In this document: positions 1-64,000 of the stretch, one piece after another | Layout: every line of letters begins with the position of its first letter | How positions within the stretch are numbered: the first letter of the stretch is position 1 | Assembly: GCA_026389025.1 (NCBI GenBank) | Contig: JAPLIQ010000022.1 | Span: forward strand, 1,946 to 65,945 | Length of the DNA: 64,000 nt | Direction of reading: 5' to 3' | Origin: Candidatus Babelota bacterium | GTDB lineage: Bacteria > Babelota > Babeliae > Babelales > Chromulinivoraceae | Program-made: the position numbers and the translations under genes | Notes under the pieces: model-generated | The model's database searches: none | What the model saw: only the letters and a program-made list of their open reading frames with translations | What the model was told of the DNA's origin: nothing

Positions 1-95
1 ATGAATTTTTTTGCTATAAAAGGGGATAATTTTCTGATAGTATACCAAAATCTTTTACATTCGAATATCTACAAATTTACATACAAGGGGCGACT

Positions 96-1172
96 ATGGA
101 TTATCGATTCGACTTACATAAAACTAATTTTTTGATTGTTATATCGCTTTTCACGTTTGATTGTGTTTTACACAGTGCGGAAAACAATGGATTGCCGCTA
201 AGGCGCGAAAGGTCAGAGCAATCAGAGCCGGCAATAGGGCGCTTAAAAAGTTCGGAAACTGCTTTTGGATCTTGCTCTCCGGAGATATCTCCAGAACCTA
301 TGCGACCAGATAACGCTTCTGATACAGAAATGAGCGCTTACAGCATGGTTGGCAACAAAAGCTTTGTACCATCTTCTGACTTTCATGCCCGTGGACTTTA
401 TAATCAGCTTTTAAAGGACCAATCAAATGAAATCTTGTCAGATTTCTGTCGCATAGCTGGAATAAGAATAGATGATTTATCTCGAATGGTTTCTGATTTT
501 CAAAACCAATTTCCTGGAGCGCAAGATTATTCAAGCCGTACTACGTGCTCAATTAAAAAATTCTTTTCAGATCATGGTTATGGCCACCAAACGATTACCA
601 TTAAGCAAGGGGCTGGCTGGGGCGGTCAGGTGGCATTCACATCTTGTAAAGGTTTGACAATTTATCCAGCTTTTTCCGGGCTAGACTTAAATAGTCAGCA
701 AGCAGTGCTTCATAGAGAGCTGCAACACTTCATTTATAATGATAGTTTTTATAGACAAGCTATGTTTCAAATTGCAGAAGAATCTCGCAATCCTAAAGCT
801 CAAAGAAAGCTGCAAGCAATTTTAAGTCAATATGATAAGTTTATTAGGCGTCGTGCTGATCTTAAAGCAGGAATTTATGGTGGAGATGCAGTTGTTGATA
901 GTTTAGTTCATCAGTCGCGTCATGCATTAGAGCTTCCTCTAAATTGTCAGCCTCCTGTAGATTGTATGGATGAATTATTACGCATGATTGAGCAAGAAAA
1001 AAAAGTCCCTGTGATTGTAGCTTGGCAGAAAGAGTGTGCAAAAGCTTGCGCAGATCGTCGCGTAACATTCTCAAACATTAGGGTTGATTCATTTTCAGAA
1101 TCTGATGATGATCATTGGGCTGATGCTGAGGAATTTAATAATAGACTTCGATTCACAGGTGTTGATTTTTAA
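96..1172 (+). CDS. hypothetical protein with N-terminal hydrophobic anchor
   Basis: 358-aa ORF with hydrophobic N-terminus FLIVISLFTFDCVL. No domain motif recognised; HRELQH is HxExxH, not HEXXH. Confidence 0.45.
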   Translation: MDYRFDLHKTNFLIVISLFTFDCVLHSAENNGLPLRRERSEQSEPAIGRLKSSETAFGSCSPEISPEPMRPDNASDTEMSAYSMVGNKSFVPSSDFHARGLYNQLLKDQSNEILSDFCRIAGIRIDDLSRMVSDFQNQFPGAQDYSSRTTCSIKKFFSDHGYGHQTITIKQGAGWGGQVAFTSCKGLTIYPAFSGLDLNSQQAVLHRELQHFIYNDSFYRQAMFQIAEESRNPKAQRKLQAILSQYDKFIRRRADLKAGIYGGDAVVDSLVHQSRHALELPLNCQPPVDCMDELLRMIEQEKKVPVIVAWQKECAKACADRRVTFSNIRVDSFSESDDDHWADAEEFNNRLRFTGVDF

Positions 1173-1203
1173 AATAAAAAAGAGATAAAAAAAGGGAGAA
1201 AGT

Positions 1204-1866
1204 ATGAAGCGTTTAGTGTGCATGATCATTTCTTTAATGACGGTTGTGCCTGTGCACTCAGTTGTGTTTCAGGGGTTAGACGATTCAGCTGTTAAAATAA
1301 ATACATTTTCATGCCCTGCAGGCTCTACAGGCTCAACTGATTGCTCAAGTGCTGACGCAAACTCCATAGGACTTGTTTTATCCGATCAAAAGCCTTTGCA
1401 GTTTTTTAATAATCAATCGTATTGGTTAAGGCAGCAAGCTCAGGTAGAGCAACATGCTCAAACAGTTTTGAGACGTTCTGGCGCAGATTTGCAAACTTAT
1501 ATGCAAGGCGAGGGATGGGTAGCGATGGGCAGTTACTGCATCTTTATTTCCACTAACCGCATTTTAACAGACGTTGTGATGCCAGCCGTGAAAGCTTCGG
1601 CCGACCAAGTTAAAGTAGTTGTTCAGCTTTGGTACAATGGTGAAAATTTAATTCAGTTGTGGTCGCAAGATGCTGCAGTGATGCCAAAAACACAAGGTTT
1701 TAAAGTAGTAGTTTCATCTGCTCAGGATGCTCAAATTTCTACATTGCCAAAATTATCTGACGAAACAAACTTTTTAGATAAAATAGGTTTGCAAATAAAC
1801 AATCGAACCGTTCAATACGGCAAAGCAAAAAATTCACCGAGATCGGTAAAAATACAACCTGTTTAA
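1204..1866 (+). CDS. hypothetical secreted protein
   Basis: 220-aa ORF preceded by GGGAGAAAG, a Shine-Dalgarno (SD)-like sequence. Signal-peptide-like N-terminus MKRLVCMIISLMTVVPVHS. Confidence 0.5.
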   Translation: MKRLVCMIISLMTVVPVHSVVFQGLDDSAVKINTFSCPAGSTGSTDCSSADANSIGLVLSDQKPLQFFNNQSYWLRQQAQVEQHAQTVLRRSGADLQTYMQGEGWVAMGSYCIFISTNRILTDVVMPAVKASADQVKVVVQLWYNGENLIQLWSQDAAVMPKTQGFKVVVSSAQDAQISTLPKLSDETNFLDKIGLQINNRTVQYGKAKNSPRSVKIQPV

Positions 1867-1876
1867 ACGTAAATTT

Positions 1877-2854
1877 TTACAGTGGATTATTTTTAAAGCC
1901 GATCAGTTGGCATTCTGGTTGCGGTTTAATTCCAAATTGTTCAAATACTTTTTGCTGCATGATTTGAGCAACTTTAATAATATCAGTGCTCGTAGCGCCT
2001 GGTTTGGTTACCAGCATGTTTGCATGTTGATATGAAACGGTAGCGCCACCAACGGTAAGCTCACCTTTAACGCCGATTTTATCAAGATAGTACGCAACAT
2101 AAATAAGTTTTTTCTCAGTATTTTCTACTTCGTTTGGTAAAAAGTTTCTAAAAAAACTTCCGCAGGTATTTGTCTGAGGGTAGCGACGCTCTCTGTGTCG
2201 AATAATTTCTTGTCTGCGGCCTCGTGCGAGGGCTACTTCAAGATCAGTAGCCAGTTTTAATTGAAACGTGGCAGATACGAGATAATACTCTTTGTTTTGA
2301 AGATTAGATGCATCATATCCAAACTTAAACCACGTAGGATCTACGGTGATTATTTTGCCAGTTTCTTTGTGAATTATTTGTGCGTTGACGATAAATTGTT
2401 CAAGTAAGAATTCATAATAATGCAGGTTGATATAAACTGATCCGCCAACGGTTCCAGGAATGCCGCTAAATTCTTCTAGGCTGATTAAATTTTTATTAAG
2501 GCAGTATTCGATCAAATCATGAAAGGTTGTTCCTGCGCCAGCTTTAACGAGTGCTGTGTGACCGTCAACTTGTTGAGCTGACATATCGACAAGTCGAGGT
2601 CGAATGACTAAGCCATCAAATCCTTCATCGCTGATTAAAATATTAGCGCCTTGCCCCAACACAAAGATTTCGAGTTTGTTCTCACGTGCAAACCCGAGAG
2701 CCTGTGCAAACTGTTCAGGAGTAGTTGGTTCAAAGTAAAATTTTGCAAGCCCGCCAGTTTTAAACCAGTTTTTATCGGCAAGAGGTACGTTTTGCTCAAT
2801 TTGGATATGAGGGGTTATTGTTGGAATATGGCTTTGAGGTATTTGATTAACCAT
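1877..2854 (-). CDS. murB: UDP-N-acetylenolpyruvoylglucosamine reductase (MurB)
   Basis: FAD-binding MurB-like sequence (NWFKTGGLAKFYFEP, VLGQGANILISDEGFDGLVI, GSFFRN). The ORF track extends to 3040, but that would overlap trhO. The internal ATG at 2852-2854 (MVNQIPQ...) gives a normal ~325-aa MurB. Confidence 0.85.
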   Translation of the reverse strand: MVNQIPQSHIPTITPHIQIEQNVPLADKNWFKTGGLAKFYFEPTTPEQFAQALGFARENKLEIFVLGQGANILISDEGFDGLVIRPRLVDMSAQQVDGHTALVKAGAGTTFHDLIEYCLNKNLISLEEFSGIPGTVGGSVYINLHYYEFLLEQFIVNAQIIHKETGKIITVDPTWFKFGYDASNLQNKEYYLVSATFQLKLATDLEVALARGRRQEIIRHRERRYPQTNTCGSFFRNFLPNEVENTEKKLIYVAYYLDKIGVKGELTVGGATVSYQHANMLVTKPGATSTDIIKVAQIMQQKVFEQFGIKPQPECQLIGFKNNPL

Positions 2855-2906
2855 GGCAGCATCCTTGCTTAACTTTACTGGGTTTATATGCACTGGTCTA
2901 AATCTA

Positions 2907-3815
2907 CTAAATTTTTTGTAGAGGAATTCTTTCTGGCGCTTTTTTTTCATGAAGCATTGATTGGCAACGCGCGCTGCATGATTTTTGAAATGAATCAATG
3001 CATGAAGCACATGAAGTAAAATGTTTGTTGCATAAAGCATTCAAGCAGTTGAAATATTCATCGCTTGGAGTTTTGCAATGAAGGCAAGATCCTAAGATGT
3101 CACTGTTTGCCGCAACGGTAATGCGTTGGTCAAAAACGTAATTTTTACCTCTGAAAAATCCATCTGGGTACTGTTCTATGTAACGGTGTATCCCACCAGC
3201 GATTTGATACACTTTTTTAGCTACTTGTTTTTGATTAAGGTAACCAGTTGCGCGTTCGCATCTTACGCCGCCCGTGCAATGCATTAAAACTGTTTTATCT
3301 TTGAACTGATCAACGTTTTCATCAATGTAGCCAGGTAACTGTCTAAAATAACGAATGTCAGGGGTTATAGAACCTGCAAAAGTTCCAACAGCTGATTCAT
3401 AGTTGTTTCGAGTGTCTAAAATAACTAAGTCAGCAGGTGGATTTGTTAAAAGTTCGTGAACTTGCTCAGGAGTTAAATGCTCTCCGCCATCTTTAACGGT
3501 TAGCTGTGATGGATCGATGCCAAGATTTACAATTTCATTTTTTACAAAGATTTTCATTTTTGGAAATGCGTGTGAGCCACCTGGTGCTGTTTTGAAATCG
3601 ATACCTCCAAACAAAGGATGCTCAGTCATGGCTTGAACGTAAGCAGCTGTCGCTTCATCGGTTCCGCCAACGGTACCGTTGATTCCTTCATGAGCAATGA
3701 TAATGCGGCCTGTCAGCCCTAGTGTAGTACAAAGTTCTCTTTGCCATTTTTGGATAGCAATTGGATACTCTATGTCGACGTATTTGTAGTACAGAAGGAT
3801 TGTTCCCATTATCAT
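2907..3815 (-). CDS. trhO: rhodanese-domain tRNA uridine(34) hydroxylase (TrhO/YceA, UPF0176)
   Basis: Matches along the full length: YYKY...AHEGINGTVGG, DTRNNYE, HCTGGVRCE (rhodanese active-site loop), GKNYVFDQR, and a Cys-rich C-terminus. Confidence 0.85.
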   Translation of the reverse strand: MIMGTILLYYKYVDIEYPIAIQKWQRELCTTLGLTGRIIIAHEGINGTVGGTDEATAAYVQAMTEHPLFGGIDFKTAPGGSHAFPKMKIFVKNEIVNLGIDPSQLTVKDGGEHLTPEQVHELLTNPPADLVILDTRNNYESAVGTFAGSITPDIRYFRQLPGYIDENVDQFKDKTVLMHCTGGVRCERATGYLNQKQVAKKVYQIAGGIHRYIEQYPDGFFRGKNYVFDQRITVAANSDILGSCLHCKTPSDEYFNCLNALCNKHFTSCASCIDSFQKSCSARCQSMLHEKKAPERIPLQKI

Positions 3816-3892
3816 TAGTCCTGTTTGTTAAGCGTTATAACTTTATTTTACTTTATCACGAGATGCAGGCAGCTGTCTATAAGCTATAAAAT

Positions 3893-4660
3893 TTATGCCT
3901 GTAAGAGATTTGCTTGACGCAATGCCAGAGCATCAATTACTTTTTGCTGTCTGCTTGCTGGCAATGGATGCCAAGGATCTTGGTATAAAATAATTAAATT
4001 TTTTGTAAATTCTGAAAATTGTTGATCTTGAAGCATGCACTCTTCAATGCGAGCAGTCCAGTCGGCACCAGCTTGCAGAGAGCGGTCATCGCCATATTGG
4101 TTTGCAAAATCGTCAGCCTGCCGTTCTTGAATTTGAACATAGCTAGCAAGCGCTGTCAAAATAGCCACATTGCCAATCAGAGCTTGGATAGAAAGTTTTA
4201 CTTTATCAAAATTAGTTGATTTGTTTTTGAAAGATTGCTCAAGAATGTATCCATTGAGAGCTGCGAACGCTGCACAAGTTAGAGCAAGTGCTACGTAGCC
4301 TTTTTGATTGTGATTTTTTAAAACATGTGCCGCTTCATGCAAAAGAAGATATTCGTCTTGCTTGAACATGTTTTCTAGATCGTTTGAATTTTGAGTTGTG
4401 TAGGCTTTGTCGATTGCCTGCAGTCGGATTTCTGGCCAATAAATGGTGTTTGTCCTGGAAAGATACTCATCAGAAATACAAAATAAAACATTATCCAGCT
4501 GAGCAACTGGATACTTTTGAGTCATTTTTTCAAACCATATTTGAGCGCCTATGTAGTGATCTTTAACGAGTAGATCTTGCACAGGTTGGCCATTTAGGTT
4601 TAAAAAAGACGACAAAGCAAGGCAACTAATTGCCAAAGCTTTGAAGCGAAAAATGATCAT
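3893..4660 (-). CDS. secreted HEXXH zinc metallopeptidase (M48/M56-like)
   Basis: Signal peptide. HEAAH motif (LLLHEAAHVLKNH) followed by QERQADDFA, resembling the E-x-x-AD motif of M48/M56 peptidases. Confidence 0.5.
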   Translation of the reverse strand: MIIFRFKALAISCLALSSFLNLNGQPVQDLLVKDHYIGAQIWFEKMTQKYPVAQLDNVLFCISDEYLSRTNTIYWPEIRLQAIDKAYTTQNSNDLENMFKQDEYLLLHEAAHVLKNHNQKGYVALALTCAAFAALNGYILEQSFKNKSTNFDKVKLSIQALIGNVAILTALASYVQIQERQADDFANQYGDDRSLQAGADWTARIEECMLQDQQFSEFTKNLIILYQDPWHPLPASRQQKVIDALALRQANLLQA

Positions 4661-4666
4661 TGAAGT

Positions 4667-4828
4667 TTATTTTTCTTCTTTGTACATGACGTGTCGTCTT
4701 ACAACAGGGTCATATTTTTTGATTTCAAGACGTCCAGTTGTATTAACTTTGTTTTTGAAAGTTGAATAGAAATGTGGACTTGCTGAGCTTTTGATCTTGA
4801 TGATTTGGCGATTGCCTTTTTTTGCCAT
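4667..4828 (-). CDS. rpmG: 50S ribosomal protein L33
   Basis: Hand translation of the minus strand gives [53 protein letters not shown] (53 aa), a typical L33. It falls below the size cut-off of the ORF track. Confidence 0.85.
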
Positions 4829-4931
4829 GATTTAAAATCCTTTGTAAAATAAGATCTGTTTTTCTTTTATTATAAGGACAATCTTGCAATTAGTCTAGAC
4901 TGTTTTGATGGCCATCATTCTTTTAAAGTAA

Positions 4932-4966
4932 AAAAGGGCTGGAAAGAAATCCAACCCTTTGATTTT
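4932..4966 (-). terminator. rho-independent terminator after the 4988-5506 gene
   Basis: On the minus strand, GGGTTGG-loop-CCAGCCC (one G-U pair) is followed by TTTTTTAC. Confidence 0.5.
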
Positions 4967-4987
4967 TAGGTGTCATATTTTAAAGTT

Positions 4988-5506
4988 TTATTGCCGCAAG
5001 TTGCGACGTGCAGCCCATAAGACTACGAGCAAGGCTAGAAGCTTAAATAATGCCACCATAATGAGTATGTTTGTTCTGGCAAGAAGAAGAGAATTGTCAA
5101 AGTTGCCAACCAGATTCAACCATAATCCGCTTAGCATTAAAGACGCTGCAATGATAGGCAGTGTAAAAGTTGCACTTATGTAGAATAAAATTATTGAAAG
5201 AGAGCTAAAAAAAATTAATGCAATAAGTTGATTTGTTTGCAGGCTTTTATGGTGCGCAATAAAAGTCTCTGTTTTTTCCCATAGATCTTCCTGCTGTTTG
5301 CCAATCTCATAGCCTTTTTCTGTATCATCATAGTGTTTATAATTGCCAAAAAAAGAGGCGCGTGCTTTAAGGTAGCTTTCATTATCAATTTTAGGAGATA
5401 TTATTTTGAGCCCAAGGCTTGCTGTGGTAGGTATTAAAATAAATAGGGCTAATCCTATTGTGGCTTGCTTCCAGGAATTCTGTATGTTTTTCATTTTACA
5501 GCACAC
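4988..5506 (-). CDS. hypothetical multi-pass membrane protein
   Basis: 172-aa ORF with several hydrophobic helices. Overlaps the upstream ORF by 11 nt, so likely an operon. An alternative start is at 5494. Confidence 0.5.
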   Translation of the reverse strand: MCCKMKNIQNSWKQATIGLALFILIPTTASLGLKIISPKIDNESYLKARASFFGNYKHYDDTEKGYEIGKQQEDLWEKTETFIAHHKSLQTNQLIALIFFSSLSIILFYISATFTLPIIAASLMLSGLWLNLVGNFDNSLLLARTNILIMVALFKLLALLVVLWAARRNLRQ

Positions 5507-5942
5507 TTTCTTCGGTTTGTAGCTTGTACAATGCGTATCCAGTCATCAGAAGCATTGCAAGCGCTAATACAAATTTTAAATACAAGGTTGAATAAAATAA
5601 ATATTTATAGCTTGCCCGCAGGGAGCAGGTAATTCCACTAATTACTAGTCCAGCGCTGAGTCCACTTTGAGTTTTAAACAATCCGAGAAATAGAAGCGTT
5701 GCACCTATCGCTCCTAAAAAAATAAATAAGGTTATATCTTTAATCTGCGCGAGATCAACAGTGCTTGTAACTAAGCTGTTTATGAGCCATGTTATTGTAA
5801 TTGCGTACGTTACATGGAGTGCTTTTTCAGGTAGTCTCATTAAAATCCTTTGATTGATGTATTTATCTAAGAGTAGACTAATTTTTTTGATATTAGAGTC
5901 AAGATTGTTTTTTTTGAGTTTTGGCAACGCTCTTGTTTTCAT
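5496..5942 (-). CDS. hypothetical membrane protein
   Basis: 148-aa ORF with about 4 hydrophobic segments. Confidence 0.5.
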   Translation of the reverse strand: MKTRALPKLKKNNLDSNIKKISLLLDKYINQRILMRLPEKALHVTYAITITWLINSLVTSTVDLAQIKDITLFIFLGAIGATLLFLGLFKTQSGLSAGLVISGITCSLRASYKYLFYSTLYLKFVLALAMLLMTGYALYKLQTEESVL

Positions 5943-6010
5943 GGTTGTGAGAAATTTGTTTTGTTTTATACTGTTTTTATTGTTCTTTCCTCCTATAAAA
6001 AAGGCTTTTC

Positions 6011-8335
6011 ATGAAAATATTACTTTCGTGGCTTTTAGATTATCTTGATTGCTCTTTTTCTGACATTAACGTTGATACTTTAGTGCATTTGTTTAACACG
6101 CGAACTGCTGAAATTGAGTCATTTGAGCGCGTGCAGTGTGATCCATCATCAATGTTTTTGTGCAAAGTCATTTCTGTAGATTCAAATAAAGTTTCTGCGC
6201 ACTGCCAAGAGTTAAATAGCTCTTTTGATCTTCCTGTAAGACAAGACGTAGTGATCGGTAAAATATATTTGATTTCTAAAGATGGTGCCAATTGGCGCTG
6301 GGTAAACCTGTCTGAATTTCACAGTGAAAAAGATGGCTACTTTCCGGCTGTTTGCGTATCTGATAAAGAGTTCGTTGACGGCTCTTGGAGAGAAAAAATT
6401 GCTTCAGTCGATTACATCTTAGATGTTGATAATAAATCAATTAATCATCGCCCTGATTTATGGGGCCATTACGGTATAGCTCGTGAAGTAGCAGCTTTTT
6501 CAAACTTAAAACTTAAACCCTTACATGCTGTTTTAGTCAAGCAGCCAGTTGTTGCTTCAAGTAAATCCTCATCTTTGCAACTGTCTATTCAAGACCAAGA
6601 GGGATGCATGCGATTTGCAGCGCTTGAGTGCAGAGACGCGCAAAGCAAAGACTCTCAGGTATGGATGGCGATAAGACTGCTGCGCGTTGAGGCAAAACCA
6701 ATAAATGGCATTGTTGATATCACAAACTATGTGATGTTTGATATTGGGCACCCAATGCATGCCTTTGATGCCTCTACCTTTGAAGCAAAAGAAATGATCA
6801 TTCGAAAAGCAAGATCTGCAGAGACTTTGCAGCTGCTTGATGGTCAAAACTTAAAACTAACAACGCAAGATACAATTGTAGCAAATACTCATGGTCCCGT
6901 TGCTCTAGCGGGAATTATGGGTGGCAAAGATTCTGGCTTTACGCAGAGCACCAAAAATATAATTCTTGAAGCTGCTGGATTTGACCCTGCAGTGATTCGT
7001 AAAACTGCACAACATTTTAAATTAAGAACTGAAGCTTCAATTCGCTTTGAAAAACATCTTGATCCTATGCAAAACATTACCGCAATTCAGCGATTTTTAT
7101 ACCTTGCTCAGCAAGAAGGGATTGTATCTGAAGGCCAAGATTCAATCGTGTCAGAGGGTAAAACATTTGAGCCTATCGTGTGCGAAATAACACATGAGTT
7201 TATTGAAAAGCGCATTGGTATACCTTTTACAGCTGAGTTTGTCCAAACAACGTTGAAAGCTTTAGGCTTTGAAGTTGCATTTGATAAGACATCAGGCGTG
7301 TACCACGTAACGGTTCCAACAAGCCGAACAACGAAAGATATTGGTATTGCCGAAGATATTTTAGAAGAAATTATTCGATCGTATGGTTTTGAAAACGTTG
7401 CGCAACAGTTGCCACTAAGGTCAATGGCGCCATTTAGTTTGCAGGTAGTAAACAATGTGGCTCGGGTTAAGAATCATCTAGCTTTTGCTATGAAAATGCA
7501 CGAAGTTAGGGATTATTTGCTCTACGATGCGTCATTTACCGATCGATTGAATTTAAACCTTGATAGCGCAGTTAAAGTGAGAAATCCTTTATCGCAAAAC
7601 TGGACTACGCTCGTCACTTCACTCATTCCTCATTTGCTCAAAGGCGTTGAGCTCAATGCTGCTCGCATGGATCATGTTCGGTTGTTTGAATGCAATCGCA
7701 TATGGTCGAAAAAAGATTGGTCAAAAGAGGATATATCTATTTTTGAACTCAAATCAGTAGCTGGAATTATTTTTGATAAAAAAGATGTTGATTTCTATGC
7801 AAGCAAAAATGAGCTGCAAAGTTTATTTGATTTATTTGGTCTTGAAATAGTCTGGCACAAGCCACTAGGACAAATTCCTGCGTGGTACGATGGACACAAA
7901 GTTGCACAATTATTTTTTGGTGACCAATCTGTGGGATGGGCCGGAATGATGTCAAATCAGTTTATGCATCCAATCGTTTCGGGATCAGCTTTTATCTTTG
8001 AACTTGATGAGCAGTTTTTGCAATCACAACAACCGCAAAAGAAACTATTTGCGCCTTGGTCAAAGTACCAAGACGTAACGTACGACATGAGTCTTTTGAT
8101 TCCATTGCAAGTTACGGTTCATGAACTTAAAAAAGACATAGCCCTGGCTCATGATTTGATCTGCTTTGTCGAGTTGGTCGATTTCTTTGAGAAAGAAGAA
8201 TGGGCGGGTCATCGCTCAGTAACGTTCCGGTATACGATAAGTAACGCTGAAAAAACTATGACTAAACAAGAGTTGCAAGAAGTTACAGAGTCTGTGCAGA
8301 AAGTTGTAAAAAAACATGATGCTCAAATCCGTTAA
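6011..8335 (+). CDS. pheT: phenylalanine--tRNA ligase beta subunit
   Basis: 774 aa. Typical N-terminus MKILLSWLLDYL, B3/4 and B5 region (DITNYVMFDIGHPMHAFD, LAGIMGG), and FDX-ACB-like C-terminus. Confidence 0.9.
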   Translation: MKILLSWLLDYLDCSFSDINVDTLVHLFNTRTAEIESFERVQCDPSSMFLCKVISVDSNKVSAHCQELNSSFDLPVRQDVVIGKIYLISKDGANWRWVNLSEFHSEKDGYFPAVCVSDKEFVDGSWREKIASVDYILDVDNKSINHRPDLWGHYGIAREVAAFSNLKLKPLHAVLVKQPVVASSKSSSLQLSIQDQEGCMRFAALECRDAQSKDSQVWMAIRLLRVEAKPINGIVDITNYVMFDIGHPMHAFDASTFEAKEMIIRKARSAETLQLLDGQNLKLTTQDTIVANTHGPVALAGIMGGKDSGFTQSTKNIILEAAGFDPAVIRKTAQHFKLRTEASIRFEKHLDPMQNITAIQRFLYLAQQEGIVSEGQDSIVSEGKTFEPIVCEITHEFIEKRIGIPFTAEFVQTTLKALGFEVAFDKTSGVYHVTVPTSRTTKDIGIAEDILEEIIRSYGFENVAQQLPLRSMAPFSLQVVNNVARVKNHLAFAMKMHEVRDYLLYDASFTDRLNLNLDSAVKVRNPLSQNWTTLVTSLIPHLLKGVELNAARMDHVRLFECNRIWSKKDWSKEDISIFELKSVAGIIFDKKDVDFYASKNELQSLFDLFGLEIVWHKPLGQIPAWYDGHKVAQLFFGDQSVGWAGMMSNQFMHPIVSGSAFIFELDEQFLQSQQPQKKLFAPWSKYQDVTYDMSLLIPLQVTVHELKKDIALAHDLICFVELVDFFEKEEWAGHRSVTFRYTISNAEKTMTKQELQEVTESVQKVVKKHDAQIR

Positions 8336-8798
8336 AAAAGCTCACGCAATATTATTTTTACTATGTTTTGCCCTACCTTTATTTCTTGATCGAATTACAA
8401 AATACTTGATCGTCAATGAAATCTGGGAAACACAAACTATCACATCTTTTTTCAATCTGTATTTCACCTACAATCGTGGGATTGCCTGGGGCATAGGCAG
8501 TGGGCTTGACCAGCAGTACGCTATGCTGACCACGTTTGTGGTTGCAGCTGTCTTGTTTTATTTTGCATGGTACATGCGGTTGGTTGCAGACAATCATAAA
8601 ATGCTTGGCTCTTGTCTGCTGATTTTATCAGGCGGCTTGTCAAATTTTTTTGATCGCCTATGGTTTGGCGGCGTTGTTGATTTTATACAGCTTCACTATG
8701 CAGGTTGGTATTTTCCGGTATTTAACATTGCGGATGTCAGCATTACCGTTGGCGCAATGTTTTTAAGTTATTTTTTTTTAAGTGATGATAAATCGTGA
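8316..8798 (+). CDS. lspA: lipoprotein signal peptidase II
   Basis: 160 aa, 4 TM segments. Motifs NRGIAWG and FNIADVSITVG. Confidence 0.85.
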   Translation: MMLKSVKKAHAILFLLCFALPLFLDRITKYLIVNEIWETQTITSFFNLYFTYNRGIAWGIGSGLDQQYAMLTTFVVAAVLFYFAWYMRLVADNHKMLGSCLLILSGGLSNFFDRLWFGGVVDFIQLHYAGWYFPVFNIADVSITVGAMFLSYFFLSDDKS

Positions 8799-9508
8799 AA
8801 ATCGATTTCTCCTCGTCCTCGCGCTCGACACGGGGACCGGTTTTATTAATTCTTCGCTGGATAAAAACGCTTTATGATCTGATCGCGTATGTGCTCTGTC
8901 CGCCACTCTGTTATTCTTGCAGAGGGCATTGTCCTTTTCGCGTTATTTTGTGTCAGCAGTGCGAAGAGTCGCTTGAGCTTATTGTTCCTAAAATGTTTCA
9001 ACTTAATAATTCGTATATTTTAACGGTGTACGCAGTCTCTCGGTACACTGAGCCACTACGGCCGATGCTTTTTGCAAAATATAGATCCGATCCTGCAGTC
9101 ATTGAAAAGCTAGCTGAATTAATTTGGAAAAAATCGGTGGTGTCATTGGTGCACGTTGATTGTTTTATACCTATTCCACTTCATTGGACGCGCCAGGTAA
9201 AGCGTGGATTTAATCAGTCGCAGTTGATAGCACAAAGTCTTTCCAATTATTCAAAAATTCCTGTGGTTGACGCTCTGCAGCGTGTAAAAAAAACTGAGTA
9301 TCAAGTAAAGGTTGAACAAGTTGATAGACGATGCAATGTGAAAGGGGCATTTGAACTTGCACAATTTGATTTTGATATTGCAGGCAAGCACATCATGCTT
9401 GTGGATGATTCCTGCACAACTGGTTCAACGGCAATTGAAGCTGCGAAAGTTTTTATCAAATTAAAACCTGCATCAATCAATATGGTCGTTGCCTGTCGAG
9501 CGCTGTAA
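8795..9508 (+). CDS. comF: ComF-family phosphoribosyltransferase
   Basis: N-terminal CxxC...CxxC zinc-finger-like pairs and a C-terminal PRPP motif IMLVDDSCTTGST. Confidence 0.75.
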   Translation: MKIDFSSSSRSTRGPVLLILRWIKTLYDLIAYVLCPPLCYSCRGHCPFRVILCQQCEESLELIVPKMFQLNNSYILTVYAVSRYTEPLRPMLFAKYRSDPAVIEKLAELIWKKSVVSLVHVDCFIPIPLHWTRQVKRGFNQSQLIAQSLSNYSKIPVVDALQRVKKTEYQVKVEQVDRRCNVKGAFELAQFDFDIAGKHIMLVDDSCTTGSTAIEAAKVFIKLKPASINMVVACRAL

Positions 9509-9596
9509 GCTTAACTGTTTCACATTGAAATTAAAGAGCGATCGTGTACTCTTATTACAGATTTCAAAACAAATAATTTTCAACAATAGGAAACAA

Positions 9597-10088
9597 ATGA
9601 AAAAACTATTTTTGTCCTTAATGCTTCTTGCAGGCGTTTATCAAACCACAAATTGTTCATCTGAATCGTCAATAAATTTACGAGCTGTTTCTGTTGGTGT
9701 AATTAGTGGCGCTGCCATTCAACTTGCTTTAGAATCCATGGATTCATCTCCTCAGGCTAGAGAGTCTGCAATGATGGCAGTTGGATTGGCAGGCGGAGCG
9801 ATAGTTGCATCATCGGAAGAGCTACCTTCTGGTTATGCATTAGCGCTTGCTGTTGCAACAGGGCTATACTTATATACCTCAACACAATGTAAAAAAGCAA
9901 AAGAAGCAGAGTTCCTTCAGGAGTCAAGAAATTACTATGTGTCTTCTTACAATATTGCTCGAAATGAATTGACAAGACTACAAGCTGAGAAAGAAGAATT
10001 GACACGTTCCTTGTTTGCTGCAAGGGCTGAGGCATCATCAGCTCAAGTATCAAGACCAACGAGATCTTTTAACGAAGAGGTAGACTAA
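9597..10088 (+). CDS. cassette A: small secreted protein with Gly/Ala-rich hydrophobic segments and a coiled-coil tail
   Basis: Start moved to the ATG at 9597 (AGGAAACAA ATG). Signal peptide MKKLFLSLMLLAGVYQTTNC is shared with cassettes B and C. The ORF-track extension upstream is leader sequence. Confidence 0.6.
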   Translation: MKKLFLSLMLLAGVYQTTNCSSESSINLRAVSVGVISGAAIQLALESMDSSPQARESAMMAVGLAGGAIVASSEELPSGYALALAVATGLYLYTSTQCKKAKEAEFLQESRNYYVSSYNIARNELTRLQAEKEELTRSLFAARAEASSAQVSRPTRSFNEEVD

Positions 10089-10113
10089 AAAAATTTAACT
10101 AAGAATTTAATTA

Positions 10114-10145
10114 GAAAAAGCGCCATGAAAGTGGCGCTATTTTAT
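10114..10145. terminator. bidirectional hairpin terminator, copy 1 of 3
   Basis: AAAAAGCGCCA-TGAAAG-TGGCGCT followed by a T-rich run. Identical hairpins lie at 10833 and 11700. Confidence 0.6.
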
Positions 10146-10181
10146 TTGTAAAATTTAAAGAAAATAAGTTTAATTTTTGAA

Positions 10182-10300
10182 TTATTCAACCACAATTCTT
10201 GGAATTGAATTATTGAGTCGAGCTAAAAATAAACGCATGTTTTTTTTGGCGCCGATTCGCCAGCCATAAGCACTTAATAGTTGTTGCTCGTAGGGCGCTA
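10182..10300 (-). pseudogene. remnant of the alr 3' end, copy 1
   Basis: Minus-strand translation ...APYEQQLLSAYGWRIGAKKNMRLFLARLNNSIPRIVVE* matches the C-terminus of the intact Alr at 11768. No upstream coding body. Confidence 0.75.
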
Positions 10301-10336
10301 TAGTAATTTCACCGTCGCACTCAATATTGTTTCACA

Positions 10337-10364
10337 TTGAAAACAAGTCGCAATTCGGTATAAT
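10337..10364 (+). promoter_or_regulatory. candidate sigma70-type promoter of cassette B
   Basis: TTGAAA, 16-nt spacer, TATAAT, about 48 nt upstream of the ATG at 10412. Duplicated at 11039-11066. Confidence 0.45.
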
Positions 10365-10411
10365 GTTATTTTGATCAACAAAACTAAACAATTTTTAACA
10401 ATAGAAAACAA

Positions 10412-10744
10412 ATGAAAAGACTGTTTTTGTCCTTAATGCTTTTTACAGTTGCCTATCAAAATACACAATGTTCTGATTCGGGAGACTTTCTTGAGCCTGA
10501 GACAGTTATATCTCTAGGAGGATTTGCTATGCATATGGCAATTGGTTGCGTACATGCCAAGGATGCGCTCAATGAATTTCAAAACAATGGTCCTTCTATG
10601 AAAGCAGCGCAAAACACAGGACTGGCTACCTTAAATGTCCTTATTGCAGCTAACTATGGTTCTTCAGCTGCTGTGTTTGGTTCATTGGGTTTAAATCTAA
10701 GTCTGGGCTTAGCAACTTCTGGGTTACTTATTATGAAGCGTTAA
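10412..10744 (+). CDS. cassette B: small secreted Gly/Ala/Ser-rich hydrophobic protein
   Basis: 110 aa. Signal peptide MKRLFLSLMLFTVAYQNTQC is homologous to cassette A up to about residue 22, then unrelated. Confidence 0.6.
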   Translation: MKRLFLSLMLFTVAYQNTQCSDSGDFLEPETVISLGGFAMHMAIGCVHAKDALNEFQNNGPSMKAAQNTGLATLNVLIAANYGSSAAVFGSLGLNLSLGLATSGLLIMKR

Positions 10745-10832
10745 GCGTAAAAGTCTGCTTACTTAGTACTAGGATCTGTCAATACTACAAATAATCTTGC
10801 TAGGCAAAATAATTTAGCTAAGAATGTAATTA

Positions 10833-10862
10833 GAAAAAGCGCCATGAAAGTGGCGCTTTTTC
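10833..10862. terminator. bidirectional hairpin terminator, copy 2 of 3
   Basis: Same AGCGCCA-TGAAAG-TGGCGCT hairpin followed by TTTTT. Confidence 0.6.
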
Positions 10863-10900
10863 AATATGCAATTTAAAGAAAAATAAGCTTAATTCTTGAA

Positions 10901-11018
10901 TTATTCAACCACAATTCTTGGAATTGAATTATTGAGTCGGGCTAGAAACAAACGTACGTTTTTTTTGGCGCCAGTTCGCCAGTGATAAGCACTTAATAGC
11001 TGTTGCTCGTAGGGCACT
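10901..11018 (-). pseudogene. remnant of the alr 3' end, copy 2
   Basis: ORF-track ORF 10901-11083 ends ...VPYEQQLLSAYHWRTGAKKNVRLFLARLNNSIPRIVVE*. Its N-terminal part reads through promoter DNA, so it is not a real gene. Confidence 0.75.
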
Positions 11019-11038
11019 GTAAGCTTAACTGTTTCACA

Positions 11039-11066
11039 TTGAAAAAAAGTCGCAAGTCGGTATAAT
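11039..11066 (+). promoter_or_regulatory. candidate sigma70-type promoter of cassette C
   Basis: TTGAAA, 16-nt spacer, TATAAT. The sequence is a paralog of 10337-10364. Confidence 0.45.
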
Positions 11067-11112
11067 GTTATTTTGATCAACAAAACAAATGATTTTTAAC
11101 AATAGGAAACAA

Positions 11113-11673
11113 ATGAAAAAGCTATTCTTGTCCTTAGCGCTTTTTGGTGGATTTGCGGTAGCAGGGCCAGAAGTAAAACTTACTCAAGAGCAGGAAGAGC
11201 AGTGGAACCAATTGTATGCAAAATTCATGCGGTTTGGCAAATGCAAAAGTCTAATATTTGCAGCTGCTGACCTTAATTCTCAAGAATTAAATCCTGATCA
11301 TAAGTTGCACGATATCATGGATCCTTCACAGAAAGCAGCATGTTCAAGATGGATACAAGAAGAGTCTAGAATTTTCAAGTGTTCGCAATTAGGAGAAGTT
11401 TTTCAGCTAGAAAAATACATCTTCTCTGATGAGTCTAGCTGTATAAAGCTATTGTCTACAATGACCGCATTTGCTATAGAAGAAGAAAAAAACGTAAAAA
11501 AAATGAAACAATTCTGTATGAAGTTCGGCATGTCTGAAGAAGAAGGTATTTCTTTATTGAATGCTCAAATAGAAAAAGAGATTAAGGCACAAATAGCTCG
11601 TGCTCAAGAATTATTTAAAGATCCTGAGCTTGTTAATGATCTTTTTGGTTTAAAAGATGATTCTGCTCAGTAG
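11113..11673 (+). CDS. cassette C: small secreted protein, Glu/Lys-rich, unrelated to A and B after the signal peptide
   Basis: Start at the ATG at 11113 (AGGAAACAA ATG). Signal peptide MKKLFLSLALFGGFAVAG. Confidence 0.6.
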   Translation: MKKLFLSLALFGGFAVAGPEVKLTQEQEEQWNQLYAKFMRFGKCKSLIFAAADLNSQELNPDHKLHDIMDPSQKAACSRWIQEESRIFKCSQLGEVFQLEKYIFSDESSCIKLLSTMTAFAIEEEKNVKKMKQFCMKFGMSEEEGISLLNAQIEKEIKAQIARAQELFKDPELVNDLFGLKDDSAQ

Positions 11674-11699
11674 AAGCAATTAACTAAGAATTTTATATT

Positions 11700-11730
11700 A
11701 GAAAAAGCGCCATGAAAGTGGCGCTTTTTC
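11700..11730. terminator. bidirectional hairpin terminator, copy 3 of 3, shared by cassette C and alr
   Basis: AGCGCCA-TGAAAG-TGGCGCT flanked by an A-run and a T-run, between convergent genes. Confidence 0.65.
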
Positions 11731-11767
11731 CTTGCAAAATTTAAAGAAAATAAGTTTAATTTTTGAA

Positions 11768-12853
11768 TTATTCAACAACAATTCTTGGAATTGAATTATT
11801 GAGTCGAGCTAAAAATATTCGTACGTTTTTTTTGGCACCAATTCGCCAGTCATAAGCACTTAAAACATTATCTCCATCAGTCCCTAAAACAGTGACCACA
11901 TCATGACGTTTTACTTGAGAAATGTGAGTTACATCAACAGTAAAATAGTTCATATTTATTCTGCCAACTATGGGCGCAAATTGTCCGCGAATTAAAACTC
12001 TGCCCGTGTTTGCAAGATCAGGATCGATTCCTTCATAATATCCCATACCTAAAACAGCAAGCGTCGTATTCTTGTCTGCTGTGTAGGTGCGACCATAACC
12101 GACCGTTTGACCAGCAGGGATAGTTTTTAAACCGATAACGCGAGTTTTTAAAGATAAAATTGGTTGCAATTCTTGTTGTTTAACTGGATCTGCTTCGGGC
12201 AGATATCCATAGAGTCCAGCTCCAATGCGCGCAAAAGAGTATTGATATTTGCTTACCAGGCTGCCGTGAGAATTTGTCGTGTGAATTTGAGTTCCGTCTT
12301 CAATTAAGGGCTTAAGCAATTCTTCTTGCTCATGCACTGAGCTTTGGTCAGAAGCTTGAATCAAGTGTGAAAAAATCCCTTGCAGGAAAAGGTTGCTGTT
12401 TGATTTGATCAAATTCATGTAGCTTTCAAATTCTTCTGGCATAATGCCAAGCCGAGACAGGCCAGTATCAATTTTTAAATGAATGTTAATTTTTTTGCCA
12501 TTTTTTTCACCAAGTTTATTTAGAGCCTTGATCGTTTGCACGTCTGATACGATCATATCCAGGTTGTGCTCTGCAATATCTTGAAGTGATGTGTTGATAA
12601 ATCCAAGGACTAAAATGGGCTTGGTAACTCCATGCTGTCTGAGCTCTACGCCTTCCTGCGTGTTTGCAACGCATAGCCTCGTAACGTGTGAATTTTGATC
12701 ATGAATGAGGCCTACTTCTTTGAGTCCGTGACCGTAAGCATTTGCTTTGATGACCGGAGCGATACCAGTTTGCTTAGGAAGCCAAAGACGATACTTGTTG
12801 ATGTTGTGCTCAAGAGCTGATTTTTTAATCTCTATCCAAGTCGTGTAATTCAT
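11768..12853 (-). CDS. alr: alanine racemase
   Basis: 361 aa. PLP-lysine motif VIKANAYGHG, with family-typical sequence throughout. Confidence 0.9.
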   Translation of the reverse strand: MNYTTWIEIKKSALEHNINKYRLWLPKQTGIAPVIKANAYGHGLKEVGLIHDQNSHVTRLCVANTQEGVELRQHGVTKPILVLGFINTSLQDIAEHNLDMIVSDVQTIKALNKLGEKNGKKINIHLKIDTGLSRLGIMPEEFESYMNLIKSNSNLFLQGIFSHLIQASDQSSVHEQEELLKPLIEDGTQIHTTNSHGSLVSKYQYSFARIGAGLYGYLPEADPVKQQELQPILSLKTRVIGLKTIPAGQTVGYGRTYTADKNTTLAVLGMGYYEGIDPDLANTGRVLIRGQFAPIVGRINMNYFTVDVTHISQVKRHDVVTVLGTDGDNVLSAYDWRIGAKKNVRIFLARLNNSIPRIVVE

Positions 12854-13005
12854 GGTTTTTATTTTGCATTAAATAGATGTTGAAACAGTTACAATTCATT
12901 GTAGTAAAGCAAAAAAGAGGCAATCATACAATCTAAATCTAGAAAAAAAGGGGTGGTTTTGGTAATCTATCTATATCGTTATGTATTGTTTGAGCAAAAG
13001 GTCTT

Positions 13006-13770
13006 ATGAAAAGAAATAATTCTGGAAAATCTACTGAAAAATCTACTGAAAAATATTCTGATTACGTCTACGGAGTGCACGCTGCTCTTGAAGTGTTGCA
13101 AGCTAAGCGTCGCAAAGTAAGCATGGTTTACACGACCAAAATTCCAGTTAAATCATGGGGACAAATTGAAGCGCTTCTTCCAAAGCATATCCAAATTCAA
13201 TATGTAGGACGTGACGTTCTTGATAACATGTCGGGAACGACTGAGCATCAAGGCATCGTGCTTTTTGTTTCACCTTTTCCTTTTGAAAAAACTATGTTTG
13301 AAGCTAAAAAGTATCCATTCATTGTGGTGCTTGATGGTGTTCAAGATGTTAGAAATTTGGGCGCAATTATGAGATCAGCTTATTGCACAGGCGTTGATGG
13401 AATAGTTCTTTGTAGCAAAAACAGTGCTCCTTTGACTGCTGCTGCAATTAAATCCTCAGCTGGTCTCTCAGAGCATGCAAGAATCTTTGTTGCTCCATCA
13501 ATGGGATTTGTGATGCAAGAACTGAAAAATCGTGGATACGGAATTTATTTAGCAACACTTGGTGCTGGCGAAAATGCTGCAACAATTGAATTTAAACACC
13601 CAGCAGCACTTGTTATCGGCAGTGAAGAGTCTGGAATTTCTAAAGAAGTTTTAAAGTGCGGAACTCGTATTCTTTTGCCTCAGCGTAGACCAGACATTTC
13701 ATATAATGCTTCTGTTGCTGCAGGGATTTTAATGTTTTTAATGGGAAATCAATTTAATAAAATTTCATAA
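13006..13770 (+). CDS. SpoU/TrmH-family RNA 2'-O-methyltransferase (RlmB-like)
   Basis: N-terminal substrate-binding-like region (YGVHAALEVL), and SpoU motifs NLGAIMRSA and VIGSEESGIS. Confidence 0.75.
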   Translation: MKRNNSGKSTEKSTEKYSDYVYGVHAALEVLQAKRRKVSMVYTTKIPVKSWGQIEALLPKHIQIQYVGRDVLDNMSGTTEHQGIVLFVSPFPFEKTMFEAKKYPFIVVLDGVQDVRNLGAIMRSAYCTGVDGIVLCSKNSAPLTAAAIKSSAGLSEHARIFVAPSMGFVMQELKNRGYGIYLATLGAGENAATIEFKHPAALVIGSEESGISKEVLKCGTRILLPQRRPDISYNASVAAGILMFLMGNQFNKIS

Positions 13771-13813
13771 CCATAAGCCTGGGTAGCTGGGTTATGTTTT
13801 GTATGGAGAAAGT

Positions 13814-14455
13814 ATGAAGAAAAGAGCTTGGATAATATTATTTTTTGTGAGTTTTTCACTGACTTGTGCATTTGGTTTGTTGGCCTGGAAATTTTTTATG
13901 CAGGTGCCGCAAGAAATTACAGAGCAGGAATCAGATGAGTTTGAAATTGAAGGCGACGAAGCTTTCGATGAGCAACCAAGTAGCACGTATGAAATGATAG
14001 ATCTGGATATGCCAGTTGAGGTTTTTTTAGCAAGAGGTGGTAGTTCATCTCAGCTTTCAATGGTGCGACGATTACTTTTGAATCAATGGATATCTTCAAA
14101 CCAAAAAGATTTAATTAAATTGGTTGTGTACGGACAAGGTGCAACTTCTTTTAAAGAGCTCAAAAAATTACTAGAAATGGCCATTGAAAAGGAAGGCGGA
14201 TGCAATAACGGATGCTCTGTTGTTCAAGGGGCTATTAAAATTATTGAGCAAGACCAAGATCTTGTGCTTCATGTGGACAAGTCGCTGCAAGAAGGAATGA
14301 GCTCTGAGGTTCATATGCTTCGAGGTCAAATGATGAGCACTCAGCAAGGCACTAAAGAATATAAAAAGATGAAGGCTCAGTATCGCAAAGCTTTAGAAAC
14401 ATGGATGGATGAGAAGCATGGAGCTTTCATCGATAAAATTATTACTAAAGTTTAA
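13814..14455 (+). CDS. hypothetical membrane-anchored protein
   Basis: GGAG SD 5 nt before the ATG at 13814. N-terminal TM segment WIILFFVSFSLTCAFGLLAW. Confidence 0.5.
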   Translation: MKKRAWIILFFVSFSLTCAFGLLAWKFFMQVPQEITEQESDEFEIEGDEAFDEQPSSTYEMIDLDMPVEVFLARGGSSSQLSMVRRLLLNQWISSNQKDLIKLVVYGQGATSFKELKKLLEMAIEKEGGCNNGCSVVQGAIKIIEQDQDLVLHVDKSLQEGMSSEVHMLRGQMMSTQQGTKEYKKMKAQYRKALETWMDEKHGAFIDKIITKV

Positions 14456-14477
14456 TTATTAAATATTTGAATATATA

Positions 14478-14520
14478 AAGGCTCTTGCGCTTACGCTACG
14501 CGAGAGCCTTTCTTTTTTTG
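14478..14520 (+). terminator. rho-independent terminator
   Basis: GGCTCTTGCGC...GCGAGAGCC hairpin followed by TTTCTTTTTTT. Confidence 0.5.
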
Positions 14521-14624
14521 TTTGATTCTTGACTTTGAAACTTTAAAAGAGGTACACAGGAAGTAATCAATAAAAGCTATGGGCAAAAGTTTATGCATAG
14601 ATTGTGTAGGGTTAAGGGGAAGCG

Positions 14625-15308
14625 ATGAAGGGGATAGTTTACATTTTAGTAGCAATCCTGTGTGCCAGTGGATTTTTTTTAGTTAAAAAAAGAACCCCAA
14701 GCATACAACAAATCTTGCCCGAACAATGTGTATTTTTAATGGATGAAGGATTATCGAAATCTTTTCAAGATAATGTATCATCAACGATTACTGCAGCGTA
14801 CGGACAGTCAAAAGATCCTCAAGCTGTCATTTCAAAAATCAGTCAGCAATATCCAGAAATTAGTTCTATGAAAGTTCATCTGTGCAAAACAGATAAAATT
14901 TGTTTTTTGCTTGATGGCCAAAAGCCATTGTTTTTACTCAACGGGCAGTCGGTGGTTTGTGATAATGATGCAGTCATACCAAAAGATCATTTTAGCAGTG
15001 GTATTGTCGGCGACTTAACCAGGGTAACGGCTGACGACAATCAAAATGTGTCGAGCATGGTTCGATTTTTTGAAAAACTGCCAGCAGCAATTAAAACAAA
15101 TTTTGAAACAAACTGGCTGAGCGACAGTGAAATTGTTTTACGAGAAAAAAACAAACAAGGGGAAAGTTTTTTAGTTGCGGTGCATCAAGTTCCGCAAGAA
15201 AAAGATATTGAGCTCTGCAGATCCATTCAAGATCCTGCTGCTTTCAAAAATAAAAAAAAGAGTATTGCGTATGATTTAAGATTTAATAATCAAATTGTTG
15301 TCAGGTAG
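14625..15308 (+). CDS. FtsQ/DivIB-like cell division protein (assigned mainly by position)
   Basis: 227 aa with a single N-terminal TM segment. Lies immediately upstream of ftsA-ftsZ and abuts ftsA. No strong sequence motif. Confidence 0.45.
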   Translation: MKGIVYILVAILCASGFFLVKKRTPSIQQILPEQCVFLMDEGLSKSFQDNVSSTITAAYGQSKDPQAVISKISQQYPEISSMKVHLCKTDKICFLLDGQKPLFLLNGQSVVCDNDAVIPKDHFSSGIVGDLTRVTADDNQNVSSMVRFFEKLPAAIKTNFETNWLSDSEIVLREKNKQGESFLVAVHQVPQEKDIELCRSIQDPAAFKNKKKSIAYDLRFNNQIVVR

Positions 15309-15318
15309 GGGAAATATT

Positions 15319-16551
15319 ATGGCAAAAGTTTTTCATTCTTTAATTACTTCAATCGATGTTGGAACAACTAAAATTTCTGTGCTGATTGCACAAAAAACAA
15401 GTGATGACACTGTTGAGATACTCGGCATTGGCAAATCGCCATCCGATGGTCTTGATAAAGGTGTCGTTGTTGACGTTGCTCGAACAGTTCAATCCATTAA
15501 GCGTGCTGTAAAAGAAGCTGAGCTTATGGCTGGCTGTAGCATTTCAGAAGCGTATGTAGGAATTTCTGGAAGTCATATTCACTCTTTTAACACTCATGGC
15601 GCAGTTCCTATTAAACGCTCGCAAGTGCTTCCTTCAGACATTCAAGCCGTTTTGACTGTTGCTCAGGCGGTACCAATTGAAGAGGGACAAAAAGTACTTC
15701 ATGCATTGCCACAATATTTTATGGTTGACGGAAAAGATCGTGTGGTCAATCCGCTTGGTCTTCATGGAGTCAGGCTAGAAGCTGTGGTCCATGTTATTAC
15801 TGGAGCTGTTTTTTCCATACAAAATTTAATGAAGTGTTGCGAGCTTGCAGGCGTTACTGTTAAAGATATTGTTTTAGAGCAACTAGCATCTGCTGAAGGT
15901 GTTTTAAGTCCTGATGAACGAGCTTTAGGCGTCGGCGTGCTCGACATTGGTGGTGGAACATCTGATTTTGCAATTTATCAACAAAGCAGCATTCGATACA
16001 CCAAAGTGTTTCCACTCGCTGGAAATTATTTCACTAAAGATTTAGCCGTTGGACTGCGAGCAACTTTGCATGATGCTGAACGCTTCAAACGTGAACATGG
16101 ATTTGTAGGGTACATGCAACAAGAGCATGATGAAGAACTTGAAATTGAATCGGTGCAGGGTAATTCGGTTCATAAAGTGAGCAAACAACAAGCAGGATAT
16201 ATTTTGCATGCAAGAGCTTTAGAGCTGTTCATGCTGCTGCAAGATGACATAAAACGATCATCTCTTGCATCTATGATGACTGCTGGTTTAGTTATTACAG
16301 GAGGTGGATCACTTTTGGTAGGAATTGATGACCTTGCTAAAAAAATGTTGGGAATGCCTGTACGAATTGGAAGACCTCGAGTTGATTGTGGTTTTTCAGA
16401 AATTTTAAATAATCCGACACATGCAACGGGTTATGGTCTTTTAAAATATGCCTTACGAAAAGATAAACAAGTAGGCATGAACCAGATGGAAGGACCTATG
16501 GCACAACGTGTTTTTACGAAAATGAGATCTTGGGTAGATAAATTTTTTTAA
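15319..16551 (+). CDS. ftsA: cell division protein FtsA
   Basis: Actin-fold motifs (IDVGTTKISV, DIGGGTSD, ITGGGS). Start at the ATG at 15319 after AGGGGAAA. Confidence 0.9.
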   Translation: MAKVFHSLITSIDVGTTKISVLIAQKTSDDTVEILGIGKSPSDGLDKGVVVDVARTVQSIKRAVKEAELMAGCSISEAYVGISGSHIHSFNTHGAVPIKRSQVLPSDIQAVLTVAQAVPIEEGQKVLHALPQYFMVDGKDRVVNPLGLHGVRLEAVVHVITGAVFSIQNLMKCCELAGVTVKDIVLEQLASAEGVLSPDERALGVGVLDIGGGTSDFAIYQQSSIRYTKVFPLAGNYFTKDLAVGLRATLHDAERFKREHGFVGYMQQEHDEELEIESVQGNSVHKVSKQQAGYILHARALELFMLLQDDIKRSSLASMMTAGLVITGGGSLLVGIDDLAKKMLGMPVRIGRPRVDCGFSEILNNPTHATGYGLLKYALRKDKQVGMNQMEGPMAQRVFTKMRSWVDKFF

Positions 16552-16570
16552 ACCTGTTTAAGGAGTGGTA

Positions 16571-17728
16571 ATGATAAAGTTCGATGCGCTAAATGATAAT
16601 GAGCATGATAGTTCTTTTGTGAAAATTAAAATCTTAGGAATTGGTGGTGCAGGAGGCAACACAATTAATAGCATGAAAGATTTTGGTTTAGAAGGTGTTA
16701 GTGGCTATGTGGCAGCTAACTCAGACATGCAGGCGCTGCGTCAATCGAAAGCTGATTGTAAAATTCAGTTAGGCGTTAAAGCAACTAAAGGACTTGGTTG
16801 TGGAGCAAACCCAGAAGTTGGTCGTCGCGCTACAGAAGAAGATTTAGAACAAATCATGGAGCAGCTCAGTGATGCTGATATCGTTTTTATCGTTGCAGGT
16901 ATGGGTGGCGGAACTGGTTCAGGCGGAGCTCCTGTGGTAGCCAAAGCTTTAAAAGATCGTGGCATTTTAACTATTGCGGTAGTTACCAAGCCATTTGTTT
17001 TTGAAGGAAGACGTCGCATGAATATTGCTCAAGAAGCTTTAGAAACGCTAAAAAAAGAAGTTGATACATTGATTGTAGTTCCTAATGAAAAACTATTAAA
17101 TCTTGTTGATCGTTCAACTTCGATGATTGAATCTTTTGAAATGATTAATCAATTATTGATGCAATCAGTAAAAAGTGTTTCTTCAATTATTTCTCGCTCT
17201 GGTCACATCAATGTAGATTTTGCAGATTTGCGTGCGATCATGAAGGGCATGGGACTTGCAATGATGGGAACTGGTAGTGCTTCTGGTGAAAATAGAGCTG
17301 TTGAAGCTGCAAAAAAAGCGATCTCTTCTCAGTTGCTTGAAAATATGGATATCAAAAGTGCACGCGGTGTACTTTTAAATATTTGTGGTGGCCCAGATTT
17401 ATCACTGCATGAAATTAATGATGCTGCAAATGTAATTTATGATGAATCAAATAAAGATGCCCATATTATTTTAGGTTCAGTAATTGATCCTAACATGGGT
17501 GATGAAGTGGTTGTCTCTGTTATTGCTACAGGTTTTTCTCCGGTGGGAGTTCAAGCACAAGCTGAAAAAATTGTCGCTTCTGTTTCTCAATTTCCACAAG
17601 AAGAAAAACGTTTGTTTGTAGAGCCACAACTTGCTAGAATTATGGCAGAAGATAGCAACAAATCTCAAGATGATTCTTTTGAGGTTCCTGCTTATTTAAG
17701 GCAACAGCAGGGTATTGATCAAAAATAA
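16571..17728 (+). CDS. ftsZ: cell division GTPase FtsZ
   Basis: GIGGAGGN, the tubulin signature GGGTGSG, and NVDFADL. AAGGAG SD upstream. A GTG at 16565 is an alternative start. Confidence 0.95.
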   Translation: MIKFDALNDNEHDSSFVKIKILGIGGAGGNTINSMKDFGLEGVSGYVAANSDMQALRQSKADCKIQLGVKATKGLGCGANPEVGRRATEEDLEQIMEQLSDADIVFIVAGMGGGTGSGGAPVVAKALKDRGILTIAVVTKPFVFEGRRRMNIAQEALETLKKEVDTLIVVPNEKLLNLVDRSTSMIESFEMINQLLMQSVKSVSSIISRSGHINVDFADLRAIMKGMGLAMMGTGSASGENRAVEAAKKAISSQLLENMDIKSARGVLLNICGGPDLSLHEINDAANVIYDESNKDAHIILGSVIDPNMGDEVVVSVIATGFSPVGVQAQAEKIVASVSQFPQEEKRLFVEPQLARIMAEDSNKSQDDSFEVPAYLRQQQGIDQK

Positions 17729-17742
17729 GGCAACAACTTTAC

Positions 17743-18456
17743 ATGAAGAAAATAAATCGTGATTCTTTGCTCATGTTTTTTGGCGACAAGCAGCATGAAC
17801 TTTCTATGAAAGAAATCAAAGAGTCACGATTTTCTTTGCCTTTAAAAACACTCATTAATGATTTTGGTATAAACAACTTTATTGTTTTAGATCAGACACA
17901 TTCGGCTCAAGGGATATGCGTAGAAGATATTAACATGCAAAAATCTGAAAGCTGGTTTGAGTACCAAGGTGATTTTTTATTAACGCAGAAAAAAAATTGC
18001 GCTCTTGTTGCTTTAACAGCTGACTGCATGCCAATAATTTTGCATGACCTTGTAACTGAAACAATTGGGGTAGTTCATTCAGGATGGAGAGGCTCTGCTG
18101 CTCGCGTAGTGCAAAATGCTCTTGCTGCAATGCAAGAAAGATACGGAGCAAAGCTTGAAGATATCCAATGTTTTTTCGGACCAAGTGCAAAGCCTTGTTG
18201 TTATAAAGTAACTGCAGAATTTTTTGATCACTTTAAAAATTTTGATTATGGACAGAAAGCTTTTATAAAAAAAGAGGATACTCTTTATTTCGATAATGGT
18301 TTACTGCTGGCAGAAGGATTGAAAAAATTTGGCATACGCCCTGAGAACATATACAATGATGCTGAGCTATGCAGCATATGCAATGCTCGGTTCTGCTCAT
18401 TTAGACGAGATAAAGAGCTTGCCGGGCGTCAAGTAACAGTTGTGGCATTTCGATAA
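17743..18456 (+). CDS. pgeF: YfiH/PgeF (DUF152) purine nucleoside phosphorylase / peptidoglycan editing factor
   Basis: TADCMP, HSGWRG and CSFRRD motifs. Classic position downstream of ftsZ. Confidence 0.8.
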   Translation: MKKINRDSLLMFFGDKQHELSMKEIKESRFSLPLKTLINDFGINNFIVLDQTHSAQGICVEDINMQKSESWFEYQGDFLLTQKKNCALVALTADCMPIILHDLVTETIGVVHSGWRGSAARVVQNALAAMQERYGAKLEDIQCFFGPSAKPCCYKVTAEFFDHFKNFDYGQKAFIKKEDTLYFDNGLLLAEGLKKFGIRPENIYNDAELCSICNARFCSFRRDKELAGRQVTVVAFR

Positions 18457-18483
18457 CATGAAACTGATTTTTAAGGGTATTTT

Positions 18484-20928
18484 ATGATTACAAATTTTCT
18501 GGCTAAAGTTTTTGGAAGCGCAAATCAACGAGCTGTCCAAAAATTACAAGTGATAGTTGATCAAATTAATGCTTTAGAATCATCAATTGAAAGATTGTCT
18601 GATGATGAAATAAAAGCTAAATCAAATGAGTTTCGCAAAAGAATAATGCAAGGCACGCACTTAGATGAAATTTTACCAGAAGCATTTGCTGTTGCTCGGG
18701 AAGCTTCAAAGCGTACGCTTGGCATGAGACCGTTTGATGTGCAACTGATGGGTGCGATAGCATTGCATCAGGGCAAAGTAGCAGAAATGAAAACTGGTGA
18801 AGGAAAAACTTTAACAGCAACTCTTGCGTTGTACCTTAATGCACTTACCGGTAAAGGCGCACATTTAGTAACCGTCAATGATTACTTGGCGAAGCGTGAC
18901 TCTGAGTGGAACAAACCTATGTATGAATTTTTAGGGTTGACCGTTGGTGTCATTACTAATGACATGCATGATCATGAACGAAAAGAACAATACAACTGCG
19001 ATGTGTTGTACGTGACGAATAATGAACTTGGGTTTGATTATTTACGAGACAACATGAAATTCCGCCAAGAAGATTATGTACAGCGTGAATTATCTTATGC
19101 AATTATTGATGAGTGTGACTCCATTTTAATTGATGAAGCTCGAACACCGCTTATTATTTCTGGTGCTGCAGAAAGATCTTCAAATTTATATGAAGTTGCT
19201 CAAAAAGTTGTTCACAATTTAATTCGTGGAACCGATTTTGAAGTTGATGAAAAAGCTCGCAACATTCAATTGACCGAAGAAGGGCATGATAAAGTTGAAG
19301 CTCGATTGAATGTAAGTAATTTATATGCCGTTGAAAACATTAACCTTCTTCATCACATTATTCAGGCGTTAAAAGCTAATATTTTATTCAGACTTGATGT
19401 TGAATATGTGGTCAGAGATGGAGAAGTTTTAATCGTTGACGAATTTACAGGACGTATCCTTTCTGGTCGCCGTTACAGCGATGGTCTGCATCAGGCAATT
19501 GAAGCAAAAGAAGGCGTTAAGATTGAAAAAGAAACACAAACGCTTGCTTCTATCACGCTACAAAACTTTTTTAGAATTTATAAAAAATTATCTGGTATGA
19601 CCGGTACAGCTATGACAGAAGCTGAAGAGCTGTCTAAGATTTATAAGCTTGAAGTAGTTGCCATTCCAACCAATAGAATTATGGTTCGCCAAGACAAAAA
19701 CGATTTGATTTTTTTAACAGAACAAGCAAAGTTTGCAGCTATCGTGCAAGACGTTAAAGAACGTCATAAAAAAGGACAACCAGTTTTGGTTGGTACCATT
19801 GCGGTTGAAAAATCAGAAAGATTAAGTGACGTCTTAACAAAAGAAGGTATTCCTCATGATGTTTTAAACGCAAAACAACATGCTCGGGAAGCTGACATTA
19901 TTATGAGCGCTGGGCAGCCAGGTCATGTGACCATTGCAACAAATATGGCTGGTCGTGGTACCGATATTAAATTGCACCCAGATTCTTTGCTTGCAGGTGG
20001 GCTATATGTGCTTGGAACTGAACGACACGAAAGTCGTCGTATCGATAATCAGTTGCGTGGACGATCAGGTCGACAAGGTGACGCTGGTGAATCGAGATTT
20101 TATATATCTTTAGAAGATGAGCTGATCAGAATTTTTGCTGGTGATTCTATGAAATATTACATGCAAAAAGCTGGTATGAAAGAAGATGAGCAAATTGAAT
20201 CGAAAACCGTTTCGAAATTAATTGAAAACTCTCAAGAAAAAGTTGAAAAACATAACTTTGAGACTCGTAAGCATTTAATTGAATATGATGATGTGTTAAA
20301 CCAACACAGAAACGTTATTTATTCTTTACGACAAGATGTGCTTAAAGATTCTGATAATATTTATGAAGTTGTTCGAGATTTTATCAATGCAACAATCAGT
20401 GATCTTATCGGTGTGCATTGTCCAGCTCGATCAATAACTCAATTTCAAGCAGATTATATTCTTGAATTGTTGGCGCTTGGTATCGGACTTCCTTTAGACA
20501 TGCTTAAAAAAGAACAGTTTTCAATGACAAACACTGATGATTTTGAGCGAGATCTTGTTAACTTTGTTTTATTAAAATATGACGAATTCCGTCATCAAGT
20601 TGGTGCAGAAAACATTCAAGATGCAGAAAAATGGATCATGCTTGAAACTATAGATCAAGCGTGGAAGCAGCACATGATTAACATTGATAATTTAAAAGAA
20701 GGTATTGGCCTTCGTGGAAATGCTCAAAAAAATCCGTTGATTGAATATAAAAAAGAAGCATATAGCATGTTTGAAGAAATGATGCGCGATGTTCAAGCTG
20801 ATATTGTACGCCATATATTCCATATCAAGCCGGAAATATTTGATAAGCGTAAATTGATTGAGCGTAGAGAAAAAGAGCTGGATGAAATGAAAATGATTTC
20901 TGGCATGCTATTTTTTTATCATACTTAA
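18484..20928 (+). CDS. secA: preprotein translocase ATPase SecA
   Basis: 814 aa. MKTGEGKTL, DEVDSILIDEARTPLIIS-like IDECDSILIDEARTPLIISG, TNMAGRGTDI and GRSGRQGD. Confidence 0.95.
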   Translation: MITNFLAKVFGSANQRAVQKLQVIVDQINALESSIERLSDDEIKAKSNEFRKRIMQGTHLDEILPEAFAVAREASKRTLGMRPFDVQLMGAIALHQGKVAEMKTGEGKTLTATLALYLNALTGKGAHLVTVNDYLAKRDSEWNKPMYEFLGLTVGVITNDMHDHERKEQYNCDVLYVTNNELGFDYLRDNMKFRQEDYVQRELSYAIIDECDSILIDEARTPLIISGAAERSSNLYEVAQKVVHNLIRGTDFEVDEKARNIQLTEEGHDKVEARLNVSNLYAVENINLLHHIIQALKANILFRLDVEYVVRDGEVLIVDEFTGRILSGRRYSDGLHQAIEAKEGVKIEKETQTLASITLQNFFRIYKKLSGMTGTAMTEAEELSKIYKLEVVAIPTNRIMVRQDKNDLIFLTEQAKFAAIVQDVKERHKKGQPVLVGTIAVEKSERLSDVLTKEGIPHDVLNAKQHAREADIIMSAGQPGHVTIATNMAGRGTDIKLHPDSLLAGGLYVLGTERHESRRIDNQLRGRSGRQGDAGESRFYISLEDELIRIFAGDSMKYYMQKAGMKEDEQIESKTVSKLIENSQEKVEKHNFETRKHLIEYDDVLNQHRNVIYSLRQDVLKDSDNIYEVVRDFINATISDLIGVHCPARSITQFQADYILELLALGIGLPLDMLKKEQFSMTNTDDFERDLVNFVLLKYDEFRHQVGAENIQDAEKWIMLETIDQAWKQHMINIDNLKEGIGLRGNAQKNPLIEYKKEAYSMFEEMMRDVQADIVRHIFHIKPEIFDKRKLIERREKELDEMKMISGMLFFYHT

Positions 20929-20943
20929 AAAAAGGGAACTTTT

Positions 20944-21447
20944 ATGAAAATGTTTATGGGTATTTTCGCAATGGTTATGATGCTTAAGGTTGAGGCATAC
21001 AATCATCATCAGATTGCGGTATTGAAAAAGCAGATCGCTCAAGGAGTTAAAAAAATTAACGCCTCAGGGGCTGATTTTCGAGGAGCTGGAACACTACTAA
21101 AAGTTATTAATTTAAGCAATGCACAGCTTTCTGGAGCAGCTTTTAACACTCCAACAAAAGTTGCAGAAAGCCCATTTTTAACTCAAGTTATCGGTCAAAA
21201 AACTGATTTGACTAAAGCTAATTTTTCAAAAGCTGGATTAGTCTCAACAAATTTTGGGGGTGCTATTTTGAAAGGTGCAAATTTCAATGGTGCCGATATT
21301 AGCTTCGCTAATTTTGCAGAAGCAGATCTTACGGGTGCAAATCTTAAAGGCGCTTTAAATAGGTCTTCAGCTGTTTTTTGTGGAGCTACAATGCCAGATG
21401 GCACAACATGTTCAGGTGCTTCTTGTGACTGTCCGGCTAAAAAATAA
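20944..21447 (+). CDS. secreted pentapeptide-repeat protein
   Basis: Signal-like N-terminus, then A(D/N)LxG/A-type pentapeptides (ANFSKAGLVSTNFGGAILKGANFNGADISFANFAEADLTGANLKGA). Confidence 0.8.
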   Translation: MKMFMGIFAMVMMLKVEAYNHHQIAVLKKQIAQGVKKINASGADFRGAGTLLKVINLSNAQLSGAAFNTPTKVAESPFLTQVIGQKTDLTKANFSKAGLVSTNFGGAILKGANFNGADISFANFAEADLTGANLKGALNRSSAVFCGATMPDGTTCSGASCDCPAKK

Positions 21448-21472
21448 TGGCGTGATCGGTAGAAAATGATTT

Positions 21473-21500
21473 TTGCAACTTTGCTCAATCTTGTTATAAT
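21473..21500 (+). promoter_or_regulatory. candidate promoter of the 21553 operon
   Basis: TTGCAA, 16-nt spacer, TGT-TATAAT (extended -10). Confidence 0.4.
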
Positions 21501-21552
21501 CCTTTATTAAGAAGTAGTATTTTTCATCTTAATATCCTAAAGGATCTAATCC

Positions 21553-22584
21553 ATGAAGTTTCAAAATAAACATCTCGCAATTTTTGCATTCATCATTGTA
21601 TCTGCGCTGACTATTCCTGGTTGTGCCTGGTGGCCTTTTGGCTCATCAAATAAAGAAACAACATCATTTTCTGGTAGCGACGCATTGCTAACTATCGACG
21701 GCGTTCCAGCTTTAACCGTACAAGAATACGAAGAACAATTAGACATGGCTCGCAAAGCAAATCAACAAATTGATATGTTGCTGCAAATGATGCCAAACGC
21801 TGAAAAAGATTTTGTATTCCGTGGCATGGCGACAGCTAAGCTGATGAAAGCTTGGGCACAAAAACAAGGCATCGACAAAACTGAAGATTTCAAAAAACAA
21901 AGAAGTCAGTTGCATGAAGCTATGGATTTACAGCTTTATATGAAACATTTTGATGAAGCTCATCCAATCAACATTAGCGATTCTGACGTTGCAAAATTCT
22001 ATGAAGATAAAAAAGATTCTATTCCTGCATTAACGCTTTCAGCTGGTGGCGTTGAAGTATCATTTGTACGCTTTGAATCAAAAGATAAAGCTGAAAAGTT
22101 TTTTGATAAAGTAAAAGGCTTCAAAAAAGCTGCCGCATTTAAAGCATCAGCAGAAGACAGCAAGCAAAAAGCTGGTGATTCTGTAATCAACGAAAAAAGT
22201 TCTTTTAGCCCATCAATTAAAAGCGCTGTTTTAAGCTTTAAAAAGTTCCCATCAGTTCACATGTTAAAAGCTGAAGACAATTCATACTGGGTGCTATTTG
22301 CAGCTGGAAAATCTGAAGCGAAATATCGCGACCCTAAAACTCCAGAAATACAACATGGTTTAAGAAAAATGCTTGCTGACGAACGCAAAGAAAAACAACT
22401 TGAAGAGTTGGTAGATAAATTGAAAACAGAAATGAATGTTGTTGAAAACAACAAATATTTCGAAGAAAAAGAAAGTAAAAAACGTGCAGCGCTGCAGCAA
22501 TCAGAACCAGCAGCTGGCCAGTCAGAGTCTGATGAGTCAGATGATGAAGAAATGGCTCATGGAGCAATGCCGGTAAAAGTATGA
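21553..22584 (+). CDS. hypothetical exported protein (possible lipoprotein), weakly SurA/PrsA-N-domain-like, acidic tail
   Basis: 343 aa. N-terminus ...ALTIPGCAWW, Lys/Glu-rich, C-terminal SESDESDDEE. The functional call is weak. Confidence 0.45.
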   Translation: MKFQNKHLAIFAFIIVSALTIPGCAWWPFGSSNKETTSFSGSDALLTIDGVPALTVQEYEEQLDMARKANQQIDMLLQMMPNAEKDFVFRGMATAKLMKAWAQKQGIDKTEDFKKQRSQLHEAMDLQLYMKHFDEAHPINISDSDVAKFYEDKKDSIPALTLSAGGVEVSFVRFESKDKAEKFFDKVKGFKKAAAFKASAEDSKQKAGDSVINEKSSFSPSIKSAVLSFKKFPSVHMLKAEDNSYWVLFAAGKSEAKYRDPKTPEIQHGLRKMLADERKEKQLEELVDKLKTEMNVVENNKYFEEKESKKRAALQQSEPAAGQSESDESDDEEMAHGAMPVKV

Positions 22585-23465
22585 AAATAACAAAACTTAC
22601 TCTTATAAGTTTATTTGTAGTTCTGCCTGATTTAGTTCAGGCAGAACTCATTTTACTTGATCAAATAGAATGTGTTGTTTGTGGCCCAGAGCGCAATACG
22701 CCGTTGGTTGATACTGATGCATCTTGGAAACGAGACCTTAACGGAAATTTTATTGAGATGCAAAAACAAATCCAACAAGACATTGTTAGCCAGCAAGTAA
22801 TTGCTGAAAAAATGCCTATGGAGCCTGCAGCAGCACAAAAATATATTGAAGGCTTAAAGACACAAAACAATTTAAGTGATTCTGATCTAACAGCAATGTT
22901 TGCAGAAGTTGGTAGAACGACACCTGAGGGTTTATCTTTATTGCATGATCAATATGTTCAAGAGTTCTTTATGCATTACAAATTCAAATCTCAGCTTGTT
23001 GCAACCGATGATGAAATCAGTGAGCATTATAATGAATTTCCTCAGTTCGTAGAAGGTTGGGTTGATATTACAATCGCTCATATTCCATATGAACAATCAT
23101 CTCGAGAAACTGTAAAAAGTCAGGTAGAATCATTTGTTTCAACTGGCAAGGCTGATAATCTTACTGTGCCATGGGGCTCTGCAATTCGCATAGCTACCGA
23201 TGACATAGCAAAAGATAAAGAATTTGTTTTAACTATGGACGTAGACCAAACTTTAATCCGTGAAACAGATGGACAGTTTGAGTTGTACAAACTTACAGAA
23301 AAAGAACCTACCAAGTTAAAACCTTTGAGCGAATGTCGTGCTTCAATTATTGATCATTTAAATCGTAAAAAATTAGAAAAAATGTTGAGCGCTCACAATC
23401 AAACAGTTCGTGAATTTATTGATATTATTCCTCTTGGAAATAAAGAAATAAAATTAAACGTTTGA
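22581..23465 (+). CDS. hypothetical secreted protein, operonic with 21553-22584
   Basis: ATGA start/stop overlap with the upstream gene. Signal peptide LISLFVVLPDLVQA. Confidence 0.45.
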   Translation: MKITKLTLISLFVVLPDLVQAELILLDQIECVVCGPERNTPLVDTDASWKRDLNGNFIEMQKQIQQDIVSQQVIAEKMPMEPAAAQKYIEGLKTQNNLSDSDLTAMFAEVGRTTPEGLSLLHDQYVQEFFMHYKFKSQLVATDDEISEHYNEFPQFVEGWVDITIAHIPYEQSSRETVKSQVESFVSTGKADNLTVPWGSAIRIATDDIAKDKEFVLTMDVDQTLIRETDGQFELYKLTEKEPTKLKPLSECRASIIDHLNRKKLEKMLSAHNQTVREFIDIIPLGNKEIKLNV

Positions 23466-23467
23466 TA

Positions 23468-24718
23468 TTAAATCTCTTCGTGAGAAGTGCCATCACAAGC
23501 TTCTTGTAGCTCATCAAGCCGCAAAGCTTTTTCTGTTAAAACTGTTGCTCGTTTTTTTAATGAATCTTGAGACTCAAAATACGTTTGTAAAAGAGTCTCA
23601 AGGTTCATTTCATTTCTTAAGAGATCTCGATGTGCTCGAGTTTGAATTGAGCGAATGGGAATAATTCCAACGATATGCATAGCATCAAAACAATACTTTT
23701 GAATTTTTTTCACATCAACCATGTCGGTTAACGTTGTCGGGATTTCATACGTAATTTTTAAAATTGCATCAGAAATAGTATGTTTTCCTAGAGCTTTTAG
23801 AATTTGCTCAGTTTGATCATCCTGCTCGTTTAAAGAAACATCAACTTGAATAAACGGTCGCGTTGCAATCGGAACGTGGATAAACGTTGTGTTATATTTT
23901 TCTTCAATGGTAACGTCGCAAAATCCTTTGCCTTCTTTTCTTTCGCCAAAATCAATTCGATCAATTGATCCAGAATATACAACAGGAATAGGGTCACCTT
24001 CGTTAACGCATTGAAAACGATGCAGATGTCCGAGCGCAACATAATCAAAAGGTTTAATTGCAAGCTGCGATGGAAGGAGTATTGGATCATGTCCGTAAAC
24101 TGCGCGCTTTTCAGATCCTGAAAAAATTCCCGAGCTTACCGTAAGGTGACCAACTAAAATTGCTGGAACTTCAGGGTTTAAATCTTGAGCAAGCTTTGTA
24201 ATGATTGTTGCAAGGCTGTCTGATATGTGCTTGGTAAGCTCTGTGGCACTTTGTGCAAAATGAGTAAAATTTATGGCAACGTTGTGCCGGTTTGGCCAGG
24301 GAATTCCTACAATTTGAACAGCTCCTGATTTGGTTTGAATGGTCATGCTTTCCGGTTTAGAAAATACATAAAAACCATCAACAGGAAGATGCGCAAAGAT
24401 ATCAAGCGCATTAGCTTTGCCATAGCTTAAAGGATTGTCGTGATTTCCCACCACGATGACGACAGGGATGCGAGCTCGGTAGAGTCTCATAAAAGATTGC
24501 ATGAGAAGTTTTTGTTGCGTAGGGCTAGGATTTGCCGTTTTGTAAGCATCGCCAGCAAAAACAAAAAGATCTACACTTTGTTCAATTGCATAATCTACGC
24601 ATGTATCAAATGATTGTTTAAAATCGAGCAGTCGGGAGTGAATGCCCGTTTGTGGATCGATTCTGCCATAATTTTCCATTCCAAAATGGATGTCTGCTGT
24701 GTGAATAAATCGAATCAT
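23468..24718 (-). CDS. sbcD: SbcD/Mre11-family nuclease
   Basis: Metallophosphoesterase motifs HTADIHFG, GDAYK, GNHD and GHLH. Confidence 0.8.
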   Translation of the reverse strand: MIRFIHTADIHFGMENYGRIDPQTGIHSRLLDFKQSFDTCVDYAIEQSVDLFVFAGDAYKTANPSPTQQKLLMQSFMRLYRARIPVVIVVGNHDNPLSYGKANALDIFAHLPVDGFYVFSKPESMTIQTKSGAVQIVGIPWPNRHNVAINFTHFAQSATELTKHISDSLATIITKLAQDLNPEVPAILVGHLTVSSGIFSGSEKRAVYGHDPILLPSQLAIKPFDYVALGHLHRFQCVNEGDPIPVVYSGSIDRIDFGERKEGKGFCDVTIEEKYNTTFIHVPIATRPFIQVDVSLNEQDDQTEQILKALGKHTISDAILKITYEIPTTLTDMVDVKKIQKYCFDAMHIVGIIPIRSIQTRAHRDLLRNEMNLETLLQTYFESQDSLKKRATVLTEKALRLDELQEACDGTSHEEI

Positions 24719-24727
24719 ATAATGTTT

Positions 24728-25816
24728 TTAAAAATCCTGTTGTTGAGTTGCGTCTACTGTTTTTCGAGCGCCGGTAAATGTTGATTCTGTTTTTTCTTGG
24801 TTAGTCTGGTTATCGATGACGGAAAACGATTGCAAGATTGTTTCTTTTGTTATCGTTGATTTCGTGATGATCATGTGTGACGGAATCAAGCATTGCTCTT
24901 CTATAATACTGTCTTGGATGTGGGTATAAGCGCCGATTGTTGACCCAGATTTAATGGTAGTTTTTCCAAGAAGTAAGGCCCCAGATCCAATATAACATCC
25001 TGGCTCAATATGAACAGTTTCATCGATCAAAATATTTAAAGTATTTGCAAATCGTACTCCATGATCCATCCAATGAAGCATTAATTGCGAGCGCTTGATG
25101 TGCTCAACAGCCCAAAGATCTGCAAGAGTGTCAACGCTGCGAACAATATCAAATGAGACTGCTGTTGTAATAATTTTGCAGAGGTGATCGCTTGCGATTT
25201 TAATTAATTCTGGCAAATAAATTTCGCCAGTTGTTTCATTTTTGGAAAGTTTATCAATGTGTTGATTTAGAAAAGATCGTTTTGCAATATAAATTCCTGC
25301 GCTGATACAGCATTGATCAGAATCGTCGCTTTGCGTATTGTCAGGACCTTCTGTAACTTGAATTTTATCATTGTCAAAAGAAACGCGAGAATATTTGGTA
25401 GTGTCGAGGCCCATGCTATGAGCAGTTACAAAACTAATATCTGCATCAGCTTTAATGTGTTGGCGATATAATTTGTTAATGATGTCTGGAGTGACTAAAG
25501 GAATATCTGCATTCATTAAAAGAATGTGATCTTGTGACCAAATGTTTTTAGTTAGTTGCGTGGCGTGACCAGTTCCGAGAGGTTCTTGCTGTAGCACAAA
25601 TGTTACTTTGTCATGGTGATCTTGAACTATTTTTTGAATGCGATCATGTTGAAAACCTACAACGATTGTTGTCGGGATATAAAGAGATTTTAAAAGATTG
25701 ACCGGATATAAAATCATTTCCGTGCCACAAATTTTTTCAATTAATTTTGTTTTTCCTGTTTGAAATCGTTCTGATATTCCACCAGCAAGGATGATTGCTT
25801 GCAAATTTTCTAACAC
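24728..25816 (-). CDS. GlmU-like sugar-1-phosphate nucleotidyltransferase with a short left-handed beta-helix (LbH) tail
   Basis: N-terminus AIILAGGISERF...KTK matches LAAGxGTR-type nucleotidyltransferases. The C-terminus has only a few hexapeptide-like turns. 362 aa versus about 450 for bifunctional GlmU. Confidence 0.6.
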   Translation of the reverse strand: MLENLQAIILAGGISERFQTGKTKLIEKICGTEMILYPVNLLKSLYIPTTIVVGFQHDRIQKIVQDHHDKVTFVLQQEPLGTGHATQLTKNIWSQDHILLMNADIPLVTPDIINKLYRQHIKADADISFVTAHSMGLDTTKYSRVSFDNDKIQVTEGPDNTQSDDSDQCCISAGIYIAKRSFLNQHIDKLSKNETTGEIYLPELIKIASDHLCKIITTAVSFDIVRSVDTLADLWAVEHIKRSQLMLHWMDHGVRFANTLNILIDETVHIEPGCYIGSGALLLGKTTIKSGSTIGAYTHIQDSIIEEQCLIPSHMIITKSTITKETILQSFSVIDNQTNQEKTESTFTGARKTVDATQQQDF

Positions 25817-25936
25817 GAGATCTCCTTTTTATACTTTAGTCTTTAGGTAAAGGTTATTGCTGAAACTGTTTTCATCGAGAAATACATTAACCAGTAGTAT
25901 AGGTTTAAAAATATAATCATGACAATCTATTATTTT

Positions 25937-26845
25937 TTAAACCACCTGTGATTTATTTAAAATTTGTAATTTTTGATATAAAATTCGTGCAACAGTATCA
26001 AGCAAAACTTCTATGTTGTTTTCTTTGTAAGCTATATTTCCAACAGTTTCAAAAGGGAATGTTGCTGGTAAAAATTCTTGTAAAACAGAATGTTGATATG
26101 CAACAAATGGTTGATTAGAAATAGCCAAACAATTACCTGGTATTGGTAAAGCTTTGAGCCACCATTCAATGGTGTCACCTGTCGTTGGTCTGCGTAAAGT
26201 TCCATCATCTTTGCACAGCATTGGCACATCAATAATGGTAACAGGTAATGCGCGCATATCTTCAGGCATATTAATATAATCATAGGCAAACTTTAAAGCG
26301 TCAGCTTCAGTGTTGAGCTGATTTTGTAAAGCTGTTTGATGACTAAAGTTCAAAAATGTTTGTGTATTTTCTTCTTGGGTAGACACAAGGGGCCGAGCGC
26401 TACCAAGAAGAACAATGTTTTTATAGCGAATGCCTGATTTCCATAATGTTATTGCATGCTCAAGACGATATACCATACTCGAAAATAGTCCTCCAAGAAT
26501 TAAGAGATGTTGGTAATTCTTTTGCTTGGGTTGAACTTCCTGTATAAGATTCATCTGAAAAAGCAGATCCCCAATAGCTTTTTGGTTTTGCATCGAAGTT
26601 GTTTCAATATTCCAGCGTTCGCTTCCTGGCTTACGTAACCAACTGGCTTGAGTTTGAGTAACTATGTCTTTTAGGCTGCCATCATGTGCAACATTTGTTA
26701 GCTTTAGTAAGTCTAACGTGCTTTGAGTAACGATTCCTCGTGTATTAACAATAGCATCGGTGATTGAGGGTGAATTTTGTTGCGCAAAACATGCAGGAAA
26801 AAGTAGGGCAAAAAATATAAAAAAATAATTATTTTTAGGAAACAT
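25937..26845 (-). CDS. hypothetical secreted protein, possibly DUF218/YdcF-like
   Basis: Signal peptide. LLILGG...R, LLGSARP, TTGDT and AISNQPFVAYQHS loosely follow the DUF218 pattern. Confidence 0.35.
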   Translation of the reverse strand: MFPKNNYFFIFFALLFPACFAQQNSPSITDAIVNTRGIVTQSTLDLLKLTNVAHDGSLKDIVTQTQASWLRKPGSERWNIETTSMQNQKAIGDLLFQMNLIQEVQPKQKNYQHLLILGGLFSSMVYRLEHAITLWKSGIRYKNIVLLGSARPLVSTQEENTQTFLNFSHQTALQNQLNTEADALKFAYDYINMPEDMRALPVTIIDVPMLCKDDGTLRRPTTGDTIEWWLKALPIPGNCLAISNQPFVAYQHSVLQEFLPATFPFETVGNIAYKENNIEVLLDTVARILYQKLQILNKSQVV

Positions 26846-27091
26846 TAAGACTCCTTATTGTCTAGATATAGTATATATTAACTATAATATCAGAATTTAA
26901 AAAAATAATTCAGTGTAAAAACATAGGTATTATGTCTGTTTAAAAGTTGAGAAGTTTTTTATATAAGTAATTTAAAAAACAATATTCTTTTTGATTTTTC
27001 AATAAAAAGAGTTTTGAAAAAGCTTAAAATGATTTAAAATAGAAATAACAATTCTCTGTCTCAATAAATGTTTTGTATCTAAGGATTAAAA

Positions 27092-28369
27092 GTGATCGTA
27101 GCAACAAGTTTTCGGCGTTTTTTTAAAATCAAATTTCTTTTGGTTTTAACTATATATCAAAGTAATTATTCTATGGTCTGGGATAATAGGTACTTTCCAT
27201 GGTTCGATCAATTATATACCGGTTCTGATAGTCGACACAGCAACTTAGATGTCCAAGGTTTTTTTGTAACTGGTGGAGATGCATTTCGTCATCAGTCTCG
27301 TGCATCTAAAAATGAGCAAATTATTTCATATCCTGAACTCTGGGGCGAATTGCAACTAGCAGAAGTTGGCGCTTCAATGACTGCAGTTGGTCTGCAAAAT
27401 CCAATTCCTGCAGATTGGTTATGGCTAGCTGATTTTAATGTTGGTATGCCTGCATCGCTTGAGGGTCAAGGTATTGCACTTGCTGGATATGCATCACTGA
27501 CAGACCACATAGGCATTGGCGCATCTGCATTTTTCATGAATCTGAATGCAATGGTTTCTCTTGTTCCAACTGAAGAAACTGTTTCAAAATTAAATTTAAA
27601 GACTCCCGGCAACCAGGCTTTATTCACGCAAACAGTACAGCAATTTTATAAAGAGCTTGGAATTACTAGTACAACTTTCAATGAAGTTGGAGTTGGTGAT
27701 GTTGTCGTTTATCTAAGTATTTATGATGTGAAAGAATATCGATATAAGTTTAGAAAAGTAGATTGGGGCATGTACCTTGGACTTATTATTCCAAGCGGAA
27801 CGCAGGAAAGTATTACCAATTTGGCATCAGTTCCTTTTGGTGGCCCGTACGGATCATCATGGGGTTGGTTCCTTGCTCCACGTGCTGAATTTGAACTACG
27901 AGAAGATTTAAAATTTGGAGTTCAAGGTCGATTCACGCAGCGCCTGAGTAAGTGTTTTCTTGGAAGAATTCCAATCAATAAAGAACAGCCGTTATTTGCA
28001 CCAGTGGTTGGATCTATAAATGTTGATATCGACCCAACGTTTAGTTTGGCTGCTTATTTTGCGTTTGAAGATTTACGTGCTGGCTTTGGTGTTCAGGCAA
28101 AATATACTATATCTTTCCATGATCATGATACTTTTAAAGCTAGTCTGAATAATTCATCTTTAAAGCCAAAATTTAAAAATATGAATTATTACTCTGGCTG
28201 GACACAGGAATATGCTACCGTGCGTTTATTTTACGACATAGCGCACAATAAGACATGGGAGTATCGTCCATTGGTCTATTTCACATGGGATATTCCGATG
28301 AATCATTTGGGAGGAAGGGGTTTTGCAAAAACAAACAGAGTGTCAATCGGCTGCAACTTTAATTTTTAG
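27092..28369 (+). CDS. putative outer-membrane beta-barrel protein
   Basis: GTG start. Signal-like N-terminus, alternating aromatic/hydrophobic beta-strand pattern, C-terminal ...IGCNFNF ending in Phe (OMP signature). Confidence 0.4.
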   Translation: MIVATSFRRFFKIKFLLVLTIYQSNYSMVWDNRYFPWFDQLYTGSDSRHSNLDVQGFFVTGGDAFRHQSRASKNEQIISYPELWGELQLAEVGASMTAVGLQNPIPADWLWLADFNVGMPASLEGQGIALAGYASLTDHIGIGASAFFMNLNAMVSLVPTEETVSKLNLKTPGNQALFTQTVQQFYKELGITSTTFNEVGVGDVVVYLSIYDVKEYRYKFRKVDWGMYLGLIIPSGTQESITNLASVPFGGPYGSSWGWFLAPRAEFELREDLKFGVQGRFTQRLSKCFLGRIPINKEQPLFAPVVGSINVDIDPTFSLAAYFAFEDLRAGFGVQAKYTISFHDHDTFKASLNNSSLKPKFKNMNYYSGWTQEYATVRLFYDIAHNKTWEYRPLVYFTWDIPMNHLGGRGFAKTNRVSIGCNFNF

Positions 28370-28397
28370 TAACTTTAATTTTTAACATGAGACTTAT

Positions 28398-29456
28398 ATG
28401 ATCAAAACAATGTTTAAAAACTTTATACCTGCGCGCAATTGGGTAAGTTTGTTTTCAAATGATATCGCAATTGATTTAGGAACAGCAAATACGCTTGTGT
28501 ATGTTCGTAACAAAGGAATCGTTCTTGACGAGCCGTCTGTCGTAGCCATTAAAAATAGTACGAAGAAAGTTCTTGCTGCAGGAAAAGCTGCAAAAGAAAT
28601 GCTCGGAAAAACTCCAGAAAGTATCACAGCATGTCGTCCAATTCGTGATGGAGTTATTGCTGATTTTGAATTAACCGAAGCAATGCTTCGTTATTTTATT
28701 CGTAAAGTTCACAATAATCGTCGTACGCTTGTCGCACCTCGTATGATTATTGCAGTACCGTCTGGAATTACTCAAGTTGAACGCCGTGCAGTTATTGACT
28801 CGGCAAAACAAGCAGGGGCACGCGATAAACCTATGACCATCATTGAACCAATGGCAGCAGCTATCGGAGCAGGTCTTCAGATTCATGAGCCGTTTTGTAG
28901 CATGGTTGTCGATATTGGTGGAGGAACTACAGAAGTTGCAGTTATCACTTTGAGTGGAGCAGTTTTCTGCAGATCAATTCGTGTTGGCGGTGACGCAATG
29001 GACCGCGCGATTGTTGCTTACATTAAAAGAAAATATAATTTGCTCATCGGTGAACGCACTGGTGAAGTTATTAAAATGGAAATTGGCACAGTGATGCTTG
29101 AAGGTCCGTCAAAAGTCCTTGATGTTAAAGGTCGTGATTTAGTAACTGGTGTACCAAAAACAATTACGCTAACTGATGCAGAAGTTAATGAAGCATTACT
29201 AGAAACAATATCAAACATTGTTGACGTTGTTCGTGTTGCGCTTGAAAATACACCACCAGAATTGTCATCAGATTTAGTTGACCGTGGAATAGTAATGGCT
29301 GGAGGAGGTTCGCTTCTTCGTGGTCTGGATAAATTGCTGGCAAAAGAAACAGGTATTCCTGTGCGCATAGCAAAAAATCCATTACTGTGTGTGGTTGAAG
29401 GTGCTGGAAAAGTACTTGAGCAGCTTGAATTCTTCAAAGATGCGTTAATCGATTAA
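28398..29456 (+). CDS. mreB: rod-shape protein MreB
   Basis: IAIDLGTANTLVY, DIGGGTTEVAV and MAGGGSLLRGLD. Confidence 0.95.
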   Translation: MIKTMFKNFIPARNWVSLFSNDIAIDLGTANTLVYVRNKGIVLDEPSVVAIKNSTKKVLAAGKAAKEMLGKTPESITACRPIRDGVIADFELTEAMLRYFIRKVHNNRRTLVAPRMIIAVPSGITQVERRAVIDSAKQAGARDKPMTIIEPMAAAIGAGLQIHEPFCSMVVDIGGGTTEVAVITLSGAVFCRSIRVGGDAMDRAIVAYIKRKYNLLIGERTGEVIKMEIGTVMLEGPSKVLDVKGRDLVTGVPKTITLTDAEVNEALLETISNIVDVVRVALENTPPELSSDLVDRGIVMAGGGSLLRGLDKLLAKETGIPVRIAKNPLLCVVEGAGKVLEQLEFFKDALID

Positions 29457-29460
29457 AACT

Positions 29461-30255
29461 ATGAATTACAGCAAACCACGCCTCCAAGGTATTGAATTAA
29501 AGAAAAGATATGGCCAGCATTTTTTAAAAGATCGGACGTATGTCGATCGAATGATTTCTGCTGTTCATTTGGATAATACTGTTTCTGTCATGGAAATTGG
29601 ATGCGGAGAAGGAATTTTGACAGGAGCAATCCTTGAAGGTCCGTGCAAACAATTAAAAGTTTTTGAGATTGATGGGCAATGGGCTGAGCATGTACAAAAT
29701 AAGTATGGCTCGGACAGCAGGCTGCATGTGATTGAAAATAACATTTTGGATGTTTATTGGGACACGCTCCTGCCTGAAGCACCTTGGGTTCTTTTGGCAA
29801 ATCTTCCCTATCAAATAACGTTTCCTATTTTGTATTTACTCCAAAAAAATAGAGAAATGTTTTTGGAAGGCGTAATTATGATTCAAGAAGAAGTTGCGCA
29901 AAAAATTGTGAAAACTTCTGGACGCGGTCATGGTTATTCTTCTTTGTATTTTCAACATTATTTTGATTGGAAGTTAATGGATAAAATTGCTCCTGAAGCT
30001 TTTTATCCAGCGCCTAACGTTTTTTCTCGGTTGTTGTACTTTAAACCCAAAAAAGTTGTTCAAGTAATTGAACGTGAAGAAGAGTTTTGGAAGTTTATTA
30101 AATTGTGTTTTGTGCAACCGCGCAGAACATTTCGCAACAATCTAGCTCAGTCACATTTTGATATAGAAAAATTGGACGAGCAAACATTGAAAAAACGCGC
30201 TGAGCAACTTTCAATGGAAGAGTTTTTACAGGTTTGGCAGCTTTTAATTGCATAA
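29461..30255 (+). CDS. rsmA: 16S rRNA (adenine1518/1519-N6)-dimethyltransferase
   Basis: YGQHFLKD, EIGCGEGILT (SAM site) and ANLPYQIT. Confidence 0.9.
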   Translation: MNYSKPRLQGIELKKRYGQHFLKDRTYVDRMISAVHLDNTVSVMEIGCGEGILTGAILEGPCKQLKVFEIDGQWAEHVQNKYGSDSRLHVIENNILDVYWDTLLPEAPWVLLANLPYQITFPILYLLQKNREMFLEGVIMIQEEVAQKIVKTSGRGHGYSSLYFQHYFDWKLMDKIAPEAFYPAPNVFSRLLYFKPKKVVQVIEREEEFWKFIKLCFVQPRRTFRNNLAQSHFDIEKLDEQTLKKRAEQLSMEEFLQVWQLLIA

Positions 30256-30272
30256 ATAAGCTTAAATTTTAT

Positions 30273-30309
30273 AGGCTCGAATTCAGTTTGGATTCGGGCC
30301 TATTTTTTT
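30273..30309 (+). terminator. rho-independent terminator directly abutting the next gene's RBS
   Basis: AGGCTCGAAT-loop-ATTCGGGCCT plus TATTTTTTT, immediately followed by AAGGAG and the GTG at 30323. Duplicated at 33716. Confidence 0.55.
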
Positions 30310-30322
30310 AAGGAGAAGCTTT

Positions 30323-33300
30323 GTGAAGAAAATAATAGTAAGCTTGGTGGCAATTTTTAGTTGTGGTTCAGTTCAGGCTATTAATATTAAATTGCTTAAG
30401 GGTACGCATACTATTGCGCCAGAGAATTATAGTCCTGTTATGGGAGTATCGTTTTTAGAGTGTGGGATTGCAGAGCAGTGGTATAAATTGAGTGCTCGAA
30501 GTCAAGCAGCGCAACTGAAAGAAGTTTTAGAAAAAAATCCTAAGGCTCTGATTGACAATCCTGAGCTAACAAAATTTACTCAAAATATGCCAAAAAATAG
30601 CGCAACAGAAGATTTGATTATGTTGATGTTTCACATAGCTGGTGGATCATTTGGTGTGACTAATGCAGATGATAATCCTGTGAAATATTTAGAGCCGATG
30701 CATATTGGAAAAATTTTACAAGTCGTGCAAAAGTGGGAACAAGCATCTGCGAATTCAGAAAAAATGGCAGCATTAAAGGTTCAAGCAATATCGAAAAAAT
30801 CTGAGTACGATATAAAAATAACAAGTTTGCAGAAGGAAATGTCTCAGCTAAATACTAAAATTTTAGCAGCAAAAAAAACAGGTAATGATTCTTTGGTTGC
30901 CAGCCTACAAAATGAGTTAGGTTTAAAAAATGCAGATCGTGTAAAATATCAAGCTTTATCAAAAAAATTAGTAAGTCATGAGTCAATAGACTTTGTCGAA
31001 CAATCTTTGCAACAAGAATTAAATGATTTGTGTATGAGTTTTAAATTTGAACGTAAAAACAAAAAGTTGTTTACGGAAGGTGACTGGAATTCATTTGCAA
31101 AGCCGCTTATTGGATCAATTAAAGAAAGCACTGATAATCAGCGATTATACGCCGAAAATACGACGCAAGGTATTTTGCTTGGGTTTATGCTTAAAAAATC
31201 AAATACGCGTAATGATTTGCAGAGTTATTTCAGGGGACTTTTAAAGGATGAAGCCTTTGTTTTGCCTTTGACAAAGGAATATAGCTCTGCAGAAATAAAT
31301 AAAATTCTTGCTGAAAAAACAGATACTTCTAATTTTGAGAAATTGGCAGATTTATTGTCTGCATATACGAGTAAAAAATTGTATGAATCAGTCCTTCCGA
31401 GCATAACAGGCTATCAATTTGTTAACTATAAAGGGATAGAGTATTCAGATTGTATGGACACTGTGATTCGTGTGCTTGTAAATATTGTAACTTATCAACC
31501 AAATGAAAATAAGCTTGGGGTTACTCCGAGCGGTTTGCGGTTAAATAAAGAAGCTCAAGAATTTTATAAGTCAGAAGATGGACTTTGTGAAAATCCTGCA
31601 GAGGTTGGCAATATCAAGGTACATGAAGCCTGGGCTAACGTTGCTTCAAATATTCCTGGTTGCGTGTATAAACAAATAGGAACTGGGCCAGAAAATGTAA
31701 TGTCTACTCCGCCAGAAGGATTTGATGGATTTATGCCAGTCGACTATACCTTTACCCAGAAAGCTCCAGGAAAAATTGAAATAGATGGTACATCTTATGA
31801 TTCTTATCCTGTAACGGTTGGTGTAAAAACATATACATTGGTACAAAAAAAAGTTGGCAATGCGACTTATTTGCTTGTGCCAAAAAATTCAGAACTTTTT
31901 TGCTGTGAAATGAGAACTAACTTATTAAATATTGTTATAGCGTTAAGTAAGATCCTTGATTTAGGTCTTTACTCAAAATTTGATGAAATATATGAGCCTG
32001 ATTTTGCCTTAAATAAATTTAAGCAGCTTTGTGAAAAGTTGAATTGGGAGCCTTTAGTTGAGATAACAAAACTTGATCAGACAGGGGAAATGATTATTCC
32101 TATTAATGTTGGGCAAAGTAAATTTTCTCTTAATTTGGACTATAATCGTCATGCAAAAATTACTGATATAATTGAAAAAACATACAATGTTAATCTTGAA
32201 GTATCACCAGCAACAAGTCAGTCAAGAGTTGCTGCAATAGTTGGAGTTGGCCTTAAAAAAATAGCAGTTCTTCCTGATGACTTACAAGCAGCTTGTTTGT
32301 ATAAAAATGTAGCTGCTTTAAGTATTAATCAGCGCATTGAGGTTGTTGACGAGATGCTTAAAGATAAAAATAGTTTGAAAGATGTGGAAAAAAATTATGT
32401 TAAATGTTTAATCATGAGTTTTAGTTTGGTTGATCATTTAAGCTATTTACCAATAATAGTTGACTATTTTGGGGAAGACTTGAAAAAAGTAGGGTTGGGT
32501 GATTTTATTGTATCAGCTTTAAATCTACATGATGCTACACATAAAAGTGATCTTCTTCTGCTATCATTGTCAAACTTGATTAAATATGAATTAATAACAG
32601 GGGATCAAATATTGCCACTGCTTCCAGTGATTGAAAAAGGACTGAGTAGTTCAAGTAGCTCTGTTCAATCTGCCGCTATTTCAGCAGTTACTAGTTTAAT
32701 AGGAGCTAAGTTAGTAACAGTTGATCAAGTATTGCCATTGCTTGCAAAAGGACTGAGTGGTACAGATTTGTCTACTCAATCGACTGCTATGTCAGAAGTT
32801 ACTAGTTTAATAGAAGCTAAATTAGTAACAGTTGATCAAGTATTGCCATTGCTTGAAAATGGAATGAGTAGTGCACGTTTGAATGTTCAAAATGAAGCTA
32901 TCTCAGGAATTAATGATTTAATAAAATCTAATCTAGTAGCAGTTGATCAAGTATTGCCATTGCTTAAAATCCTTGAAAAAGGACTAGATAGTACAGATTC
33001 GGATATTGAATATAAAGCTATCTCAGGAATTAATGATTTAATAAAGTCTAACTTAGTAACAGTTGATCAAGTATTGCCATTGCTTGCAAAAGGACTGAGT
33101 AGTCTTAATTTTAACGTTGAAAATAGAGCTATCTCAGGAATTAATGATTTAATAAAATCTAACCTAGTAACGGTTGATCAAGCATTGCCATTGCTTGACA
33201 TACTTGAAAAAGGACTAGGTAGAACGCCTACTATTGAGCAGAAAGCTATTTCAGGAATTAATGGTTTAATCAAATTTAAATTAGTAACTGCGGATCAAGT

Positions 33301-33499
33301 ATTTTCATTGGTTAAAGCAAGATGGAGTCATGTAAATAAAAATTCTCAAGAGCTCTTTCTGAAAACAGTTGAAAGTTTAGTTGAAGCAGAAATGATAACT
33401 AAATTAGAAATTCAGAGTTTAATTGTTGGGGCAAAAGATAACAAAATTGGTAAAAAATTAGCAGAATTAAAGGCTAAAGCAACCAGTTTCAATTCATAA
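30323..33499 (+). CDS. large secreted protein, paralog 1: orphan ~640-aa N-domain, coiled coil, seven HEAT-like repeats
   Basis: 1058 aa. AAGGAG SD plus GTG start. Signal peptide MKKIIVSLVAIFSCGSVQA. Roughly two-thirds to three-quarters identical by eye to 33766-36804 over the N-domain. Confidence 0.75.
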   Translation: MKKIIVSLVAIFSCGSVQAINIKLLKGTHTIAPENYSPVMGVSFLECGIAEQWYKLSARSQAAQLKEVLEKNPKALIDNPELTKFTQNMPKNSATEDLIMLMFHIAGGSFGVTNADDNPVKYLEPMHIGKILQVVQKWEQASANSEKMAALKVQAISKKSEYDIKITSLQKEMSQLNTKILAAKKTGNDSLVASLQNELGLKNADRVKYQALSKKLVSHESIDFVEQSLQQELNDLCMSFKFERKNKKLFTEGDWNSFAKPLIGSIKESTDNQRLYAENTTQGILLGFMLKKSNTRNDLQSYFRGLLKDEAFVLPLTKEYSSAEINKILAEKTDTSNFEKLADLLSAYTSKKLYESVLPSITGYQFVNYKGIEYSDCMDTVIRVLVNIVTYQPNENKLGVTPSGLRLNKEAQEFYKSEDGLCENPAEVGNIKVHEAWANVASNIPGCVYKQIGTGPENVMSTPPEGFDGFMPVDYTFTQKAPGKIEIDGTSYDSYPVTVGVKTYTLVQKKVGNATYLLVPKNSELFCCEMRTNLLNIVIALSKILDLGLYSKFDEIYEPDFALNKFKQLCEKLNWEPLVEITKLDQTGEMIIPINVGQSKFSLNLDYNRHAKITDIIEKTYNVNLEVSPATSQSRVAAIVGVGLKKIAVLPDDLQAACLYKNVAALSINQRIEVVDEMLKDKNSLKDVEKNYVKCLIMSFSLVDHLSYLPIIVDYFGEDLKKVGLGDFIVSALNLHDATHKSDLLLLSLSNLIKYELITGDQILPLLPVIEKGLSSSSSSVQSAAISAVTSLIGAKLVTVDQVLPLLAKGLSGTDLSTQSTAMSEVTSLIEAKLVTVDQVLPLLENGMSSARLNVQNEAISGINDLIKSNLVAVDQVLPLLKILEKGLDSTDSDIEYKAISGINDLIKSNLVTVDQVLPLLAKGLSSLNFNVENRAISGINDLIKSNLVTVDQALPLLDILEKGLGRTPTIEQKAISGINGLIKFKLVTADQVFSLVKARWSHVNKNSQELFLKTVESLVEAEMITKLEIQSLIVGAKDNKIGKKLAELKAKATSFNS
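32591..33400 (+). repeat. in-frame tandem DNA repeats of 111-120 bp encoding 37-40-aa HEAT/ARM-like units
   Basis: Unit starts (TTAGTAACAGTTGATCAAGTATTGCCATTGCTT or variants) at about 32591, 32711, 32822, 32933, 33053, 33164 and 33281. Peptide unit: LVTVDQVLPLL..KGL......AISGINDLIKSN. Confidence 0.85.
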
Positions 33500-33554
33500 A
33501 AAAGTTATTTTGTCCAAAAATCAAAAACAAGAAATAATTAAAAGAATCAAGCAA

Positions 33555-33698
33555 GTGCAACCCCGCAGAACATTTCGCAACAATCTAGCTCAGTCACATT
33601 TTGATATAGAAAAATTGGACGAGCAAACATTGAAAAAACGCGCTGAGCAACTTTCGATGGAAGAGTTTTTGCACATTTGGAAGCTTTTAATTGTATAA
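33555..33698 (+). pseudogene. duplicated 3' fragment of rsmA (last ~47 codons)
   Basis: Only a handful of mismatches by eye versus 30112-30255. The ORF-track ORF 33510-33698 is a junction chimera: a remnant of the large protein's tail (KNQKQEIIKRIK) joined to the rsmA tail. Confidence 0.85.
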
Positions 33699-33715
33699 AC
33701 AACTTTAATTTTTAT

Positions 33716-33752
33716 AGGCTCGAATTCAGTTTGGATTCGGGCCTATTTTTTT
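33716..33752 (+). terminator. duplicate of the rsmA terminator
   Basis: Same hairpin and T-run as 30273-30309, followed by AAGGAG and the GTG at 33766. Confidence 0.55.
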
Positions 33753-33765
33753 AAGGAGAAGCTTT

Positions 33766-36700
33766 GTGAAGAAAATAATAGTAAGTTTGGTGGCAATTTT
33801 TAGTTATGTTTCAGTTCAAGCAACTGTTAGTCCTATATGGCTTAAGGGTACTGTTGTTAAGGGGCTAGAGAATTGTAGTCCTTTTATGGGGCTATCGTTT
33901 TTAGAGTGGGGGATTGCAGAGCAATGGTATAAGCTGTGTCCAAAAGAGCTACAAAGGCAGATGGAAGAAGTTTTTAAAGAAAATCCTGAGGCTTTGCGTG
34001 ATAATCCTAAGCTAGCAAAATTTGTTAAAGAAATTGGTAAAAATAGCGCGACAGAAGATTTGGTTATGTCGATGTTTCATATAGCTGGCGGATCATTTGG
34101 TTTGACTAATGCAGATGATAATCCTGTGAAATATTTAGAGCCAAAACATATTGGAAAAATTTTACGCATAGTGCATAAGTGGACTGAGGCATCTTTAGAT
34201 CCAGAAAAAATCAAGACTTTAAAAAATGAAGCTAAAGATAAGAAAGCTATACATAAAGCAGCTATAGCGGAAATAGGAAAAGAAACGTCACGGTTAGCTG
34301 GAGTAATTTCAAGAGCGCAAAAATTAAATGAAGAGGTAGCGGACAGGAAAAATGAGTTAGAGATCAAAAACGCAAAGCTTAAAGAACATCAAACTTTATC
34401 AGGAAAAGTAGTAAGTCATGAGTCAACAGACTTTGTAGAAAAATCTTTGCAACAAGAATTAAATGATCTATGTATGAGTTTCGAATTTAAAGGCAAAAAC
34501 AAAAAGTTGTTTCCGGAAGCTCAATGGAAATCATTTGTAACGTCGCTTGTTGGATCAATTCAAGAAAGCACTGGTGCTCAGCGATCATACGCCGAAAATA
34601 CGCCGCAGGGTATTTTGTTGGGGTTTATGCTTAAAAAATCCAATAATAAAGATGATTTACAAAGTTATTTCAGGGGGCTTTTAAACAATGAAACCTTTGT
34701 TTTATCGCCTCAAGAGGAATATAGTTCTACAGAAATGTCTCAGACTCTTGCTAGAAAAACAGATGCCTCTGATTTTGAGAAATTTTCAGATTTATTATCT
34801 GCATTCACGATTAAAGCACTGTATGAAGCAGGTCTTCCAAGGATAACAGGCCATCAAAGTGTTAACTATAAAGGGATACAATTTGTAGATTGTATGGACA
34901 CTGCAATTCGTATGCTTGCAAATATTGTAACTTATCAACCAAATAAAAATAAGCTTGGGGTTACTCCGAGCGGTTTGCGGTTAAATAAAGAAGCTCAAGA
35001 ATTTTATAATTCAGAAAAGGGACTTTGTGCAGATCCTGCAGAAGTTGGTAATAGTAAGGTGCATCAGGCCTGGACTAACGTTGTTTCAAATATTTCTGGC
35101 TGCGTGTATAAACAAATAGGAAAAGGACCAGGCAGTGTAATCTCTGCTCCGCCAGAAGGATTTGATGGATTTATGCCAGTCGATTATATTTCTACCCAGA
35201 CAGCTTCAGGAGAAATTGAAATAGATGGTAAATCTTATAAATCTTATGCTTTAAAAATTGGTGGGACAGTATATACATTAGCACAAAAAAAAGTTGGCAA
35301 TGCCACTTATTTGCTTGTACCAAAAAATTCAGAACTTTTTTGTTGTGAAATAAGAACTAACTTATTAAATACTGTTATAGCGTTGAATAAGATTTTTGAT
35401 TTAGATCTTTACTCAAAATTTGATGATATATATGAGCCTAATTTTGCCTTAAAGAAATTTACACAGCTTTGTGAAAAGTTCAATTGGGAGCCTCAAGTTG
35501 ATATAACGAAGCTTGATCCGACAAAGGATATGATTATTCCTATTAAGGTTGGGCAAAATGAATTTTCTATTCATTTAGGCTATAATACGCATGGAGCAGT
35601 TACTAATAAAAATAAACTTGCCACGAGTGTTAATCTTGAGGTACCTGATGGAACAAGTCAGCCAGTAATTGCTGCAATAGTTAGTGCAGGACTAAAAAAA
35701 ATAAGGGATTTGCCAAAAAATTTACAACCAGGATATTTATATAAAAACGTAGATATTTCAACTGATGAAAAAAGATATCAAACTATTCTTAGTATCTTTC
35801 AATCTGCACCAGCAGAGCAAACCTATCTTAAAAAATTAATACAGAGTTTTAGTTTTGTTGAAAATGAAGAATATTTAGGCAAAATAATAACGAAAGTTTT
35901 AAATCCTCTTGAAGATGAAAAAACAATAACGGCAAGTCATAATACATTAATTGAATTTGTTTTATCTGCCGCTCTGATTCATTCCCTTCAGTATAAATCA
36001 AGCACTCTGGTATTTGATTATTTATCATCGTTTATTAAATATAACATCTTAACCATAAAAGAAGCGCTATCATTGCTTGAAAAAGGACTTGATAGTTCAT
36101 TGTGGAAAGTTGTAGATAGCAGTTGCCGAGAAATTATTGCGTTAATAAAAGAAAAATTAGTTGCAGTAGGTCAAATAGCTCCCTTAATGGAAAAAGCAGC
36201 CGGTAATAAAAATGTTAACGTTCAAAAGATGTTTTTAAAGGAAATTTTATCGCTTATAAATGACAAATTACTTACAGCAGATCAAGTGTGGCCAATTGTT
36301 GAAGAAGGATTAAAGAGCAAAGATCTTTATAATAGGAGTCATTCTGTAAACATAATTACAGCATTGGTTAAAGAAGGAATTGCAACTAAATCAAAAATTG
36401 ATCAATTATTGCCTTTTGTTGAACAAGGGTTGAGATATTCAAATACGTTTTTGCAAAGAGCGTCTGTGAGAATGATTGAATCATTGGCTGAAGCAGGAAT
36501 GATAACTCAATCAAAAATTGAGAGTTTAATTAATCTGCCAATAACTGATGATGTTAAGGAAAAATTAGAAATATTAAAGGTGAAGGCACCAGTTTCAATT
36601 TTTAAAAAGGTGAAGTTGTCACCAAAACAAACAGAAGAAATAATTAAAAGAATTAATCCAAAGCCTTATGAAAAAAAGCAGGCAATGCAAGAACAGCATC

Positions 36701-36804
36701 AAAGAGAGCTGGAAGCGCAAGAACGGTCAGAGAAAGAAGCAAGGGCGCAAAAAGAAGCAAGTGCGCAAAGGAATGATTCTGCTTCGCATGAAGTAATTCG
36801 TTAG
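33766..36804 (+). CDS. large secreted protein, paralog 2: same N-domain, four degenerate HEAT-like repeats, Lys/Glu/Gln-rich tail
   Basis: 1012 aa. Signal peptide MKKIIVSLVAIFSYVSVQA. C-terminal tail ...EEIIKRINPKPYEKKQAMQEQHQRELEAQERSEKEARAQKE. Confidence 0.75.
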   Translation: MKKIIVSLVAIFSYVSVQATVSPIWLKGTVVKGLENCSPFMGLSFLEWGIAEQWYKLCPKELQRQMEEVFKENPEALRDNPKLAKFVKEIGKNSATEDLVMSMFHIAGGSFGLTNADDNPVKYLEPKHIGKILRIVHKWTEASLDPEKIKTLKNEAKDKKAIHKAAIAEIGKETSRLAGVISRAQKLNEEVADRKNELEIKNAKLKEHQTLSGKVVSHESTDFVEKSLQQELNDLCMSFEFKGKNKKLFPEAQWKSFVTSLVGSIQESTGAQRSYAENTPQGILLGFMLKKSNNKDDLQSYFRGLLNNETFVLSPQEEYSSTEMSQTLARKTDASDFEKFSDLLSAFTIKALYEAGLPRITGHQSVNYKGIQFVDCMDTAIRMLANIVTYQPNKNKLGVTPSGLRLNKEAQEFYNSEKGLCADPAEVGNSKVHQAWTNVVSNISGCVYKQIGKGPGSVISAPPEGFDGFMPVDYISTQTASGEIEIDGKSYKSYALKIGGTVYTLAQKKVGNATYLLVPKNSELFCCEIRTNLLNTVIALNKIFDLDLYSKFDDIYEPNFALKKFTQLCEKFNWEPQVDITKLDPTKDMIIPIKVGQNEFSIHLGYNTHGAVTNKNKLATSVNLEVPDGTSQPVIAAIVSAGLKKIRDLPKNLQPGYLYKNVDISTDEKRYQTILSIFQSAPAEQTYLKKLIQSFSFVENEEYLGKIITKVLNPLEDEKTITASHNTLIEFVLSAALIHSLQYKSSTLVFDYLSSFIKYNILTIKEALSLLEKGLDSSLWKVVDSSCREIIALIKEKLVAVGQIAPLMEKAAGNKNVNVQKMFLKEILSLINDKLLTADQVWPIVEEGLKSKDLYNRSHSVNIITALVKEGIATKSKIDQLLPFVEQGLRYSNTFLQRASVRMIESLAEAGMITQSKIESLINLPITDDVKEKLEILKVKAPVSIFKKVKLSPKQTEEIIKRINPKPYEKKQAMQEQHQRELEAQERSEKEARAQKEASAQRNDSASHEVIR

Positions 36805-36870
36805 TAGATTCTAAATTTTTTATTTTCACATATTTGGCAAATGTGTGAAAAATATAATTAAAGTTCTTAT

Positions 36871-36902
36871 AATCCCCGCAGAGATGTGGGGATTATTTTT
36901 TT
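36871..36902 (+). terminator. rho-independent terminator between convergent genes
   Basis: AATCCCC-loop-GGGGATT followed by ATTTTTTT. The right arm overlaps the stop codon of the minus-strand permease gene. A second hairpin (TTCACATAT...ATGTGTGAA) lies at 36825-36849. Confidence 0.5.
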
Positions 36903-37738
36903 AGATGTTGAAAAAACAATGTTAAAAAAAACAAGAGTCCATTCACGGTTGCAATCGATCCTGCAATTGAAACATTGAAAAAATGGGCCACTATGCAACC
37001 GCTGACTGCAGCAATAAGTCCAAGCAGGCAAGCGGTGATCAGCATGTGTGATAATCGCTTTGTAAGCAAGTAAGCAGTTGCGGGTGGAATAATCATAAAG
37101 GCAACAACTAAGATTGCACCAGCGCACTCAAAAGCACCTACAATGGTAACGGCTGTAATGGTCATGAGTCCGTAATGAATTAAGTGCGGACGGTAACCGA
37201 GAAGCGTGCCATAGTCTTTATCAAAGGTTGCGATCTTTAACGCTGGATAAAGAGCTGCAATGGTGATGATGTTGACAGCTAAAATAAGAGACATGGTCCA
37301 GATTGAGTAAGGTCCAACATCTTTTCCCCATAGCGTTAAACTATGAAATGGTGCAAATGAAAGTTCGCCGAGCAGTACAGCATCAATATCGATATGAATT
37401 GTGCTTGCGTACAAATTAATTAAAATAATGGCGATAGAAAATAACAGTGGAAAAACAATTCCAATGACAGCGTCAGGTTTGAGCCGTTTGCTGTAAATGA
37501 GCAGTTCTATAAAAGCCACCATGACAATTCCTGTAAGCGTTGCTCCTACAAAAATCAAAGGAGAATGCAGATTGCCTACGATAAAAAATGAAAGAACAAT
37601 GCCGAGCAAAATAGCATGGCCAAGCGCATCACTCATCAAACTTGTACCACGTAAAATTAAAAATGTTCCAGGCAGGGCGCAAGATGCAGCAACCAGAAGT
37701 GCAGTTACAAGCAGTTGTAGATAAATAATATTTATCAT
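36893..37738 (-). CDS. metal (Mn/Zn/Fe) ABC transporter permease, TroD/YtgD-like
   Basis: 281 aa, ABC-3 family-like multi-TM protein (MSDALGHAILLGIV). Last gene of the SBP-ATPase-permease-permease operon. Confidence 0.8.
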   Translation of the reverse strand: MINIIYLQLLVTALLVAASCALPGTFLILRGTSLMSDALGHAILLGIVLSFFIVGNLHSPLIFVGATLTGIVMVAFIELLIYSKRLKPDAVIGIVFPLLFSIAIILINLYASTIHIDIDAVLLGELSFAPFHSLTLWGKDVGPYSIWTMSLILAVNIITIAALYPALKIATFDKDYGTLLGYRPHLIHYGLMTITAVTIVGAFECAGAILVVAFMIIPPATAYLLTKRLSHMLITACLLGLIAAVSGCIVAHFFNVSIAGSIATVNGLLFFLTLFFQHLKK

Positions 37739-38874
37739 GATTGCCCTTTATGATGCTCTATTGCCCAAGCAAATCCTTTTGGGGTGAGTCGGAAAAAGTT
37801 TTTTCCTGTCGACTCAATCAAACCTTGTTTTTCAAGATAAAGCAGCGTTGCTTTTGTGCCTTTTTTCCCAATGACTTGAAGGGCTTTGATGTCATGCGGA
37901 TGATATGGATCCGTTTTACTTTCATTAAAAAGCATAAAATGTGAAAGCATTTTTAATGCATGAATTTTTCTGACTTGTGATTTTTTTGCAAGCCACTGTG
38001 TCAGTACTCCACGCGGAGCGATCAGAATTGATAGAAAAGTAACAAGTGTGGCAATGACCACAATGGTTGGGCCCGTTGGCAAGTGAACTACTGCGCTACT
38101 TAAAAGTGTTCCAGATATTGTCGAAAATATGGCAAAGCATGAGCTTAAAAAAATCATTGTTGAAAAATTTTGAGTCCATTGACGAGCTGCTGCGGCAGGT
38201 GCAATGAGTAGTGCACTGATTAAAATAACGCCAACAGTTTGCAGGCCAACAACGATAGTAAGCATAGTGGTCATGGTCAAAAGCATAGAGATTTTCTGAG
38301 TTGGAACGCCGATAGCTTGAGCGTAATCTGGGTTAAATAAAAAAATCTTATACTCGCTAAAAAATAGTTTTAAGCAGATGAGACTTACTACCATGACGGC
38401 TACGATCATATAAAAATCGCTGTATAAAATCGTTGATGCGTTACCGAGTAAATATTTTGCAATGCCGGCTTGATGAGCTGTCGGGTATGTTTGAATTTTA
38501 CTAAGCAACATAGTGCCAAGTCCAAACGAAGTCGCAAGCACTATGCCAAGAGCAGTATCTTTTTTAAGCGTGCTGTGCTCGGTAATATAATTAATTGCCA
38601 TAGCTCCAATGCTGGCAGAAATAATGCCTCCGAGTAAAAGTATGCACGGTAGCTTGCTGCCTGTGAGTAAAAAAATTCCAGCAATACCTGGAAGCGTTGC
38701 ATGAGCAATCGTATCACCAAACAAGCTTTTTCTTTGAAGTAGCACAAAGCAGCCCATGATTCCAGAACTGATGGCAAGAAGTCCGGTTCCGCAAAGAATT
38801 AAAAGTAGTGTTTGATCAAATTGAATCATTGACGTCATCATTAAAAAGATTAGGTGCGCAAAAAGTGAGAGCAA
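37735..38874 (-). CDS. metal ABC permease fused to a C-terminal DtxR/MntR-type winged-helix domain (YtgC-YtgR-like)
   Basis: ABC-3 permease body (FGDTIAHATLPGIAG). An extra ~85 aa follows the last TM: ...IHALKMLSHFML...TKATLLYLEKQGLIESTGKNFFRLTPKGFAWAIEHHKG. The track start at 38874 is TTG; ATGs at 38841 and 38829 are alternatives. Confidence 0.75.
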   Translation of the reverse strand: MLSLFAHLIFLMMTSMIQFDQTLLLILCGTGLLAISSGIMGCFVLLQRKSLFGDTIAHATLPGIAGIFLLTGSKLPCILLLGGIISASIGAMAINYITEHSTLKKDTALGIVLATSFGLGTMLLSKIQTYPTAHQAGIAKYLLGNASTILYSDFYMIVAVMVVSLICLKLFFSEYKIFLFNPDYAQAIGVPTQKISMLLTMTTMLTIVVGLQTVGVILISALLIAPAAAARQWTQNFSTMIFLSSCFAIFSTISGTLLSSAVVHLPTGPTIVVIATLVTFLSILIAPRGVLTQWLAKKSQVRKIHALKMLSHFMLFNESKTDPYHPHDIKALQVIGKKGTKATLLYLEKQGLIESTGKNFFRLTPKGFAWAIEHHKGQS

Positions 38875-39571
38875 TATTTTCAGGCGTTAAAACTGTTTGC
38901 GTTGGTCCTAAAGCGATATGTTTTATATTCATCAAAAAGGTCCAGTCAAAATATTTTTTTACCGTAGTTATATCATGATGCACGACAATAATTGTTTTGC
39001 CTTGACTGCGTAGCTGTTGTAAAAGTTTTAAAATGATTTGCTCTGTAACAATATCGATGCCTGCAAAGGGCTCATCTAAAATAAAAATATCAGCTTGCTG
39101 TGCAAGTGCCCTGGCAAGAAAAACTCGTTGTTGCTGTCCGCCAGAAAGCTGACTTATGTGCCTGGTAGCAAACTGATCCATGTTGACCATTTCTAAAGCT
39201 TGCTGAGCAATTTCTCTATCTTTTGCAGTAGGGCGTCCAAACAGTGAAAGATGTCCATAGCGACCCATGAGCACTACATCAAAGACATCGGTTGGAAATG
39301 ACCAATCAACAGAACTTTTCTGAGGAACATAAGCAATATTGTGTAGCTTTCGGTTGTAAGGCTGACCAAAAATTTTGATAGAACCAGTGGTTGGTTTAAT
39401 TATCCCAAGAATCGATTTGAGAAGCGTTGTTTTGCCGCTGCCATTGGGCCCAATGATGCCGAGTAAAGTTCCTTTTTCAGCAAAAAAATCAAGATCCCAA
39501 ATAACCGGTTTTTCATGATAAGCAACCGTGAGATCTTTGACAAAAATGGCATTGTTCTTTGGGTCAATCAT
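38816..39571 (-). CDS. metal ABC transporter ATP-binding protein (TroB/ZnuC/YtgB-like)
   Basis: Walker A GPNGSGKTT, signature LSGGQQQR, Walker B FILDEP. Confidence 0.9.
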   Translation of the reverse strand: MIDPKNNAIFVKDLTVAYHEKPVIWDLDFFAEKGTLLGIIGPNGSGKTTLLKSILGIIKPTTGSIKIFGQPYNRKLHNIAYVPQKSSVDWSFPTDVFDVVLMGRYGHLSLFGRPTAKDREIAQQALEMVNMDQFATRHISQLSGGQQQRVFLARALAQQADIFILDEPFAGIDIVTEQIILKLLQQLRSQGKTIIVVHHDITTVKKYFDWTFLMNIKHIALGPTQTVLTPENIALTFCAPNLFNDDVNDSI

Positions 39572-39604
39572 TGGAATTTTTGATTTGAGGATAGAAAAAT
39601 AAAC

Positions 39605-39633
39605 AACTATTCTAAGTATATCATGAAATAGTT
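39605..39633. promoter_or_regulatory. inverted repeat upstream of the ABC ATPase gene, candidate operator
   Basis: AACTATT-N15-AATAGTT, 34-62 nt upstream of the ATG at 39571. In sense orientation it brackets a TATACT -10-like hexamer. A 7-bp arm in AT-rich DNA could occur by chance. Confidence 0.25.
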
Positions 39634-39704
39634 TAATCGAGAAATTGGCTTTCTTTCTCCATGTAAGATTTACTTTTTTTAGAAAAACAAGTCACTGCGC
39701 TTTT

Positions 39705-39992
39705 CTATTTCTGAGCATTCTTGGACGCTCTCTTTGCAAACATTTCTATGAATTCTTGCTGTTGTTTGAAGACTATCTCTTGATATTGTCTTATAGCTTC
39801 TAACTCTTTAGCTAAATCGAGCCTTTTAGCTCTCTCATAATCGTCTTTTTCTTTTATGTACTCTAATAATATTTCAGGATCGAGAGGTCTTGGTTTTACC
39901 CACCCTAATTGGTCGTCCGAGCTTAACGATGCAAAAACAATTGAAGCATGCGCTATGCATAAGCAGATTAAAAATTTTTGTGTTTTTTTCAT
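39705..39992 (-). CDS. small secreted coiled-coil protein embedded in the metal ABC operon
   Basis: 95 aa. Signal peptide FLICLCIAHASIVFA. The start overlaps the SBP stop (TAATG), implying translational coupling. Confidence 0.5.
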   Translation of the reverse strand: MKKTQKFLICLCIAHASIVFASLSSDDQLGWVKPRPLDPEILLEYIKEKDDYERAKRLDLAKELEAIRQYQEIVFKQQQEFIEMFAKRASKNAQK

Positions 39993-40930
39993 TAACGTAG
40001 CAGTCCATGGACAATTGCATCAACGTTTGATTGCAGCATCCCAAGATAGGTGCCTTGCTCAGTACTCGGTGATCCTAGCGCATCTGAATAAAGTTCATCG
40101 CCAATGCACACATTAAAGCCCAGTGCGCTGACCCCTTGCTGTAAAGCTTGAATGTTACGAGATGGCACAGATGTTTCTACGAAAATAGTTGGAATTTTAT
40201 GCTTATAAATAAAATGGACAAGATGTTGAACGTCTTTTGTTCCGGCCTCGCTTGCAGTGCTAATGCCTTGCAGGCTTACAACTTTGCAATCGTATGCTTG
40301 CGCAAAGTATGAGAAAGCATCATGGCCTGTAATTAAAATTCGTCTTTTTAATGGAATTCTTTGGATATCAGCTCGCGTTGAAAAATAGAGGGCATTAAGT
40401 TTTTCTAAGAATTCTTTTTTATTTTCTTCATAAAAATCATGATGCTGTGGACTATTTTCTTGCAGCACGCATGTGATTGTTTCGATGGCGTAACTCCACA
40501 ACCGAGGATCAAACCAAACATGAGGATCGGTAAAATCTGCATGCTCTGTGGATTTAATTAAAAAGTCTTGTGGTATATCTTTAGTGACGGCAACTGTTTT
40601 TTTAATGGTAGCCATTTTAGCAAACAGCTCGCCCATACGAGCTTCCAGGTGCAGTCCATTGTAAAAAATAATATGAGCTTGAGAAATTTTATATACATCT
40701 TGCTCAATTGGTTTGTACAAATGAGGGTCAACACCTGGTCCCATTAAAATTTCAAGATCTATGGTGCCTTGTGCTATCTGTTTGATTGTATCACCAATGA
40801 TGGTTGTCGTGCATACAACAAGAGGCTTGGACGAAATCTTTGGAGTTTTATTTATAACGAAAAACCAAAAAGCAGCCACAAGAAAAATGAATATAATCGA
40901 TAGTGTTGCTGTTAGGTGTTTAAATTGCAT
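39992..40930 (-). CDS. metal-binding ABC substrate-binding protein (cluster A-I, TroA/ZnuA/YtgA-like)
   Basis: 312 aa with an N-terminal anchor. Motifs GVDPHLYKP, DPHVW and HDAFSYF are typical of TroA-family SBPs. Confidence 0.8.
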   Translation of the reverse strand: MQFKHLTATLSIIFIFLVAAFWFFVINKTPKISSKPLVVCTTTIIGDTIKQIAQGTIDLEILMGPGVDPHLYKPIEQDVYKISQAHIIFYNGLHLEARMGELFAKMATIKKTVAVTKDIPQDFLIKSTEHADFTDPHVWFDPRLWSYAIETITCVLQENSPQHHDFYEENKKEFLEKLNALYFSTRADIQRIPLKRRILITGHDAFSYFAQAYDCKVVSLQGISTASEAGTKDVQHLVHFIYKHKIPTIFVETSVPSRNIQALQQGVSALGFNVCIGDELYSDALGSPSTEQGTYLGMLQSNVDAIVHGLLR

Positions 40931-40942
40931 GATTGTTTTTTG

Positions 40943-41320
40943 CTAATTAAATCGAGTTTTAAAGTATTTCATGATGTCAGCGCTTTCAAGCATTTTTTTT
41001 GATAGGGGTTCATCGTGCAGGAAAGGAACTTGGCTGTCGCCGCTTAAAGCTACTAGATCTTTGTAATTTTGAGGTTGACTAGCATCAAGTACCACAACTT
41101 TATCTATGTGACCAATCTGTTTTAAGAAATTAATAACTTTGTGGCAATAGGGACAATTTTTGAAAACGTATAATTTAACAGACATGGTTGGCTCCTCAGC
41201 TCGTGCCTTACTTGCTGTAGCTAAAAATATACCACTGCAAATGAGTGCTACAAAAAAGAATTTATTCAAGAGAGTTCCTTGCGTTTGGAATGTATCAATA
41301 TCTTTACCGTAGCATGGCAA
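40943..41320 (-). CDS. glutaredoxin-like CPYC thiol-disulfide protein, start and localisation ambiguous
   Basis: VKLYVFKNCPYCHKV is a glutaredoxin/NrdH-type active site. The long form carries a signal peptide (NKFFFVALICSGIFLATASKARA). The internal ATG at 41185 has a GAGGAG SD. Confidence 0.65.
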   Translation of the reverse strand: MPCYGKDIDTFQTQGTLLNKFFFVALICSGIFLATASKARAEEPTMSVKLYVFKNCPYCHKVINFLKQIGHIDKVVVLDASQPQNYKDLVALSGDSQVPFLHDEPLSKKMLESADIMKYFKTRFN

Positions 41321-41330
41321 TTTTTAGTGG

Positions 41331-42704
41331 TCAAGAAGCAGCGGGAAGATGCCCTTTATAAGCAGAATCATTGGTGTGCATATTGATAGAAGCGGGCAGT
41401 TGCAGTTTCTTTTTTTGTTCAAGCATGAACAATCGTCGAATCTCTCTCCATTCATATTCAGCAATATTTATAGCGCCATACACCTTTTGATTGTAGATAT
41501 TAATGTTGTAATCATCGGGAACAAACTTTGAAGCATGGTGCGTCATGTGTTTTAACAATGCGGTATCTATGAAAGGAAATTTTGCTCTAAAATGTTTTTT
41601 GTAGGTGTGATATGGCATGAATTCAATCGTATTAAATTGAGGTTTAATGTGAGCAACAAGATCACGTGGCGTATCTGGGTTTATTTGAATATATTTTAAG
41701 AAAATAGGTAAAAACGTTAAAACTGGCAGAGGCTGAAGTGGAAACGTTGTGCGATAGGTTAAAATAGTCCAACCCATAAACCATAGTTCAAAATGTCCTG
41801 GATCATAGTTAAGTTCTTTAAAGTGTTTTCTGAGAGCTTTTGGATCTTGCGGCAACTGATCAAAAACATACTTATCTGATTTTGGTTCATATTCTGTAAT
41901 TTTAATTCTGATCTGAGTTAGTTTTTCAGGCAATGTAAAATTGCGACGCTTTGAAAATTTCTTTCGTGAAAAAAATCTTTTAAACGAAAAGAAATCAAGA
42001 GTCTGAACTTGATCTGCTCGAGAATAAAAATTATAAACCTTTTTAAAGATTGGGCTGTTGATTAAATAATCTGTTTCGACTTGGATCGGTGTTCCAATTA
42101 ATAATAACTCGTCAATGCTAAATTGTTTCGATATTGGTTTGGTTGTGTGCAGTGCGCCAAGCTGAAGTGCAAGGTTGCCGCCATGGCTATAACCGATAAG
42201 TCTTATTTTTGGTGTAAAGCCTTCACTGATAAGTTTTTTGATTAATGCTTCAAGGTCTTGATGCAAAAATGCTGATTCAAGGTATCGGAGTTTATTACTG
42301 ACCAGCCCACTCCAACCAAAAGTATAATATTGATTAGACGCAGGGTTTCCCGCCTGTTTTGAAACTTCTTCAAATGAAGCAGCTAAGATAGGTGCTGCGG
42401 CGTTATTGTGTGGATGATCAATATCAATTCTATGCAAACCGAGTCCAGCTATTGCTTGGTTTTTATAAAAGAATGGATCTCGACGATTAATTTCAGTTGA
42501 TCGATAATACACTGATTCCTCGATTGAATCAGTGAGCATTTTTATAATATTTTGAAAGTTAAGATGTGGGCGCAGTGAAAACGATCCATGAATAAAAACG
42601 GTAACCCAAAGATCTTTGCCCTCAGTTGTCTTAGCATCTTTCAAGGCGTTGATACTCTTTTGGCTAGCCAGTAATAATAAAATAAACAATTTTGCATTAT
42701 TCAT
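41331..42704 (-). CDS. secreted alpha/beta-hydrolase (lipase/esterase-like)
   Basis: Signal peptide. VFIHGSF and nucleophile elbow GYSHGGN (GxSxG). Confidence 0.55.
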   Translation of the reverse strand: MNNAKLFILLLLASQKSINALKDAKTTEGKDLWVTVFIHGSFSLRPHLNFQNIIKMLTDSIEESVYYRSTEINRRDPFFYKNQAIAGLGLHRIDIDHPHNNAAAPILAASFEEVSKQAGNPASNQYYTFGWSGLVSNKLRYLESAFLHQDLEALIKKLISEGFTPKIRLIGYSHGGNLALQLGALHTTKPISKQFSIDELLLIGTPIQVETDYLINSPIFKKVYNFYSRADQVQTLDFFSFKRFFSRKKFSKRRNFTLPEKLTQIRIKITEYEPKSDKYVFDQLPQDPKALRKHFKELNYDPGHFELWFMGWTILTYRTTFPLQPLPVLTFLPIFLKYIQINPDTPRDLVAHIKPQFNTIEFMPYHTYKKHFRAKFPFIDTALLKHMTHHASKFVPDDYNINIYNQKVYGAINIAEYEWREIRRLFMLEQKKKLQLPASINMHTNDSAYKGHLPAAS

Positions 42705-42785
42705 ATTTTGCCTGTTTTAAAAGGGTCTTTACGATAATTATTTTTACTAAACTTATTTTTACTATACATAGCCATCACTTGAAAT

Positions 42786-44174
42786 TTAAAGAGAAAGTTG
42801 TTTTTTTGTCCAAACAATAACGTATGCACAGATATAGCCACCTAAAGAGAGCGCTAAAGGAATCACATCTTTCATGATCAAACTCATTGGGAAGTATTGC
42901 ACCCCGATAAGTCCTATAATTCCAAACAGTACTGAAGTCCACGCTGCTTGTTTGTACAGTGACGTTGCAAAATATGCAATCACAGTCGGCACAAAAAGAC
43001 AGATGACAGAAATGCGGTAACTATTTTCTAAGATATATAAAATATCTCCACTCATGTAAAAAGACATTATGAGTGCACTGATTCCAATTAAAAATGAAAT
43101 AAATCTGGTTGTTGTTAATTTGTGATTTTCAAGCGGCAAAAATGCGCTAAAATCCTGTACAACGTTTGAACTGATTGCGCACAAAAGAGAGCTTGCTGTT
43201 GAAGTAATTGCCGCCATGATGCCACACATTGCAAGCATAAAAACTGTTTTGCTTGATATGAAAAAAAGAGTGGCAACCAGTGGGCTTCCACCGTCTGGAA
43301 TAATAAGATGTTTTATTTTTGCAAGTATGCCATAAAAGATTGGAATGATGGAAAAAGCTATTAAAAATAAGCCAGCAAGCAAAGCAGAAATTGTTGCTGT
43401 TGCACGTGTCTTAGCCGCAAATAATTTTTGAGCCAAATCTTGTTCAATTAAAGCAAAAAGAGTTGGAATAAAAAGTATAGGCAAAAAGCTCCATAAATCA
43501 GGTTTAACGTCAAAGAAGTAGTCCTGAATCAGAGCTAGCCTTGGCAGGTTTGTCATAGTTGAAGCTGCAGAACGCATGGAGAAAAATGAAAATGAAAAAA
43601 TACCTGAAATGAAAAGCACTTGTACAATGTCAACAATGACAATTGAATGAAGACCGCCAAGCATGCTGTAAAAAATGAGAAACATCCAGCAACTGATTAA
43701 GACGTAAGGATCTGTGATTTTAAGACCGAGGAACAGTGATTTTGATGCAACAATTTGCGCGAGTAAAATACCCCATAAGCTCACAATAGAAAGCGTTGAA
43801 GCAATAAGTTTTAAATAATATGAACCATAAATAGTTTCAAAAATTTCGGCTGTTGTGTTCACGTTTAAAGCTCGCATACGCGATGCCAGGCCAAGGCCTA
43901 AAATAATAAAACCAAGACTCATGCCTATGGAATACAGCAGCCCCCAAAAGCCAACATGATATGCTCGGTACGCAGTTCCCAGGATCATACCGCTGCCAAG
44001 TTGGCTTGCGATAAGCGCAAAGGTTAATTTGAAAACACCAAGGTTTCTATCAGCTAAAAAATAATTTTGAAGCGTTCTGACGCCACGCGCAGACCAAATG
44101 CCTAAAGCAAGATAAAAAAGAGCTAGGCCAGTTAAGATAGAAAAAAATAAACTTTGATCAATAATCATATTCAT
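42786..44174 (-). CDS. sodium:solute symporter family transporter
   Basis: 462 aa, about 12-13 TM segments. SSF-like N-terminal region (FLADRNLGVF...ASQLGSGMILG). Confidence 0.6.
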   Translation of the reverse strand: MNMIIDQSLFFSILTGLALFYLALGIWSARGVRTLQNYFLADRNLGVFKLTFALIASQLGSGMILGTAYRAYHVGFWGLLYSIGMSLGFIILGLGLASRMRALNVNTTAEIFETIYGSYYLKLIASTLSIVSLWGILLAQIVASKSLFLGLKITDPYVLISCWMFLIFYSMLGGLHSIVIVDIVQVLFISGIFSFSFFSMRSAASTMTNLPRLALIQDYFFDVKPDLWSFLPILFIPTLFALIEQDLAQKLFAAKTRATATISALLAGLFLIAFSIIPIFYGILAKIKHLIIPDGGSPLVATLFFISSKTVFMLAMCGIMAAITSTASSLLCAISSNVVQDFSAFLPLENHKLTTTRFISFLIGISALIMSFYMSGDILYILENSYRISVICLFVPTVIAYFATSLYKQAAWTSVLFGIIGLIGVQYFPMSLIMKDVIPLALSLGGYICAYVIVWTKKQLSL

Positions 44175-44209
44175 TACTTTTGGTTAAGGGTTAATAGTTT
44201 TTAAACGTT

Positions 44210-44959
44210 TTATTGTTTGCTAAAATTAAGCAATGTTTCCACATCTAATTCATCGTAGCCTTCAATGATGTGATCTGCATGAGCAATTGCATTACGATCA
44301 AGACCAGTATTAATGCCGATGCAAAACATGCCAGCAGCTTTTGCCGCAGTAATTCCATGAGCTGAATCTTCGATTGCAAGACAATCTTTTGGATCTATGT
44401 TGAGCTGCGCTGCTGCATGAAGATAAATGTCAGGAAACGGTTTGTACATTCTATTGACGATGTCGATTGAATAAATGTGATGCTTGAAAAATTGATCGAG
44501 TGGTACATGTTTTAAAATTCTATCAACAGACCTTTGATTAGCGTTTGTTGCAATTGCTGTTTTGAGACCTAAAGTTTCTAGTTTATTATGAAAGCGGTCA
44601 AAGCCTTCGATAAGTTGTGCTTCTTTTGAAAATCTTCCAAAAGCAAGGCGTTCTTTTTCAGCGATAAGTTCTTCGACTGATTCTTTGGTGTTAAAGGTTT
44701 CTTTGATAAAAGCGCATGTCGCATACAAAGAAGCTCCTTTCATCATGGGCATAACGATTTGGCATTCTTGGTCGCTTAAATTACCTTTGGCTTTCAGCAG
44801 TTGCTTAGTTGTTTCTTCCCACACACTTTCTGTGGTTATAATAGTGCCATCCATATCAAAAATCATTGCTTTGTATTTCACTTCTAATCCTTTTTTGTTA
44901 TCCCGGATATCCAACATTAAATTGGCCATTTGTGTTGCTGTACAATGCGTATAGATCAT
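44210..44959 (-). CDS. HAD-superfamily hydrolase (beta-phosphoglucomutase-like subfamily IA)
   Basis: Motif I FDMDGTII, motif II ATNA, and motif III/IV K...EDSAHG. The true start may be an internal Met. Confidence 0.75.
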   Translation of the reverse strand: MIYTHCTATQMANLMLDIRDNKKGLEVKYKAMIFDMDGTIITTESVWEETTKQLLKAKGNLSDQECQIVMPMMKGASLYATCAFIKETFNTKESVEELIAEKERLAFGRFSKEAQLIEGFDRFHNKLETLGLKTAIATNANQRSVDRILKHVPLDQFFKHHIYSIDIVNRMYKPFPDIYLHAAAQLNIDPKDCLAIEDSAHGITAAKAAGMFCIGINTGLDRNAIAHADHIIEGYDELDVETLLNFSKQ

Positions 44960-45008
44960 AGTACAATTATGATAAGAAATAGATTATCATAAAAATAAGT
45001 AAAGCTTT

Positions 45009-45635
45009 ATGAAAAAAAATCTAAAAATTTTTCCAGTCTTTTTTTTAACTCTTTGTGCTCGACTTGTACCATTTAATTGGATTATCGGATCAGTTCACGC
45101 AACCTTTTCAATGTCTTCCATGGTTGCCCCGGTTATCGCTCAACATTATGGTCTAAGTTGGGTCTCTTTATTTTTTCTCTCGATAAGTATATTTTCAACT
45201 TCATCACTTTTATTGTTCTTCGTTCACAGAACGCCACTTCTTTTTGCAAGCAGAGCATTTCAAAAACGTGAAATTACAACATCAATAATACTTCCAGCCA
45301 TATGCATGATCTTGTTTGTGAGTCATGATGTTGGACACGTTGCATGGTGCTACTCATTGTACTGGTTGATTCCTATGGCGCTTTTTTTTACAAAAGACTG
45401 CAAATATAGCCGTGCACTCGGCGCATCGTTTGTTGCTCACGGCGTTGGTTCAGTTGTTTGGCTGTATACCCACGCCATACCTGCACCGATTTGGATTGGT
45501 TTAATGCCCGTTGTTTTGTGTGAACGGTTACTCATTGCTGGTGGCATAATTGCTTTTGATTTCGGTCTGACGTATGCGAAACAATTTAATTTTAAAAATT
45601 GGTTTACGCTTGCTCGATTGCAGGGGGAAGCATGA
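45009..45635 (+). CDS. hypothetical multi-pass membrane protein, translationally coupled to uppS
   Basis: 208 aa, about 6 TM segments. The stop overlaps the uppS ATG (ATGA). Confidence 0.5.
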   Translation: MKKNLKIFPVFFLTLCARLVPFNWIIGSVHATFSMSSMVAPVIAQHYGLSWVSLFFLSISIFSTSSLLLFFVHRTPLLFASRAFQKREITTSIILPAICMILFVSHDVGHVAWCYSLYWLIPMALFFTKDCKYSRALGASFVAHGVGSVVWLYTHAIPAPIWIGLMPVVLCERLLIAGGIIAFDFGLTYAKQFNFKNWFTLARLQGEA

Positions 45636-46300
45636 TTTCTCATCTCGGTTTGATTATGGATGGAAATCGTCGCTGGGCAAAAAATCAAGGTATGTTTCCT
45701 TGGTTAGGGCATAGACAGGGTGCAAAAACTGTTGAAATGGTTATTGCATACTGCATTGAGCAAAAAATTTCTTATGTTTCTTTGTACACTTTTTCTCTTG
45801 AAAATTTTAAACGATCGCAAACTGAAATTTCTTATCTTTTTGCTTTGATCGATGAGTCGCAATCGCGCATTCAAGAATTTGTAAAACTGGGAGTTAGGGT
45901 CAGATTTGTTGGGGATCTTTCAGCTCTACCTGAGCAAACGAAAAACGTTTGTTTAAAGATAGAAGAGGCTACTGCAGAGTGCGCAATTCTACAATGTAAT
46001 TTTTTGATGTGTTATGGCGGGCAGCAAGAAATTCTTTCCGCTGTGCAACGGTTGATCCAGGACAAGGTAGAAACTGTAACGATAGATACTTTCAAGAAGT
46101 ATCTATGGCTTGGCGATATCCCTGATCCTGAAGTTATTATTCGGACTGGTGGAGTGCATCGTTTAAGTAACTTTTTATCGTTTCAGTCGGCGTATGCAGA
46201 GATTAATTTTTTAGATTGTTTGTGGCCAGATTTGACCAAAGAGCTACTTCATCAAACTCTTGAGCAAGCTGTTCAAGCAAAGAAAAACTTCGGATCTTAA
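45632..46300 (+). CDS. uppS: undecaprenyl diphosphate synthase
   Basis: HLGLIMDGNRRWA, RTGG..RLSNFL. Start at the ATG at 45632 after GGGGGAAG. Confidence 0.9.
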   Translation: MISHLGLIMDGNRRWAKNQGMFPWLGHRQGAKTVEMVIAYCIEQKISYVSLYTFSLENFKRSQTEISYLFALIDESQSRIQEFVKLGVRVRFVGDLSALPEQTKNVCLKIEEATAECAILQCNFLMCYGGQQEILSAVQRLIQDKVETVTIDTFKKYLWLGDIPDPEVIIRTGGVHRLSNFLSFQSAYAEINFLDCLWPDLTKELLHQTLEQAVQAKKNFGS

Positions 46301-46425
46301 TTTACTTCTAATTGAATAATTGCATTTTCTTGCAAACTCATGATTGAGCCAGCTAGTGGCTTTTGAGAAATAATCGTTAAGTCTTGTTTGTATGGCGGTA
46401 TGAGTTTTTGGTTTTTATGAAAAAC
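46297..46425 (-). pseudogene. out-of-frame remainder of the third PASTA domain
   Basis: The +1 frame reads (H)KNQKLIPPYKQDLTIISQKPLAGSIMSLQENAIIQLEVN*, a PASTA C-terminal half. It is joined to the main ORF by a 1-nt shift in the T5 run (plus-strand A5 at 46420-46424). Confidence 0.7.
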
Positions 46426-47008
46426 TTGAGTGATTTTTTAAAAACTCTACAACTTCCAGCAGATCTTTTGAAGTCAAGTCAGGCATGATATATTTATTGG
46501 TCTTATCTTGAGCGGTATACGCAATAATCTTTTTATCAATAATTGGTTGGCCTGATTGTGGAATTTGTCCAATACAGCTTCCCTTTGGAGCGCTATACTG
46601 CAGTCCATACGTCTTAAGCTTTACTTTGTTTTCTTGTTTTAGTTCTTCAATAGCTTCTTGCGATTTTCCTAAAAAATCGGGAGCAAGGGCTGATTGTGGT
46701 AGTTTTGTAATCACTACAAAAATCGATTGATGTGATTTTATAAGACGACCAGCTGATGGTTTTTGGCTAATAATTGTTCCTGGCGCAGCGCCCGGACAAT
46801 CCTTTTCAGCGATAAGCTGAATGGTGATGTGATAAGGGGACGTTTCTTCAACAGCTTGATGAAGCGACAAGCCAATGAGCTGGGGAGTGTTGTACGTTTT
46901 ATTGCCAATGAGCAGATTGCATAACACGTAGCCTAAGAAAAAGCATAAGAACGGAGCGAGGGCAAGGAGATATTTTTGAAACTGACCGATTTGTTTTAAA
47001 AATTTCAT
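46415..47008 (-). CDS. membrane-anchored stand-alone PASTA-domain protein (two complete PASTA domains plus a truncated third)
   Basis: TM anchor, then repeats ending ...GTIISQKPSAGRLIKSHQSIFVVITK and ...GSCIGQIPQSGQPIIDKKIIAYTAQ. Start moved to 47008 because the track's extension to 47101 overlaps RNase P RNA. Confidence 0.7.
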   Translation of the reverse strand: MKFLKQIGQFQKYLLALAPFLCFFLGYVLCNLLIGNKTYNTPQLIGLSLHQAVEETSPYHITIQLIAEKDCPGAAPGTIISQKPSAGRLIKSHQSIFVVITKLPQSALAPDFLGKSQEAIEELKQENKVKLKTYGLQYSAPKGSCIGQIPQSGQPIIDKKIIAYTAQDKTNKYIMPDLTSKDLLEVVEFLKNHSSFS

Positions 47009-47048
47009 TAAGCGATCTTTTCTTAAAAAGAGTGGTATAAAAAAACAT

Positions 47049-47403
47049 GGCAGACAATAAGCCGGATTCTGTGCTGCAAATTGCTTTGCAGTGGCAACCA
47101 TTTATCTATGCGACATACCCGTAAGTACGGTATCAAGCGACCTGCTTACATACTTTGTCTTGCTCCTGGTGGGGTTTGCCTATACTAATGCATTACTACA
47201 TTAATCCGTGTGCTCTTACCACACATTTTCACCCTTACTCTCAATCTTTCGACTGAAAGCGGTTATTTTCTGTGGCACTTTCCGTAAATTATTTCTAACT
47301 TCCCTTAGTTAAACCTTTTGAGGGGTCTCCTAAGGCACCATGCTTGAAGGGAGTCCGGACTTTCCTCTCGTAAATAAATTTACAAGCGATTGCCTAGTCT
47401 GCC
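47049..47403 (-). ncRNA. rnpB: RNase P RNA, bacterial type A
   Basis: The minus strand reads GGCAGAC...GAGGAAAGUCCGGACUC...GGUGCC...ACAGAAA...GUAAGGGUGAAA..GUGGUAAGAGCACAC...GCAAACCCCACCAGGAGCAAG...AGAUAAAUGG...ACAGAAUCCGGCUUAUUGUCUGCC. The universal P4 strands and the P1 closing helix (GGCAGAC/GUCUGCC) are present. Confidence 0.9.
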
Positions 47404-47560
47404 AATTCTTTTATATTTTTGAGTTATTTCTAGTGTAGCACAAGAGATCTCGAAATCAAAGAGGTTGACCTCGTTGTGGTTACCTATTTGTTAAAGCGAA
47501 AAAAGTTGATGCAATAAATCGTTTTCCTAGGGCCCGTTCTTTTATATCGTGTCTGTTTTC

Positions 47561-47588
47561 TTGACAAAGGGGTCCTGTTTGCTAATAT
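47561..47588 (+). promoter_or_regulatory. candidate sigma70-type promoter for 47654
   Basis: TTGACA, 16-nt spacer, TAATAT. Confidence 0.45.
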
Positions 47589-47653
47589 GGCTACGATCAA
47601 GACCCAGAGAGTAAATTCAAAGAAATTTCTAACATTTTTTTAAAAGGAAACAC

Positions 47654-47914
47654 ATGAAAAAATTAGTACTTTTAGTTGCATTGGTAACAATGAGCTCAGC
47701 AGTTTTGCCTTCTGAAGCGACACCATCAACATCAAGATTTTCTTGCCCTATGCCAGCTTGCATCAAATCTATGCCATCTAGCCTAGACGCAGTAATCAGA
47801 AACAATCCATACTATGCTATGGTTTTTGCAGCAGTTGCTGCAGTTGTTGCAACTAAAGCAGTAGATGCTTACATTGCAAACCAAGAAGAATCAGACGAAG
47901 AATACTTCGCTTAA
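47654..47914 (+). CDS. small secreted / C-terminally anchored protein with acidic tail
   Basis: 86 aa. Signal peptide MKKLVLLVALVTMSSAVLPSEA. Ala/Val-rich helix FAAVAAVVATKAV. Confidence 0.55.
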   Translation: MKKLVLLVALVTMSSAVLPSEATPSTSRFSCPMPACIKSMPSSLDAVIRNNPYYAMVFAAVAAVVATKAVDAYIANQEESDEEYFA

Positions 47915-47936
47915 TTGCATTGATTATTTAAATCAG

Positions 47937-47966
47937 AAAAAGCCGTAAGAAATTACGGCTTTTTTG
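47937..47966 (+). terminator. rho-independent terminator
   Basis: AGCCGTAA-GAAA-TTACGGCT followed by TTTTTT. Confidence 0.7.
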
Positions 47967-48044
47967 TTGTCCTGTTTGCTGCTACCATTTCTTTTTGATA
48001 TCGTATAAACACCTTACTGTACCTATTTTCAACGATGAAATATC

Positions 48045-49022
48045 ATGAAGAAATTACTGAATCTCATCTTTTTTTTTACAAGTTTTTCTGCCTACAGTGC
48101 AGAGTGTACAATCTTTGCTCATGGAATTGTTGATGGTCCTACTCAAGTGGTACGATTTCAAGAAGCTATAGCCACATCCAAAACCCTTGCTTTAAGTTTT
48201 CCTGACGCGCACCCAGCCTCAGGTTGCTTACTCAATGGCATTATTGGATATCTCACCAATTGCTTTGGTAAAAAAGTTAATAGGGATGCTATGTTTATGG
48301 GGCAATCGGCCGATATTGCAACGATCGTAGAAACAATGTCAGATCAGACATCTTGTGAAAGTTCAGTTATTTTATATGGATGCTCTCGTGGTGCTGCTGC
48401 CATCATCAATTACATGTCACAATGTAATCCAACTCAAGTAAAAGCTTTAGTTCTTGATGCATGCCCAGCAAGCATTTCAGAAACCATTGCACCTACACTG
48501 GCAAAGTTAGGAATCAATCCATCATTAAGTCTTTCAGTGTTTACAACAATTTTTCCTGCATACCCAGAAAATAGCATAACGCCACGTCAAGCAATCAAAA
48601 ATATTGCCAATAAAAACCTTCCTATTCTGTTAATTCACGGTAAATCTGACACCGTTGTTCCCTATGAGCACTCATTAATGCTCTACCTTGAATTTAAAAA
48701 ACAAGGTTTCACCAATGTTCATTTGGTCACAATTTCACAAGGAAAACATAGCTTCTTGCTTCAAAACGAATATGCAAAATCGCAATATTTGACCGCGGTC
48801 CATAGTTTTTATAAGGCTTACGGTTTAAGCCATGATCCAACATGGGCAAAGGATACATGTGATACTGATAACCCAGATTTTGCAGGTATTGCAGAAAAAA
48901 TCAGTATTTACGAAACAAATATTTTAAGGCTGCATGAATATGGTAAAAAAAGAAATTTAATAGCTATTGCCAGTCTAGTAACCATTATGAGCCTTTTATA
49001 TCTAAAAAACCACAGGGGTTAA
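48045..49022 (+). CDS. secreted alpha/beta-hydrolase (dienelactone hydrolase/peptidase S9-like) with C-terminal TM anchor
   Basis: Signal peptide. GCSRGAA nucleophile elbow, LLIHGKSDTVVP (Asp), GKHSF (His). C-terminal LIAIASLVTIMSLLYL. Confidence 0.6.
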   Translation: MKKLLNLIFFFTSFSAYSAECTIFAHGIVDGPTQVVRFQEAIATSKTLALSFPDAHPASGCLLNGIIGYLTNCFGKKVNRDAMFMGQSADIATIVETMSDQTSCESSVILYGCSRGAAAIINYMSQCNPTQVKALVLDACPASISETIAPTLAKLGINPSLSLSVFTTIFPAYPENSITPRQAIKNIANKNLPILLIHGKSDTVVPYEHSLMLYLEFKKQGFTNVHLVTISQGKHSFLLQNEYAKSQYLTAVHSFYKAYGLSHDPTWAKDTCDTDNPDFAGIAEKISIYETNILRLHEYGKKRNLIAIASLVTIMSLLYLKNHRG

Positions 49023-49255
49023 AGGCCTTGAGAGCAGAAGATTGCAATGAAACCCCAACAAAGCAAGATGGTAGGTCGTAAGACAAGTCCTATGCAGTAA
49101 GGGTTATGATACTTACAGAAATAGCGATTCAATCATGAAATCCAAGCAGTCTCCTTAAAACACCCCCACCCCTTTTGAGCAAATACCATGGTTTTGGTAT
49201 ACTTATAATGTGTCAAAATTACAATAATTTAGACCATCGAAATAAAGGAAGTTAT

Positions 49256-49531
49256 ATGAAAAAATTATTAATGTTTATGTCAGTTCTTATGATTGGTTCA
49301 CAAATACGACCATCTCAAGAAAATCGTGCTACAGCAGTGATGGCAACCTTTGGGACTGTTGCGGTTTACTCAGCCAGCCAAGGAAGCTTGCGTGATGCCG
49401 CAATCGTTGCAATGTCGGGTGCTAGTATTGCTACAATAGTAAACGCATGCGAGAATCCTACTTTTGAAAACAAAAGTTTAGCTGTTGTAACTTACATAGC
49501 AAGTTATATCGCAGCTAGACTCATAAAATAA
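49256..49531 (+). CDS. small secreted Gly/Ala/Ser-rich hydrophobic protein
   Basis: AAGGAAG SD before the ATG at 49256. MKKLLMFMSVLMIGSQ signal. The track's start at 49175 (TTG) is less likely. Confidence 0.55.
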   Translation: MKKLLMFMSVLMIGSQIRPSQENRATAVMATFGTVAVYSASQGSLRDAAIVAMSGASIATIVNACENPTFENKSLAVVTYIASYIAARLIK

Positions 49532-49551
49532 ACAATACATAATCACGATTC

Positions 49552-49592
49552 AACGACCCGTATGAGATTTTATAGTTTCATATGGGTCGTTA
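49552..49592 (+). terminator. long hairpin, probable terminator
   Basis: AACGACCCGTATGA...TCATATGGGTCGTT, a 14-bp stem with one G-U pair and a weak T tract. Confidence 0.4.
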
Positions 49593-49721
49593 TCATTTAA
49601 GCCTGTTTCCAGCGCTATAAAGCGAGGCTACCCTTTTGCGCAAAATGGTAGATATGGTAGAATTATAGTAAGAAGATGTAGTAATAAGTGGCTTTAGGAG
49701 CCAAAAACGGAGGTTAATCTT

Positions 49722-50504
49722 ATGAAGAATTTTAAGAAAATATCATTATCTTTAAGTATCGTATTTGGCTTATCAGCTATCAGTGCTCTTTGCGGAGCAG
49801 AAACTGAAAAAGTTTTGATTTATCATACAGTTAAAGATGAAACAGCTTTGAAAAGTGTTAAGCAAAATGGTCTTTATTGCAGTTTTGGTCTTATGAGTAG
49901 GCCATGGTTGAACAAAAAATTACATCCTGATCTAAGCTATATGCAATTGACTAAGGGTACGCTCTCTTTTTTAGCTTATTATGCTTATCAAAAAATGAAT
50001 AAAAAATTAGGCTTTAGTGATCAATGGGATGTTGTTTATTTTAAGCCAGAAGAGCCCGATATCAAAACAATCGCCAACTTTGCAATCCAAGTAGATCCAA
50101 ATAGTACCTACGTTTATAATTTGAATTATAGGGGTGGTATAGATTATGATTCTACAGATGAATATCAAGAAACTGATAAATTATATCGTCAATCTCGAGT
50201 TTTATTGTCTCAATATTTAAAATATTTAGATGAAGCAAAGCAAATGGTTGCAGCACGAACTGATCTTGAAGTTCAGCTGGATCCAGAAACTGCTTGTCCT
50301 TTTTATTTAGAATTAAATGATCCAAGGAAAAATCAGGTTAAAATTAATGGACAATGGGTTGAAAATGAAGGCATAGGCTGTAGTAATTATTCTGGAGAGG
50401 TTATTATTGCTCGAAGTCATATTCCTGCTTGCGAATTAATACCAGTGCAAGATAATATTGGAGATTGGTCGGACTGCAAGCCTGTTAAAAATATTTCAAG
50501 ATAG
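49722..50504 (+). CDS. hypothetical secreted protein
   Basis: 260 aa. GGAGG SD. Signal peptide LSIVFGLSAISALCGA. Confidence 0.5.
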   Translation: MKNFKKISLSLSIVFGLSAISALCGAETEKVLIYHTVKDETALKSVKQNGLYCSFGLMSRPWLNKKLHPDLSYMQLTKGTLSFLAYYAYQKMNKKLGFSDQWDVVYFKPEEPDIKTIANFAIQVDPNSTYVYNLNYRGGIDYDSTDEYQETDKLYRQSRVLLSQYLKYLDEAKQMVAARTDLEVQLDPETACPFYLELNDPRKNQVKINGQWVENEGIGCSNYSGEVIIARSHIPACELIPVQDNIGDWSDCKPVKNISR

Positions 50505-50544
50505 TATTTATAGCTGTTTGAAAAATAGTCTCGTAAAAAATTAG

Positions 50545-50575
50545 AAACCACTCAGCTTATTGGGTGGTTTTTTTA
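50545..50575. terminator. bidirectional terminator between convergent genes
   Basis: AACCACTCA-loop-TGGGTGGTT followed by TTTTTT. Confidence 0.55.
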
Positions 50576-50587
50576 TGTCTATATTTT

Positions 50588-51043
50588 TTAATCATGAAAT
50601 GGTTGATTAGCAATGCGCCATACAGCGACAAATATGCAGCAATTTACGATCGTTGCCCAGATCAGGGCAAGTGGGTGCAGCGGGTATTTTAGAAATACAA
50701 AAAATATAACTGTATAAAAAAGTTCGTATGAAAAAATAAGAAAGCAGGGGCCTGCGACTTTATTGTACAAATCTTTTTTTGTTTTGAGCAGGAACCAGGA
50801 TAAAGGGACTGCAAAAATAAACGTGAGTCCAGCCATGCCAGTGGCAATAAAAGTTAAGCAGTCAAGAAAAAATAGGAGAGCTGCAAGGGTTACTGTGGAA
50901 GCGCTGGTAAACAATGTGTAGGCGTAAGCAATAAGCAGTGGTTGCACGATAGGGCTATGTTCAAAGCGCAAAAGGCATAGCTGCAGACAAAAAAGGGTAA
51001 TGAGCGCGAGTGATTTAATAAAAATTTTAAAATAAAGTTTCAT
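50588..51043 (-). CDS. hypothetical small multi-pass membrane protein
   Basis: 151 aa, about 5 TM segments. Size and topology are compatible with MreD, but there is no sequence support. Confidence 0.45.
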   Translation of the reverse strand: MKLYFKIFIKSLALITLFCLQLCLLRFEHSPIVQPLLIAYAYTLFTSASTVTLAALLFFLDCLTFIATGMAGLTFIFAVPLSWFLLKTKKDLYNKVAGPCFLIFSYELFYTVIFFVFLKYPLHPLALIWATIVNCCIFVAVWRIANQPFHD

Positions 51044-51139
51044 GTGATAAAATCTTTTCTACCAGCCATAATTTCGAAATCAAATAAATATATGTTATAG
51101 TAAAACATATTTATCTTAAATTTAAAAATATTGCTATTC

Positions 51140-53089
51140 ATGCGTACTTTTCTTTCAAAAATAATTTTTACATTATTCTTTTTAGCTGTTTTCTTTTTGG
51201 GATTCGGTTGTTTTTTTCTCCATAATCATACGGTTGATTTTTCTGCGTTGCAACAAGATATGCGGGGCAAGCCTTCTATTCTTTTAGATGAGCAGGGCCG
51301 CGAGTGGGGCCGGTTTCAATCTGATAAACGAAAATATGTTTTACTCGAAACAATGCCCGAGCATTTGATACAAGCATTTTTGGTTACCGAAGATAGAGAC
51401 TTTTTTTGCCATCCTGGAATTTCATTTCGCGGAATTTTACGTTCAATTCTTGTAAATTTGTATCGAGGAAAAAAAGTACAGGGCGCAAGTACCATTACTC
51501 AGCAGCTGGTAAAGTTACTTTTTTTCCACTCAGATAAGACTTTTAGCAGAAAAATTAAAGAACAACTTTATGCTATTTTGGTCGAACGCCAATGGAGCAA
51601 GGAACAAATCTTAGAAGCATATTTAAATAATGTTTATTTTGGTTATGGAATTTATGGTGTCCAAGCTGCATCGCAGCGATTTTGGGGTAAAGATATTGCC
51701 GATGTAACCGTTGAACAAGCAGCAACGCTTGCAAGCATCATGCGTTCACCTCAATTTTATTCTCCAATTCATGCACCAACCGCCGTAACGAAACGACGCA
51801 ATATGATTTTGCGTATGATGCAAGATTTTAAAATGATAACGGCTGACCAATATCGACAATCGATTGCTCAAGATTTAAACGTAAAAGATCCAGAAAGCAA
51901 TATCATTGCTCCGCATTTAAAAGAAACTATACGAATATTTCTTGAAAATTTGGTTGGCAAAGAAATGCTTTATGGTGGCGGGCTAACTATTGCAACAACA
52001 CTGAATATTGAAATGCAAAAATCCTGCCAAAAAGCATTTATAAACCACATACAATTTTTAAAGCAGACACTGCATGAAGAGGTTGATGGAGGGCTTGTTT
52101 CAATCGACTCTGCTACCGGAGAAATACGAGCAATGATCGGTGGGTTTGATTTTACTCAATCGAAATTTAACCGAGCAATGCAGGCTCGTCGACAAATGGG
52201 ATCTGTGTTTAAGGTTTTTGTGTACGGAGCAGCTCTTGAAAAAGGACTGCATTTTTCTGATGTTGAAATTGATGAACCGATTGAATTGATACAGGGAAAT
52301 ACTCCTTGGCGCCCTGAAAATCACGACAAAAAGTTTCGTGGTCCTATGACCAGGGCGTATGCATTGTCTCATTCAAACAATACAGTAACCATTAAAACGT
52401 TGCTACAAACGGGCGTCTCAAACGTTATTGACATGGCAAAAAGGTGTCATATTGCTGCTCCAATGCAACCGTATCCGTCACTTGCCTTAGGGTGTGTTGA
52501 TGTAACGGTTATGGAAGTGGTTGGATCTTTTAATGTGATGGTCAATCACGGAAAATACGTGCAGCCACATTTTTTACGTTGGGTGAAAAACAGTATGGGC
52601 AAAAAAATATATAAAAGCTCAGTAGTAAAACAACAAGTCTTAGATCCTAAGATTGCATCACAAATTGCTCGAGTATTGACGTTTGGTATCGAGCGGTTAA
52701 AAAAAGTTATGGGAGTAAAGTGGTTTGGTGGAAAAGCGTTAGGCAAGTCTGGAACTGTCAATGATTCAAGAACAAGTTGGTTTTGTGGAGCGACGCCAGA
52801 ATTGACGACGGCAATTTATATTGGTTGTGACCATAATCAATCGCTGGGGCAAAATATGTATGGCTCAAAAACAGCTTTTCCTATTTGGTTTCGTTTCCAC
52901 GATGGATTTGAGACAAACAAAGATGAAGCAAAAAGTGATGAGCAAAATCAGGAAGAGCAAAAGAAAATTGAAAAAAAGAAAACAGAATTCTATTATGATC
53001 CTGGACTTCATGAAGTTTTGATTGATTGGAAAACTGGACAACGAACTACTGATAAAAATAATCCTGACGTAGTTTCTTTGTTGGAGTAA
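51140..53089 (+). CDS. class A penicillin-binding protein (glycosyltransferase + transpeptidase)
   Basis: GT51 motifs EDRDFFCHPG, GASTITQQ and RKIKE. Transpeptidase motifs SVFK, SHSNN and KSGT. Confidence 0.9.
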   Translation: MRTFLSKIIFTLFFLAVFFLGFGCFFLHNHTVDFSALQQDMRGKPSILLDEQGREWGRFQSDKRKYVLLETMPEHLIQAFLVTEDRDFFCHPGISFRGILRSILVNLYRGKKVQGASTITQQLVKLLFFHSDKTFSRKIKEQLYAILVERQWSKEQILEAYLNNVYFGYGIYGVQAASQRFWGKDIADVTVEQAATLASIMRSPQFYSPIHAPTAVTKRRNMILRMMQDFKMITADQYRQSIAQDLNVKDPESNIIAPHLKETIRIFLENLVGKEMLYGGGLTIATTLNIEMQKSCQKAFINHIQFLKQTLHEEVDGGLVSIDSATGEIRAMIGGFDFTQSKFNRAMQARRQMGSVFKVFVYGAALEKGLHFSDVEIDEPIELIQGNTPWRPENHDKKFRGPMTRAYALSHSNNTVTIKTLLQTGVSNVIDMAKRCHIAAPMQPYPSLALGCVDVTVMEVVGSFNVMVNHGKYVQPHFLRWVKNSMGKKIYKSSVVKQQVLDPKIASQIARVLTFGIERLKKVMGVKWFGGKALGKSGTVNDSRTSWFCGATPELTTAIYIGCDHNQSLGQNMYGSKTAFPIWFRFHDGFETNKDEAKSDEQNQEEQKKIEKKKTEFYYDPGLHEVLIDWKTGQRTTDKNNPDVVSLLE

Positions 53090-53115
53090 AGTAAAAACTT
53101 AAAAAAAGGAAAAGT

Positions 53116-54897
53116 ATGTGTAGTAAGCGTTCTCTTTTATTTATTCTCTGTTCTATGCCTTTTATGATGCGTGCCGAAAGTGTTCTCGATACCTTTAAGG
53201 GTATTGGAAGTGCCATAGAAAGTTTTCCTCTGTTTAAAGCATCTACATGGGAAGGAATGGGTAAAGCGTTTGGGGCGCCACCAACAGGTTATGTGTATAG
53301 CTTTTCAGTGTACAATGATTCACCATTGCCTGTGTACATCGGCATGCAAAGACTGGTTTCAATCATGGGTGGTACTTTTCCCAGAGCACAAGGCTGGAGC
53401 TGGATTCCAAATGAAACTGGCATTGCTCCCTTTAGTAGCTATAAGACGCTTACGCCCGTAGATTATTATTTCGAACTTTTTATCCAATCTTTGCCTACGG
53501 AACCTTCAAATCATATGCCGTATCAGATGTATCCTTATGTTTTATACTTGCAAGATGTGATTCAATTACAAGAAAAGCATTCAACGACAATGAATTATTT
53601 CCGTACGTACATGGGTAAAGAGTTGCAAAATGGAGCTTATGTTCACAGACTTAAAGCAGAATATTTGGGTGGGTATACTCCTCAGGCTGCAGGATCCAAA
53701 GCTGATCCAGGAGTGACTATGAGTTCAAATCTTTCAGCGTTAACGCTAAGAAATAGTACCGACCAAGATTATTATGTTGGCTACATCAATCAAGCCAACG
53801 CAACAACCATGACACAATCAACGTGTCAATTTTTTGCACTTGTTTGCAAAGATTCTTTCGCTCTTTACAATGCAGCTTCAGGCTCATCAATGCTTCCTGG
53901 AACCATTGGACTTTTTGATGCAACAACGAAGCAACTATTAAAAACATATAGCTTGCCAACTCAAATTTTTGATGGAAAAACTTATGTTTTAGAAATATAT
54001 CAAGACGCTGGTAAGCCACTGAGTATGGATATGCAAGGAATAATGCCTGGAAATTATGATGTAGCAATGGGGCGAATTTGCGACATTACGCCAGTATCGT
54101 GTGTGCTTTGGTTTCAGTCTATAGCTCAGTTGAAGTCACAGCAAAAAAGTCTTACCCCGTCTAACTATGTCGATTTACCTGGAAAAGTATGGATAGTTTC
54201 ATTTCTTACTTCTGCGACAACAAATACCAACCAACAAATTTTAGGCAATGTTGCAGTTGGTTCTGCTGGTCAATTTATCATTACTCGCCCGCAAGTAGAA
54301 AAAAAACTACAGCTTTATTTTATCTATGTAGATGAAATAGATGACGCAAAAGCTCAAGTTTTTATTCAGAATTTTATGAGCGGGACAATTGGTTCAGATA
54401 TGACTACTCTGTATCAACAGCAATCAGTACAACAAATGAAGTATGCAAAGGCGCATCAATTGGCTCAAGCAGTTACCAAAGGGTCAACTGCCCCAACTCC
54501 CCAAGCCTCTCAAGCATTGCTACAGCAAGCTATTGCAGGAGCTTTAACATTAAATCAAGGTCAGATTAAAGATCCAAGCTCAGGCATTACAGGATATTTA
54601 CTGGGTGGTGATGTTTTTTTACCGCAGGGAGTTGGATCAACAAACAATTATTATCAACTTAATCCATCACTGACTAATGCAGAAAATATTCCAAACGGGG
54701 CAGTTTCAAACTTATATGCATCGACGCTGAGTGGTACTGCTCCAGTGGGTATGCCAGCACCAACCGCTGCATTGGCAATTAACACAACGCCAGCTGCTCC
54801 AACGCAAGTTGCTACTTCTGCAGCAAGTGTTGCGACACCTGCAGTAAGTGCTGCGAAAAAAACATCGAGCGGGTCTAAAAAGAAGGCGAACAAGTAA
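53116..54897 (+). CDS. hypothetical secreted protein with Gln-rich and Ala/Pro/Thr-rich C-terminus and Lys tail
   Basis: 593 aa. AAGGAAAAG SD. Signal peptide. C-terminus ...APTQVATSAASVATPAVSAAKKTSSGSKKKANK. Confidence 0.5.
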   Translation: MCSKRSLLFILCSMPFMMRAESVLDTFKGIGSAIESFPLFKASTWEGMGKAFGAPPTGYVYSFSVYNDSPLPVYIGMQRLVSIMGGTFPRAQGWSWIPNETGIAPFSSYKTLTPVDYYFELFIQSLPTEPSNHMPYQMYPYVLYLQDVIQLQEKHSTTMNYFRTYMGKELQNGAYVHRLKAEYLGGYTPQAAGSKADPGVTMSSNLSALTLRNSTDQDYYVGYINQANATTMTQSTCQFFALVCKDSFALYNAASGSSMLPGTIGLFDATTKQLLKTYSLPTQIFDGKTYVLEIYQDAGKPLSMDMQGIMPGNYDVAMGRICDITPVSCVLWFQSIAQLKSQQKSLTPSNYVDLPGKVWIVSFLTSATTNTNQQILGNVAVGSAGQFIITRPQVEKKLQLYFIYVDEIDDAKAQVFIQNFMSGTIGSDMTTLYQQQSVQQMKYAKAHQLAQAVTKGSTAPTPQASQALLQQAIAGALTLNQGQIKDPSSGITGYLLGGDVFLPQGVGSTNNYYQLNPSLTNAENIPNGAVSNLYASTLSGTAPVGMPAPTAALAINTTPAAPTQVATSAASVATPAVSAAKKTSSGSKKKANK

Positions 54898-54899
54898 AA

Positions 54900-55934
54900 T
54901 TAAAAAAGATTTTTCAGTTGTTCATGCAAAACTTCAGGTGTGAAGTCAGCTTGTTTGATAATTTTAAACTGCTCGGGATTTTCGACCTGAAGCTCTAAGA
55001 CATTTTTAATTTGGTGATTGGTATTAGCAGTTTCATGCGGCACAGTAATACAGTTTTTGCCAAAAAACTTAATTTCGAACAAACTTCCAGCTCCTGCGCG
55101 TGAAATAATCAAATCAGCAAGGTTATAAAAATCCTGCAATTTTTCATGGTACCCAAACACTTGGCTAGGTATCCCATGCTCGCCATACAGCGCAGCGTAA
55201 TCAAATGGATCGCTTTTACCAGTTTGATGAACAATTTGAATTTTATTTCTAAGCCCTGGATATTTTAAAATAGTTTCTTTCATGACGTGATTGAGGAGTA
55301 TCGATCCTTGAGATCCCCCTAAAATTACAATCGTTTTGCGGCTAGGTGAAAAGTTATACTTGTCGAGCAACGCTTCTCTGGCAAAAACTTTATCATTCGC
55401 TGTGAAGCGAATTGGATAGTCAAAATGAACACAGGTGTTTTTGGGAAAATATTTTTTGGTTGACTCAAAGCAGGTGTACACATTTTGCGTAAACTTTGCT
55501 AAAAATAGCGTTGCTTTTCCTGGCTCAACGTTAAGTTCATAGATTTCAAAAGGAATTCCTAAGCATTTTGCTGCCAGGCAGACTGGGATAGAAATGAATC
55601 CTCCAAAGCTGATAACCTTTTGAGGTTTTAGTTTATAAAGCTTGTAAAAACTTTTACAGAAATACCAAGCAGTCTTTATAGCAAAAAAGGGTAGTTTCCA
55701 CAGTTGTTGGTACGGTGGATTATCTAAAGTGGTTGGGATGTAATGCTGCAAGTTTTTATGCTTGTCGATAATTGTTTTATCCAGGTCGCCGCCTGATGAA
55801 AAAATATACAGCTCTGCGCTTGGATACTGCTGTTTGATTTGAGCAGCCTTGGTAATGCATGGTAAAAGGTGCCCGCCTGATTTTCCGGCAACAAAGCAAA
55901 TAGTCATGGCGGCGTTTAAGAGAATCGGTGACAT
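54900..55934 (-). CDS. murG: UDP-GlcNAc:lipid I N-acetylglucosaminyltransferase MurG
   Basis: GKSGGHLLP (G-loop), LGGSQGS and SRAGAGSLFE. Confidence 0.85.
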   Translation of the reverse strand: MSPILLNAAMTICFVAGKSGGHLLPCITKAAQIKQQYPSAELYIFSSGGDLDKTIIDKHKNLQHYIPTTLDNPPYQQLWKLPFFAIKTAWYFCKSFYKLYKLKPQKVISFGGFISIPVCLAAKCLGIPFEIYELNVEPGKATLFLAKFTQNVYTCFESTKKYFPKNTCVHFDYPIRFTANDKVFAREALLDKYNFSPSRKTIVILGGSQGSILLNHVMKETILKYPGLRNKIQIVHQTGKSDPFDYAALYGEHGIPSQVFGYHEKLQDFYNLADLIISRAGAGSLFEIKFFGKNCITVPHETANTNHQIKNVLELQVENPEQFKIIKQADFTPEVLHEQLKNLF

Positions 55935-56353
55935 GTTTGTAAAAACCCCTGTAAAGCTTTAGATAGTTCTGGATCTTTAATGTCGCACAAAGCTTGCTCC
56001 TCTTTGGCTGTAAGTATTTTTTGTTTATACGTTACGGGTGTTATGGCTTCTTTTTTTTGTGAGCCCGCTGCGTGCTCAGACACATATTTGAATCGAATGA
56101 GCTCGATGCGCGGTGTGTCTAAAGTTTTATTAATTTTATCTTTAATGAGTTCGGATAAAAGGTTCAATTCTTGCATCCAACATGAATCCGTTACGCCAAG
56201 AGTGATTGAGTTATTATAAATTTTGCAAATCGAGACTTTGCTGGCCAGCGAACCCATGATGGTATTCCATTGGCTCATGATCTGCAGCTTCCACTGCTTT
56301 TCATGATTAAGTGTTTGCATAAATTTTGGTAAAAAACTCTTTATATGATCCAT
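55916..56353 (-). CDS. DUF721/DciA-like protein
   Basis: W..IMG..A..VSICKIYNNSITLGVTDSCWMQELNLL...I..KIN......IELIRFK follows the DUF721 pattern. Overlaps the murG start by 19 nt. Confidence 0.55.
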   Translation of the reverse strand: MDHIKSFLPKFMQTLNHEKQWKLQIMSQWNTIMGSLASKVSICKIYNNSITLGVTDSCWMQELNLLSELIKDKINKTLDTPRIELIRFKYVSEHAAGSQKKEAITPVTYKQKILTAKEEQALCDIKDPELSKALQGFLQTCHRFS

Positions 56354-56612
56354 TTTTCTTACTTTTTAAATCGAACATAATTTTGTTTAGTATATGAAGT
56401 TTTAGAAAAATGTTCATGGTTTTTTATAAAAAGATAGATTTAACTGAATTTGGACCGTTTATGATAGCGTTATCGAACTTAAATGATATTTAGAGCACCA
56501 CTTGCCTAGTCGTATCTAAAGAATTGGTCGAAGAAAACAATAAAAAATCCTTCTGGTATTGCTTTTTGAGGATGCAGATTAGTATACTCATGGGTAAATG
56601 GGGGGTTTTAAT

Positions 56613-57215
56613 ATGGAAAAGAAAAATTTTCTTACAGCATTCATGATAATTTCAGGGTTTTTATTGTTGCCAATCGGGCTGTATTCGCAGCTAGAGCACG
56701 TTTGTGCTTACAGCAATGAGTCGGTTGTTAAGTTTAGAGATAAAGCAGATAAGTATTGTGACATTGATAATTTCACCGGTCGGTCAAAGGTTCTTTTCGA
56801 TTGGCCCGTTGATTTGTGTGAATTTTGGGTCAGCTCTTTATTTGGACCGCGTAAGCATAATGGCGCTGTCAAGCATCATGGAGGTGTTGATTTAGCATCG
56901 GTAAAAGGGACGCAGGTTAAATCCTCTGAGCGTGGAAAAGTTGTAAGGGTGGAGGAGAATGCTCCTGGGTATGGAAACTTAATAGAAGTTCAGCATAAAG
57001 GTGGATTTTTGACTCGATACGCCCATCTTCATAAAATGCATGCTCGCATTGGCGATACGGTTCGAAAAGGTGAGGTAATCGGACTCGTTGGTTCAACCGG
57101 AAACGTTCGAGGGAAAGGAGATCCTTCACATCTTCATTTTGAAATTGTTAAAGACGGAAAACGCCTTGATCCTTTGATATATTTATACTGTTCTGAGATT
57201 GAATTTCAAAAATAG
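56613..57215 (+). CDS. M23/LytM-family peptidoglycan endopeptidase
   Basis: HHGGVDLA (HxxxD), GYGNLIEVQH, GSTG, and HLHFEI (HxH). Confidence 0.85.
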   Translation: MEKKNFLTAFMIISGFLLLPIGLYSQLEHVCAYSNESVVKFRDKADKYCDIDNFTGRSKVLFDWPVDLCEFWVSSLFGPRKHNGAVKHHGGVDLASVKGTQVKSSERGKVVRVEENAPGYGNLIEVQHKGGFLTRYAHLHKMHARIGDTVRKGEVIGLVGSTGNVRGKGDPSHLHFEIVKDGKRLDPLIYLYCSEIEFQK

Positions 57216-57274
57216 TAAAATTTGGTAGACTGGGGTTATAAAGTATAATTCCAGTCTATTAAATTTAGGGTCAA

Positions 57275-57487
57275 ATGAAAAAAGTTTGGATAGCTCCTGG
57301 CTGTATCACATGCGGACGATGTGAATTTATAGCACCTGAAGTCTTTGAAGTGCTTGATGTTGCCTATGTCAAAAAAGACGCTGATTTAGTTAAAAATGAA
57401 AAAGATATTTTAGAGGCAGTCGCAACCTGTCCGGTCAATGTGATTAACTATAATTCTGATAATAAATCTACCGACAAAAGTGGCTAG
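57275..57487 (+). CDS. small single-cluster ferredoxin
   Basis: 70 aa. CITCGRC...CPV cluster-ligand pattern. Confidence 0.75.
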   Translation: MKKVWIAPGCITCGRCEFIAPEVFEVLDVAYVKKDADLVKNEKDILEAVATCPVNVINYNSDNKSTDKSG

Positions 57488-57648
57488 TACAAAAATTAAA
57501 TTTGATTTTAGAGATGTATTTGTTTACTCTTAAAGAGTTCATTTGTTTAAATTATTTTAGAAATTAAGCGTAACCTCCATTTCCCCTATCCTGATATTTA
57601 TATCCGGGTGGGGGGTTTTATTTCCCTCCCCAATTAAAGGCCTTTTTG

Positions 57649-58668
57649 ATGAAACGAATGTATCCAGAGCGTAGTTATGGAAAGTTTGTTTGCTGTGATG
57701 GATTGAATCATGAATGGTTTGTACCTGTTCTTAAAACGCTTATTCATTCGATTAAAGTCTGTTTTTTCAATCAAGAACTCAAACAAGATTTAAAAAAATT
57801 CGTAGTAACTCCTTCATTTCAATCACGCAGTCAAGAACCAGTAATAACATGGCTGGGCCACTCAACCTTTCTCATACAAGTTGGTGGAAAAAATATTTTA
57901 ACCGATCCTATTTTCGGATCTCTTTCTTTAGTTTTTCGTCGTATTGTTCCATCGGTAGTTTCAATTCAAGATCTACCAGAAATCGACTATGTTTTAATTT
58001 CGCACAATCACTTTGATCATATGGACAGTAAGGCCCTGTGTGGTTTAAAAAGCAGATTTCCAGAGATGAAAGTGTTGGCACCAATGGGTGACAAAGAGTG
58101 GTTTGATAAGCATCAATTTTTATATGCTTCTGAGCATATGTGGTGGGATGAGATTGTTGATGACCTTAATCCAAATATTAAATTTACTTTTTTACCAGCC
58201 AATCATTGGTCGCAGCGAACTTTGTTTGATAAAAACAGATCTTTGTGGGGCAGTTGGATGATTCAGGCAGATGATTTTAAAATCTATTTTGCCGGTGATA
58301 CCAGCTGGGGTCCTCACTTTGCACAAATTGGCAACGTGTTTAAAGATATCGATGTAGCACTTTTGCCTGTTGCTCCTGGCGAGCCTCGATCATGGATGAA
58401 AAGTTCGCACATCAATGCTCGTGAAGCTGTTGAAGCCTTTATTAAGTTAAAAGCAAAAACATTTATTCCTATGCATTGGGGCACGTTTCATTTAGGATTT
58501 GATGATTTTTATACACCTATCTCGCTTTTAAAGCAGTCATGGCATGAGCTGCGAGCAGAGCTGAAAGATAAGCATTTAAATGTCATGAAGTTTGGCGAAA
58601 TGCTTACAGGTCTTAAGCAGCGCATCGTCTTTGCGGTTCAACAAGGAATCAAAGAAATTTCTTTATAA
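57649..58668 (+). CDS. MBL-fold metallo-hydrolase (NAPE-PLD-like)
   Basis: ITWLGHSTFLIQ and SHNHFDHMD (HxHxDH). Confidence 0.75.
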   Translation: MKRMYPERSYGKFVCCDGLNHEWFVPVLKTLIHSIKVCFFNQELKQDLKKFVVTPSFQSRSQEPVITWLGHSTFLIQVGGKNILTDPIFGSLSLVFRRIVPSVVSIQDLPEIDYVLISHNHFDHMDSKALCGLKSRFPEMKVLAPMGDKEWFDKHQFLYASEHMWWDEIVDDLNPNIKFTFLPANHWSQRTLFDKNRSLWGSWMIQADDFKIYFAGDTSWGPHFAQIGNVFKDIDVALLPVAPGEPRSWMKSSHINAREAVEAFIKLKAKTFIPMHWGTFHLGFDDFYTPISLLKQSWHELRAELKDKHLNVMKFGEMLTGLKQRIVFAVQQGIKEISL

Positions 58669-58685
58669 AAAGTATTATTTCTATT

Positions 58686-59135
58686 TTAGCAGCAACAGCA
58701 GGATGAATCAGAAGATTTTTCAATCTTATTCATAATTTCAATAAATTCAGAATAAGTCATCTGTTTTACTATGCATACGTTTTGATTTTGCTCGGCATAG
58801 GCATTACCAAGAGTTATTTTTATGTGAATCATGCAACGATTATCATTTGCTTGTGTTGTTTGTGTAATGACAACGGTATCTTTATTTTGAGAAACGTTTG
58901 ATTGAGACTTTATTAATGATGCAAGTCTATAATCGCATTGCAAGGCTCGATCGCATAGATACTCTTTAAGCTTAACTTTTTCTCTGTCTAAAAATCTTGT
59001 ACTTATATCTTCAAAAAAGGGCGCTTCTCTGTCCAAAAGCCTTACGCTTGAGTCTTGCAGGTAGTTTTTTTCCATTGTTTGAATGTGTGTGGTCATCATG
59101 CTAAAGCTTAATGCTGCGAGTAACAAATGTTTCAT
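58686..59135 (-). CDS. hypothetical secreted protein ending in CCCC
   Basis: Start at the ATG at 59135 (MKHLLLAALSFSMM...). C-terminus ...KSSDSSCCCC*. Confidence 0.5.
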   Translation of the reverse strand: MKHLLLAALSFSMMTTHIQTMEKNYLQDSSVRLLDREAPFFEDISTRFLDREKVKLKEYLCDRALQCDYRLASLIKSQSNVSQNKDTVVITQTTQANDNRCMIHIKITLGNAYAEQNQNVCIVKQMTYSEFIEIMNKIEKSSDSSCCCC

Positions 59136-59189
59136 GTTTATCTCTTTTTTGGATTTAGTCATAAAGGCAACGCTGCAATTTTTTAATGT

Positions 59190-59591
59190 TTAGCGACAGA
59201 ATAAACCAGCATTTGATACCTGTCTGCCTGTGATATCACAGAACTCCTTCATAGTAAAAACTGTCGTAAAAGTTATTATTTCTTGAACATAATCAACATC
59301 ATTCTCATAGAGGTACTTAACAGTTTGTACTTGTACTGCAAGGCGATGAGAATAAATATTAAGAACAGCTTTTACACTGTCCGTTGCTGTACTTTGTGAT
59401 GTTAAAATATTGTTGGGTTCAACATCGTTAAATTCTTGGGTTGAAAAGCAGTCATTATAAAATTTATCTAAAATAACTTGTTTTAGCTTCTGTTGATCTT
59501 GAATAGAAAGGTTGTAAGGTATTTCATTGCTTGCTTGAATGCGTGCAGCTACAAAAGAAAAACTGAGTAAAAGTAAAAATGCATATCTCAT
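59190..59591 (-). CDS. hypothetical secreted protein, distant paralog of 58686-59135
   Basis: Start at the ATG at 59591 (MRYAFLLLLSFSFVAARIQA). The track extension would overlap the cysK 3' end. C-terminus ...NAGLFCR*. Confidence 0.5.
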   Translation of the reverse strand: MRYAFLLLLSFSFVAARIQASNEIPYNLSIQDQQKLKQVILDKFYNDCFSTQEFNDVEPNNILTSQSTATDSVKAVLNIYSHRLAVQVQTVKYLYENDVDYVQEIITFTTVFTMKEFCDITGRQVSNAGLFCR

Positions 59592-59604
59592 AATTGTTTC
59601 TTTA

Positions 59605-60519
59605 TTATTTAGCGTAAAAGCCTTTTGATAAGTAAGCTCGACCTGAATCACCAAAGATGATGACAGCAACATCAGTTGGCTTCAGCCTTGGTGCGTAGGT
59701 GTAAGCTGCATAAGCAACGGCGCCACTGCTTGGCCCAACTAAAAATCCATACTCATGAGCTAATTTTTTCATCATATCCATGCCTTGCTCATCAGTCACT
59801 TCAATAAATTCATCAATAACTGAATTATCAAGAACCAAAGATTCAGAGTCAACGCCCATGCCTTCAAGCTTGTAAGGTTTTGGATTACCTTTAGTTGATC
59901 TGTAAGAGTTTGCAGCATCAACACCAATGACTTGAATGTTTGGATTCATTTCTTTTAAATATTTTCCAGCGCCACTCACTGTTCCGCCAGTTCCTGCAGC
60001 AGCAATTAAATGCGTAACTTTGCCTTCTGTTTGTTTCCAAATTTCAGGACCAACTCCATAGTAATGTGCCGTTGCATTGAGTGGATTACAGTATTGATTT
60101 GGCATGTGAGAGTTTGGCGTTTCTTTGCTCAGTTTTACCGCTTGTGAATGGTAGCTATTTGGGTCTTCTAAGGATGGTCCAGAAGGAAATGTTAAAACTG
60201 TTGCACCATAGGCCCTGATAGTATCCATTTTTTCTTTGCTGTGCTTATCTGTTGAGCAAATGATAACAGGATAGCCCTTGATTGCTCCAATGAGCGCCAA
60301 AGCGATTCCATGATTACCTGATGAAGCATCTATGATGGTCATTCCTGGCTTTAAAAGCCCTTGCTGCTCTGCCCACTCTACCATGTACAAAGCAGATCTG
60401 TCTTTGATGCTGCCGCCTGGATTTAAATATTCTAATTTTGCATAAATTGAACCCGGAGAGTTTTCAAATATTTTAACCAGGAGCGTATCGCCGATAGATT
60501 GAAGCAGAGAGTTTTTCAT
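59605..60519 (-). CDS. cysK: PLP-dependent cysteine synthase / CBS-family enzyme
   Basis: GGSIKDR (PLP lysine), SSGNHG and GTGGTVSG. Confidence 0.8.
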   Translation of the reverse strand: MKNSLLQSIGDTLLVKIFENSPGSIYAKLEYLNPGGSIKDRSALYMVEWAEQQGLLKPGMTIIDASSGNHGIALALIGAIKGYPVIICSTDKHSKEKMDTIRAYGATVLTFPSGPSLEDPNSYHSQAVKLSKETPNSHMPNQYCNPLNATAHYYGVGPEIWKQTEGKVTHLIAAAGTGGTVSGAGKYLKEMNPNIQVIGVDAANSYRSTKGNPKPYKLEGMGVDSESLVLDNSVIDEFIEVTDEQGMDMMKKLAHEYGFLVGPSSGAVAYAAYTYAPRLKPTDVAVIIFGDSGRAYLSKGFYAK

Positions 60520-60544
60520 GAGGACCTTTATGCAGTGTAGTTTA

Positions 60545-61492
60545 TTAATAAATCAATATCATAATTGAAACGAGAAGCCCATAAATAGCAAACGAATCAA
60601 TCATTGCTAGTGCGAGCATGGCAAGCTTTGAAAGAGCTGGATACAGCTCAAGATGCAATCCAATCTGAGTGACTGCAGCAGCCCCAGTTCTTCCAGAGTT
60701 TACACCTGGAGATAGAGTGCTTAGCCCCATACAGAGCGCTGAAGCAAAAAATTGCCAGCCAATGAGCGGTGAGAGAGAAGCTATGTCTTGAGTTAAAATC
60801 ATGAACGAAATAATAAGTGAAAATATGACCGGTGTTTCAATGACTGCTTCGCTAATGAATGTAAAAGTTACAATTTTACTATACGATTTTTTATTGATGC
60901 CAATAGCGCTCAATGCTGCAAATGCAAAGACACAAAGTCCAATAGAGGGACCAACGCATCCCAGTCCAATACTCAGACCACCAGAAAAAAGCTGCATAGC
61001 TTGATTAAAAGTGGTTGTGGTTGTTAAGTTTGCCTTAATCATAAAGCCGACAATTAAACCAAATATGTTTGGCGTCATGATCAGTGTTTGTGTAATGAGC
61101 ATGAGGTTTAAAATTTTAGTTTGCATGAATGGTTGCCTTGCTAAACTTTTGCATGCAGCAATTGCAGGAAAAGATGCAGCTATGCCGGCGCACAGTCCTG
61201 AAATTCCTACAGCTATCGCTATTCCTGCTACGCCAAAATTAGCAAAATACGAATCAAGCATCACAGCTGGATTACTGAGTAAAAGAAGTGACATTAAAAA
61301 TCCCATTAACGCAGCAGTTTCAACAATTGCAGAGCCAATGATACAAAATTTGACAATATTGTTAGCTGAGGTTGGTTGCAGCTGCATTGCGTGCAGACCA
61401 TGCTTACCAATCAGTCCTTGACCAATGCTGGTGCCAATTGATGAAAGTATCAATGGAATGATAGAGAATAAAATATAAAAAATGTCTGTCAT
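60545..61492 (-). CDS. atpE: F-type ATP synthase Fo c subunit, four hairpins fused (8 predicted TM)
   Basis: Four ~79-aa c-like units: (1) IGQGLIGKHG..MQLQP..AIVETAALMGF; (2) ..SLARQPF..TLIMTPNIFGL; (3) ..AVIETPVIFSL; (4) ..LAMIDSFAIYGLLVS. Lies directly downstream of atpB. Confidence 0.75.
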   Translation of the reverse strand: MTDIFYILFSIIPLILSSIGTSIGQGLIGKHGLHAMQLQPTSANNIVKFCIIGSAIVETAALMGFLMSLLLLSNPAVMLDSYFANFGVAGIAIAVGISGLCAGIAASFPAIAACKSLARQPFMQTKILNLMLITQTLIMTPNIFGLIVGFMIKANLTTTTTFNQAMQLFSGGLSIGLGCVGPSIGLCVFAFAALSAIGINKKSYSKIVTFTFISEAVIETPVIFSLIISFMILTQDIASLSPLIGWQFFASALCMGLSTLSPGVNSGRTGAAAVTQIGLHLELYPALSKLAMLALAMIDSFAIYGLLVSIMILIY

Positions 61493-61500
61493 ATATTTCT

Positions 61501-62259
61501 TTACGGAATTATAGCGATATTTGTAGCATCTTGCTCTTCATGAACAACTTCCATGGAAAGATAGGTTGTCGTCAGCATCGTAAATACAAACGCTTGAATC
61601 AATCCTTCAAAAACTCCAAAAATCAAAAGCATAGTAATGTTTGCTCCTGAGACAAGACCGATTGTTTGCAGCAAAACTGAACCAGAAAGCATTCCTGCAT
61701 ACAGTGAACTGATGACAAATCCTCCAAATATATTTCCATACAATCGAAACGATAAAGAAATAAGTGAAGACAAAAGTCCAACGACATGAAGTGGAAACAT
61801 GAGAAAAAATGGATCAAAGTAATGTAAAATGTATTTTTTAATTCCTTTTGCTTTGACTGCGTTGAAGTGAACATACAGCAGAGCAATAAGACTAAGGGCA
61901 AACGTTGTGTTTAAATCTTTAGTTGGCTCTTCGCACCAAGGAATTATTTGTATTGTGTTGCACAGTAAAATAAAGGTGAACAGTGAGCCAATGAGCGAAA
62001 GATGCTCAATCGGACATGAGTGAATTGATTGAACGAGTAAGTCTTGAAATGCTTTTACGTATTGTAAAACCGCATACCTGACAAGACTATTTTCATTTTT
62101 TAAGCATCGGAAAATATAAAAACCTGAAATCATTAAAAGGCCAAGAATAATCCAGGTGTCGATTAAAATTTCTGAGTTTAAAGTCCAAAAATCTCCATGA
62201 AGACCAAACTCTGAAAATGGTTTCCATGTGAGGTGAGTTAAAGCATTCTGATTATGCAT
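61501..62259 (-). CDS. atpB: F-type ATP synthase Fo a subunit
   Basis: LSFRLYGNIFGG (essential Arg) and QAFVFTMLTTTYL. Confidence 0.9.
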   Translation of the reverse strand: MHNQNALTHLTWKPFSEFGLHGDFWTLNSEILIDTWIILGLLMISGFYIFRCLKNENSLVRYAVLQYVKAFQDLLVQSIHSCPIEHLSLIGSLFTFILLCNTIQIIPWCEEPTKDLNTTFALSLIALLYVHFNAVKAKGIKKYILHYFDPFFLMFPLHVVGLLSSLISLSFRLYGNIFGGFVISSLYAGMLSGSVLLQTIGLVSGANITMLLIFGVFEGLIQAFVFTMLTTTYLSMEVVHEEQDATNIAIIP

Positions 62260-62286
62260 GATTATCTCTTTAAATGTTACTGAAAG

Positions 62287-62565
62287 CTACATTTTGTAAG
62301 CTAAAATTCCTACGCTGCATAGGTAAGAGGATACAAACAATATAGTCAGAAGTATAGAGTTGCTTGCAACAAATGTTGAGATCGTATAAAAAAACAAAAT
62401 TAAGAGCGAAAAGCGCAGCAGAGTAAAGATAAAATCATATGCAGGCTTGCTGTGTGCGAGTGAATATTTTTTTCCAACGTAGAAAAGAGAGCCGTACATA
62501 ATTCCGCTTAAAATCGTTACGATACTTATAAAAAACATATTTGAAATCATAAATTTTTGACCCAT
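62287..62565 (-). CDS. AtpI/AtpZ-like small membrane protein (assigned by position)
   Basis: About 92 aa with 3-4 hydrophobic segments, upstream of atpB. The start at 62565 has a GAGGA SD; the track start at 62598 has none. Confidence 0.45.
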   Translation of the reverse strand: MGQKFMISNMFFISIVTILSGIMYGSLFYVGKKYSLAHSKPAYDFIFTLLRFSLLILFFYTISTFVASNSILLTILFVSSYLCSVGILAYKM

Positions 62566-62612
62566 CTCTTCGTCCTCGTGCTCGACACGGGGATACATGT
62601 GTTTATTTTTAT

Positions 62613-63968
62613 TTATAAATTATTGCCTTGTGCAAGCTTTAAATACTCAGAAATAATTGCTTGAGACCCTGCGATAACGAGCAGATCATGTTTATCTTCT
62701 AGCTCTGCAGAGATTTCTTGAAACGCTGATTGAAAATTGTGATGCTGAGCCGTTTTGATTTTGTTGTATTGAGCCAAACTTACTAAATGTGCAAGATCCC
62801 AAGGGGTGCCTGTTTTTTCGGCAATAGTATTTGTGGCTCTGTAAAAGCTAAGAGTTCCTGAGAATTTTTTAAAACATGAGTGAAATAGTTTTATAAACTC
62901 ATCCTCATCGCATTGCTGCTTGGTGCTTCCTACGATAAAAAAGATATTTTTAAATGAGTGTTGATAATTTAAAAGTCGTATGCCTAAAAATAGGTTACTA
63001 AAGGCATCCAGGTTGCTTGCATTGTCGAGTAAAATCGTTTTTTCTTTTTGATTAATTATTTGAAATGTGTTTGGAATTTCATTATTAATTGATTGCCAAA
63101 ACTGGGGAGAGGAGAGATGTAAGGTTTTTATATTTTTGGGATCTATACAAGCTGTAGTTGAGCCAGAGGCAAGATTTACAGAGAGTTTCTCTAAATATAA
63201 TTGAATGATTCGGTCTGCGAGTGCTGCGCTTCTACCAAACAATTGTTCAAAAGGATAAGCGAGTGGAGCGACTTTTCTGATCGGCATAACCCAAACACCA
63301 TTTTTTTCTATGGTTCTTTGCTCCATTTTAAGTAAAAACAAGGTGCTTTGGTTCGCAGAAATAACATGAGTTTGAGTGGAAATGTGATCGATGATGTTAT
63401 CAATTTTTTGACGAATAGATTCTGGTGAGTTTTGCACAATTCGAGAAATTCCCAAAATAAAAGGTGTGCAGATAGTGACAGGATCACGCTCAACCATGTC
63501 TTCTTGCTCAAAAACAGCTAAATCAACTTTTTGATCGTTAAAATAAATTAAAGCCATGGCGGTTAAAATGTCTTTGCTTGAAGCGTTAAGCTTTAATTCA
63601 CCGGCAAGGTTAATAACTTGGTTTGCAAGATCTGTAAATATTTCATTTGTAATTTTAGCGTTATTTACAGCAAAACGTTCGTTGTAAGATATAAAATGTG
63701 GAGATAAAAAAGTTCCAATTTTTATACTTTTCGTTTCCGATATTTTTTCAAGATAATGAATGGTGGTGCTTTTGCCGCTTGTTCCAGCAATGATGACAGA
63801 GGTTAATTTTTTAGAGAGGTTACCGAGCGCTTGGTCTAATTTTTCAGTGACGGCGTGAGGGCTTTTTTTCCAGTTTGCATTGAGGTATGCAACGATTTCT
63901 TGGTATGTTTTTTGGGGATGAAGTAAGAGACCTGTTTTTGTTTGAGATATTGGATTAATCTGAGGCAT
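62613..63968 (-). CDS. Mur-ligase-family enzyme, FolC-like (folylpolyglutamate/dihydrofolate synthase)
   Basis: 451 aa. P-loop IIAGTSGKSTT (versus GTNGKGS). Overall FolC-like length, but divergent. Confidence 0.5.
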   Translation of the reverse strand: MPQINPISQTKTGLLLHPQKTYQEIVAYLNANWKKSPHAVTEKLDQALGNLSKKLTSVIIAGTSGKSTTIHYLEKISETKSIKIGTFLSPHFISYNERFAVNNAKITNEIFTDLANQVINLAGELKLNASSKDILTAMALIYFNDQKVDLAVFEQEDMVERDPVTICTPFILGISRIVQNSPESIRQKIDNIIDHISTQTHVISANQSTLFLLKMEQRTIEKNGVWVMPIRKVAPLAYPFEQLFGRSAALADRIIQLYLEKLSVNLASGSTTACIDPKNIKTLHLSSPQFWQSINNEIPNTFQIINQKEKTILLDNASNLDAFSNLFLGIRLLNYQHSFKNIFFIVGSTKQQCDEDEFIKLFHSCFKKFSGTLSFYRATNTIAEKTGTPWDLAHLVSLAQYNKIKTAQHHNFQSAFQEISAELEDKHDLLVIAGSQAIISEYLKLAQGNNL

Positions 63969-64000
63969 GTTTAGGTTCTCCGTCAGGTGAAATTTTTGCA

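Follow-up and report, generated by a model that had tools for sequence, protein, structure and literature searches.

The closest analogues of the locus described here are the erp genes of Borrelia burgdorferi and the lpl genes of Staphylococcus aureus. In the former (ospE/ospF/elp, 'upstream homology box'), a conserved promoter/operator, leader peptide and first mature residues form a shared module that is joined to bodies of several independent origins, and the account cited reads the family as one promoter/leader module recombined with diverse open reading frame bodies, recombination being frequent and the products being host-interaction proteins (PMC10016077). In the latter, according to the work cited, homologous recombination at conserved segments shuffles the variable parts of the genes (Tsuru & Kobayashi 2008, PMC2568036).

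The interval between comF and alr in the 64-kb stretch of DNA analysed here (the window), which belongs to an uncultured Babeliales (Dependentiae) bacterium of intracellular type, recalls both systems. The three direct units that the original prediction had observed are real. They occupy positions 9488–11888 and have genes for secreted proteins, each unit being made up of a promoter, a leader, a predicted Sec signal peptide, a cargo and a predicted bidirectional terminator hairpin. Like erp, the slot has a shared 5′ module on diverse bodies; the resemblance is at the level of mechanism only, and in Pfam and NCBIfam searches the slot genes bear no sequence relationship to erp leaders or bodies. 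The erp genes encode lipoproteins and occupy allelic positions on cp32 prophage plasmids, whereas the units here form a chromosomal tandem array among housekeeping genes. Moreover, the slot has both a conserved 3′ module and scars of housekeeping genes, neither of which is described in the cited account of erp, and its Cys residues, unlike those of the erp lipoproteins, lack a canonical lipobox, the residues before Cys being T-T-N or N-T-Q rather than L-x-[GAS]-C. With lpl, a family of paralogues encoding host-interaction proteins, the slot shares the form of a chromosomal tandem cluster. Recombination in lpl, however, takes place at a conserved site midway along each reading frame, and the variable parts are still homologous, whereas here the ends are conserved and the bodies cannot be aligned; no Pfam match to the DUF576 (Lpl) domain was found in the slot proteins.

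Segmental tandem duplication is a further point of reference, its signature being direct repeats, a novel-junction scar and concerted evolution by gene conversion. The locus agrees with this in its direct repeats, in a junction of the alr 3′ end with the comF 3′ end and in its mosaic identity. Plain duplication, however, leaves similar genes, and here only the flanks are similar.

The slot and the elements of its units

The gene order is pheT-lspA-comF-[slot]-alr-SpoU methylase-ftsA-ftsZ-secA. On the left, the slot is bordered by comF (8795–9508, plus strand), an open reading frame for a ComFC-like protein with a phosphoribosyltransferase domain (Pfam PF00156, E 6e-6), whose synteny is kept in the relatives L001, L002, L004, L005, L015 and L017; on the right it is bordered by alr (11768–12853, minus strand), which encodes an alanine racemase of 361 aa (Pfam PF01168 and PF00842). 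As read from its sequence, the interval is a small, fast-evolving slot for predicted secreted proteins, with three putatively autonomous genes. No further copies of the unit flanks occur elsewhere in the 64-kb window. Nor was any recombinase or integrase found near the slot, either among the open reading frames of the window or in the Pfam-annotated syntenic locus of L015, ca 8 kb on each side; the statement that no integrase was in sight holds for the whole neighbourhood from pheT to secA.

Every unit has its own predicted promoter of the sigma-70 type. The promoter and leader of unit 1 (9516–9596, plus strand) contain a −35 box TTGAAA at 9525–9530, a weak −10 box and an RBS-like TAGGAAA. Those of unit 2 (10337–10411, plus strand; 11/12 positions match) and unit 3 (11039–11112, plus strand; assigned from motif match and segment identity) both have the near-consensus arrangement TTGAAA-16-TATAAT, and their cores are 94% identical. 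The TTGAAA...TATAAT promoter once ascribed to each unit is thus present in units 2 and 3; unit 1 has the TTGAAA but a different core, with just 44–47% identity to the other two. The promoter and leader region of unit 1 agrees at 80% of positions (65/81, z=12) with the one before the first slot gene of L001. The leader AACAATAGGAAACAAATGAAAAA occurs three times in the window.

The 22-nt hairpin core AAAGCGCCATGAAAGTGGCGCT has exactly three occurrences (at 10117, 10836 and 11704), for a chance expectation of 0. The corresponding hairpins lie at 10114–10142 (−15.1 kcal/mol, z −4.4), 10833–10862 (repeat I2; −20.9 kcal/mol) and 11701–11730 (−20.4 kcal/mol on the plus strand and −20.0 on the minus strand), the third being common to cargo gene C and the convergent alr. 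Over both strands, folding energies range from −15 to −21 kcal/mol and z from −4.4 to −6.5, and each hairpin is a perfect GC-rich stem of 8–13 bp with A and T tracts, giving a U tract on both strands; in other words, they have the features of intrinsic (Rho-independent) bidirectional terminators, as which they are predicted. The terminator is kept in all relatives, with a compensatory change from GCGCC/GGCGC to GCGTC/GACGC, and terminators also stand between slot genes inside the slots of L001 (degenerate) and L005. A search of the locus against Rfam gave no match. By this prediction the hairpin, which single-gene relatives also keep, is the regular bidirectional terminator of the slot and not a cassette recombination site.

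The cargos and their relatives

Cargo A (9597–10088; 163 aa; MCX5924365.1 / NTZ68_03010), cargo B (10412–10744; 110 aa; MCX5924366.1 / NTZ68_03015) and cargo C (11113–11673; 186 aa; MCX5924367.1 / NTZ68_03020) are all encoded on the plus strand. Putative signal peptidase I hallmarks (a positive n-region, a hydrophobic h-region and small residues at −3/−1) were read by eye, the predicted AXA-type cleavage sites being MKKLFLSLMLLAGV and MKRLFLSLMLFTVA, each followed by YQ, and MKKLFLSLALFGGFAVA, followed by GP. Past the signal peptide, BLASTP gives no alignment between the cargos, and the mature parts remain at z~0 in Smith–Waterman comparison, at z<2 in local DNA alignment and below 1% probability in pairwise hhalign; tblastn reveals no frame-shifted homology, and all cross-type cargo tests are non-significant. 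The original prediction was therefore correct that the mature cargos cannot be aligned, and its description of their composition is also borne out (35% Gly/Ala/Ser in A and B, 30% charged residues in C). Searches of the slot proteins against Pfam and NCBIfam returned no significant family match.

The body of cargo A, whose mature part is predicted to start at YQTTNCSS after a Sec signal peptide, consists of Gly/Ala-rich hydrophobic helices with a C-terminal coiled coil, and its AF2 model is helical and of low confidence. The sole significant relative of the mature part is gene 1 of the L001 slot (Smith–Waterman z=4.3, 0/300 shuffles; 28% over 71 aa in BLASTP). HMM comparison with the L001 genes is non-significant (p=0.13), such that the link to L001 is a weak one, suggested by Smith–Waterman and BLASTP only. 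Cargo B, with a predicted Sec signal peptide and the motif YQNTQCSD, has a hydrophobic Gly/Ala/Ser-rich body. It is homologous to P0003, the only gene in the slot of L015/L009 (43% over 60 aa, z=5.5, E 1e-12), the mature part alone scoring 9.7 bits against L015 (0/1000 shuffles). The coiled-coil tail of this homologue is missing from B. The non-coding spacer that follows (10745–10805, plus strand), which sequence comparison places in unit 2 only, is possibly a remnant of the lost C-terminal region; comparison with the L015 3′ UTR gave nothing significant.

Homology between A and B at the DNA level extends to about nt 66 of the coding sequence and takes in a mature N-terminal motif, Y-Q/K-N/T-x-x-C-S, also found in relatives; this refines the end at about residue 22 proposed earlier. 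The mature parts as a whole show no match (z=0.06). Both A and B fall within an unnamed 'A/B-type' family (P0002, P0003 and L001 gene 1), the hallmarks of which are a signal peptide MKKLFLSL..., a mature start Y-Q/K-N-x-x-C-S-D/E, hydrophobic Gly/Ala helices and a coiled-coil tail. From the common signal peptide, the mature N-terminal motif and the Gly/Ala-rich hydrophobic-helix architecture, with a tail in full-length members, A and B probably belong to one family, if as very distant members; among the three cargos, only C clearly belongs to another.

Cargo C is chimeric, its signal peptide beginning as in the A/B type and its body being of the C type. Codons 1–11/13 are the A/B-type start, with 12/13 identities to the L015 signal peptide in tblastn, and the remainder is charged, Cys-containing and helical (AF2 pLDDT 45). 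Against an HMM of the slot proteins of L002, L004, L005 and L017, from which C itself was left out, it scores 14.9 bits (E 1.3e-6), a value reached by 0/3000 shuffles. It shares with the unnamed 'C-type' family (P0005, P0006, P0009 and the L005 genes) a C-terminal motif of ca 45 aa, KN..K.KKF...F..S.EE...L....E, and two Cys residues are invariant in the C-type alignment.

A comparison of the comF–alr interval across genomes, as had been proposed, reveals that each cargo has a distant homologue in this slot of another relative, and of a different one each time: L001 has the slot genes resembling A, L015 the one resembling B, and L002, L004, L005 and L017 those resembling C. These genomes lie at dS of 0.7–1.2 or more from that of the window. 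The three cargos are, in other words, old and separate lineages. Clade I has a 361-aa alr product and A/B types and clade II a 381-aa product and C types; the window has both types of cargo. The closest relative, L015, has a single unit in its slot. The comparison set comprises seven informative relatives, none of the same species, and hence no intermediate arrangement is seen.

Junction scars and mosaic flanks

After units 1 and 2, a dead alr 3′ end of 96 nt is fused to a dead comF 3′ end of ca 21 nt. The first alr fragment, with its stop codon (10182–10277, minus strand; 92% identity to the live alr end, K=0.088), is followed by a comF fragment (10283–10303, plus strand; from sequence comparison) and a 17-nt insertion. 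The second (10901–10996, minus strand, also 96 nt; K=0.10 to the live alr end and to the first fragment) is followed by a comF fragment together with a copy of the 25 nt 3′ of comF (11002–11044, plus strand; repeat family D4, 88%), the comF part being 11002–11022. The same scar is thus present twice, at 10182–10303 and 10901–11022, with identical breakpoints. The alr pseudo-copies noticed earlier do exist; their extent, however, is not ca 115 bp but 96 nt of coding sequence plus a terminator–alr spacer of ca 43 nt, and the comF fragments had been missed.

The presence of a scar at both internal junctions, with the distal end of the segment joined to its proximal end, means that the whole comF–alr interval was duplicated in tandem, and it is from this that the repeated flanks arose. 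The genes are nevertheless not as alike as the non-coding DNA, flanks being 82–92% identical and cargos at random level. Moreover, the scars are young, with a divergence of K~0.09–0.10 (0.088–0.10) both from the live genes and between the two copies, as compared with a dS(alr) of 0.88 to L015 and 1.19 to L001. Such scars are absent from L015, L001, L002, L004 and L005.

A repeat search and segment identities bear out the three direct units with near-identical flanks. The 3′ repeat (216 nt) has 87% and 74% identity and the 5′ repeat (92–93 nt) 82% and 69%, while identity between units is 91–94% in the leader, 72–85% in nt 1–39 of the coding sequence, 100% in the hairpin and 91–92% in the 96-nt alr pseudo-fragment. 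On a fine scale the flanks are mosaics. Units 1 and 3 agree at 25/25 positions between the comF stop and the −35 box, and this stretch adjoins the promoter core, where they fall to 44% and units 2 and 3 reach 94%. From hairpin to alr stop, units 1 and 3 have 90% identity, against 70–74% for unit 2, in which homology to the other units restarts only 62 nt past the B stop codon.

Origin of the locus

Recombination, and not ordinary duplication with drift, produced the locus, as is already known for the surface-protein families of some pathogens. It is required by the combination of young scars, unalignable cargos and, for each cargo, kin in a different genome; the earlier argument that simple duplication and drift do not suffice is upheld by scars at K~0.09–0.10 alongside cargos that share nothing at the DNA level. 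Indeed, the histories of flanks and cargos are discordant, which excludes duplication followed by divergence in place, and recombination between the flank modules very probably explains the pattern. The original prediction had offered recombination or extreme diversifying selection; the latter, if acting since the duplication, is refuted, since the cargos should then remain alignable at synonymous sites, and since their lineages are older than the flanks.

Divergence of the coding parts in place, by drift or extreme diversifying selection, with flanks held by purifying selection, would draw on the functional nature of promoter, leader, signal peptide and terminator, on the cross-species conservation of the unit 1 upstream region (80% to L001) and of the terminator (in all relatives), and on the very fast change of cargos between species. 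It is contradicted by the data and hardly tenable: the dead alr/comF scars are as conserved as the functional flanks (91–92%), cargo DNA should be ca 90% identical, synonymous sites included, and no such identity is found, even in shifted frames by tblastn, while the nearest kin of each cargo lies in another genome and not in the adjoining units. An integron-like, site-specific cassette system, in which recombination would take place at the hairpin, is also contradicted and scarcely credible. Like integron cassettes, the mutually unrelated cargo genes share one orientation and are each followed by a conserved, imperfectly palindromic hairpin-forming element. Integron attC sites, however, are imperfect inverted repeats with R″-L″/L′-R′ cores and extrahelical bases, and their cassettes are promoterless, whereas here the stem is perfect, GC-rich and bounded by A/T tracts, doubles as the slot/alr terminator in single-gene relatives and finds nothing in Rfam, every unit has its own predicted promoter, and the scars are pieces of flanking genes, a signature of segmental duplication. 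An adjacent tyrosine-recombinase integrase (intI) with attI is lacking, as is any other recombinase, in this housekeeping neighbourhood.

An assembly artefact, by which repeats, or the variants that different strains have of a one-unit slot, would have been joined in error into one contig, is very improbable. In its favour, the sequence comes from a metagenome-assembled genome; an independent Logan assembly has cargo A alone, on a contig that ends inside the repeated hairpin, and searches of other assemblies did not turn up B, C or the junction ORF. Yet the junctions are unique and ca 9–10% from the live genes and from each other, such that an assembler cannot have invented them; the longest exact inter-unit repeats (34–44 nt) are below read length and usual final k-mers; and the Logan contig matches the window at 100% and stops exactly where a 30-mer turns ambiguous, which is what true repeats should give at k=31. 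Less improbable, if still unlikely, is a young origin with imported cargos. After the split from L015, a single-gene slot would have been duplicated and then triplicated; or else a foreign copy of the interval would have circularised and integrated through one crossover, the alr–comF scar thereby arising at a stroke. Foreign cargo alleles would have come in later, through homologous recombination with related strains carrying other cargos behind similar leader and terminator modules. This would accord with scars that are young and unique to the window genome, with the single unit of L015, with C types otherwise seen only in clade II, and with 80% identity of the unit 1 upstream region to L001 despite dS~1.1; the competence gene comF makes DNA uptake conceivable. 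Furthermore, at 6/8 sites where scars differ from the resident alr/comF ends they have the L015 state, which hints at a foreign donor. Against import, L015-like and window-like states alternate within 60 nt of scar, a poor fit to a single donor, and three window-specific derived sites are common to scars and live alr. Moreover, no donor is seen in which a C-type body follows an A/B-type leader, and the known C-type loci have other leaders and signal peptides, so that the first chimera would need illegitimate recombination.

The best reading overall, at a probability of about 0.55, is homologous recombination anchored in the leader/signal-peptide and terminator modules, leaning to a within-genome origin. 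In such recombination, by unequal crossing-over or gene conversion, the short conserved unit ends would serve as portable homology, the 5′ module being the leader with the first ca 11 codons and the 3′ module the terminator region; exchange would shuffle and homogenise the DNA between cargos and halt at the non-homologous bodies. The intragenomic version, for which the odds are about even, would start from an old multi-gene slot with A-type, B-type and C-type genes, duplication of which would make the scar. Crossovers, terminator by terminator and signal peptide by signal peptide, would then spread the scar-bearing junction (J) and delete surplus copies, ending in A-J-B-J-C, in which the signal peptide of C is a hybrid. 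The internal terminators in L001 and L005 provide a source of the homology that this needs. Against it count the at least five recombination events needed and the independent loss of C-type genes in the L015 and L001 lineages.

The cargos evolve at a near-neutral rate; in clade II, alr products are 83–86% identical as against ca 28–30% for cargos. In sets of 5.8 and 1.84 billion proteins, each cargo is either a singleton or a member of a tiny family, a rarity consistent with very fast evolution. Near-neutral evolution of this kind would suit proteins of the envelope or of host interaction in a parasite that lives inside protists.

Repeat units and scars between comF and alr

The slot between comF (8795-9508, plus strand), which forms its left border, and alr (11768-12853, minus strand), which forms its right border, holds three direct units within window 9488-11888. 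Motif counts, a repeat search and alignments all bear out the original prediction of tandem units with near-identical flanks. Exactly three copies of the 22-nt hairpin core AAAGCGCCATGAAAGTGGCGCT are present, against 0 expected by chance, and the leader motif occurs three times in the slot and 0 times elsewhere in the 64 kb. Repeats of 216 nt at the 3' side (87% and 74% identity) and of 92-93 nt at the 5' side (82% and 69%) were recovered, and in alignments the units have in common the leader, the first ~11 codons (MKK/RLFLSL.L.), a post-stop motif, the hairpin and a spacer. A TTGAAA...TATAAT promoter had been proposed for every unit; it is present in units 2 and 3 as TTGAAA-16-TATAAT and is missing from unit 1, where the promoter core differs. 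The proposed dead copies of the alr 3' end do follow units 1 and 2, each of 96 nt (10182-10277 and 10901-10996). Beyond what had been predicted, each of these is fused to a ~21-nt dead copy of the comF 3' end (10283-10303 and 11002-11022), and the breakpoints are identical at the two junctions. These scars prove that the whole interval has been duplicated.

The hairpins fold stably whichever strand is read (-15 to -21 kcal/mol, z -4.4 to -6.5) and, being bordered by A and T tracts, resemble intrinsic terminators that act in both directions. The one after the slot is kept in every relative, with a compensatory change from GCGCC/GGCGC to GCGTC/GACGC; it is therefore the ordinary slot/alr terminator and not a cassette site. 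Queries with the flanks and cargos found no further copies in the rest of the window, in 18 further loci or in viral contigs, and Rfam gave one sub-threshold chance match on the slot region and nothing else.

The two junctions are unique sequences, each ~9-10% different from the live genes and from its counterpart, and they are therefore not inventions of the assembler; no exact repeat between units is longer than 44 nt. Window 8593-10137 is matched at 100% identity by an independent Logan contig, SRR20698647, which ends exactly where a 30-mer of the hairpin common to the units turns ambiguous, an end that is consistent with real repeats, although the contig does not itself prove the tandem order. 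Exact-protein look-ups in other assemblies gave no match for cargo B, cargo C, an alternative C start or the junction ORF, such that independent assembly support for the order is limited to unit 1.

Cargos and their relatives

The coding bodies of the three units, A (9597-10088, 163 aa), B (10412-10744, 110 aa) and C (11113-11673, 186 aa), are annotated as hypothetical proteins (MCX5924365-67) on one 84-kb Dependentiae MAG contig. Their compositions are as originally described (A Gly/Ala-rich, B Gly/Ala/Ser-rich, C Glu/Lys-rich), and the claim that they cannot be aligned withstood each comparison made. BLASTP confines their mutual alignment to the signal peptide, the mature parts, compared pairwise by Smith-Waterman, score z=0.06, -0.44 and 0.52, neither DNA-level nor frame-shifted (tblastn) similarity was found between them, and hhalign, with very shallow profiles, puts any relationship between the three types at a probability <1%. 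Pfam and NCBIfam contain nothing significant for any cargo or homologue. AF2 models from shallow alignments (pLDDT 48 for A, 45 for C) are helical and too poor for fold comparison.

Relatives were found through the alr protein, on Babeliales/Dependentiae contigs, and fall into two clades. Clade I (the window, L015/L009 and L001) has an alr of 361 aa with 78-89% identity within the clade; clade II (L002, L004, L005 and L017) has one of 381 aa, with 83-86% identity within the clade and 67-71% to clade I. The added length in clade II, also present in the related locus L003, is a C-terminal extension of ~20 aa (380-381 aa versus 361 aa). All the clade I and II loci have a slot between comF and alr, an arrangement absent from L003, and it is the content that differs: one gene in L015/L009 and in each of L002, L004 and L017, and two genes in L001 and L005. 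The convergent slot gene of L005 overlaps at its end with the alr stop, and the hairpin of that locus is instead placed between the two slot genes. In L002, alone among the relatives, lspA and comF are separated by an inserted 98-aa ORF with a GIY-YIG nuclease domain (12616-12912 of that locus, minus; Pfam E 5e-15), which adjoins the slot.

The relatives of the three cargos lie in different genomes. B is homologous to P0003, the single slot protein of L015 (BLASTP 43% over 60 aa, E 1e-12); the mature part of B matches it at 9.7 bits, a score that 0/1000 shuffles reach (z=5.5). A is weakly but significantly similar to gene 1 of L001 (Smith-Waterman z=4.3, 0/300 shuffles; BLASTP 28% over 71 aa). 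C matches an HMM built from clade II slot proteins only (14.9 bits, E 1.3e-6, 0/3000 shuffles), through a C-terminal motif of ~45 aa; two Cys are conserved in the alignment. All cross-type tests between A, B and C types were non-significant; a score of A against the first C-type HMM (3.4 bits, p=0.003) dropped to 1.6 bits (p=0.017) once the HMM was improved and was treated as a coiled-coil/periodicity artefact. Common to the A- and B-type proteins are the signal peptide, a mature start Y-Q/K-N-x-x-C-S-D/E and hydrophobic helices; full-length members have a coiled-coil tail as well, but B is without it. The two types probably form a single, very divergent family, from which the C type is distinct. 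Public data contain very few members of either family: three word-indexed database searches with the cargos returned only proteins already known from the syntenic loci, and when 1.84 billion representatives were searched exhaustively by profile, the gain was one true C-type protein (P0009), a fragment and a spurious repeat protein.

B appears to be truncated relative to its L015 homologue (110 aa versus 167 aa), the missing part being the Gln-rich tail. It ends in TAA GCG TAA, followed by 62 nt of private non-coding DNA (10745-10805) with no significant similarity to the L015 3' UTR. B could be a gene in decay or simply a shorter variant.

The likeness of A to L001 extends outside the coding sequence, the 85 nt upstream of A (9511-9596) being 80% identical to the DNA upstream of L001 gene 1 (12675-12760, minus; z=12). 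The same region of A is barely similar to the closer relative L015, and against L001 synonymous sites are saturated (dS~1.1). Either strong constraint or an exchange between lineages that involved the promoter/leader module would account for the upstream likeness.

Young mosaic flanks around old cargos

Within the window the flanks are a fine mosaic, in which identities change partner unit every 20-40 nt. In the comF 3' end units 2 and 3 are 89% alike and unit 1 stands apart at 72%; between the comF stop and the -35 box it is units 1 and 3 that agree (25/25), with unit 2 at 76% and carrying a 17-nt insertion; and in the promoter core units 2 and 3 pair again (94%), with unit 1 at 44-47%. All pairs are 91-94% identical in the leader. 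From hairpin to alr stop units 1 and 3 agree once more (90%; unit 2 70-74%), and in the alr fragment all pairs are at ~91%. Homology between units resumes within ~6 nt of the A and C stop codons and 62 nt after that of B. The mosaic reaches into the coding sequence, where the first 11-13 codons of C are of the A/B type, with 12 of 13 residues identical to L015, and the other C-type proteins all begin MKN(K/R/N)L instead. C is, in other words, a chimera of an A/B-type start and a C-type body.

The scars also date the flanks. The dead alr fragments diverge from live alr, and from each other, by K of 0.088-0.10, against a dS for alr of 0.88 to L015 and 1.19 to L001 (for comF, 0.70 and 1.03). The flanks thus coalesce at about one-eighth of the depth of the split from the nearest sampled relative. 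The cargos are older: A, B and C differ more among themselves than B does from its L015 homologue. Divergence in place after duplication of the flanks would have left them ~90% identical in DNA, synonymous sites included, and no DNA similarity is found. Simple duplication followed by drift, which the original prediction considered insufficient, is thereby excluded, and so is the extreme diversifying selection that it kept as an alternative, since synonymous sites too would remain ~90% identical. Purifying selection on functional flanks fails as an explanation, given that conservation of the non-functional scars equals that of the leader. Between species, the cargos evolve at a near-neutral pace; within clade II they are ~28-30% identical, against 83-86% for alr. 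Young, mosaic flanks therefore surround old cargos, one of which is chimeric.

Probable recombination at the slot and its known analogues

From these features we infer homologous recombination anchored in the leader/signal-peptide start and in the terminator region of each unit. Its effect would have been either to homogenise the DNA between cargos in an ancient slot with several genes or to place other cargos in recent duplicates. An entirely intragenomic course is given a probability of about 0.5. Duplication of the whole slot would have made the junction J (dead alr end fused to dead comF end); crossovers of terminator with terminator and of signal peptide with signal peptide would then have spread J and deleted surplus copies, leaving A-J-B-J-C, with a hybrid signal peptide on C. 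The homology needed for such a path exists, since the two-gene slots of L001 and L005 carry internal terminators. In L001 the junction of two A-type genes (11913-11975, minus) consists of a degenerate slot terminator (AAAAAGCTCCATGAAAGTGACGCTT) followed directly by the RBS, without an alr or comF scar, a sign of a separate or earlier duplication whose junction was not the same.

It is less probable, if a serious possibility, that foreign alleles were imported, perhaps when a circularised copy of the slot integrated by a single crossover. In favour of import, the scars (10182-10303 and 10901-11022, compared with L015 8636-8735 and 7870-7899) have the L015 state at 6 of the 8 sites at which they differ from the resident alr and comF ends, namely GGC, CGT-TTA and GTG in the alr part and an AGG Arg codon in the comF part, where the live genes have the state of L001 and clade II. 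Against import, the scars and the resident alr share three window-specific derived sites; moreover, the L015-like states were dropped as proof of a foreign donor, as the alternation of sites is too fine and could reflect AT-biased reversion. Rather unlikely is the fuller proposal of an integrase-free cassette site, in which a 5' module (promoter, leader and signal-peptide start) and a 3' terminator module would frame cassettes that are exchanged between strains and stacked as circularised copies, the scars marking foreign insertion. The cassettes, coding for secreted proteins, would pass from one related Dependentiae strain to another, as might happen within a protist host that they share; if so, effector repertoires would be shuffled and stacked through short promoter/leader and terminator homologies alone, without a dedicated recombinase. 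As originally remarked, no integrase was found at the locus, and an integron model fails on integrase, attC and promoterless cassettes.

The closest mechanistic analogues of the slot are Borrelia erp, in which one promoter/leader/sorting module has been recombined onto ORF bodies of many origins (PMC10016077), and the S. aureus lpl tandem cluster, in which the conserved unit runs from one 3' end across the intergenic region to the following 5' end, and the variable parts are reshuffled through homologous recombination (PMC2568036). By Pfam and NCBIfam the slot cargos do not belong to either family. Relative to these accounts, what is distinctive here is that both flanks are kept around unalignable bodies, and that the context is a chromosomal housekeeping one in which scars of housekeeping genes date the flanks. 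The recombination mosaic is real and can be dated; it lies in a fast-evolving slot for predicted secreted proteins and represents a variation on a known evolutionary process, not a new type of mobile system. As a case of modular gene evolution it is unusually clean, in that dead pieces of two housekeeping genes provide an internal neutral clock by which the flanks and bodies of neighbouring genes are seen to have different histories.

The three orphan predicted secreted proteins, with their two tiny families, are the fastest-evolving content of a conserved housekeeping neighbourhood. Dependentiae are an uncultured phylum of protist parasites, and the cargos are therefore reasonable candidates for host-interaction or envelope factors. 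Two further observations concern the surroundings. In L001 a collagen-triple-helix protein (GxT/GxS repeats) with a BclA-like C-terminal domain lies just beyond pheT (16395-17219). The window itself contains a second tandem duplication, of 3.44 kb (30112-36656, 72-94% identity), which has given rise to two large paralogous ORFs (30323-33499, 1058 aa, and 33766-36804, 1012 aa) with internal 111-nt (37-aa) repeats, the former with weak matches to eukaryote-type helical-repeat domains (TVHS-like, ParcG and Cnd1).

Follow-up and report, generated by a model that had tools for sequence, protein, structure and literature searches.

Tandem duplications that arise by illegitimate recombination leave a direct repeat, a single novel join of a 3′ end to a 5′ end and a truncated fragment of a flanking gene, and the arrangement is absent in sister taxa. 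Among tandem paralogs of bacteria, the lpl (lipoprotein-like) cluster in nuSa-alpha of Staphylococcus aureus was described by Tsuru & Kobayashi 2008 (PMC2568036). Mosaics generated by interlocus gene conversion in young tandem duplicates have been reported for HMA4 of Arabidopsis halleri (bioRxiv 10.1101/2025.10.29.685298), with the T7SS immunity gene arrays esaG/tsaI (PMC9484751) as a second case.

The window analysed here, a stretch of 64,000 nt, comes from G000, the ~0.9-Mb reduced genome of an uncultured, small-genome, Dependentiae-type bacterium, assembled as a 38-contig MAG. It contains a true tandem duplication of the 3′ end of rsmA together with a large secreted-protein gene, in direct head-to-tail copies. 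The intact rsmA gene (16S rRNA adenine dimethyltransferase, 29461..30255, plus strand, 264 aa; Pfam RrnaAD, E 5.9e-40) is followed on the same strand by the two large genes, P1 (30323..33499, 1058 aa) and P2 (33766..36804, 1012 aa). A ytgD-like permease gene (36893-37738, minus strand) is convergent with P2, and a terminator-like hairpin (36869..36896, plus strand) lies between them. The two copies, 30112-33552 and 33555-36658, are adjacent and in the same orientation, and their offset changes from 3443 to 3440 and then to 3106. The original prediction of a ~3.4-kb tandem duplication running from about codon 218 of rsmA to the tail of the large gene was thus borne out: codon 218 starts at 30112, the last 47 rsmA codons form the left end of the unit and were copied with the stop codon, and the right end is at about 36653-36658.

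The 5′ block of the first copy (30112..30379, plus strand) comprises rsmA codons 218-264 and the stop, a terminator hairpin, the RBS AAGGAG, a GTG start and the 19-codon signal peptide of P1. A repeat finder matched 30112-30378 to 33555-33821 at 94%, and direct counting between 30112-30379 and 33555-33822 gave 16 differences in 268 nt, of which 7 fall in the rsmA tail (144 nt), 4 between the genes (67 nt) and 5 in the codons of the signal peptide (57 nt). The repeat of rsmA tail, terminator, RBS and GTG that had been noted at 30112-30322 and 33555-33765 therefore extends to 30379 and 33822. No identical stretch shared by the copies exceeds 92 nt. Beyond the block they are ~81% identical over 2.2 kb, and similarity of this extent, added to 94% over 268 nt, is far beyond chance. 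The intrinsic-terminator-like hairpin of copy 1 (30271..30303, plus strand; 15 pairs and a T-run) directly abuts the P1 RBS, and an identical hairpin (33714..33746, plus strand) abuts the P2 RBS. Within the G000 genome this hairpin sequence occurs only at the rsmA-P1-P2 locus, and the copy 1 hairpin is kept, with changes, in two relatives, G008 and G003. No promoter-like site was found between hairpin and RBS, and both genes may be expressed by read-through of the hairpin.

The join between the copies is legible, as the original prediction held. The sequence GAAATAATTAAAAGAAT at 33531-33547 is identical to that at 36637-36653, and the P2 tail segment (36576..36658, plus strand) is homologous to a relic at 33470-33552, with 57 of 71 nt identical between 33482-33552 and 36588-36658. 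Homology to the P tail ends at 33547 and homology to rsmA starts at 33555, leaving a 7-nt window (33548..33554, CAAGCAA, plus strand) as the join point, in which no clear microhomology was found. The rsmA remnant that follows (33555..33698, plus strand; codons 218-264 and stop) differs from the real gene at 7 positions. In P1, a 1-nt insertion (site 33479..33499, plus strand; GCAACC versus GC-ACC in P2, indel at about 33479-33481) creates the in-frame TAA at 33497-33499, also as predicted, and the protein ends early, while the (K/R)APVS...EI(I/V)xRM tail stays in frame in other family members. The relic of P1's original tail (33500..33547, plus strand), homologous to P2 36606-36653, is now out of frame or untranslated; together with the junction window (33500-33552) it matches P2 at 41 of 53 nt.

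The 62-aa ORF at 33510..33698 (plus strand) proved to be the junction chimera it had been taken for, since the P-tail frame is fused in frame to the rsmA frame, reading ...QEIIKRIKQ and then VQPRRTFRNNLAQSHFD... Its match to the RsmA family (TIGR00755, E 0.0097) is weak and falls far short of the cutoff, and the remnant lineage carries 3 synonymous and 3 nonsynonymous changes, a count uninformative on coding status. Neither the substitution counts nor the profile match gave a sign that this ORF is a gene.

Junction and insertion were read from one metagenome assembly, and an assembler could have stitched in tandem the alleles that two strains have of one gene, or two dispersed paralogs. The assembly is fragmented into 38 contigs, the family breaks assemblies (contig C30, of 3.9 kb, has both ends inside family genes), and contig searches, which may not have covered records of this genome itself, gave no independent contig with the junction. 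However, the P tail and rsmA codon 218 share no k-mer, so that a graph mis-join cannot create this junction. The 7 private differences of the remnant and the 12 differences in 53 nt of the P-tail relic mark an evolved copy rather than a collapsed or duplicated read path, copies only ~81% identical with no identical run above 92 nt point the same way, and the locus is interior to an 84-kb contig. We therefore regard an artefact as highly improbable.

We compared 10 genomes of the genus including G000, in all of which (10/10) rsmA orthologs adjoin mreB; the closest to G000 is G008 (RsmA 97% aa identity). The P family, multi-copy signal-peptide proteins often encoded in tandem, is found mainly in this genus, and two order-level genomes gave marginal matches only (E ~1e-5). 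At the rsmA-ytgD site, G002 has mreB-rsmA directly facing ytgD with no P gene, G003 carries unrelated cargo, G008 one large gene and G000 two; in six other congeners the contigs with family matches are not the one that carries rsmA. A second rsmA-like match was found only in G000 among the 10 genomes. Direct adjacent copies, one novel junction and a single or empty state in sister taxa would class the locus as a tandem segmental duplication.

At 9 sites the rsmA remnant agrees with G000 rsmA and not with G008, and 4 of the 9 are derived relative to G003 and G002. Because the remnant holds these four G000-specific derived bases, the sequences place the duplication after the G000/G008 split. The 4-fold differences are 13/110 (0.118) in the P1-P2 core and 182/672 (0.27) between G000 and G008 in five flanking housekeeping genes.

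Arrival of P2 (or P1) by recombination from another locus or strain, instead of duplication in place, would suit a family whose members sit at several loci and come and go: an Hsp70-side locus has one copy in G008, two in G003 and none in G000, and the family member P0003 is at yet another locus. The gene at the rsmA site of G008, moreover, is in its core an ortholog of the G000 gene C30a, not of P1/P2, and the history of the locus before the duplication would therefore be more complex than a model of one resident gene. Against such an arrival, rsmA codons 218-264 and the hairpin in front of P2 can come only from the same locus, and each of P1 and P2 has the other as its nearest relative in N-module, core and tail (sister support: core 100/100, N-module 100/98); it is barely credible. 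The tails of both P1 and P2 are also without a ~10-aa segment found in G008_C5, C30a and G003_C59a.

Divergence between the copies is not uniform across flank and CDS. Differences amount to 0.049 in the flank, 0.118 in the core and 0.197 in the extreme tail, and these three parts, together with the N-module, appear to be of the same age. The C-terminal third has a 4-fold difference of 17/34 (0.50) against 13/110 in the core (p=8.6e-6), where 4-fold site counts for the C-terminal and linker regions are small (n=17-34) and part of the excess could reflect alignment of non-equivalent repeat units after recent repeat amplification in P1. NG86 dS was 1.08 in this third and 0.245 in the core, and breakpoint scans gave p<=0.005, or p<=0.005-0.017 on synonymous-only sites. 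In the C-terminal and linker trees P2 falls outside, with a sister relationship of P1 and P2 not rejected (AU p=0.20 and 0.19). The C-terminal third of P1 (aa 621 to ~1040, 32183..33440, plus strand) has six or seven repeat units of 111-120 nt and a history separate from that of P2, whose C-terminal third (35623..36545, plus strand) has about four degenerate repeats and no close relative among the sampled family members. By these measures the coarse mosaic is real, with a C-terminal third that looks unrelated between the copies, is far older at synonymous sites and has other affinities; exchange between paralogs, turnover of the repeats or both are implied. The segments differ in relatives and ages, also at synonymous sites, as would be expected of a mosaic paralog family shaped by recombination among its members.

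The original prediction had seen a conserved flank before diverged mature proteins, with interspersed blocks identical even at synonymous sites, and attributed the pattern to gene conversion and/or diversifying selection. Non-uniform divergence stands, but anomalous conservation of the flank relative to the cargo is not supported: the 7/144 (4.9%) in the rsmA remnant and the 11.8% at 4-fold sites of the core do not differ significantly (Fisher p=0.058), and because the real rsmA is constrained and the remnant side alone is free to drift, the expected flank divergence lies even closer to that observed. The DNA for NKLGVTPSGLRLNKEAQEFY and PPEGFDGFMPVDY is indeed identical or nearly so, but not clearly above expectation at so low a synonymous divergence: by permutation, the longest run without synonymous change in the core has p=0.046, and a test of variance among windows gave p=0.39. 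Weak or diversifying selection remains supported. The tests do not establish P1-P2 conversion tracts.

A history in line with the original prediction is that of an old tandem pair, as old as its C-terminal third, in which concerted evolution by P1-P2 conversion homogenized flank, N-module, core and tail. In its favour, tandem paralogs at a spacing of 3.4 kb are a classic substrate for conversion, synonymous divergence varies strongly along the gene, the flank nominally shows the lowest divergence (4.9-6%), and the length of the longest synonymous-free run in the core is of marginal significance. However, conversion would have had to act in three or more distinct tracts of about the same age, covering flank to aa 125, aa 191-620 and the extreme tail, and the difference between flank and core and the window variance are not significant. 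G000-specific derived bases occur in the rsmA remnant, which is neutral and has no counterpart in the other genomes of the genus. The longest synonymous-free run (aa 361-426) holds a dozen amino-acid differences that recent conversion would erase, and the P2 N-terminal burst described below adjoins a near-identical signal peptide, with synonymous divergence not raised. An old, converted pair is accordingly unlikely in our judgement, and replacement or turnover of the C-terminal third, together with lineage-specific amino-acid change, accounts better for the mosaic.

Such change is concentrated in the mature N-terminus of P2 (~aa 20-76, 33823..33993, plus strand), where a burst of nonsynonymous substitutions particular to this lineage has altered the INIKLLKGTHTIVPADYSPVMG motif found throughout the family. 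Over aa 20-75, the P2 lineage had 31.3 nonsynonymous and 3.7 synonymous changes and the P1 lineage 1 and 0; the nonsynonymous excess relative to the core is p=7e-14, and a synonymous excess is absent (p=0.30). The dN/dS ratio of the P1-P2 core was 0.68, compared with 0.05-0.12 in housekeeping genes. Weak constraint (dN/dS ~0.7) and the P2 burst account for most of the protein divergence.

P1 and P2 are 56% identical over 931 aa (BLASTP). P1 consists of a signal peptide, an N-module (aa 20-125), a coiled-coil-like linker, a core (aa 200-640) and 37-aa helical HEAT-like repeats; P2 has a P1-like architecture, all invariant residues and a full charged C-terminal tail. The five invariant core residues (C377, N387, Y449, N536 and H610 in P1 numbering) and 11 near-invariant ones are all retained in both proteins. 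None of 4000 random-substitution simulations left the first 620 codons open, and because of this and of the retained residues, both genes are probably maintained.

C377 and H610 are invariant in 76/76 sequences and lie, in the structure model, at the start of helix 178-191 and at the start of strand 411-416, respectively. An invariant Cys at a helix N-terminus and an invariant His on a beta-strand of the predicted model are the arrangement of papain-like (Cys-His) hydrolases, but membership of the core in that group was rejected, as similarity in fold or sequence to known members is absent: the core had no Pfam or NCBIfam match and no PDB sequence match, and Foldseek searches of PDB with both models (pLDDT 92 and 95) returned nothing at E<=0.001. 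The C-terminal repeats of P1 matched Pfam TVHS-like (32.8 bits, cutoff 27) and ParcG (26, cutoff 22) and scored below cutoff for HEAT itself (17.8, cutoff 23.5); P2 alone had no Pfam match. The family profile matched designed PPR and HEAT-type solenoids in PDB (E 4e-16 to 1e-4), and the tandem ~37-residue helical repeats would place the C-terminal part among HEAT-like/alpha-solenoid repeat proteins. An enzyme-like core bearing Cys and His on a protein-binding solenoid allows a guess at a role in host interaction. A fuller proposal, which we find doubtful, is that P1 and P2 represent an undescribed signal-peptide family, largely of Dependentiae-type bacteria, whose 440-aa core is a new Cys-His enzyme fold, and that the duplicates are in early host arms-race divergence, with a mature N-terminus that is otherwise invariant in the family rewritten in P2 by positive selection and the C-terminal solenoids swapped among paralogs as targeting modules.

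Taken together, we consider it probable that one illegitimate recombination gave rise to the tandem pair in the G000 lineage after the G008 split, followed by fast divergence and C-terminal replacement or reshuffling. A single non-homologous event would have joined breaks at rsmA codon 217/218 and in the 3′ tail of the adjoining large secreted-protein gene, just after ...EIIKRI, producing a head-to-tail duplication of ~3.44 kb with the order rsmA, P1, P tail fused in frame to rsmA codons 218-264, terminator, RBS, P2, ytgD. P1 would have retained the real upstream context and lost its last ~50 codons, and P2, with the full tail and copied hairpin, RBS and signal peptide, would have been a complete gene. 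A later +1 insertion presumably stopped P1 ahead of the chimeric extension. Both copies would then have stayed open under weak constraint (dN/dS ~0.7) with the invariant core residues kept, while the mature N-terminus of P2 was rewritten by amino-acid-changing substitutions only and one copy or both had the C-terminal third (pre-repeat region and helical repeats) replaced or reshuffled through exchange within the family and/or internal repeat turnover. We infer the order of these events and which C-terminus changed.

Like lpl (PMC2568036), P1 and P2 are tandem paralogs for exported, presumably host-related proteins with incongruent histories across one ORF, a pattern in which recombination in conserved parts shuffles variable parts. 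[quoted passage not shown] Unlike lpl, P1/P2 comprises two copies only, seen in one genome rather than in multi-strain data, its unit includes a remnant of rsmA, an unrelated housekeeping gene, that dates and orients the duplication, and its conserved part is the 5′ two-thirds rather than a central block. With HMA4 (10.1101/2025.10.29.685298) and esaG/tsaI (PMC9484751), P1/P2 shares young tandem copies and mosaic divergence along the gene, but differs from both in that the tests do not establish conversion tracts between the copies. Within the window, the comF-alr cassette array likewise has tandem secreted-protein genes, repeated leaders and interposed housekeeping-gene 3′ remnants, such as the alr C-terminal relic ORF (10901-11083). 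The suggestion that both loci bear one signature did not hold, since the array combines unrelated bodies with shared flanks, whereas the P1/P2 bodies are homologous and, for two-thirds of their length, appear to be of the same age as the flank. Compared with the textbook tandem duplication, the locus is the same in kind, with all the features listed at the outset, and is unusual in its well-preserved join, its in-frame fusion and its setting in a ~0.9-Mb reduced genome; it is an ordinary but clean case of how such gene families grow.

The window carries two tandem paralogous secreted-protein genes between rsmA and the ytgD-like permease gene, P1 (30323-33499; 1058 aa) and P2 (33766-36804; 1012 aa), whose products share 56% identity across 931 aa in BLASTP. 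ORF listing and repeat finding placed a 5' repeat block at 30112-30378 and 33555-33821, with 94% identity between the copies. By DNA reading and global alignment, the first base of the repeat is position 1 of rsmA codon 218, and the repeat contains the rsmA stop codon, a 15-pair terminator-like hairpin (30271-30303 and 33714-33746, identical in both copies), an AAGGAG ribosome binding site (RBS), a GTG start codon, and the signal peptide (MKKIIVSLVAIFS..VQA). The second copy of rsmA codons 218-264 (33555-33698) was termed the remnant, and the copied block from the remnant to the signal peptide the flank. At the other end of the unit, the extreme C-terminal end (tail) of P2 at 36588-36658 matches 33482-33552 at 57 of 71 positions, and an additional base in P1 (GCAACC vs GC-ACC) puts the TAA at 33497-33499 in frame. 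Homology to the tail stops at 33547 and homology to rsmA starts at 33555, leaving a 7-nt join window with no obvious microhomology. As ORF 33510-33698 spans the join in frame with both parents, the original event would have yielded a fusion of P to RsmA(218-264), cut off by a later frameshift; only the last ~70 codons of P1 (the relic tail and the rsmA part) have been discarded. A programmed frameshift at the end of P1 was considered, but no slippery motif is present at the indel, which was therefore treated as a mutation. The repeat, the legible junction, the extra base that ends P1, and the junction-chimera ORF had all been described in the original prediction, and each held up at these positions. 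As a tandem duplication whose join is preserved, the event is a textbook case of known mechanism. The block was also considered as a dispersed repeat element and as a known RNA or tRNA integration site; the former was rejected as the hairpin was found at the rsmA-P1/P2 locus only, and for the latter only sub-threshold, hairpin-driven Rfam matches and no tRNA were obtained.

The window is internal to a contig of 84 kb in a 38-contig genome of 909 kb (G000). An assembly artefact at the P1/P2 locus is unlikely, since the joined sequences share no k-mer from which an assembler could invent the join, and since private substitutions are present in both the remnant (7 in 144 nt) and the relic of the P tail (12 in 53 nt). 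Searches for the exact junction in metagenome contigs and for the exact P1 and P2 proteins gave no match, which is not evidence of absence.

The age of the duplication was estimated with 4-fold degenerate third positions as the neutral yardstick. Between G000 and its closest relative in the genus, G008 (97% amino acid identity in both RsmA and MreB), 182 of 672 4-fold sites (0.27) differ in five flanking housekeeping genes. P1 and P2 differ from each other at 13 of 110 (0.118) across the core (aa 191-620) and at 5 of 25 in the N-terminal module (N-module). The remnant shares nine sites with G000 rsmA against G008 rsmA, four of them derived relative to the congeneric genomes G003 and G002, and agrees with G008 rsmA at one site only. 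In segment trees, P1 and P2 were sisters in the core (100/100) and the N-module (100/98), and a G008 gene on another contig, G008_C3, was their sister (94/96). Taken together, these counts, shared sites and trees indicate that the duplication is younger than the G000/G008 split. The gene adjacent to rsmA in G008, G008_C5, was sister to its core ortholog C30a, a different family member of G000 (100/100); thus, the two genomes have different family members resident next to rsmA.

The original prediction had read a conserved flank beside divergent cargo as mosaic divergence, suggestive of gene conversion and/or diversifying selection. A flank much younger than the core is what NG86 estimates would suggest (dS of 0.245 in the core vs 5-6% divergence in the flank), but this reading was rejected, as no significant difference was found with 4-fold sites as the yardstick: 7 of 144 positions differ in the remnant vs 13 of 110 4-fold sites in the core (Fisher p=0.058), in a remnant-rsmA comparison where change is free in one partner only. 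The extreme tail, with 14 of 71 positions changed, falls in the same divergence class as flank and core, clearly apart from the old class. Synonymous differences are distributed nearly evenly along the core (window variance p=0.39), and the longest stretch lacking any of them (aa 361-426, p=0.046) nonetheless contains about a dozen amino acid differences; there is thus no convincing P1-P2 conversion tract. Neighbouring housekeeping genes had dN/dS ratios of 0.05-0.12, as against 0.68 for the core and 0.5-1.2 for the N-module, and weak constraint is the main reason why the proteins share only 56% identity beside a flank that is 94% identical. The observation behind the original prediction stands, and its interpretation is supported only in part: the flank is not significantly more conserved than the core, and a mosaic is seen in the C-terminal third.

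Beyond about aa 621, 17 of 34 4-fold sites are different between P1 and P2 (p=8.6e-6 vs the core), with an NG86 dS of 1.08. Site-triplet breakpoint scans located a change of affinity near aa 602-670 (permutation p<=0.005, synonymous-only sites included): with the two genes of G008 as references, P1 and P2 each resemble G008_C3 in the N-module and core and G008_C5/C30a beyond, and they differ greatly from each other within that G008_C5/C30a-like part. Sisterhood of P1 and P2 in the C-terminal third gave an AU p of 0.20 with small site counts. Part of the signal may be explained by recent intragenic repeat amplification, as P1 carries six or seven repeat units that are mutually 75-92% identical; the unique pre-repeat stretch at aa 621-760, with 7 of 17 4-fold sites different, is unexplained by it. 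To explain the C-terminal third of at least one copy, turnover of the repeats or exchange with further members of the family is needed, or the two together, and the small 4-fold counts and the confounding of the alignment by repeats limit how far the replaced copy and its donor can be read.

A second departure from uniform divergence lies at the mature N-terminus of P2, in a region whose motif INIKLLKGTHTIVPADYSPVMG is almost invariant throughout the family, including the most distant paralog. Outgroup polarisation of aa 20-75 assigned 31.3 nonsynonymous and 3.7 synonymous changes to the P2 lineage, and 1 and 0 to that of P1. The nonsynonymous excess of P2 over the core is strong (p=7e-14) with no synonymous excess (p=0.30), and the ratio of 2.2 does not significantly exceed 1 (p=0.13); the burst is equally compatible with relaxation and with positive selection. 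Recombination was considered because P1 is nearer to G008_C3 than to P2 at aa 25-75, and was rejected, as P1 and P2 are still sisters in the segment tree (100/98), the P2 branch is 5-fold longer, and synonymous sites are not elevated. Both copies are maintained by selection, as their first 620 codons remained open in 0 of 4000 trials of random substitution at the observed density, in either copy, and both keep the invariant C377, N387, Y449, N536, and H610 together with eleven near-invariant core residues.

These five residues are invariant in 76 family members. The proteins consist of the signal peptide, the N-module (aa 20-125), a coiled-coil-like variable linker, a 440-aa core (P1 aa 200-640; window 30920-32242 in P1 and 34360-35682 in P2), a helical-repeat solenoid, and a charged tail. 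The P1 solenoid gave Pfam hits to TVHS-like and ParcG above the cutoff and to HEAT below it, and the family profile matches designed PPR/HEAT solenoids in PDB. The core had no Pfam, NCBIfam, or PDB sequence-profile match, neither core model had a PDB match in Foldseek (E<=0.001), and tests of its membership in any known family failed. AlphaFold2 modelled the core with a pLDDT of 92 (aa 200-640) and its C-terminal part with 95 (aa 355-640). In these models, the N-terminus of a helix carries the invariant Cys, and the invariant His lies on a strand. The core may reasonably be guessed to be a Cys-His enzyme, and its fold is possibly new. The protein family, with its confidently modelled core lacking a structural relative in PDB, is a more unusual object than the mechanism of duplication.

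In both copies the T-run of the hairpin abuts the RBS. Retention of the rsmA tail as a promoter carrier for the P genes is unsupported, since no sigma-70-like site is present in 30112-30322 or 33555-33765 and promoter-like sites are fewer region-wide than in shuffles (20 vs 27). The simplest reading would be read-through transcription from mreB-rsmA into P1 and then P2. Several other family members carry a AAAAAGATAATTTT(T) box just 5' of the RBS (about 3100-3130 in L024, a locus of G000; L019, the G008_C5 locus; and L022, that of G003_C59b), which may be a -10-like element; this box, located elsewhere between the hairpin or upstream region and the RBS, is absent from P1 and P2.

Among ten genomes of the genus, rsmA adjoins mreB in 10/10, and a second rsmA-like match is found in G000 only. 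What lies between rsmA and the ytgD-like permease gene convergent with it differs by species. The gap is empty in G002 (L023, G002:C4 8094-8107). In G003 (L021, G003:C98 2750-6866) it holds a small ORF for an unrelated secreted product, a tandem array of four secreted paralogs of ~220 aa (40-46% identical), and an AAA ATPase. G008 has one large family gene there (L019, G008:C5 7855-11406), and G000 has two, P1 and P2. A hairpin related to that of P1/P2 (ATAGGCC TGAATT..AATTCGGGCCTAT) is kept in G003. The gap beside the ytg metal-transporter operon is a recurrent landing and expansion site within the genus.

The P1/P2 family is largely genus-restricted: strong matches among 31 related genomes searched are confined to the genus, where the family is often multi-copy and tandem, and a search of 1.84 billion proteins yielded only ~212 cluster representatives. 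A P2 query against genome contigs yielded no related locus; the separate genome search did yield relatives. G000 carries at least five members, namely P1, P2, C7, and a second tandem pair, C30a and C30b, on a short contig (C30; L024, 3868 nt), both ends of which fall within family genes. No rsmA remnant lies between C30a and C30b. C30b shows 68% amino acid identity to P1 over 184 aa and is interrupted by an in-frame TAA about 196 codons in, which would make it a pseudogene or an assembly or sequence error. At another site, flanked by an Hsp70 gene and a gene of ~500 aa, G008 has one member (L020, G008:C3 4720-7452) and G003 two in tandem (L022, G003:C59); the site in G000 (contig C1 31430-31759) has none, yet the closest relatives of the G008 copy there are P1 and P2, which points to relocation or loss. 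The family moves between loci. A 1052-aa ORF in L026 (14773-17931), 3.7 kb downstream of the homolog P0003, with a YchF-like GTPase region on one side and a Memo-family gene on the other, may be a further member. The homologs P0004 and P0006 (= G003 contig C59) are labelled 'Candidatus Saccharimonadales bacterium' at NCBI; the genome search assigns their genome, of 1.6 Mb in 160 contigs and with 4% contamination, to the genus of the window, and it is probably a mixed or mislabelled bin.

The tandem duplication is datable and fully legible in a reduced genome of ~0.9 Mb, and the rsmA fragment serves as a built-in neutral clock and an outgroup-anchored marker. One locus thereby separates three processes that are usually confounded, namely duplication age, protein selection, and paralog exchange. 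A lineage-specific secreted-protein family is still growing and being remodelled even in very small, host-dependent genomes. The behaviour of the family is similar to that of the tandem exported-protein cluster lpl of S. aureus (PMC2568036) and to that of mosaic young duplicates (bioRxiv 10.1101/2025.10.29.685298). Within the same window, the comF-alr cassette array (9488-11888), with a ~216-nt block and a promoter/leader block in three copies each, likewise has relics of a neighbouring gene's 3' end between its cassettes, including an ORF for the alr C-terminus (...GAKKNVRLFLARLNNSIPRIVVE) on the minus strand at 10901-11083. Like the rsmA remnant, these relics indicate that duplication anchored in the 3' end of a housekeeping gene recurs in this genome.

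Follow-up and report, generated by a model that had tools for sequence, protein, structure and literature searches.

The first permease of a Tro/Sit-type (ABC-3) metal importer encoded in the window, by which we mean the whole 64,000-nucleotide stretch of DNA analysed here, ends in a cytoplasmic tail, predicted to be a winged helix, that is neither a truncated YtgR/DtxR repressor nor an assembly artefact. We document below the existence of the domain and its fold class, how conserved it is, where it occurs, and that separate regulators accompany it in other genomes. As for its role, the reading that we favour, tentatively and at somewhat less than an even chance, is that the tail acts on the transporter as a built-in cytoplasmic module for metal sensing or regulation; in any case, control of the transporter appears more likely than service as a released transcription factor. 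Many bacteria, pathogens among them, take up Mn, Fe and Zn mainly through ABC-3 (Tro/Sit/Mnt/Znu-type) importers, whose regulation is usually regarded as purely transcriptional. A tail that senses metal and gates the transporter would add a new, post-translational layer of metal homeostasis; if the tail binds DNA, the YtgCR idea would cover a family that is far larger and simpler in structure.

The operon was correctly described in the earlier note as SBP-ATPase-permease-permease (Pfam: ZnuA, ABC_tran and two PF00950 domains). It lies on the minus strand in the order SBP, 95-aa ORF, a 133-nt gap, ATPase, permease 1 with its tail and permease 2, with the following features:

39992..40930, minus strand: ZnuA/TroA-type periplasmic metal-binding SBP, 312 aa (PF01297 ZnuA, E 2.5e-72)
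39705..39992, minus strand: 95-aa ORF, coupled to the SBP stop codon (no Pfam match)
39615..39623, minus strand: extended -10 element TGATATACT, putative internal promoter upstream of the ATPase gene (from the sequence and the relatives' loci)
38816..39571, minus strand: ABC ATPase subunit, 251 aa (PF00005, E 5.5e-32; stop TGA at 38816-38818)
37735-38874, minus strand: longest permease 1 ORF, 379 aa from TTG 38874 (residue numbering follows this 379-aa form)
37735..38829, minus strand: permease 1 (TroC/SitC position), probably 364 aa from ATG 38829 (homologue starts at MIQFDQ)
38023..38808, minus strand: ABC-3 transmembrane domain of permease 1, residues 23-284 (PF00950, E 3.8e-62)
36893..37738, minus strand: permease 2 (TroD/SitD position), 281 aa, tailless (PF00950, E 1.8e-45)

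The SBP gene is syntenic across all relatives of the genus. The 95-aa ORF is present in the window and in one relative only (L026, 54% identity), its position being empty or occupied by 1.3-2.3 kb of other DNA in the remaining ones; judging from these loci, it is not a conserved component of the operon. Because the homologues begin with MIQFDQ, as does the database protein P0002 (364 aa), the true start of permease 1 is probably ATG 38829, located 14 nt inside the ATPase gene, and not TTG 38874. NCBIfam models of AztB/SloB/ZnuB-type permeases match permease 1, all below their cut-offs. Permease 2 terminates immediately past its last membrane helix, and the stop codon of permease 1 shares the sequence ATGA with the start codon of permease 2, leaving no space for an extra domain or a remnant of one.

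The cytoplasmic C-terminal extension of permease 1 that had been noticed earlier is real and amounts to 95 residues past the PF00950 match; two of its elements are central to what follows:

37738..38022, minus strand: cytoplasmic tail of permease 1, 95 residues, 285-379 (residues beyond the Pfam ABC-3 match)
37891..37923, minus strand: conserved loop ESKTDPYHPHD (E318...D328), located between helices 1 and 2, a candidate site of metal binding or contact
37828..37857, minus strand: helix 3 (TKATLLYLEK), at the wHTH recognition-helix position (translation and AF2 model)

The tail has an APRG hinge, a basic linker and helix 1 (290-318); in the AlphaFold2 model, there come next a short strand (327-328), helix 2 (329-335), helix 3 (340-349), a wing of two strands (353-357, 360-363) and, last, helix 4 (365-378). 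This structural reading comes solely from a tail-only model built with the 32 sequences of alignment A3 (pLDDT 80.8, pTM 0.65), which displays the winged-helix topology H1-strand-H2-H3-strand-strand; the full-length model, for which the alignment had six sequences, was too poor to use (pLDDT 42.5), and the docking position of the tail is not visible in it. Foldseek returned exclusively winged helices from the PDB, with probabilities up to 0.99 and with E-values all above 0.05 because the domain is short, and Pfam searches with the tail alone yielded weak matches to generic wHTH families (Mrr_N 0.004, HTH_27 0.08). As modelled, then, the permease 1 tail is a winged helix of the wHTH superfamily, and the segment LLYLEKQGLIESTGKNFFRLTPKGFAWA, aligned in the earlier note with the recognition helix and wing of DtxR, does fall on helix 3 and the wing of the predicted fold (AF2 model and hhalign). 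The note was also right that the extension ends about where the dimerisation and metal-binding domain of DtxR would start, as our HMM alignments to DtxR-family chains end at residue ~80 of those chains.

The family signature consists of an AP-x-R-G hinge, an E-x3-D-P-x-H-x-H-D loop, a G-[RK] turn, L347 and a [WF]-x-L-T-x-x-G wing, and the window protein has it in full, with F361 in place of the usual W as its sole deviation. Two residues, H327 and G367, are invariant in all 120 listed homologues; elsewhere in the loop, the same 120 sequences keep H325 in 107 cases, P323 in 108, E318 in 93, D322 in 84 (N in 30 more) and D328 in 87. Such conservation of polar residues (H327, H325, E318, D322 and D328) would be unusual for a bare DNA-binding wHTH, and this loop, E318-x3-D322-P-x-H325-x-H327-D328 with its invariant H327, makes it doubtful that the tail is, as had been proposed, without its own metal sensor. 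The block over helix 3 (tail residues 53-66, i.e., 337-350) has a net charge of +3 here and a family median of +2. The tail is under purifying selection: its dN/dS ranges from 0.08 to 0.14 against the closest relatives and, for the closest pair, is 0.081 vs. 0.085 for the membrane domain.

Permease 1 has 4150 relatives at E<=1e-20; nearly all of the best 120 full-length homologues among them are 355-407 aa long, i.e., long enough for a tail, and tail profile A3 matches each of the 120 listed homologues that reach 355 aa. Searching 1.84 billion representatives with the tail profile gave 33 clusters at 50% identity, all of them permease-attached or fragments, and neither Pfam nor NCBIfam has a model for this family. 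The tail is present on permease 1 in all nine sampled genomes of the genus and in one sister genus. With the same architecture in these genomes and in the 120 listed homologues, a frameshift fusion of two genes is excluded, and the word "truncated" used earlier has to be dropped, since a tail of ~90 residues is the native, family-wide architecture, kept by purifying selection (120 listed homologues; dN/dS). No genuine free-standing tail domain was found among the short profile matches, three of which were examined in context and the remainder judged to be fragments from their sequence only. Four candidates were rejected: P0015 comes from a contig full of frameshifts and P0020 from one of 1 kb with low coverage, P0010 is what remains of the 3' end of a truncated permease 1 adjoining permease 2, and P0039 joins an IS-like N-terminus to a tail fragment.

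On these sequences, the family is widespread and native to the heterodimeric permeases of Tro/Sit-type (ABC-3) Mn/Fe/Zn importers. All six loci that we compared outside Dependentiae carry tails on both permeases; the permease 1 and permease 2 tails are paralogous (hhalign 97%), and the block corresponding to helix 3 has a median charge of -3 in permease 2-type tails. We infer from this distribution that two tailed permeases are probably the ancestral state, of which this Dependentiae genus would have kept the permease 1 tail only; the permease 2 tail profile A4 has no match in this genome or genus and permease 2 is tailless, which makes the operon a single-tail variant. Within Dependentiae, the tail is on permease 1 only in 10 genomes and on permease 2 only in at least five, and most of the 59 genomes with ABC-3 permeases have neither. 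The tails thus appear evolutionarily optional in Dependentiae, a pattern typical of an accessory regulatory domain. Occurring in genomes that lack the usual regulators, these single-tail and no-tail variants amount to natural deletion experiments and make the question of function tractable.

How the tails stand to regulator genes bears directly on the repressor question. Five of the six tail-bearing operons of other phyla are headed by a separate regulator, either Fur (L038 and L047) or DtxR-type (L048, L049 and L050); double-tailed operons with a Fur or DtxR gene of their own indicate that the tails do not replace the repressor. In the window's reduced Dependentiae genome, which is 93% complete, we found neither a Fur or DtxR match nor a MarR- or ArsR-type regulator standing alone, so that a transcriptional role of the tail would fill a gap there. 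Matches to PF01325 in Dependentiae are spurious, the only one above cut-off being the C-terminal HTH of a Fic protein; a Fic protein also accounts for the single MarR/ArsR match in the genome of the window.

The tail itself had been labelled DtxR/MntR-type, a label that our searches do not bear out. PF01325 and PF02742 gave no match at E<=10 on the tail alone and none at E<=1 on the whole protein, the whole protein has no DtxR match in Pfam or NCBIfam, and neither family is among the 25 most frequent of the 47 Pfam families matched by 32 family members. With hhalign, the tail scores 94-95% against five DtxR/MntR N-domains of the PDB (E ~1e-7, 65-67 columns) and 94% against MarR, DtxR and MarR themselves score 93% against each other, and shuffled controls stay at or below 1.2%; MarR and the DtxR N-domains (95% at best) are thus matched about equally well. 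A comparison with the N-domain of DtxR/MntR/IdeR (for example Deinococcus DR2539, PDB 8pvt/8pw0) shows a shared winged-helix topology, collinear over ~67-72 residues (PDB profile E 0.013; Foldseek probability 0.96, rmsd 2.3 A, 71 columns). The DPxHxHD loop is absent from the DtxR family, however, and the metal sites of DtxR are mainly in a second domain that is missing here.

A first comparison is with YtgC-YtgR (CT069) of Chlamydia trachomatis and related permease-repressor fusions. YtgR, a complete DtxR-like repressor with metal-coordinating residues, is cleaved off and, together with Fe2+, binds the ytg promoter (PMC5599777). The likeness lies in the ABC-3 permease of an SBP-ATPase-permease-permease metal-uptake operon, with its cytoplasmic C-terminal winged helix, and in the host, an obligate intracellular bacterium with few regulators, as is Chlamydia. 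In contrast to YtgR, the tail has only a ~70-residue wHTH core, without the dimerisation/metal-binding half and without a PF01325 or PF02742 match, and its family is a separate one, found elsewhere alongside free-standing DtxR or Fur genes. The description "YtgC-YtgR-like" therefore holds for the permease and its operon context, whereas the functional analogy is weakened by the separate Fur or DtxR genes in five of six operons and by the paralogous tail with an acidic helix 3 on the second permease of other phyla.

A second comparison is offered by the troABCDR operons of Treponema, where TroC has 298-304 aa and TroD 366-367 aa, and where operons with a long TroD also encode TroR (PMC2628430). 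There, as here, the ABC-3 permeases are heterodimeric with one subunit ~70-90 residues longer, and the Dependentiae genome G002 has the same TroC/TroD layout (311 + 367 aa). Treponema, judged by gene length, and G002, judged by sequence, carry the tail on the second permease, but the window has it on the first, and the window tail forms a paralogous sub-family with respect to second-permease tails, with its DPxHxHD loop and basic helix 3. The one mention of the tail that we found in the literature is a 2026 note predicting a C-terminal winged helix for TroD by structure modelling (PMC13749626); from its length and from that paper, TroD probably belongs with the permease 2 tails of alignment A4.

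In the cis-acting mechanism that we propose, the tail would hang off the last membrane helix through the conserved AP-x-R-G hinge and a basic helix of ~25 residues, and would sit beside the ATPase dimer. Its E-x3-D-P-x-H-x-H-D loop would bind the imported metal or a metal-dependent partner surface, and in a replete cytoplasm the tail would damp transport, i.e., trans-inhibition borne by the permease. The precise version, in which Mn, Fe or Zn binding to this loop makes the tail lock or slow the transporter, is possible, though we would not yet bet on it; metal binding by the tail and its effect on transport are what we infer, from the conserved loop and its context. Trans-inhibition domains are experimentally established on the ATPase subunits, namely the C2 domain of MetN and the C-terminal domain of ModC, whose folds are not winged helices. 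By analogy, the tail would be a cytoplasmic appendage that binds the imported substrate and slows transport, with the differences that it is on the permease, is a predicted winged helix and has a putative function only. We know of no permease-borne trans-inhibition domain in ABC-3 importers; if the proposal holds, this would be the first such module on the membrane subunit of an ABC-3 importer, and the tail would be the only control of metal uptake in this Dependentiae genome. The acidic helix 3 (median -3) of permease 2 tails would fit a protein-contact module better than a DNA reader. Against regulation in cis, the His, Asp and Glu residues of the loop could be structural, and helix 3 of the permease 1 tail is basic (+3) and follows a conserved G-[RK] turn, as in DNA-binding wHTHs.

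These last features are shared with the reading in which the tail is a membrane-tethered or cleaved DNA-binding repressor, a YtgC-YtgR analogue whose HxH loop gives metal dependence and which represses the operon by binding the promoters upstream of the ATPase gene and/or the cluster's first gene. We regard it as unlikely, even though the winged-helix fold, a collinear alignment to DtxR-family N-domains from helix 1 to helix 4, the basic helix 3 and the regulator-poor genome all speak for it, as do the Chlamydia precedent, with permease-repressor fusions in 11 phyla (PMC5599777), and the term "winged helix DNA-binding domain" given to the TroD tail from modelling (PMC13749626). There is indeed no dimerisation domain, as the protein stops 14 residues past the wing and the next gene begins on its stop codon, and each transporter of this lineage has a single tail; the dedicated Fur and DtxR genes sharing operons with the tails of other phyla, the acidic helix 3 of the partner tail, the lack of PF01325, PF02742 and genuine free-standing copies among the profile matches point the same way. 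The promoter regions were no more favourable. An inverted repeat flanking the -10 element, AACTATT-N15-AATAGTT (39605-39633), was considered as an operator, but it is not conserved in the closest relatives (L026 and L001, 79-92% protein identity) and is therefore not counted as one. Among the relatives' loci compared, the region upstream of the ATPase gene has no conserved operator-like repeat, and we saw no common motif in the promoter regions of the ATPase gene (39572-39704) and of the cluster's first gene (42705-42785). The -10 element itself is conserved, TGnTATACT being kept upstream of the ATPase start in nine of 11 related loci; it is reduced to TAGTATAAAC in L028 and absent in L027 and L035.

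A structural or docking domain without any sensing, which would stabilise the permease-ATPase assembly or recruit a metallochaperone or protease, the His and Asp being fold or interface residues, is in our opinion another improbable explanation. Winged helices are often interaction modules (eS10, MCM and a methyltransferase dimerisation WH are among our fold and profile matches), and the tails are always permease-attached and form a paralogous pair in most lineages; yet in a metal transporter, an invariant loop histidine next to acidic residues rather suggests ligand chemistry, and an assembly requirement is hard to reconcile with the many tailless Dependentiae transporters and with lineages dropping either tail. 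One could finally see in the tail a functionless vestige being lost from a shrinking genome, as the permease 2 tail already has been here; the Dependentiae relatives P0072 and P0083 (286-292 aa), both close, have no permease 1 tail, and the L043 locus has decayed to a tail fragment and permease 2. We consider this very improbable: the selection analysis disfavours it, the tail having the same dN/dS (0.08) as the membrane domain, every family-invariant residue is kept, and the tail is found in every sampled genome of the genus.

As the earlier note had it, the minus-strand ORF at 37735-38874 is a real gene: its ABC-3 permease domain spans residues 23-284 (Pfam, E 3.8e-62), and the remaining 95 residues (285-379) follow the last membrane helix. 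This gene (permease 1) probably starts at ATG 38829 and not at TTG 38874, because its homologues, like the database entry P0002 (364 aa), start with MIQFDQ; residue numbers nevertheless follow the 379-residue ORF. Its stop codon and the start of the second permease gene (permease 2) overlap in an ATGA. The elements of the operon are as follows:

39992-40930, minus strand: ZnuA-type binding protein
39705-39992, minus strand: 95-aa ORF, separated by a 133-nt gap from the ATPase gene
39615-39623, minus strand: extended -10 element TGATATACT of an internal promoter (window 39572-39704) upstream of the ATPase gene
38816-39571, minus strand: ABC ATPase
37891-37923, minus strand: ESKTDPYHPHD, the window copy of the hallmark loop of the permease 1 tail
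36893-37738, minus strand: permease 2, ABC-3, 281 aa

The tail has a genuine winged-helix fold. AlphaFold2 modelled it with confidence from an alignment of 32 tail sequences (pLDDT 80.8, pTM 0.65), in the order long helix 1, short strand, helix 2, helix 3, two-stranded wing and final helix. Foldseek searches against the PDB returned winged-helix domains exclusively (AF1382, MarR-family proteins, MCM8 WH, and the DtxR-family proteins DR2539 and IdeR), with probabilities up to 0.99 and, because the domain is short, no E-value below 0.05. Assigning it to a family is another matter. The tail alone gave no significant Pfam match (best Mrr_N, 0.004, and HTH_27, 0.08), and a profile search of PDB sequences gave sub-threshold matches to eS10 (0.005), DR2539 (0.013), ScaR and MarR proteins. 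In profile-profile comparisons, the tail family matched five DtxR/MntR N-domains with 94-95% probability over 65-67 columns and MarR with 94%, while DtxR matched MarR with 93% and reversed or column-shuffled controls stayed at or below 1.2%; this settles the class of the tail, winged helix, and not its family. The “DtxR/MntR-type winged helix” of the earlier note thus stands as a winged helix, with the DtxR qualifier unproven, since MarR scores alike and the HMM check which that note had proposed failed, neither PF01325 nor PF02742 being seen in the tail alone even at E<=10 (Pfam).

The same note had taken the tail for a repressor apparently truncated to its DNA-binding part, which is not borne out, as the tail is a family of its own. 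A profile of six close tails matched 33 clusters among 1.84 billion representatives, all of them permeases of about 360-380 aa or fragments thereof, with no full DtxR fusion of about 450 aa among them; nearly all of the best 120 full-length homologues measure 355-407 aa. Source labels include Omnitrophota, Margulisbacteria, Marinamargulisbacteria, Babeliales/Dependentiae and one Woesearchaeota-labelled bin. Among the search-hit homologues of at least 355 aa retained for conservation analysis, 120/120 matched the tail profile; H327 and G367 occur in all 120, L347 and G289 in 119, T364 in 117, W361 in 111, P323 in 108, H325 in 107, E318 in 93, D328 in 87 and D322 in 84 (plus N in 30). The hallmark is an E-x3-D-P-x-H-x-H-D loop leading from helix 1 to helix 2. 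The link from the last membrane helix to the tail consists of a conserved AP-x-R-G hinge plus a basic helix, and the copies found are always permease-attached; short “free” copies were rejected as contig fragments, frameshift fragments or what is left of a truncated permease gene.

A remnant of this last kind is seen in the decayed locus L043 of a relative (2454-3682), where only the last membrane-helix residues of permease 1 and the tail (a 125-aa ORF) are left, directly before an intact permease 2, and two divergent small secreted-protein genes replace the upstream permease, ATPase and binding protein genes; this arrangement is present in two independent samples. Four unrelated proteins (P0021, P0022, P0035, P0040) contain tandem arrays of 2-7 winged-helix modules (…GLIE…YYKITEQG…) that match the tail profile across helix 3 and the wing. 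The match in P0039 is of another sort: this protein combines a tail fragment with an IS-like zinc-ribbon/HTH N-terminus and is probably an insertion chimera.

The tail is evolutionarily optional. Among the 151 Dependentiae genomes sampled, 59 have ABC-3 permeases; 10 have the permease 1 tail (all nine sampled of the window's genus and one sister genus), at least five others have a permease 2 tail, none has both and most have neither. In the window's genome (0.91 Mb assembly, 93% complete), which the labels of close homologues assign to Dependentiae/TM6, PF01325 has no match, nor has Fur there or in 20 relatives, and the sole MarR/ArsR-type HTH match is the C-terminal winged helix of a 349-aa Fic-domain protein (contig C23:50423-50551; L051:619-1668). 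Proteins of this Fic type also give the phylum's best PF01325 “hit”.

In six loci outside Dependentiae with a tail-bearing permease 1, permease 2 always measures 368-372 aa; the tails of these second permeases form a paralogous family (97% against the permease 1 tails, E 1e-10, hhalign) that has conserved His/Glu positions of its own and an acidic helix 3. Helix 3 has a median net charge of -3 in permease 2 tails versus +2 in permease 1 tails, and +3 in the window. A free-standing regulator gene leads five of these six operons, of the Fur family in L038 and L047 and of the DtxR family (PF01325/PF02742) in L048, L049 and L050. Treponema tro operons likewise encode TroR, and their TroD (366-367 aa) far exceeds TroC (298-304 aa) in length (PMC2628430). 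Tails therefore coexist with the operon repressor and do not replace it. A Fe/Mn superoxide dismutase gene (L036:9749-10375) and an AhpC/Redoxin gene (L047:2127-2678) adjoin double-tailed importer operons, which fits a role in manganese or iron supply.

What, then, could the tail do? We tentatively propose a cytoplasmic module for sensing or regulation that works in cis: the tail would damp transport by binding either the metal brought in or a surface of the ATPase or permease that depends on metal. This proposal draws on the tail's conservation under selection, tether and permease attachment, its usual pairing with a paralogous tail on the partner permease, its optionality, its coexistence with regulators, and the invariant histidine within its His/Asp/Glu loop. 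A tethered or cleaved DNA-binding domain seems unlikely to us: the basic helix 3 of the permease 1 tail, a G-[RK] turn and the fact that no other metalloregulator was found in the window's genome speak for it, but the tail is single and without a dimerisation domain, a conserved operator is absent, Fur or DtxR genes stand alongside tails in other lineages, and the partner tail is acidic. That it serves purely for docking or assembly is likewise doubtful, and a vestige is highly improbable, being contradicted by the dN/dS against the closest relative, which is 0.081 for the tail versus 0.085 for the membrane domain.

The likeness to YtgC-YtgR, the permease-repressor fusion of Chlamydia, lies in the general layout alone, the window tail failing the features that define a DtxR-family domain. 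Among known proteins it comes nearest to the long Tro-type permease TroD, for which a November 2026 paper predicts a C-terminal winged helix through structure modelling alone (PMC13749626). L035, from another Dependentiae family (genome G002, contig C13, 3300-5342), mirrors the Treponema TroC/TroD length pattern, with no tail on permease 1 (311 aa) and one on permease 2 (367 aa). New in the window is a tail on permease 1 only, in a genome that lacks the usual regulators, a variant of the TroD kind. The class is widespread and absent from the models of both Pfam and NCBIfam; the locus adds a variant and not a new principle.

Conserved synteny in the genus runs from a 457-aa secreted protein through a glutaredoxin-like gene, the binding protein, a variable insert, the ATPase and the tailed permease 1 to permease 2. 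The 457-aa protein (window 41331-42704) has an N-terminus resembling a signal peptide, a GYSHGG motif (alpha/beta-hydrolase-like) and no Pfam match; it is syntenic with the glutaredoxin-like and binding protein genes in 10/11 related loci (57-92% identity) and absent from L035. The slot between binding protein and ATPase holds the 95-aa ORF in the window and in L026 (54% identity), about 0.7 kb in L029 and different DNA, 1.3-2.3 kb long, in L027, L032, L034 and L001, and is empty in several relatives. The window's inverted repeat around the -10 element (AACTATT-N15-AATAGTT) is peculiar to its genome and not kept even in the closest relatives; TGnTATACT itself precedes the ATPase gene in 9/11 related loci.
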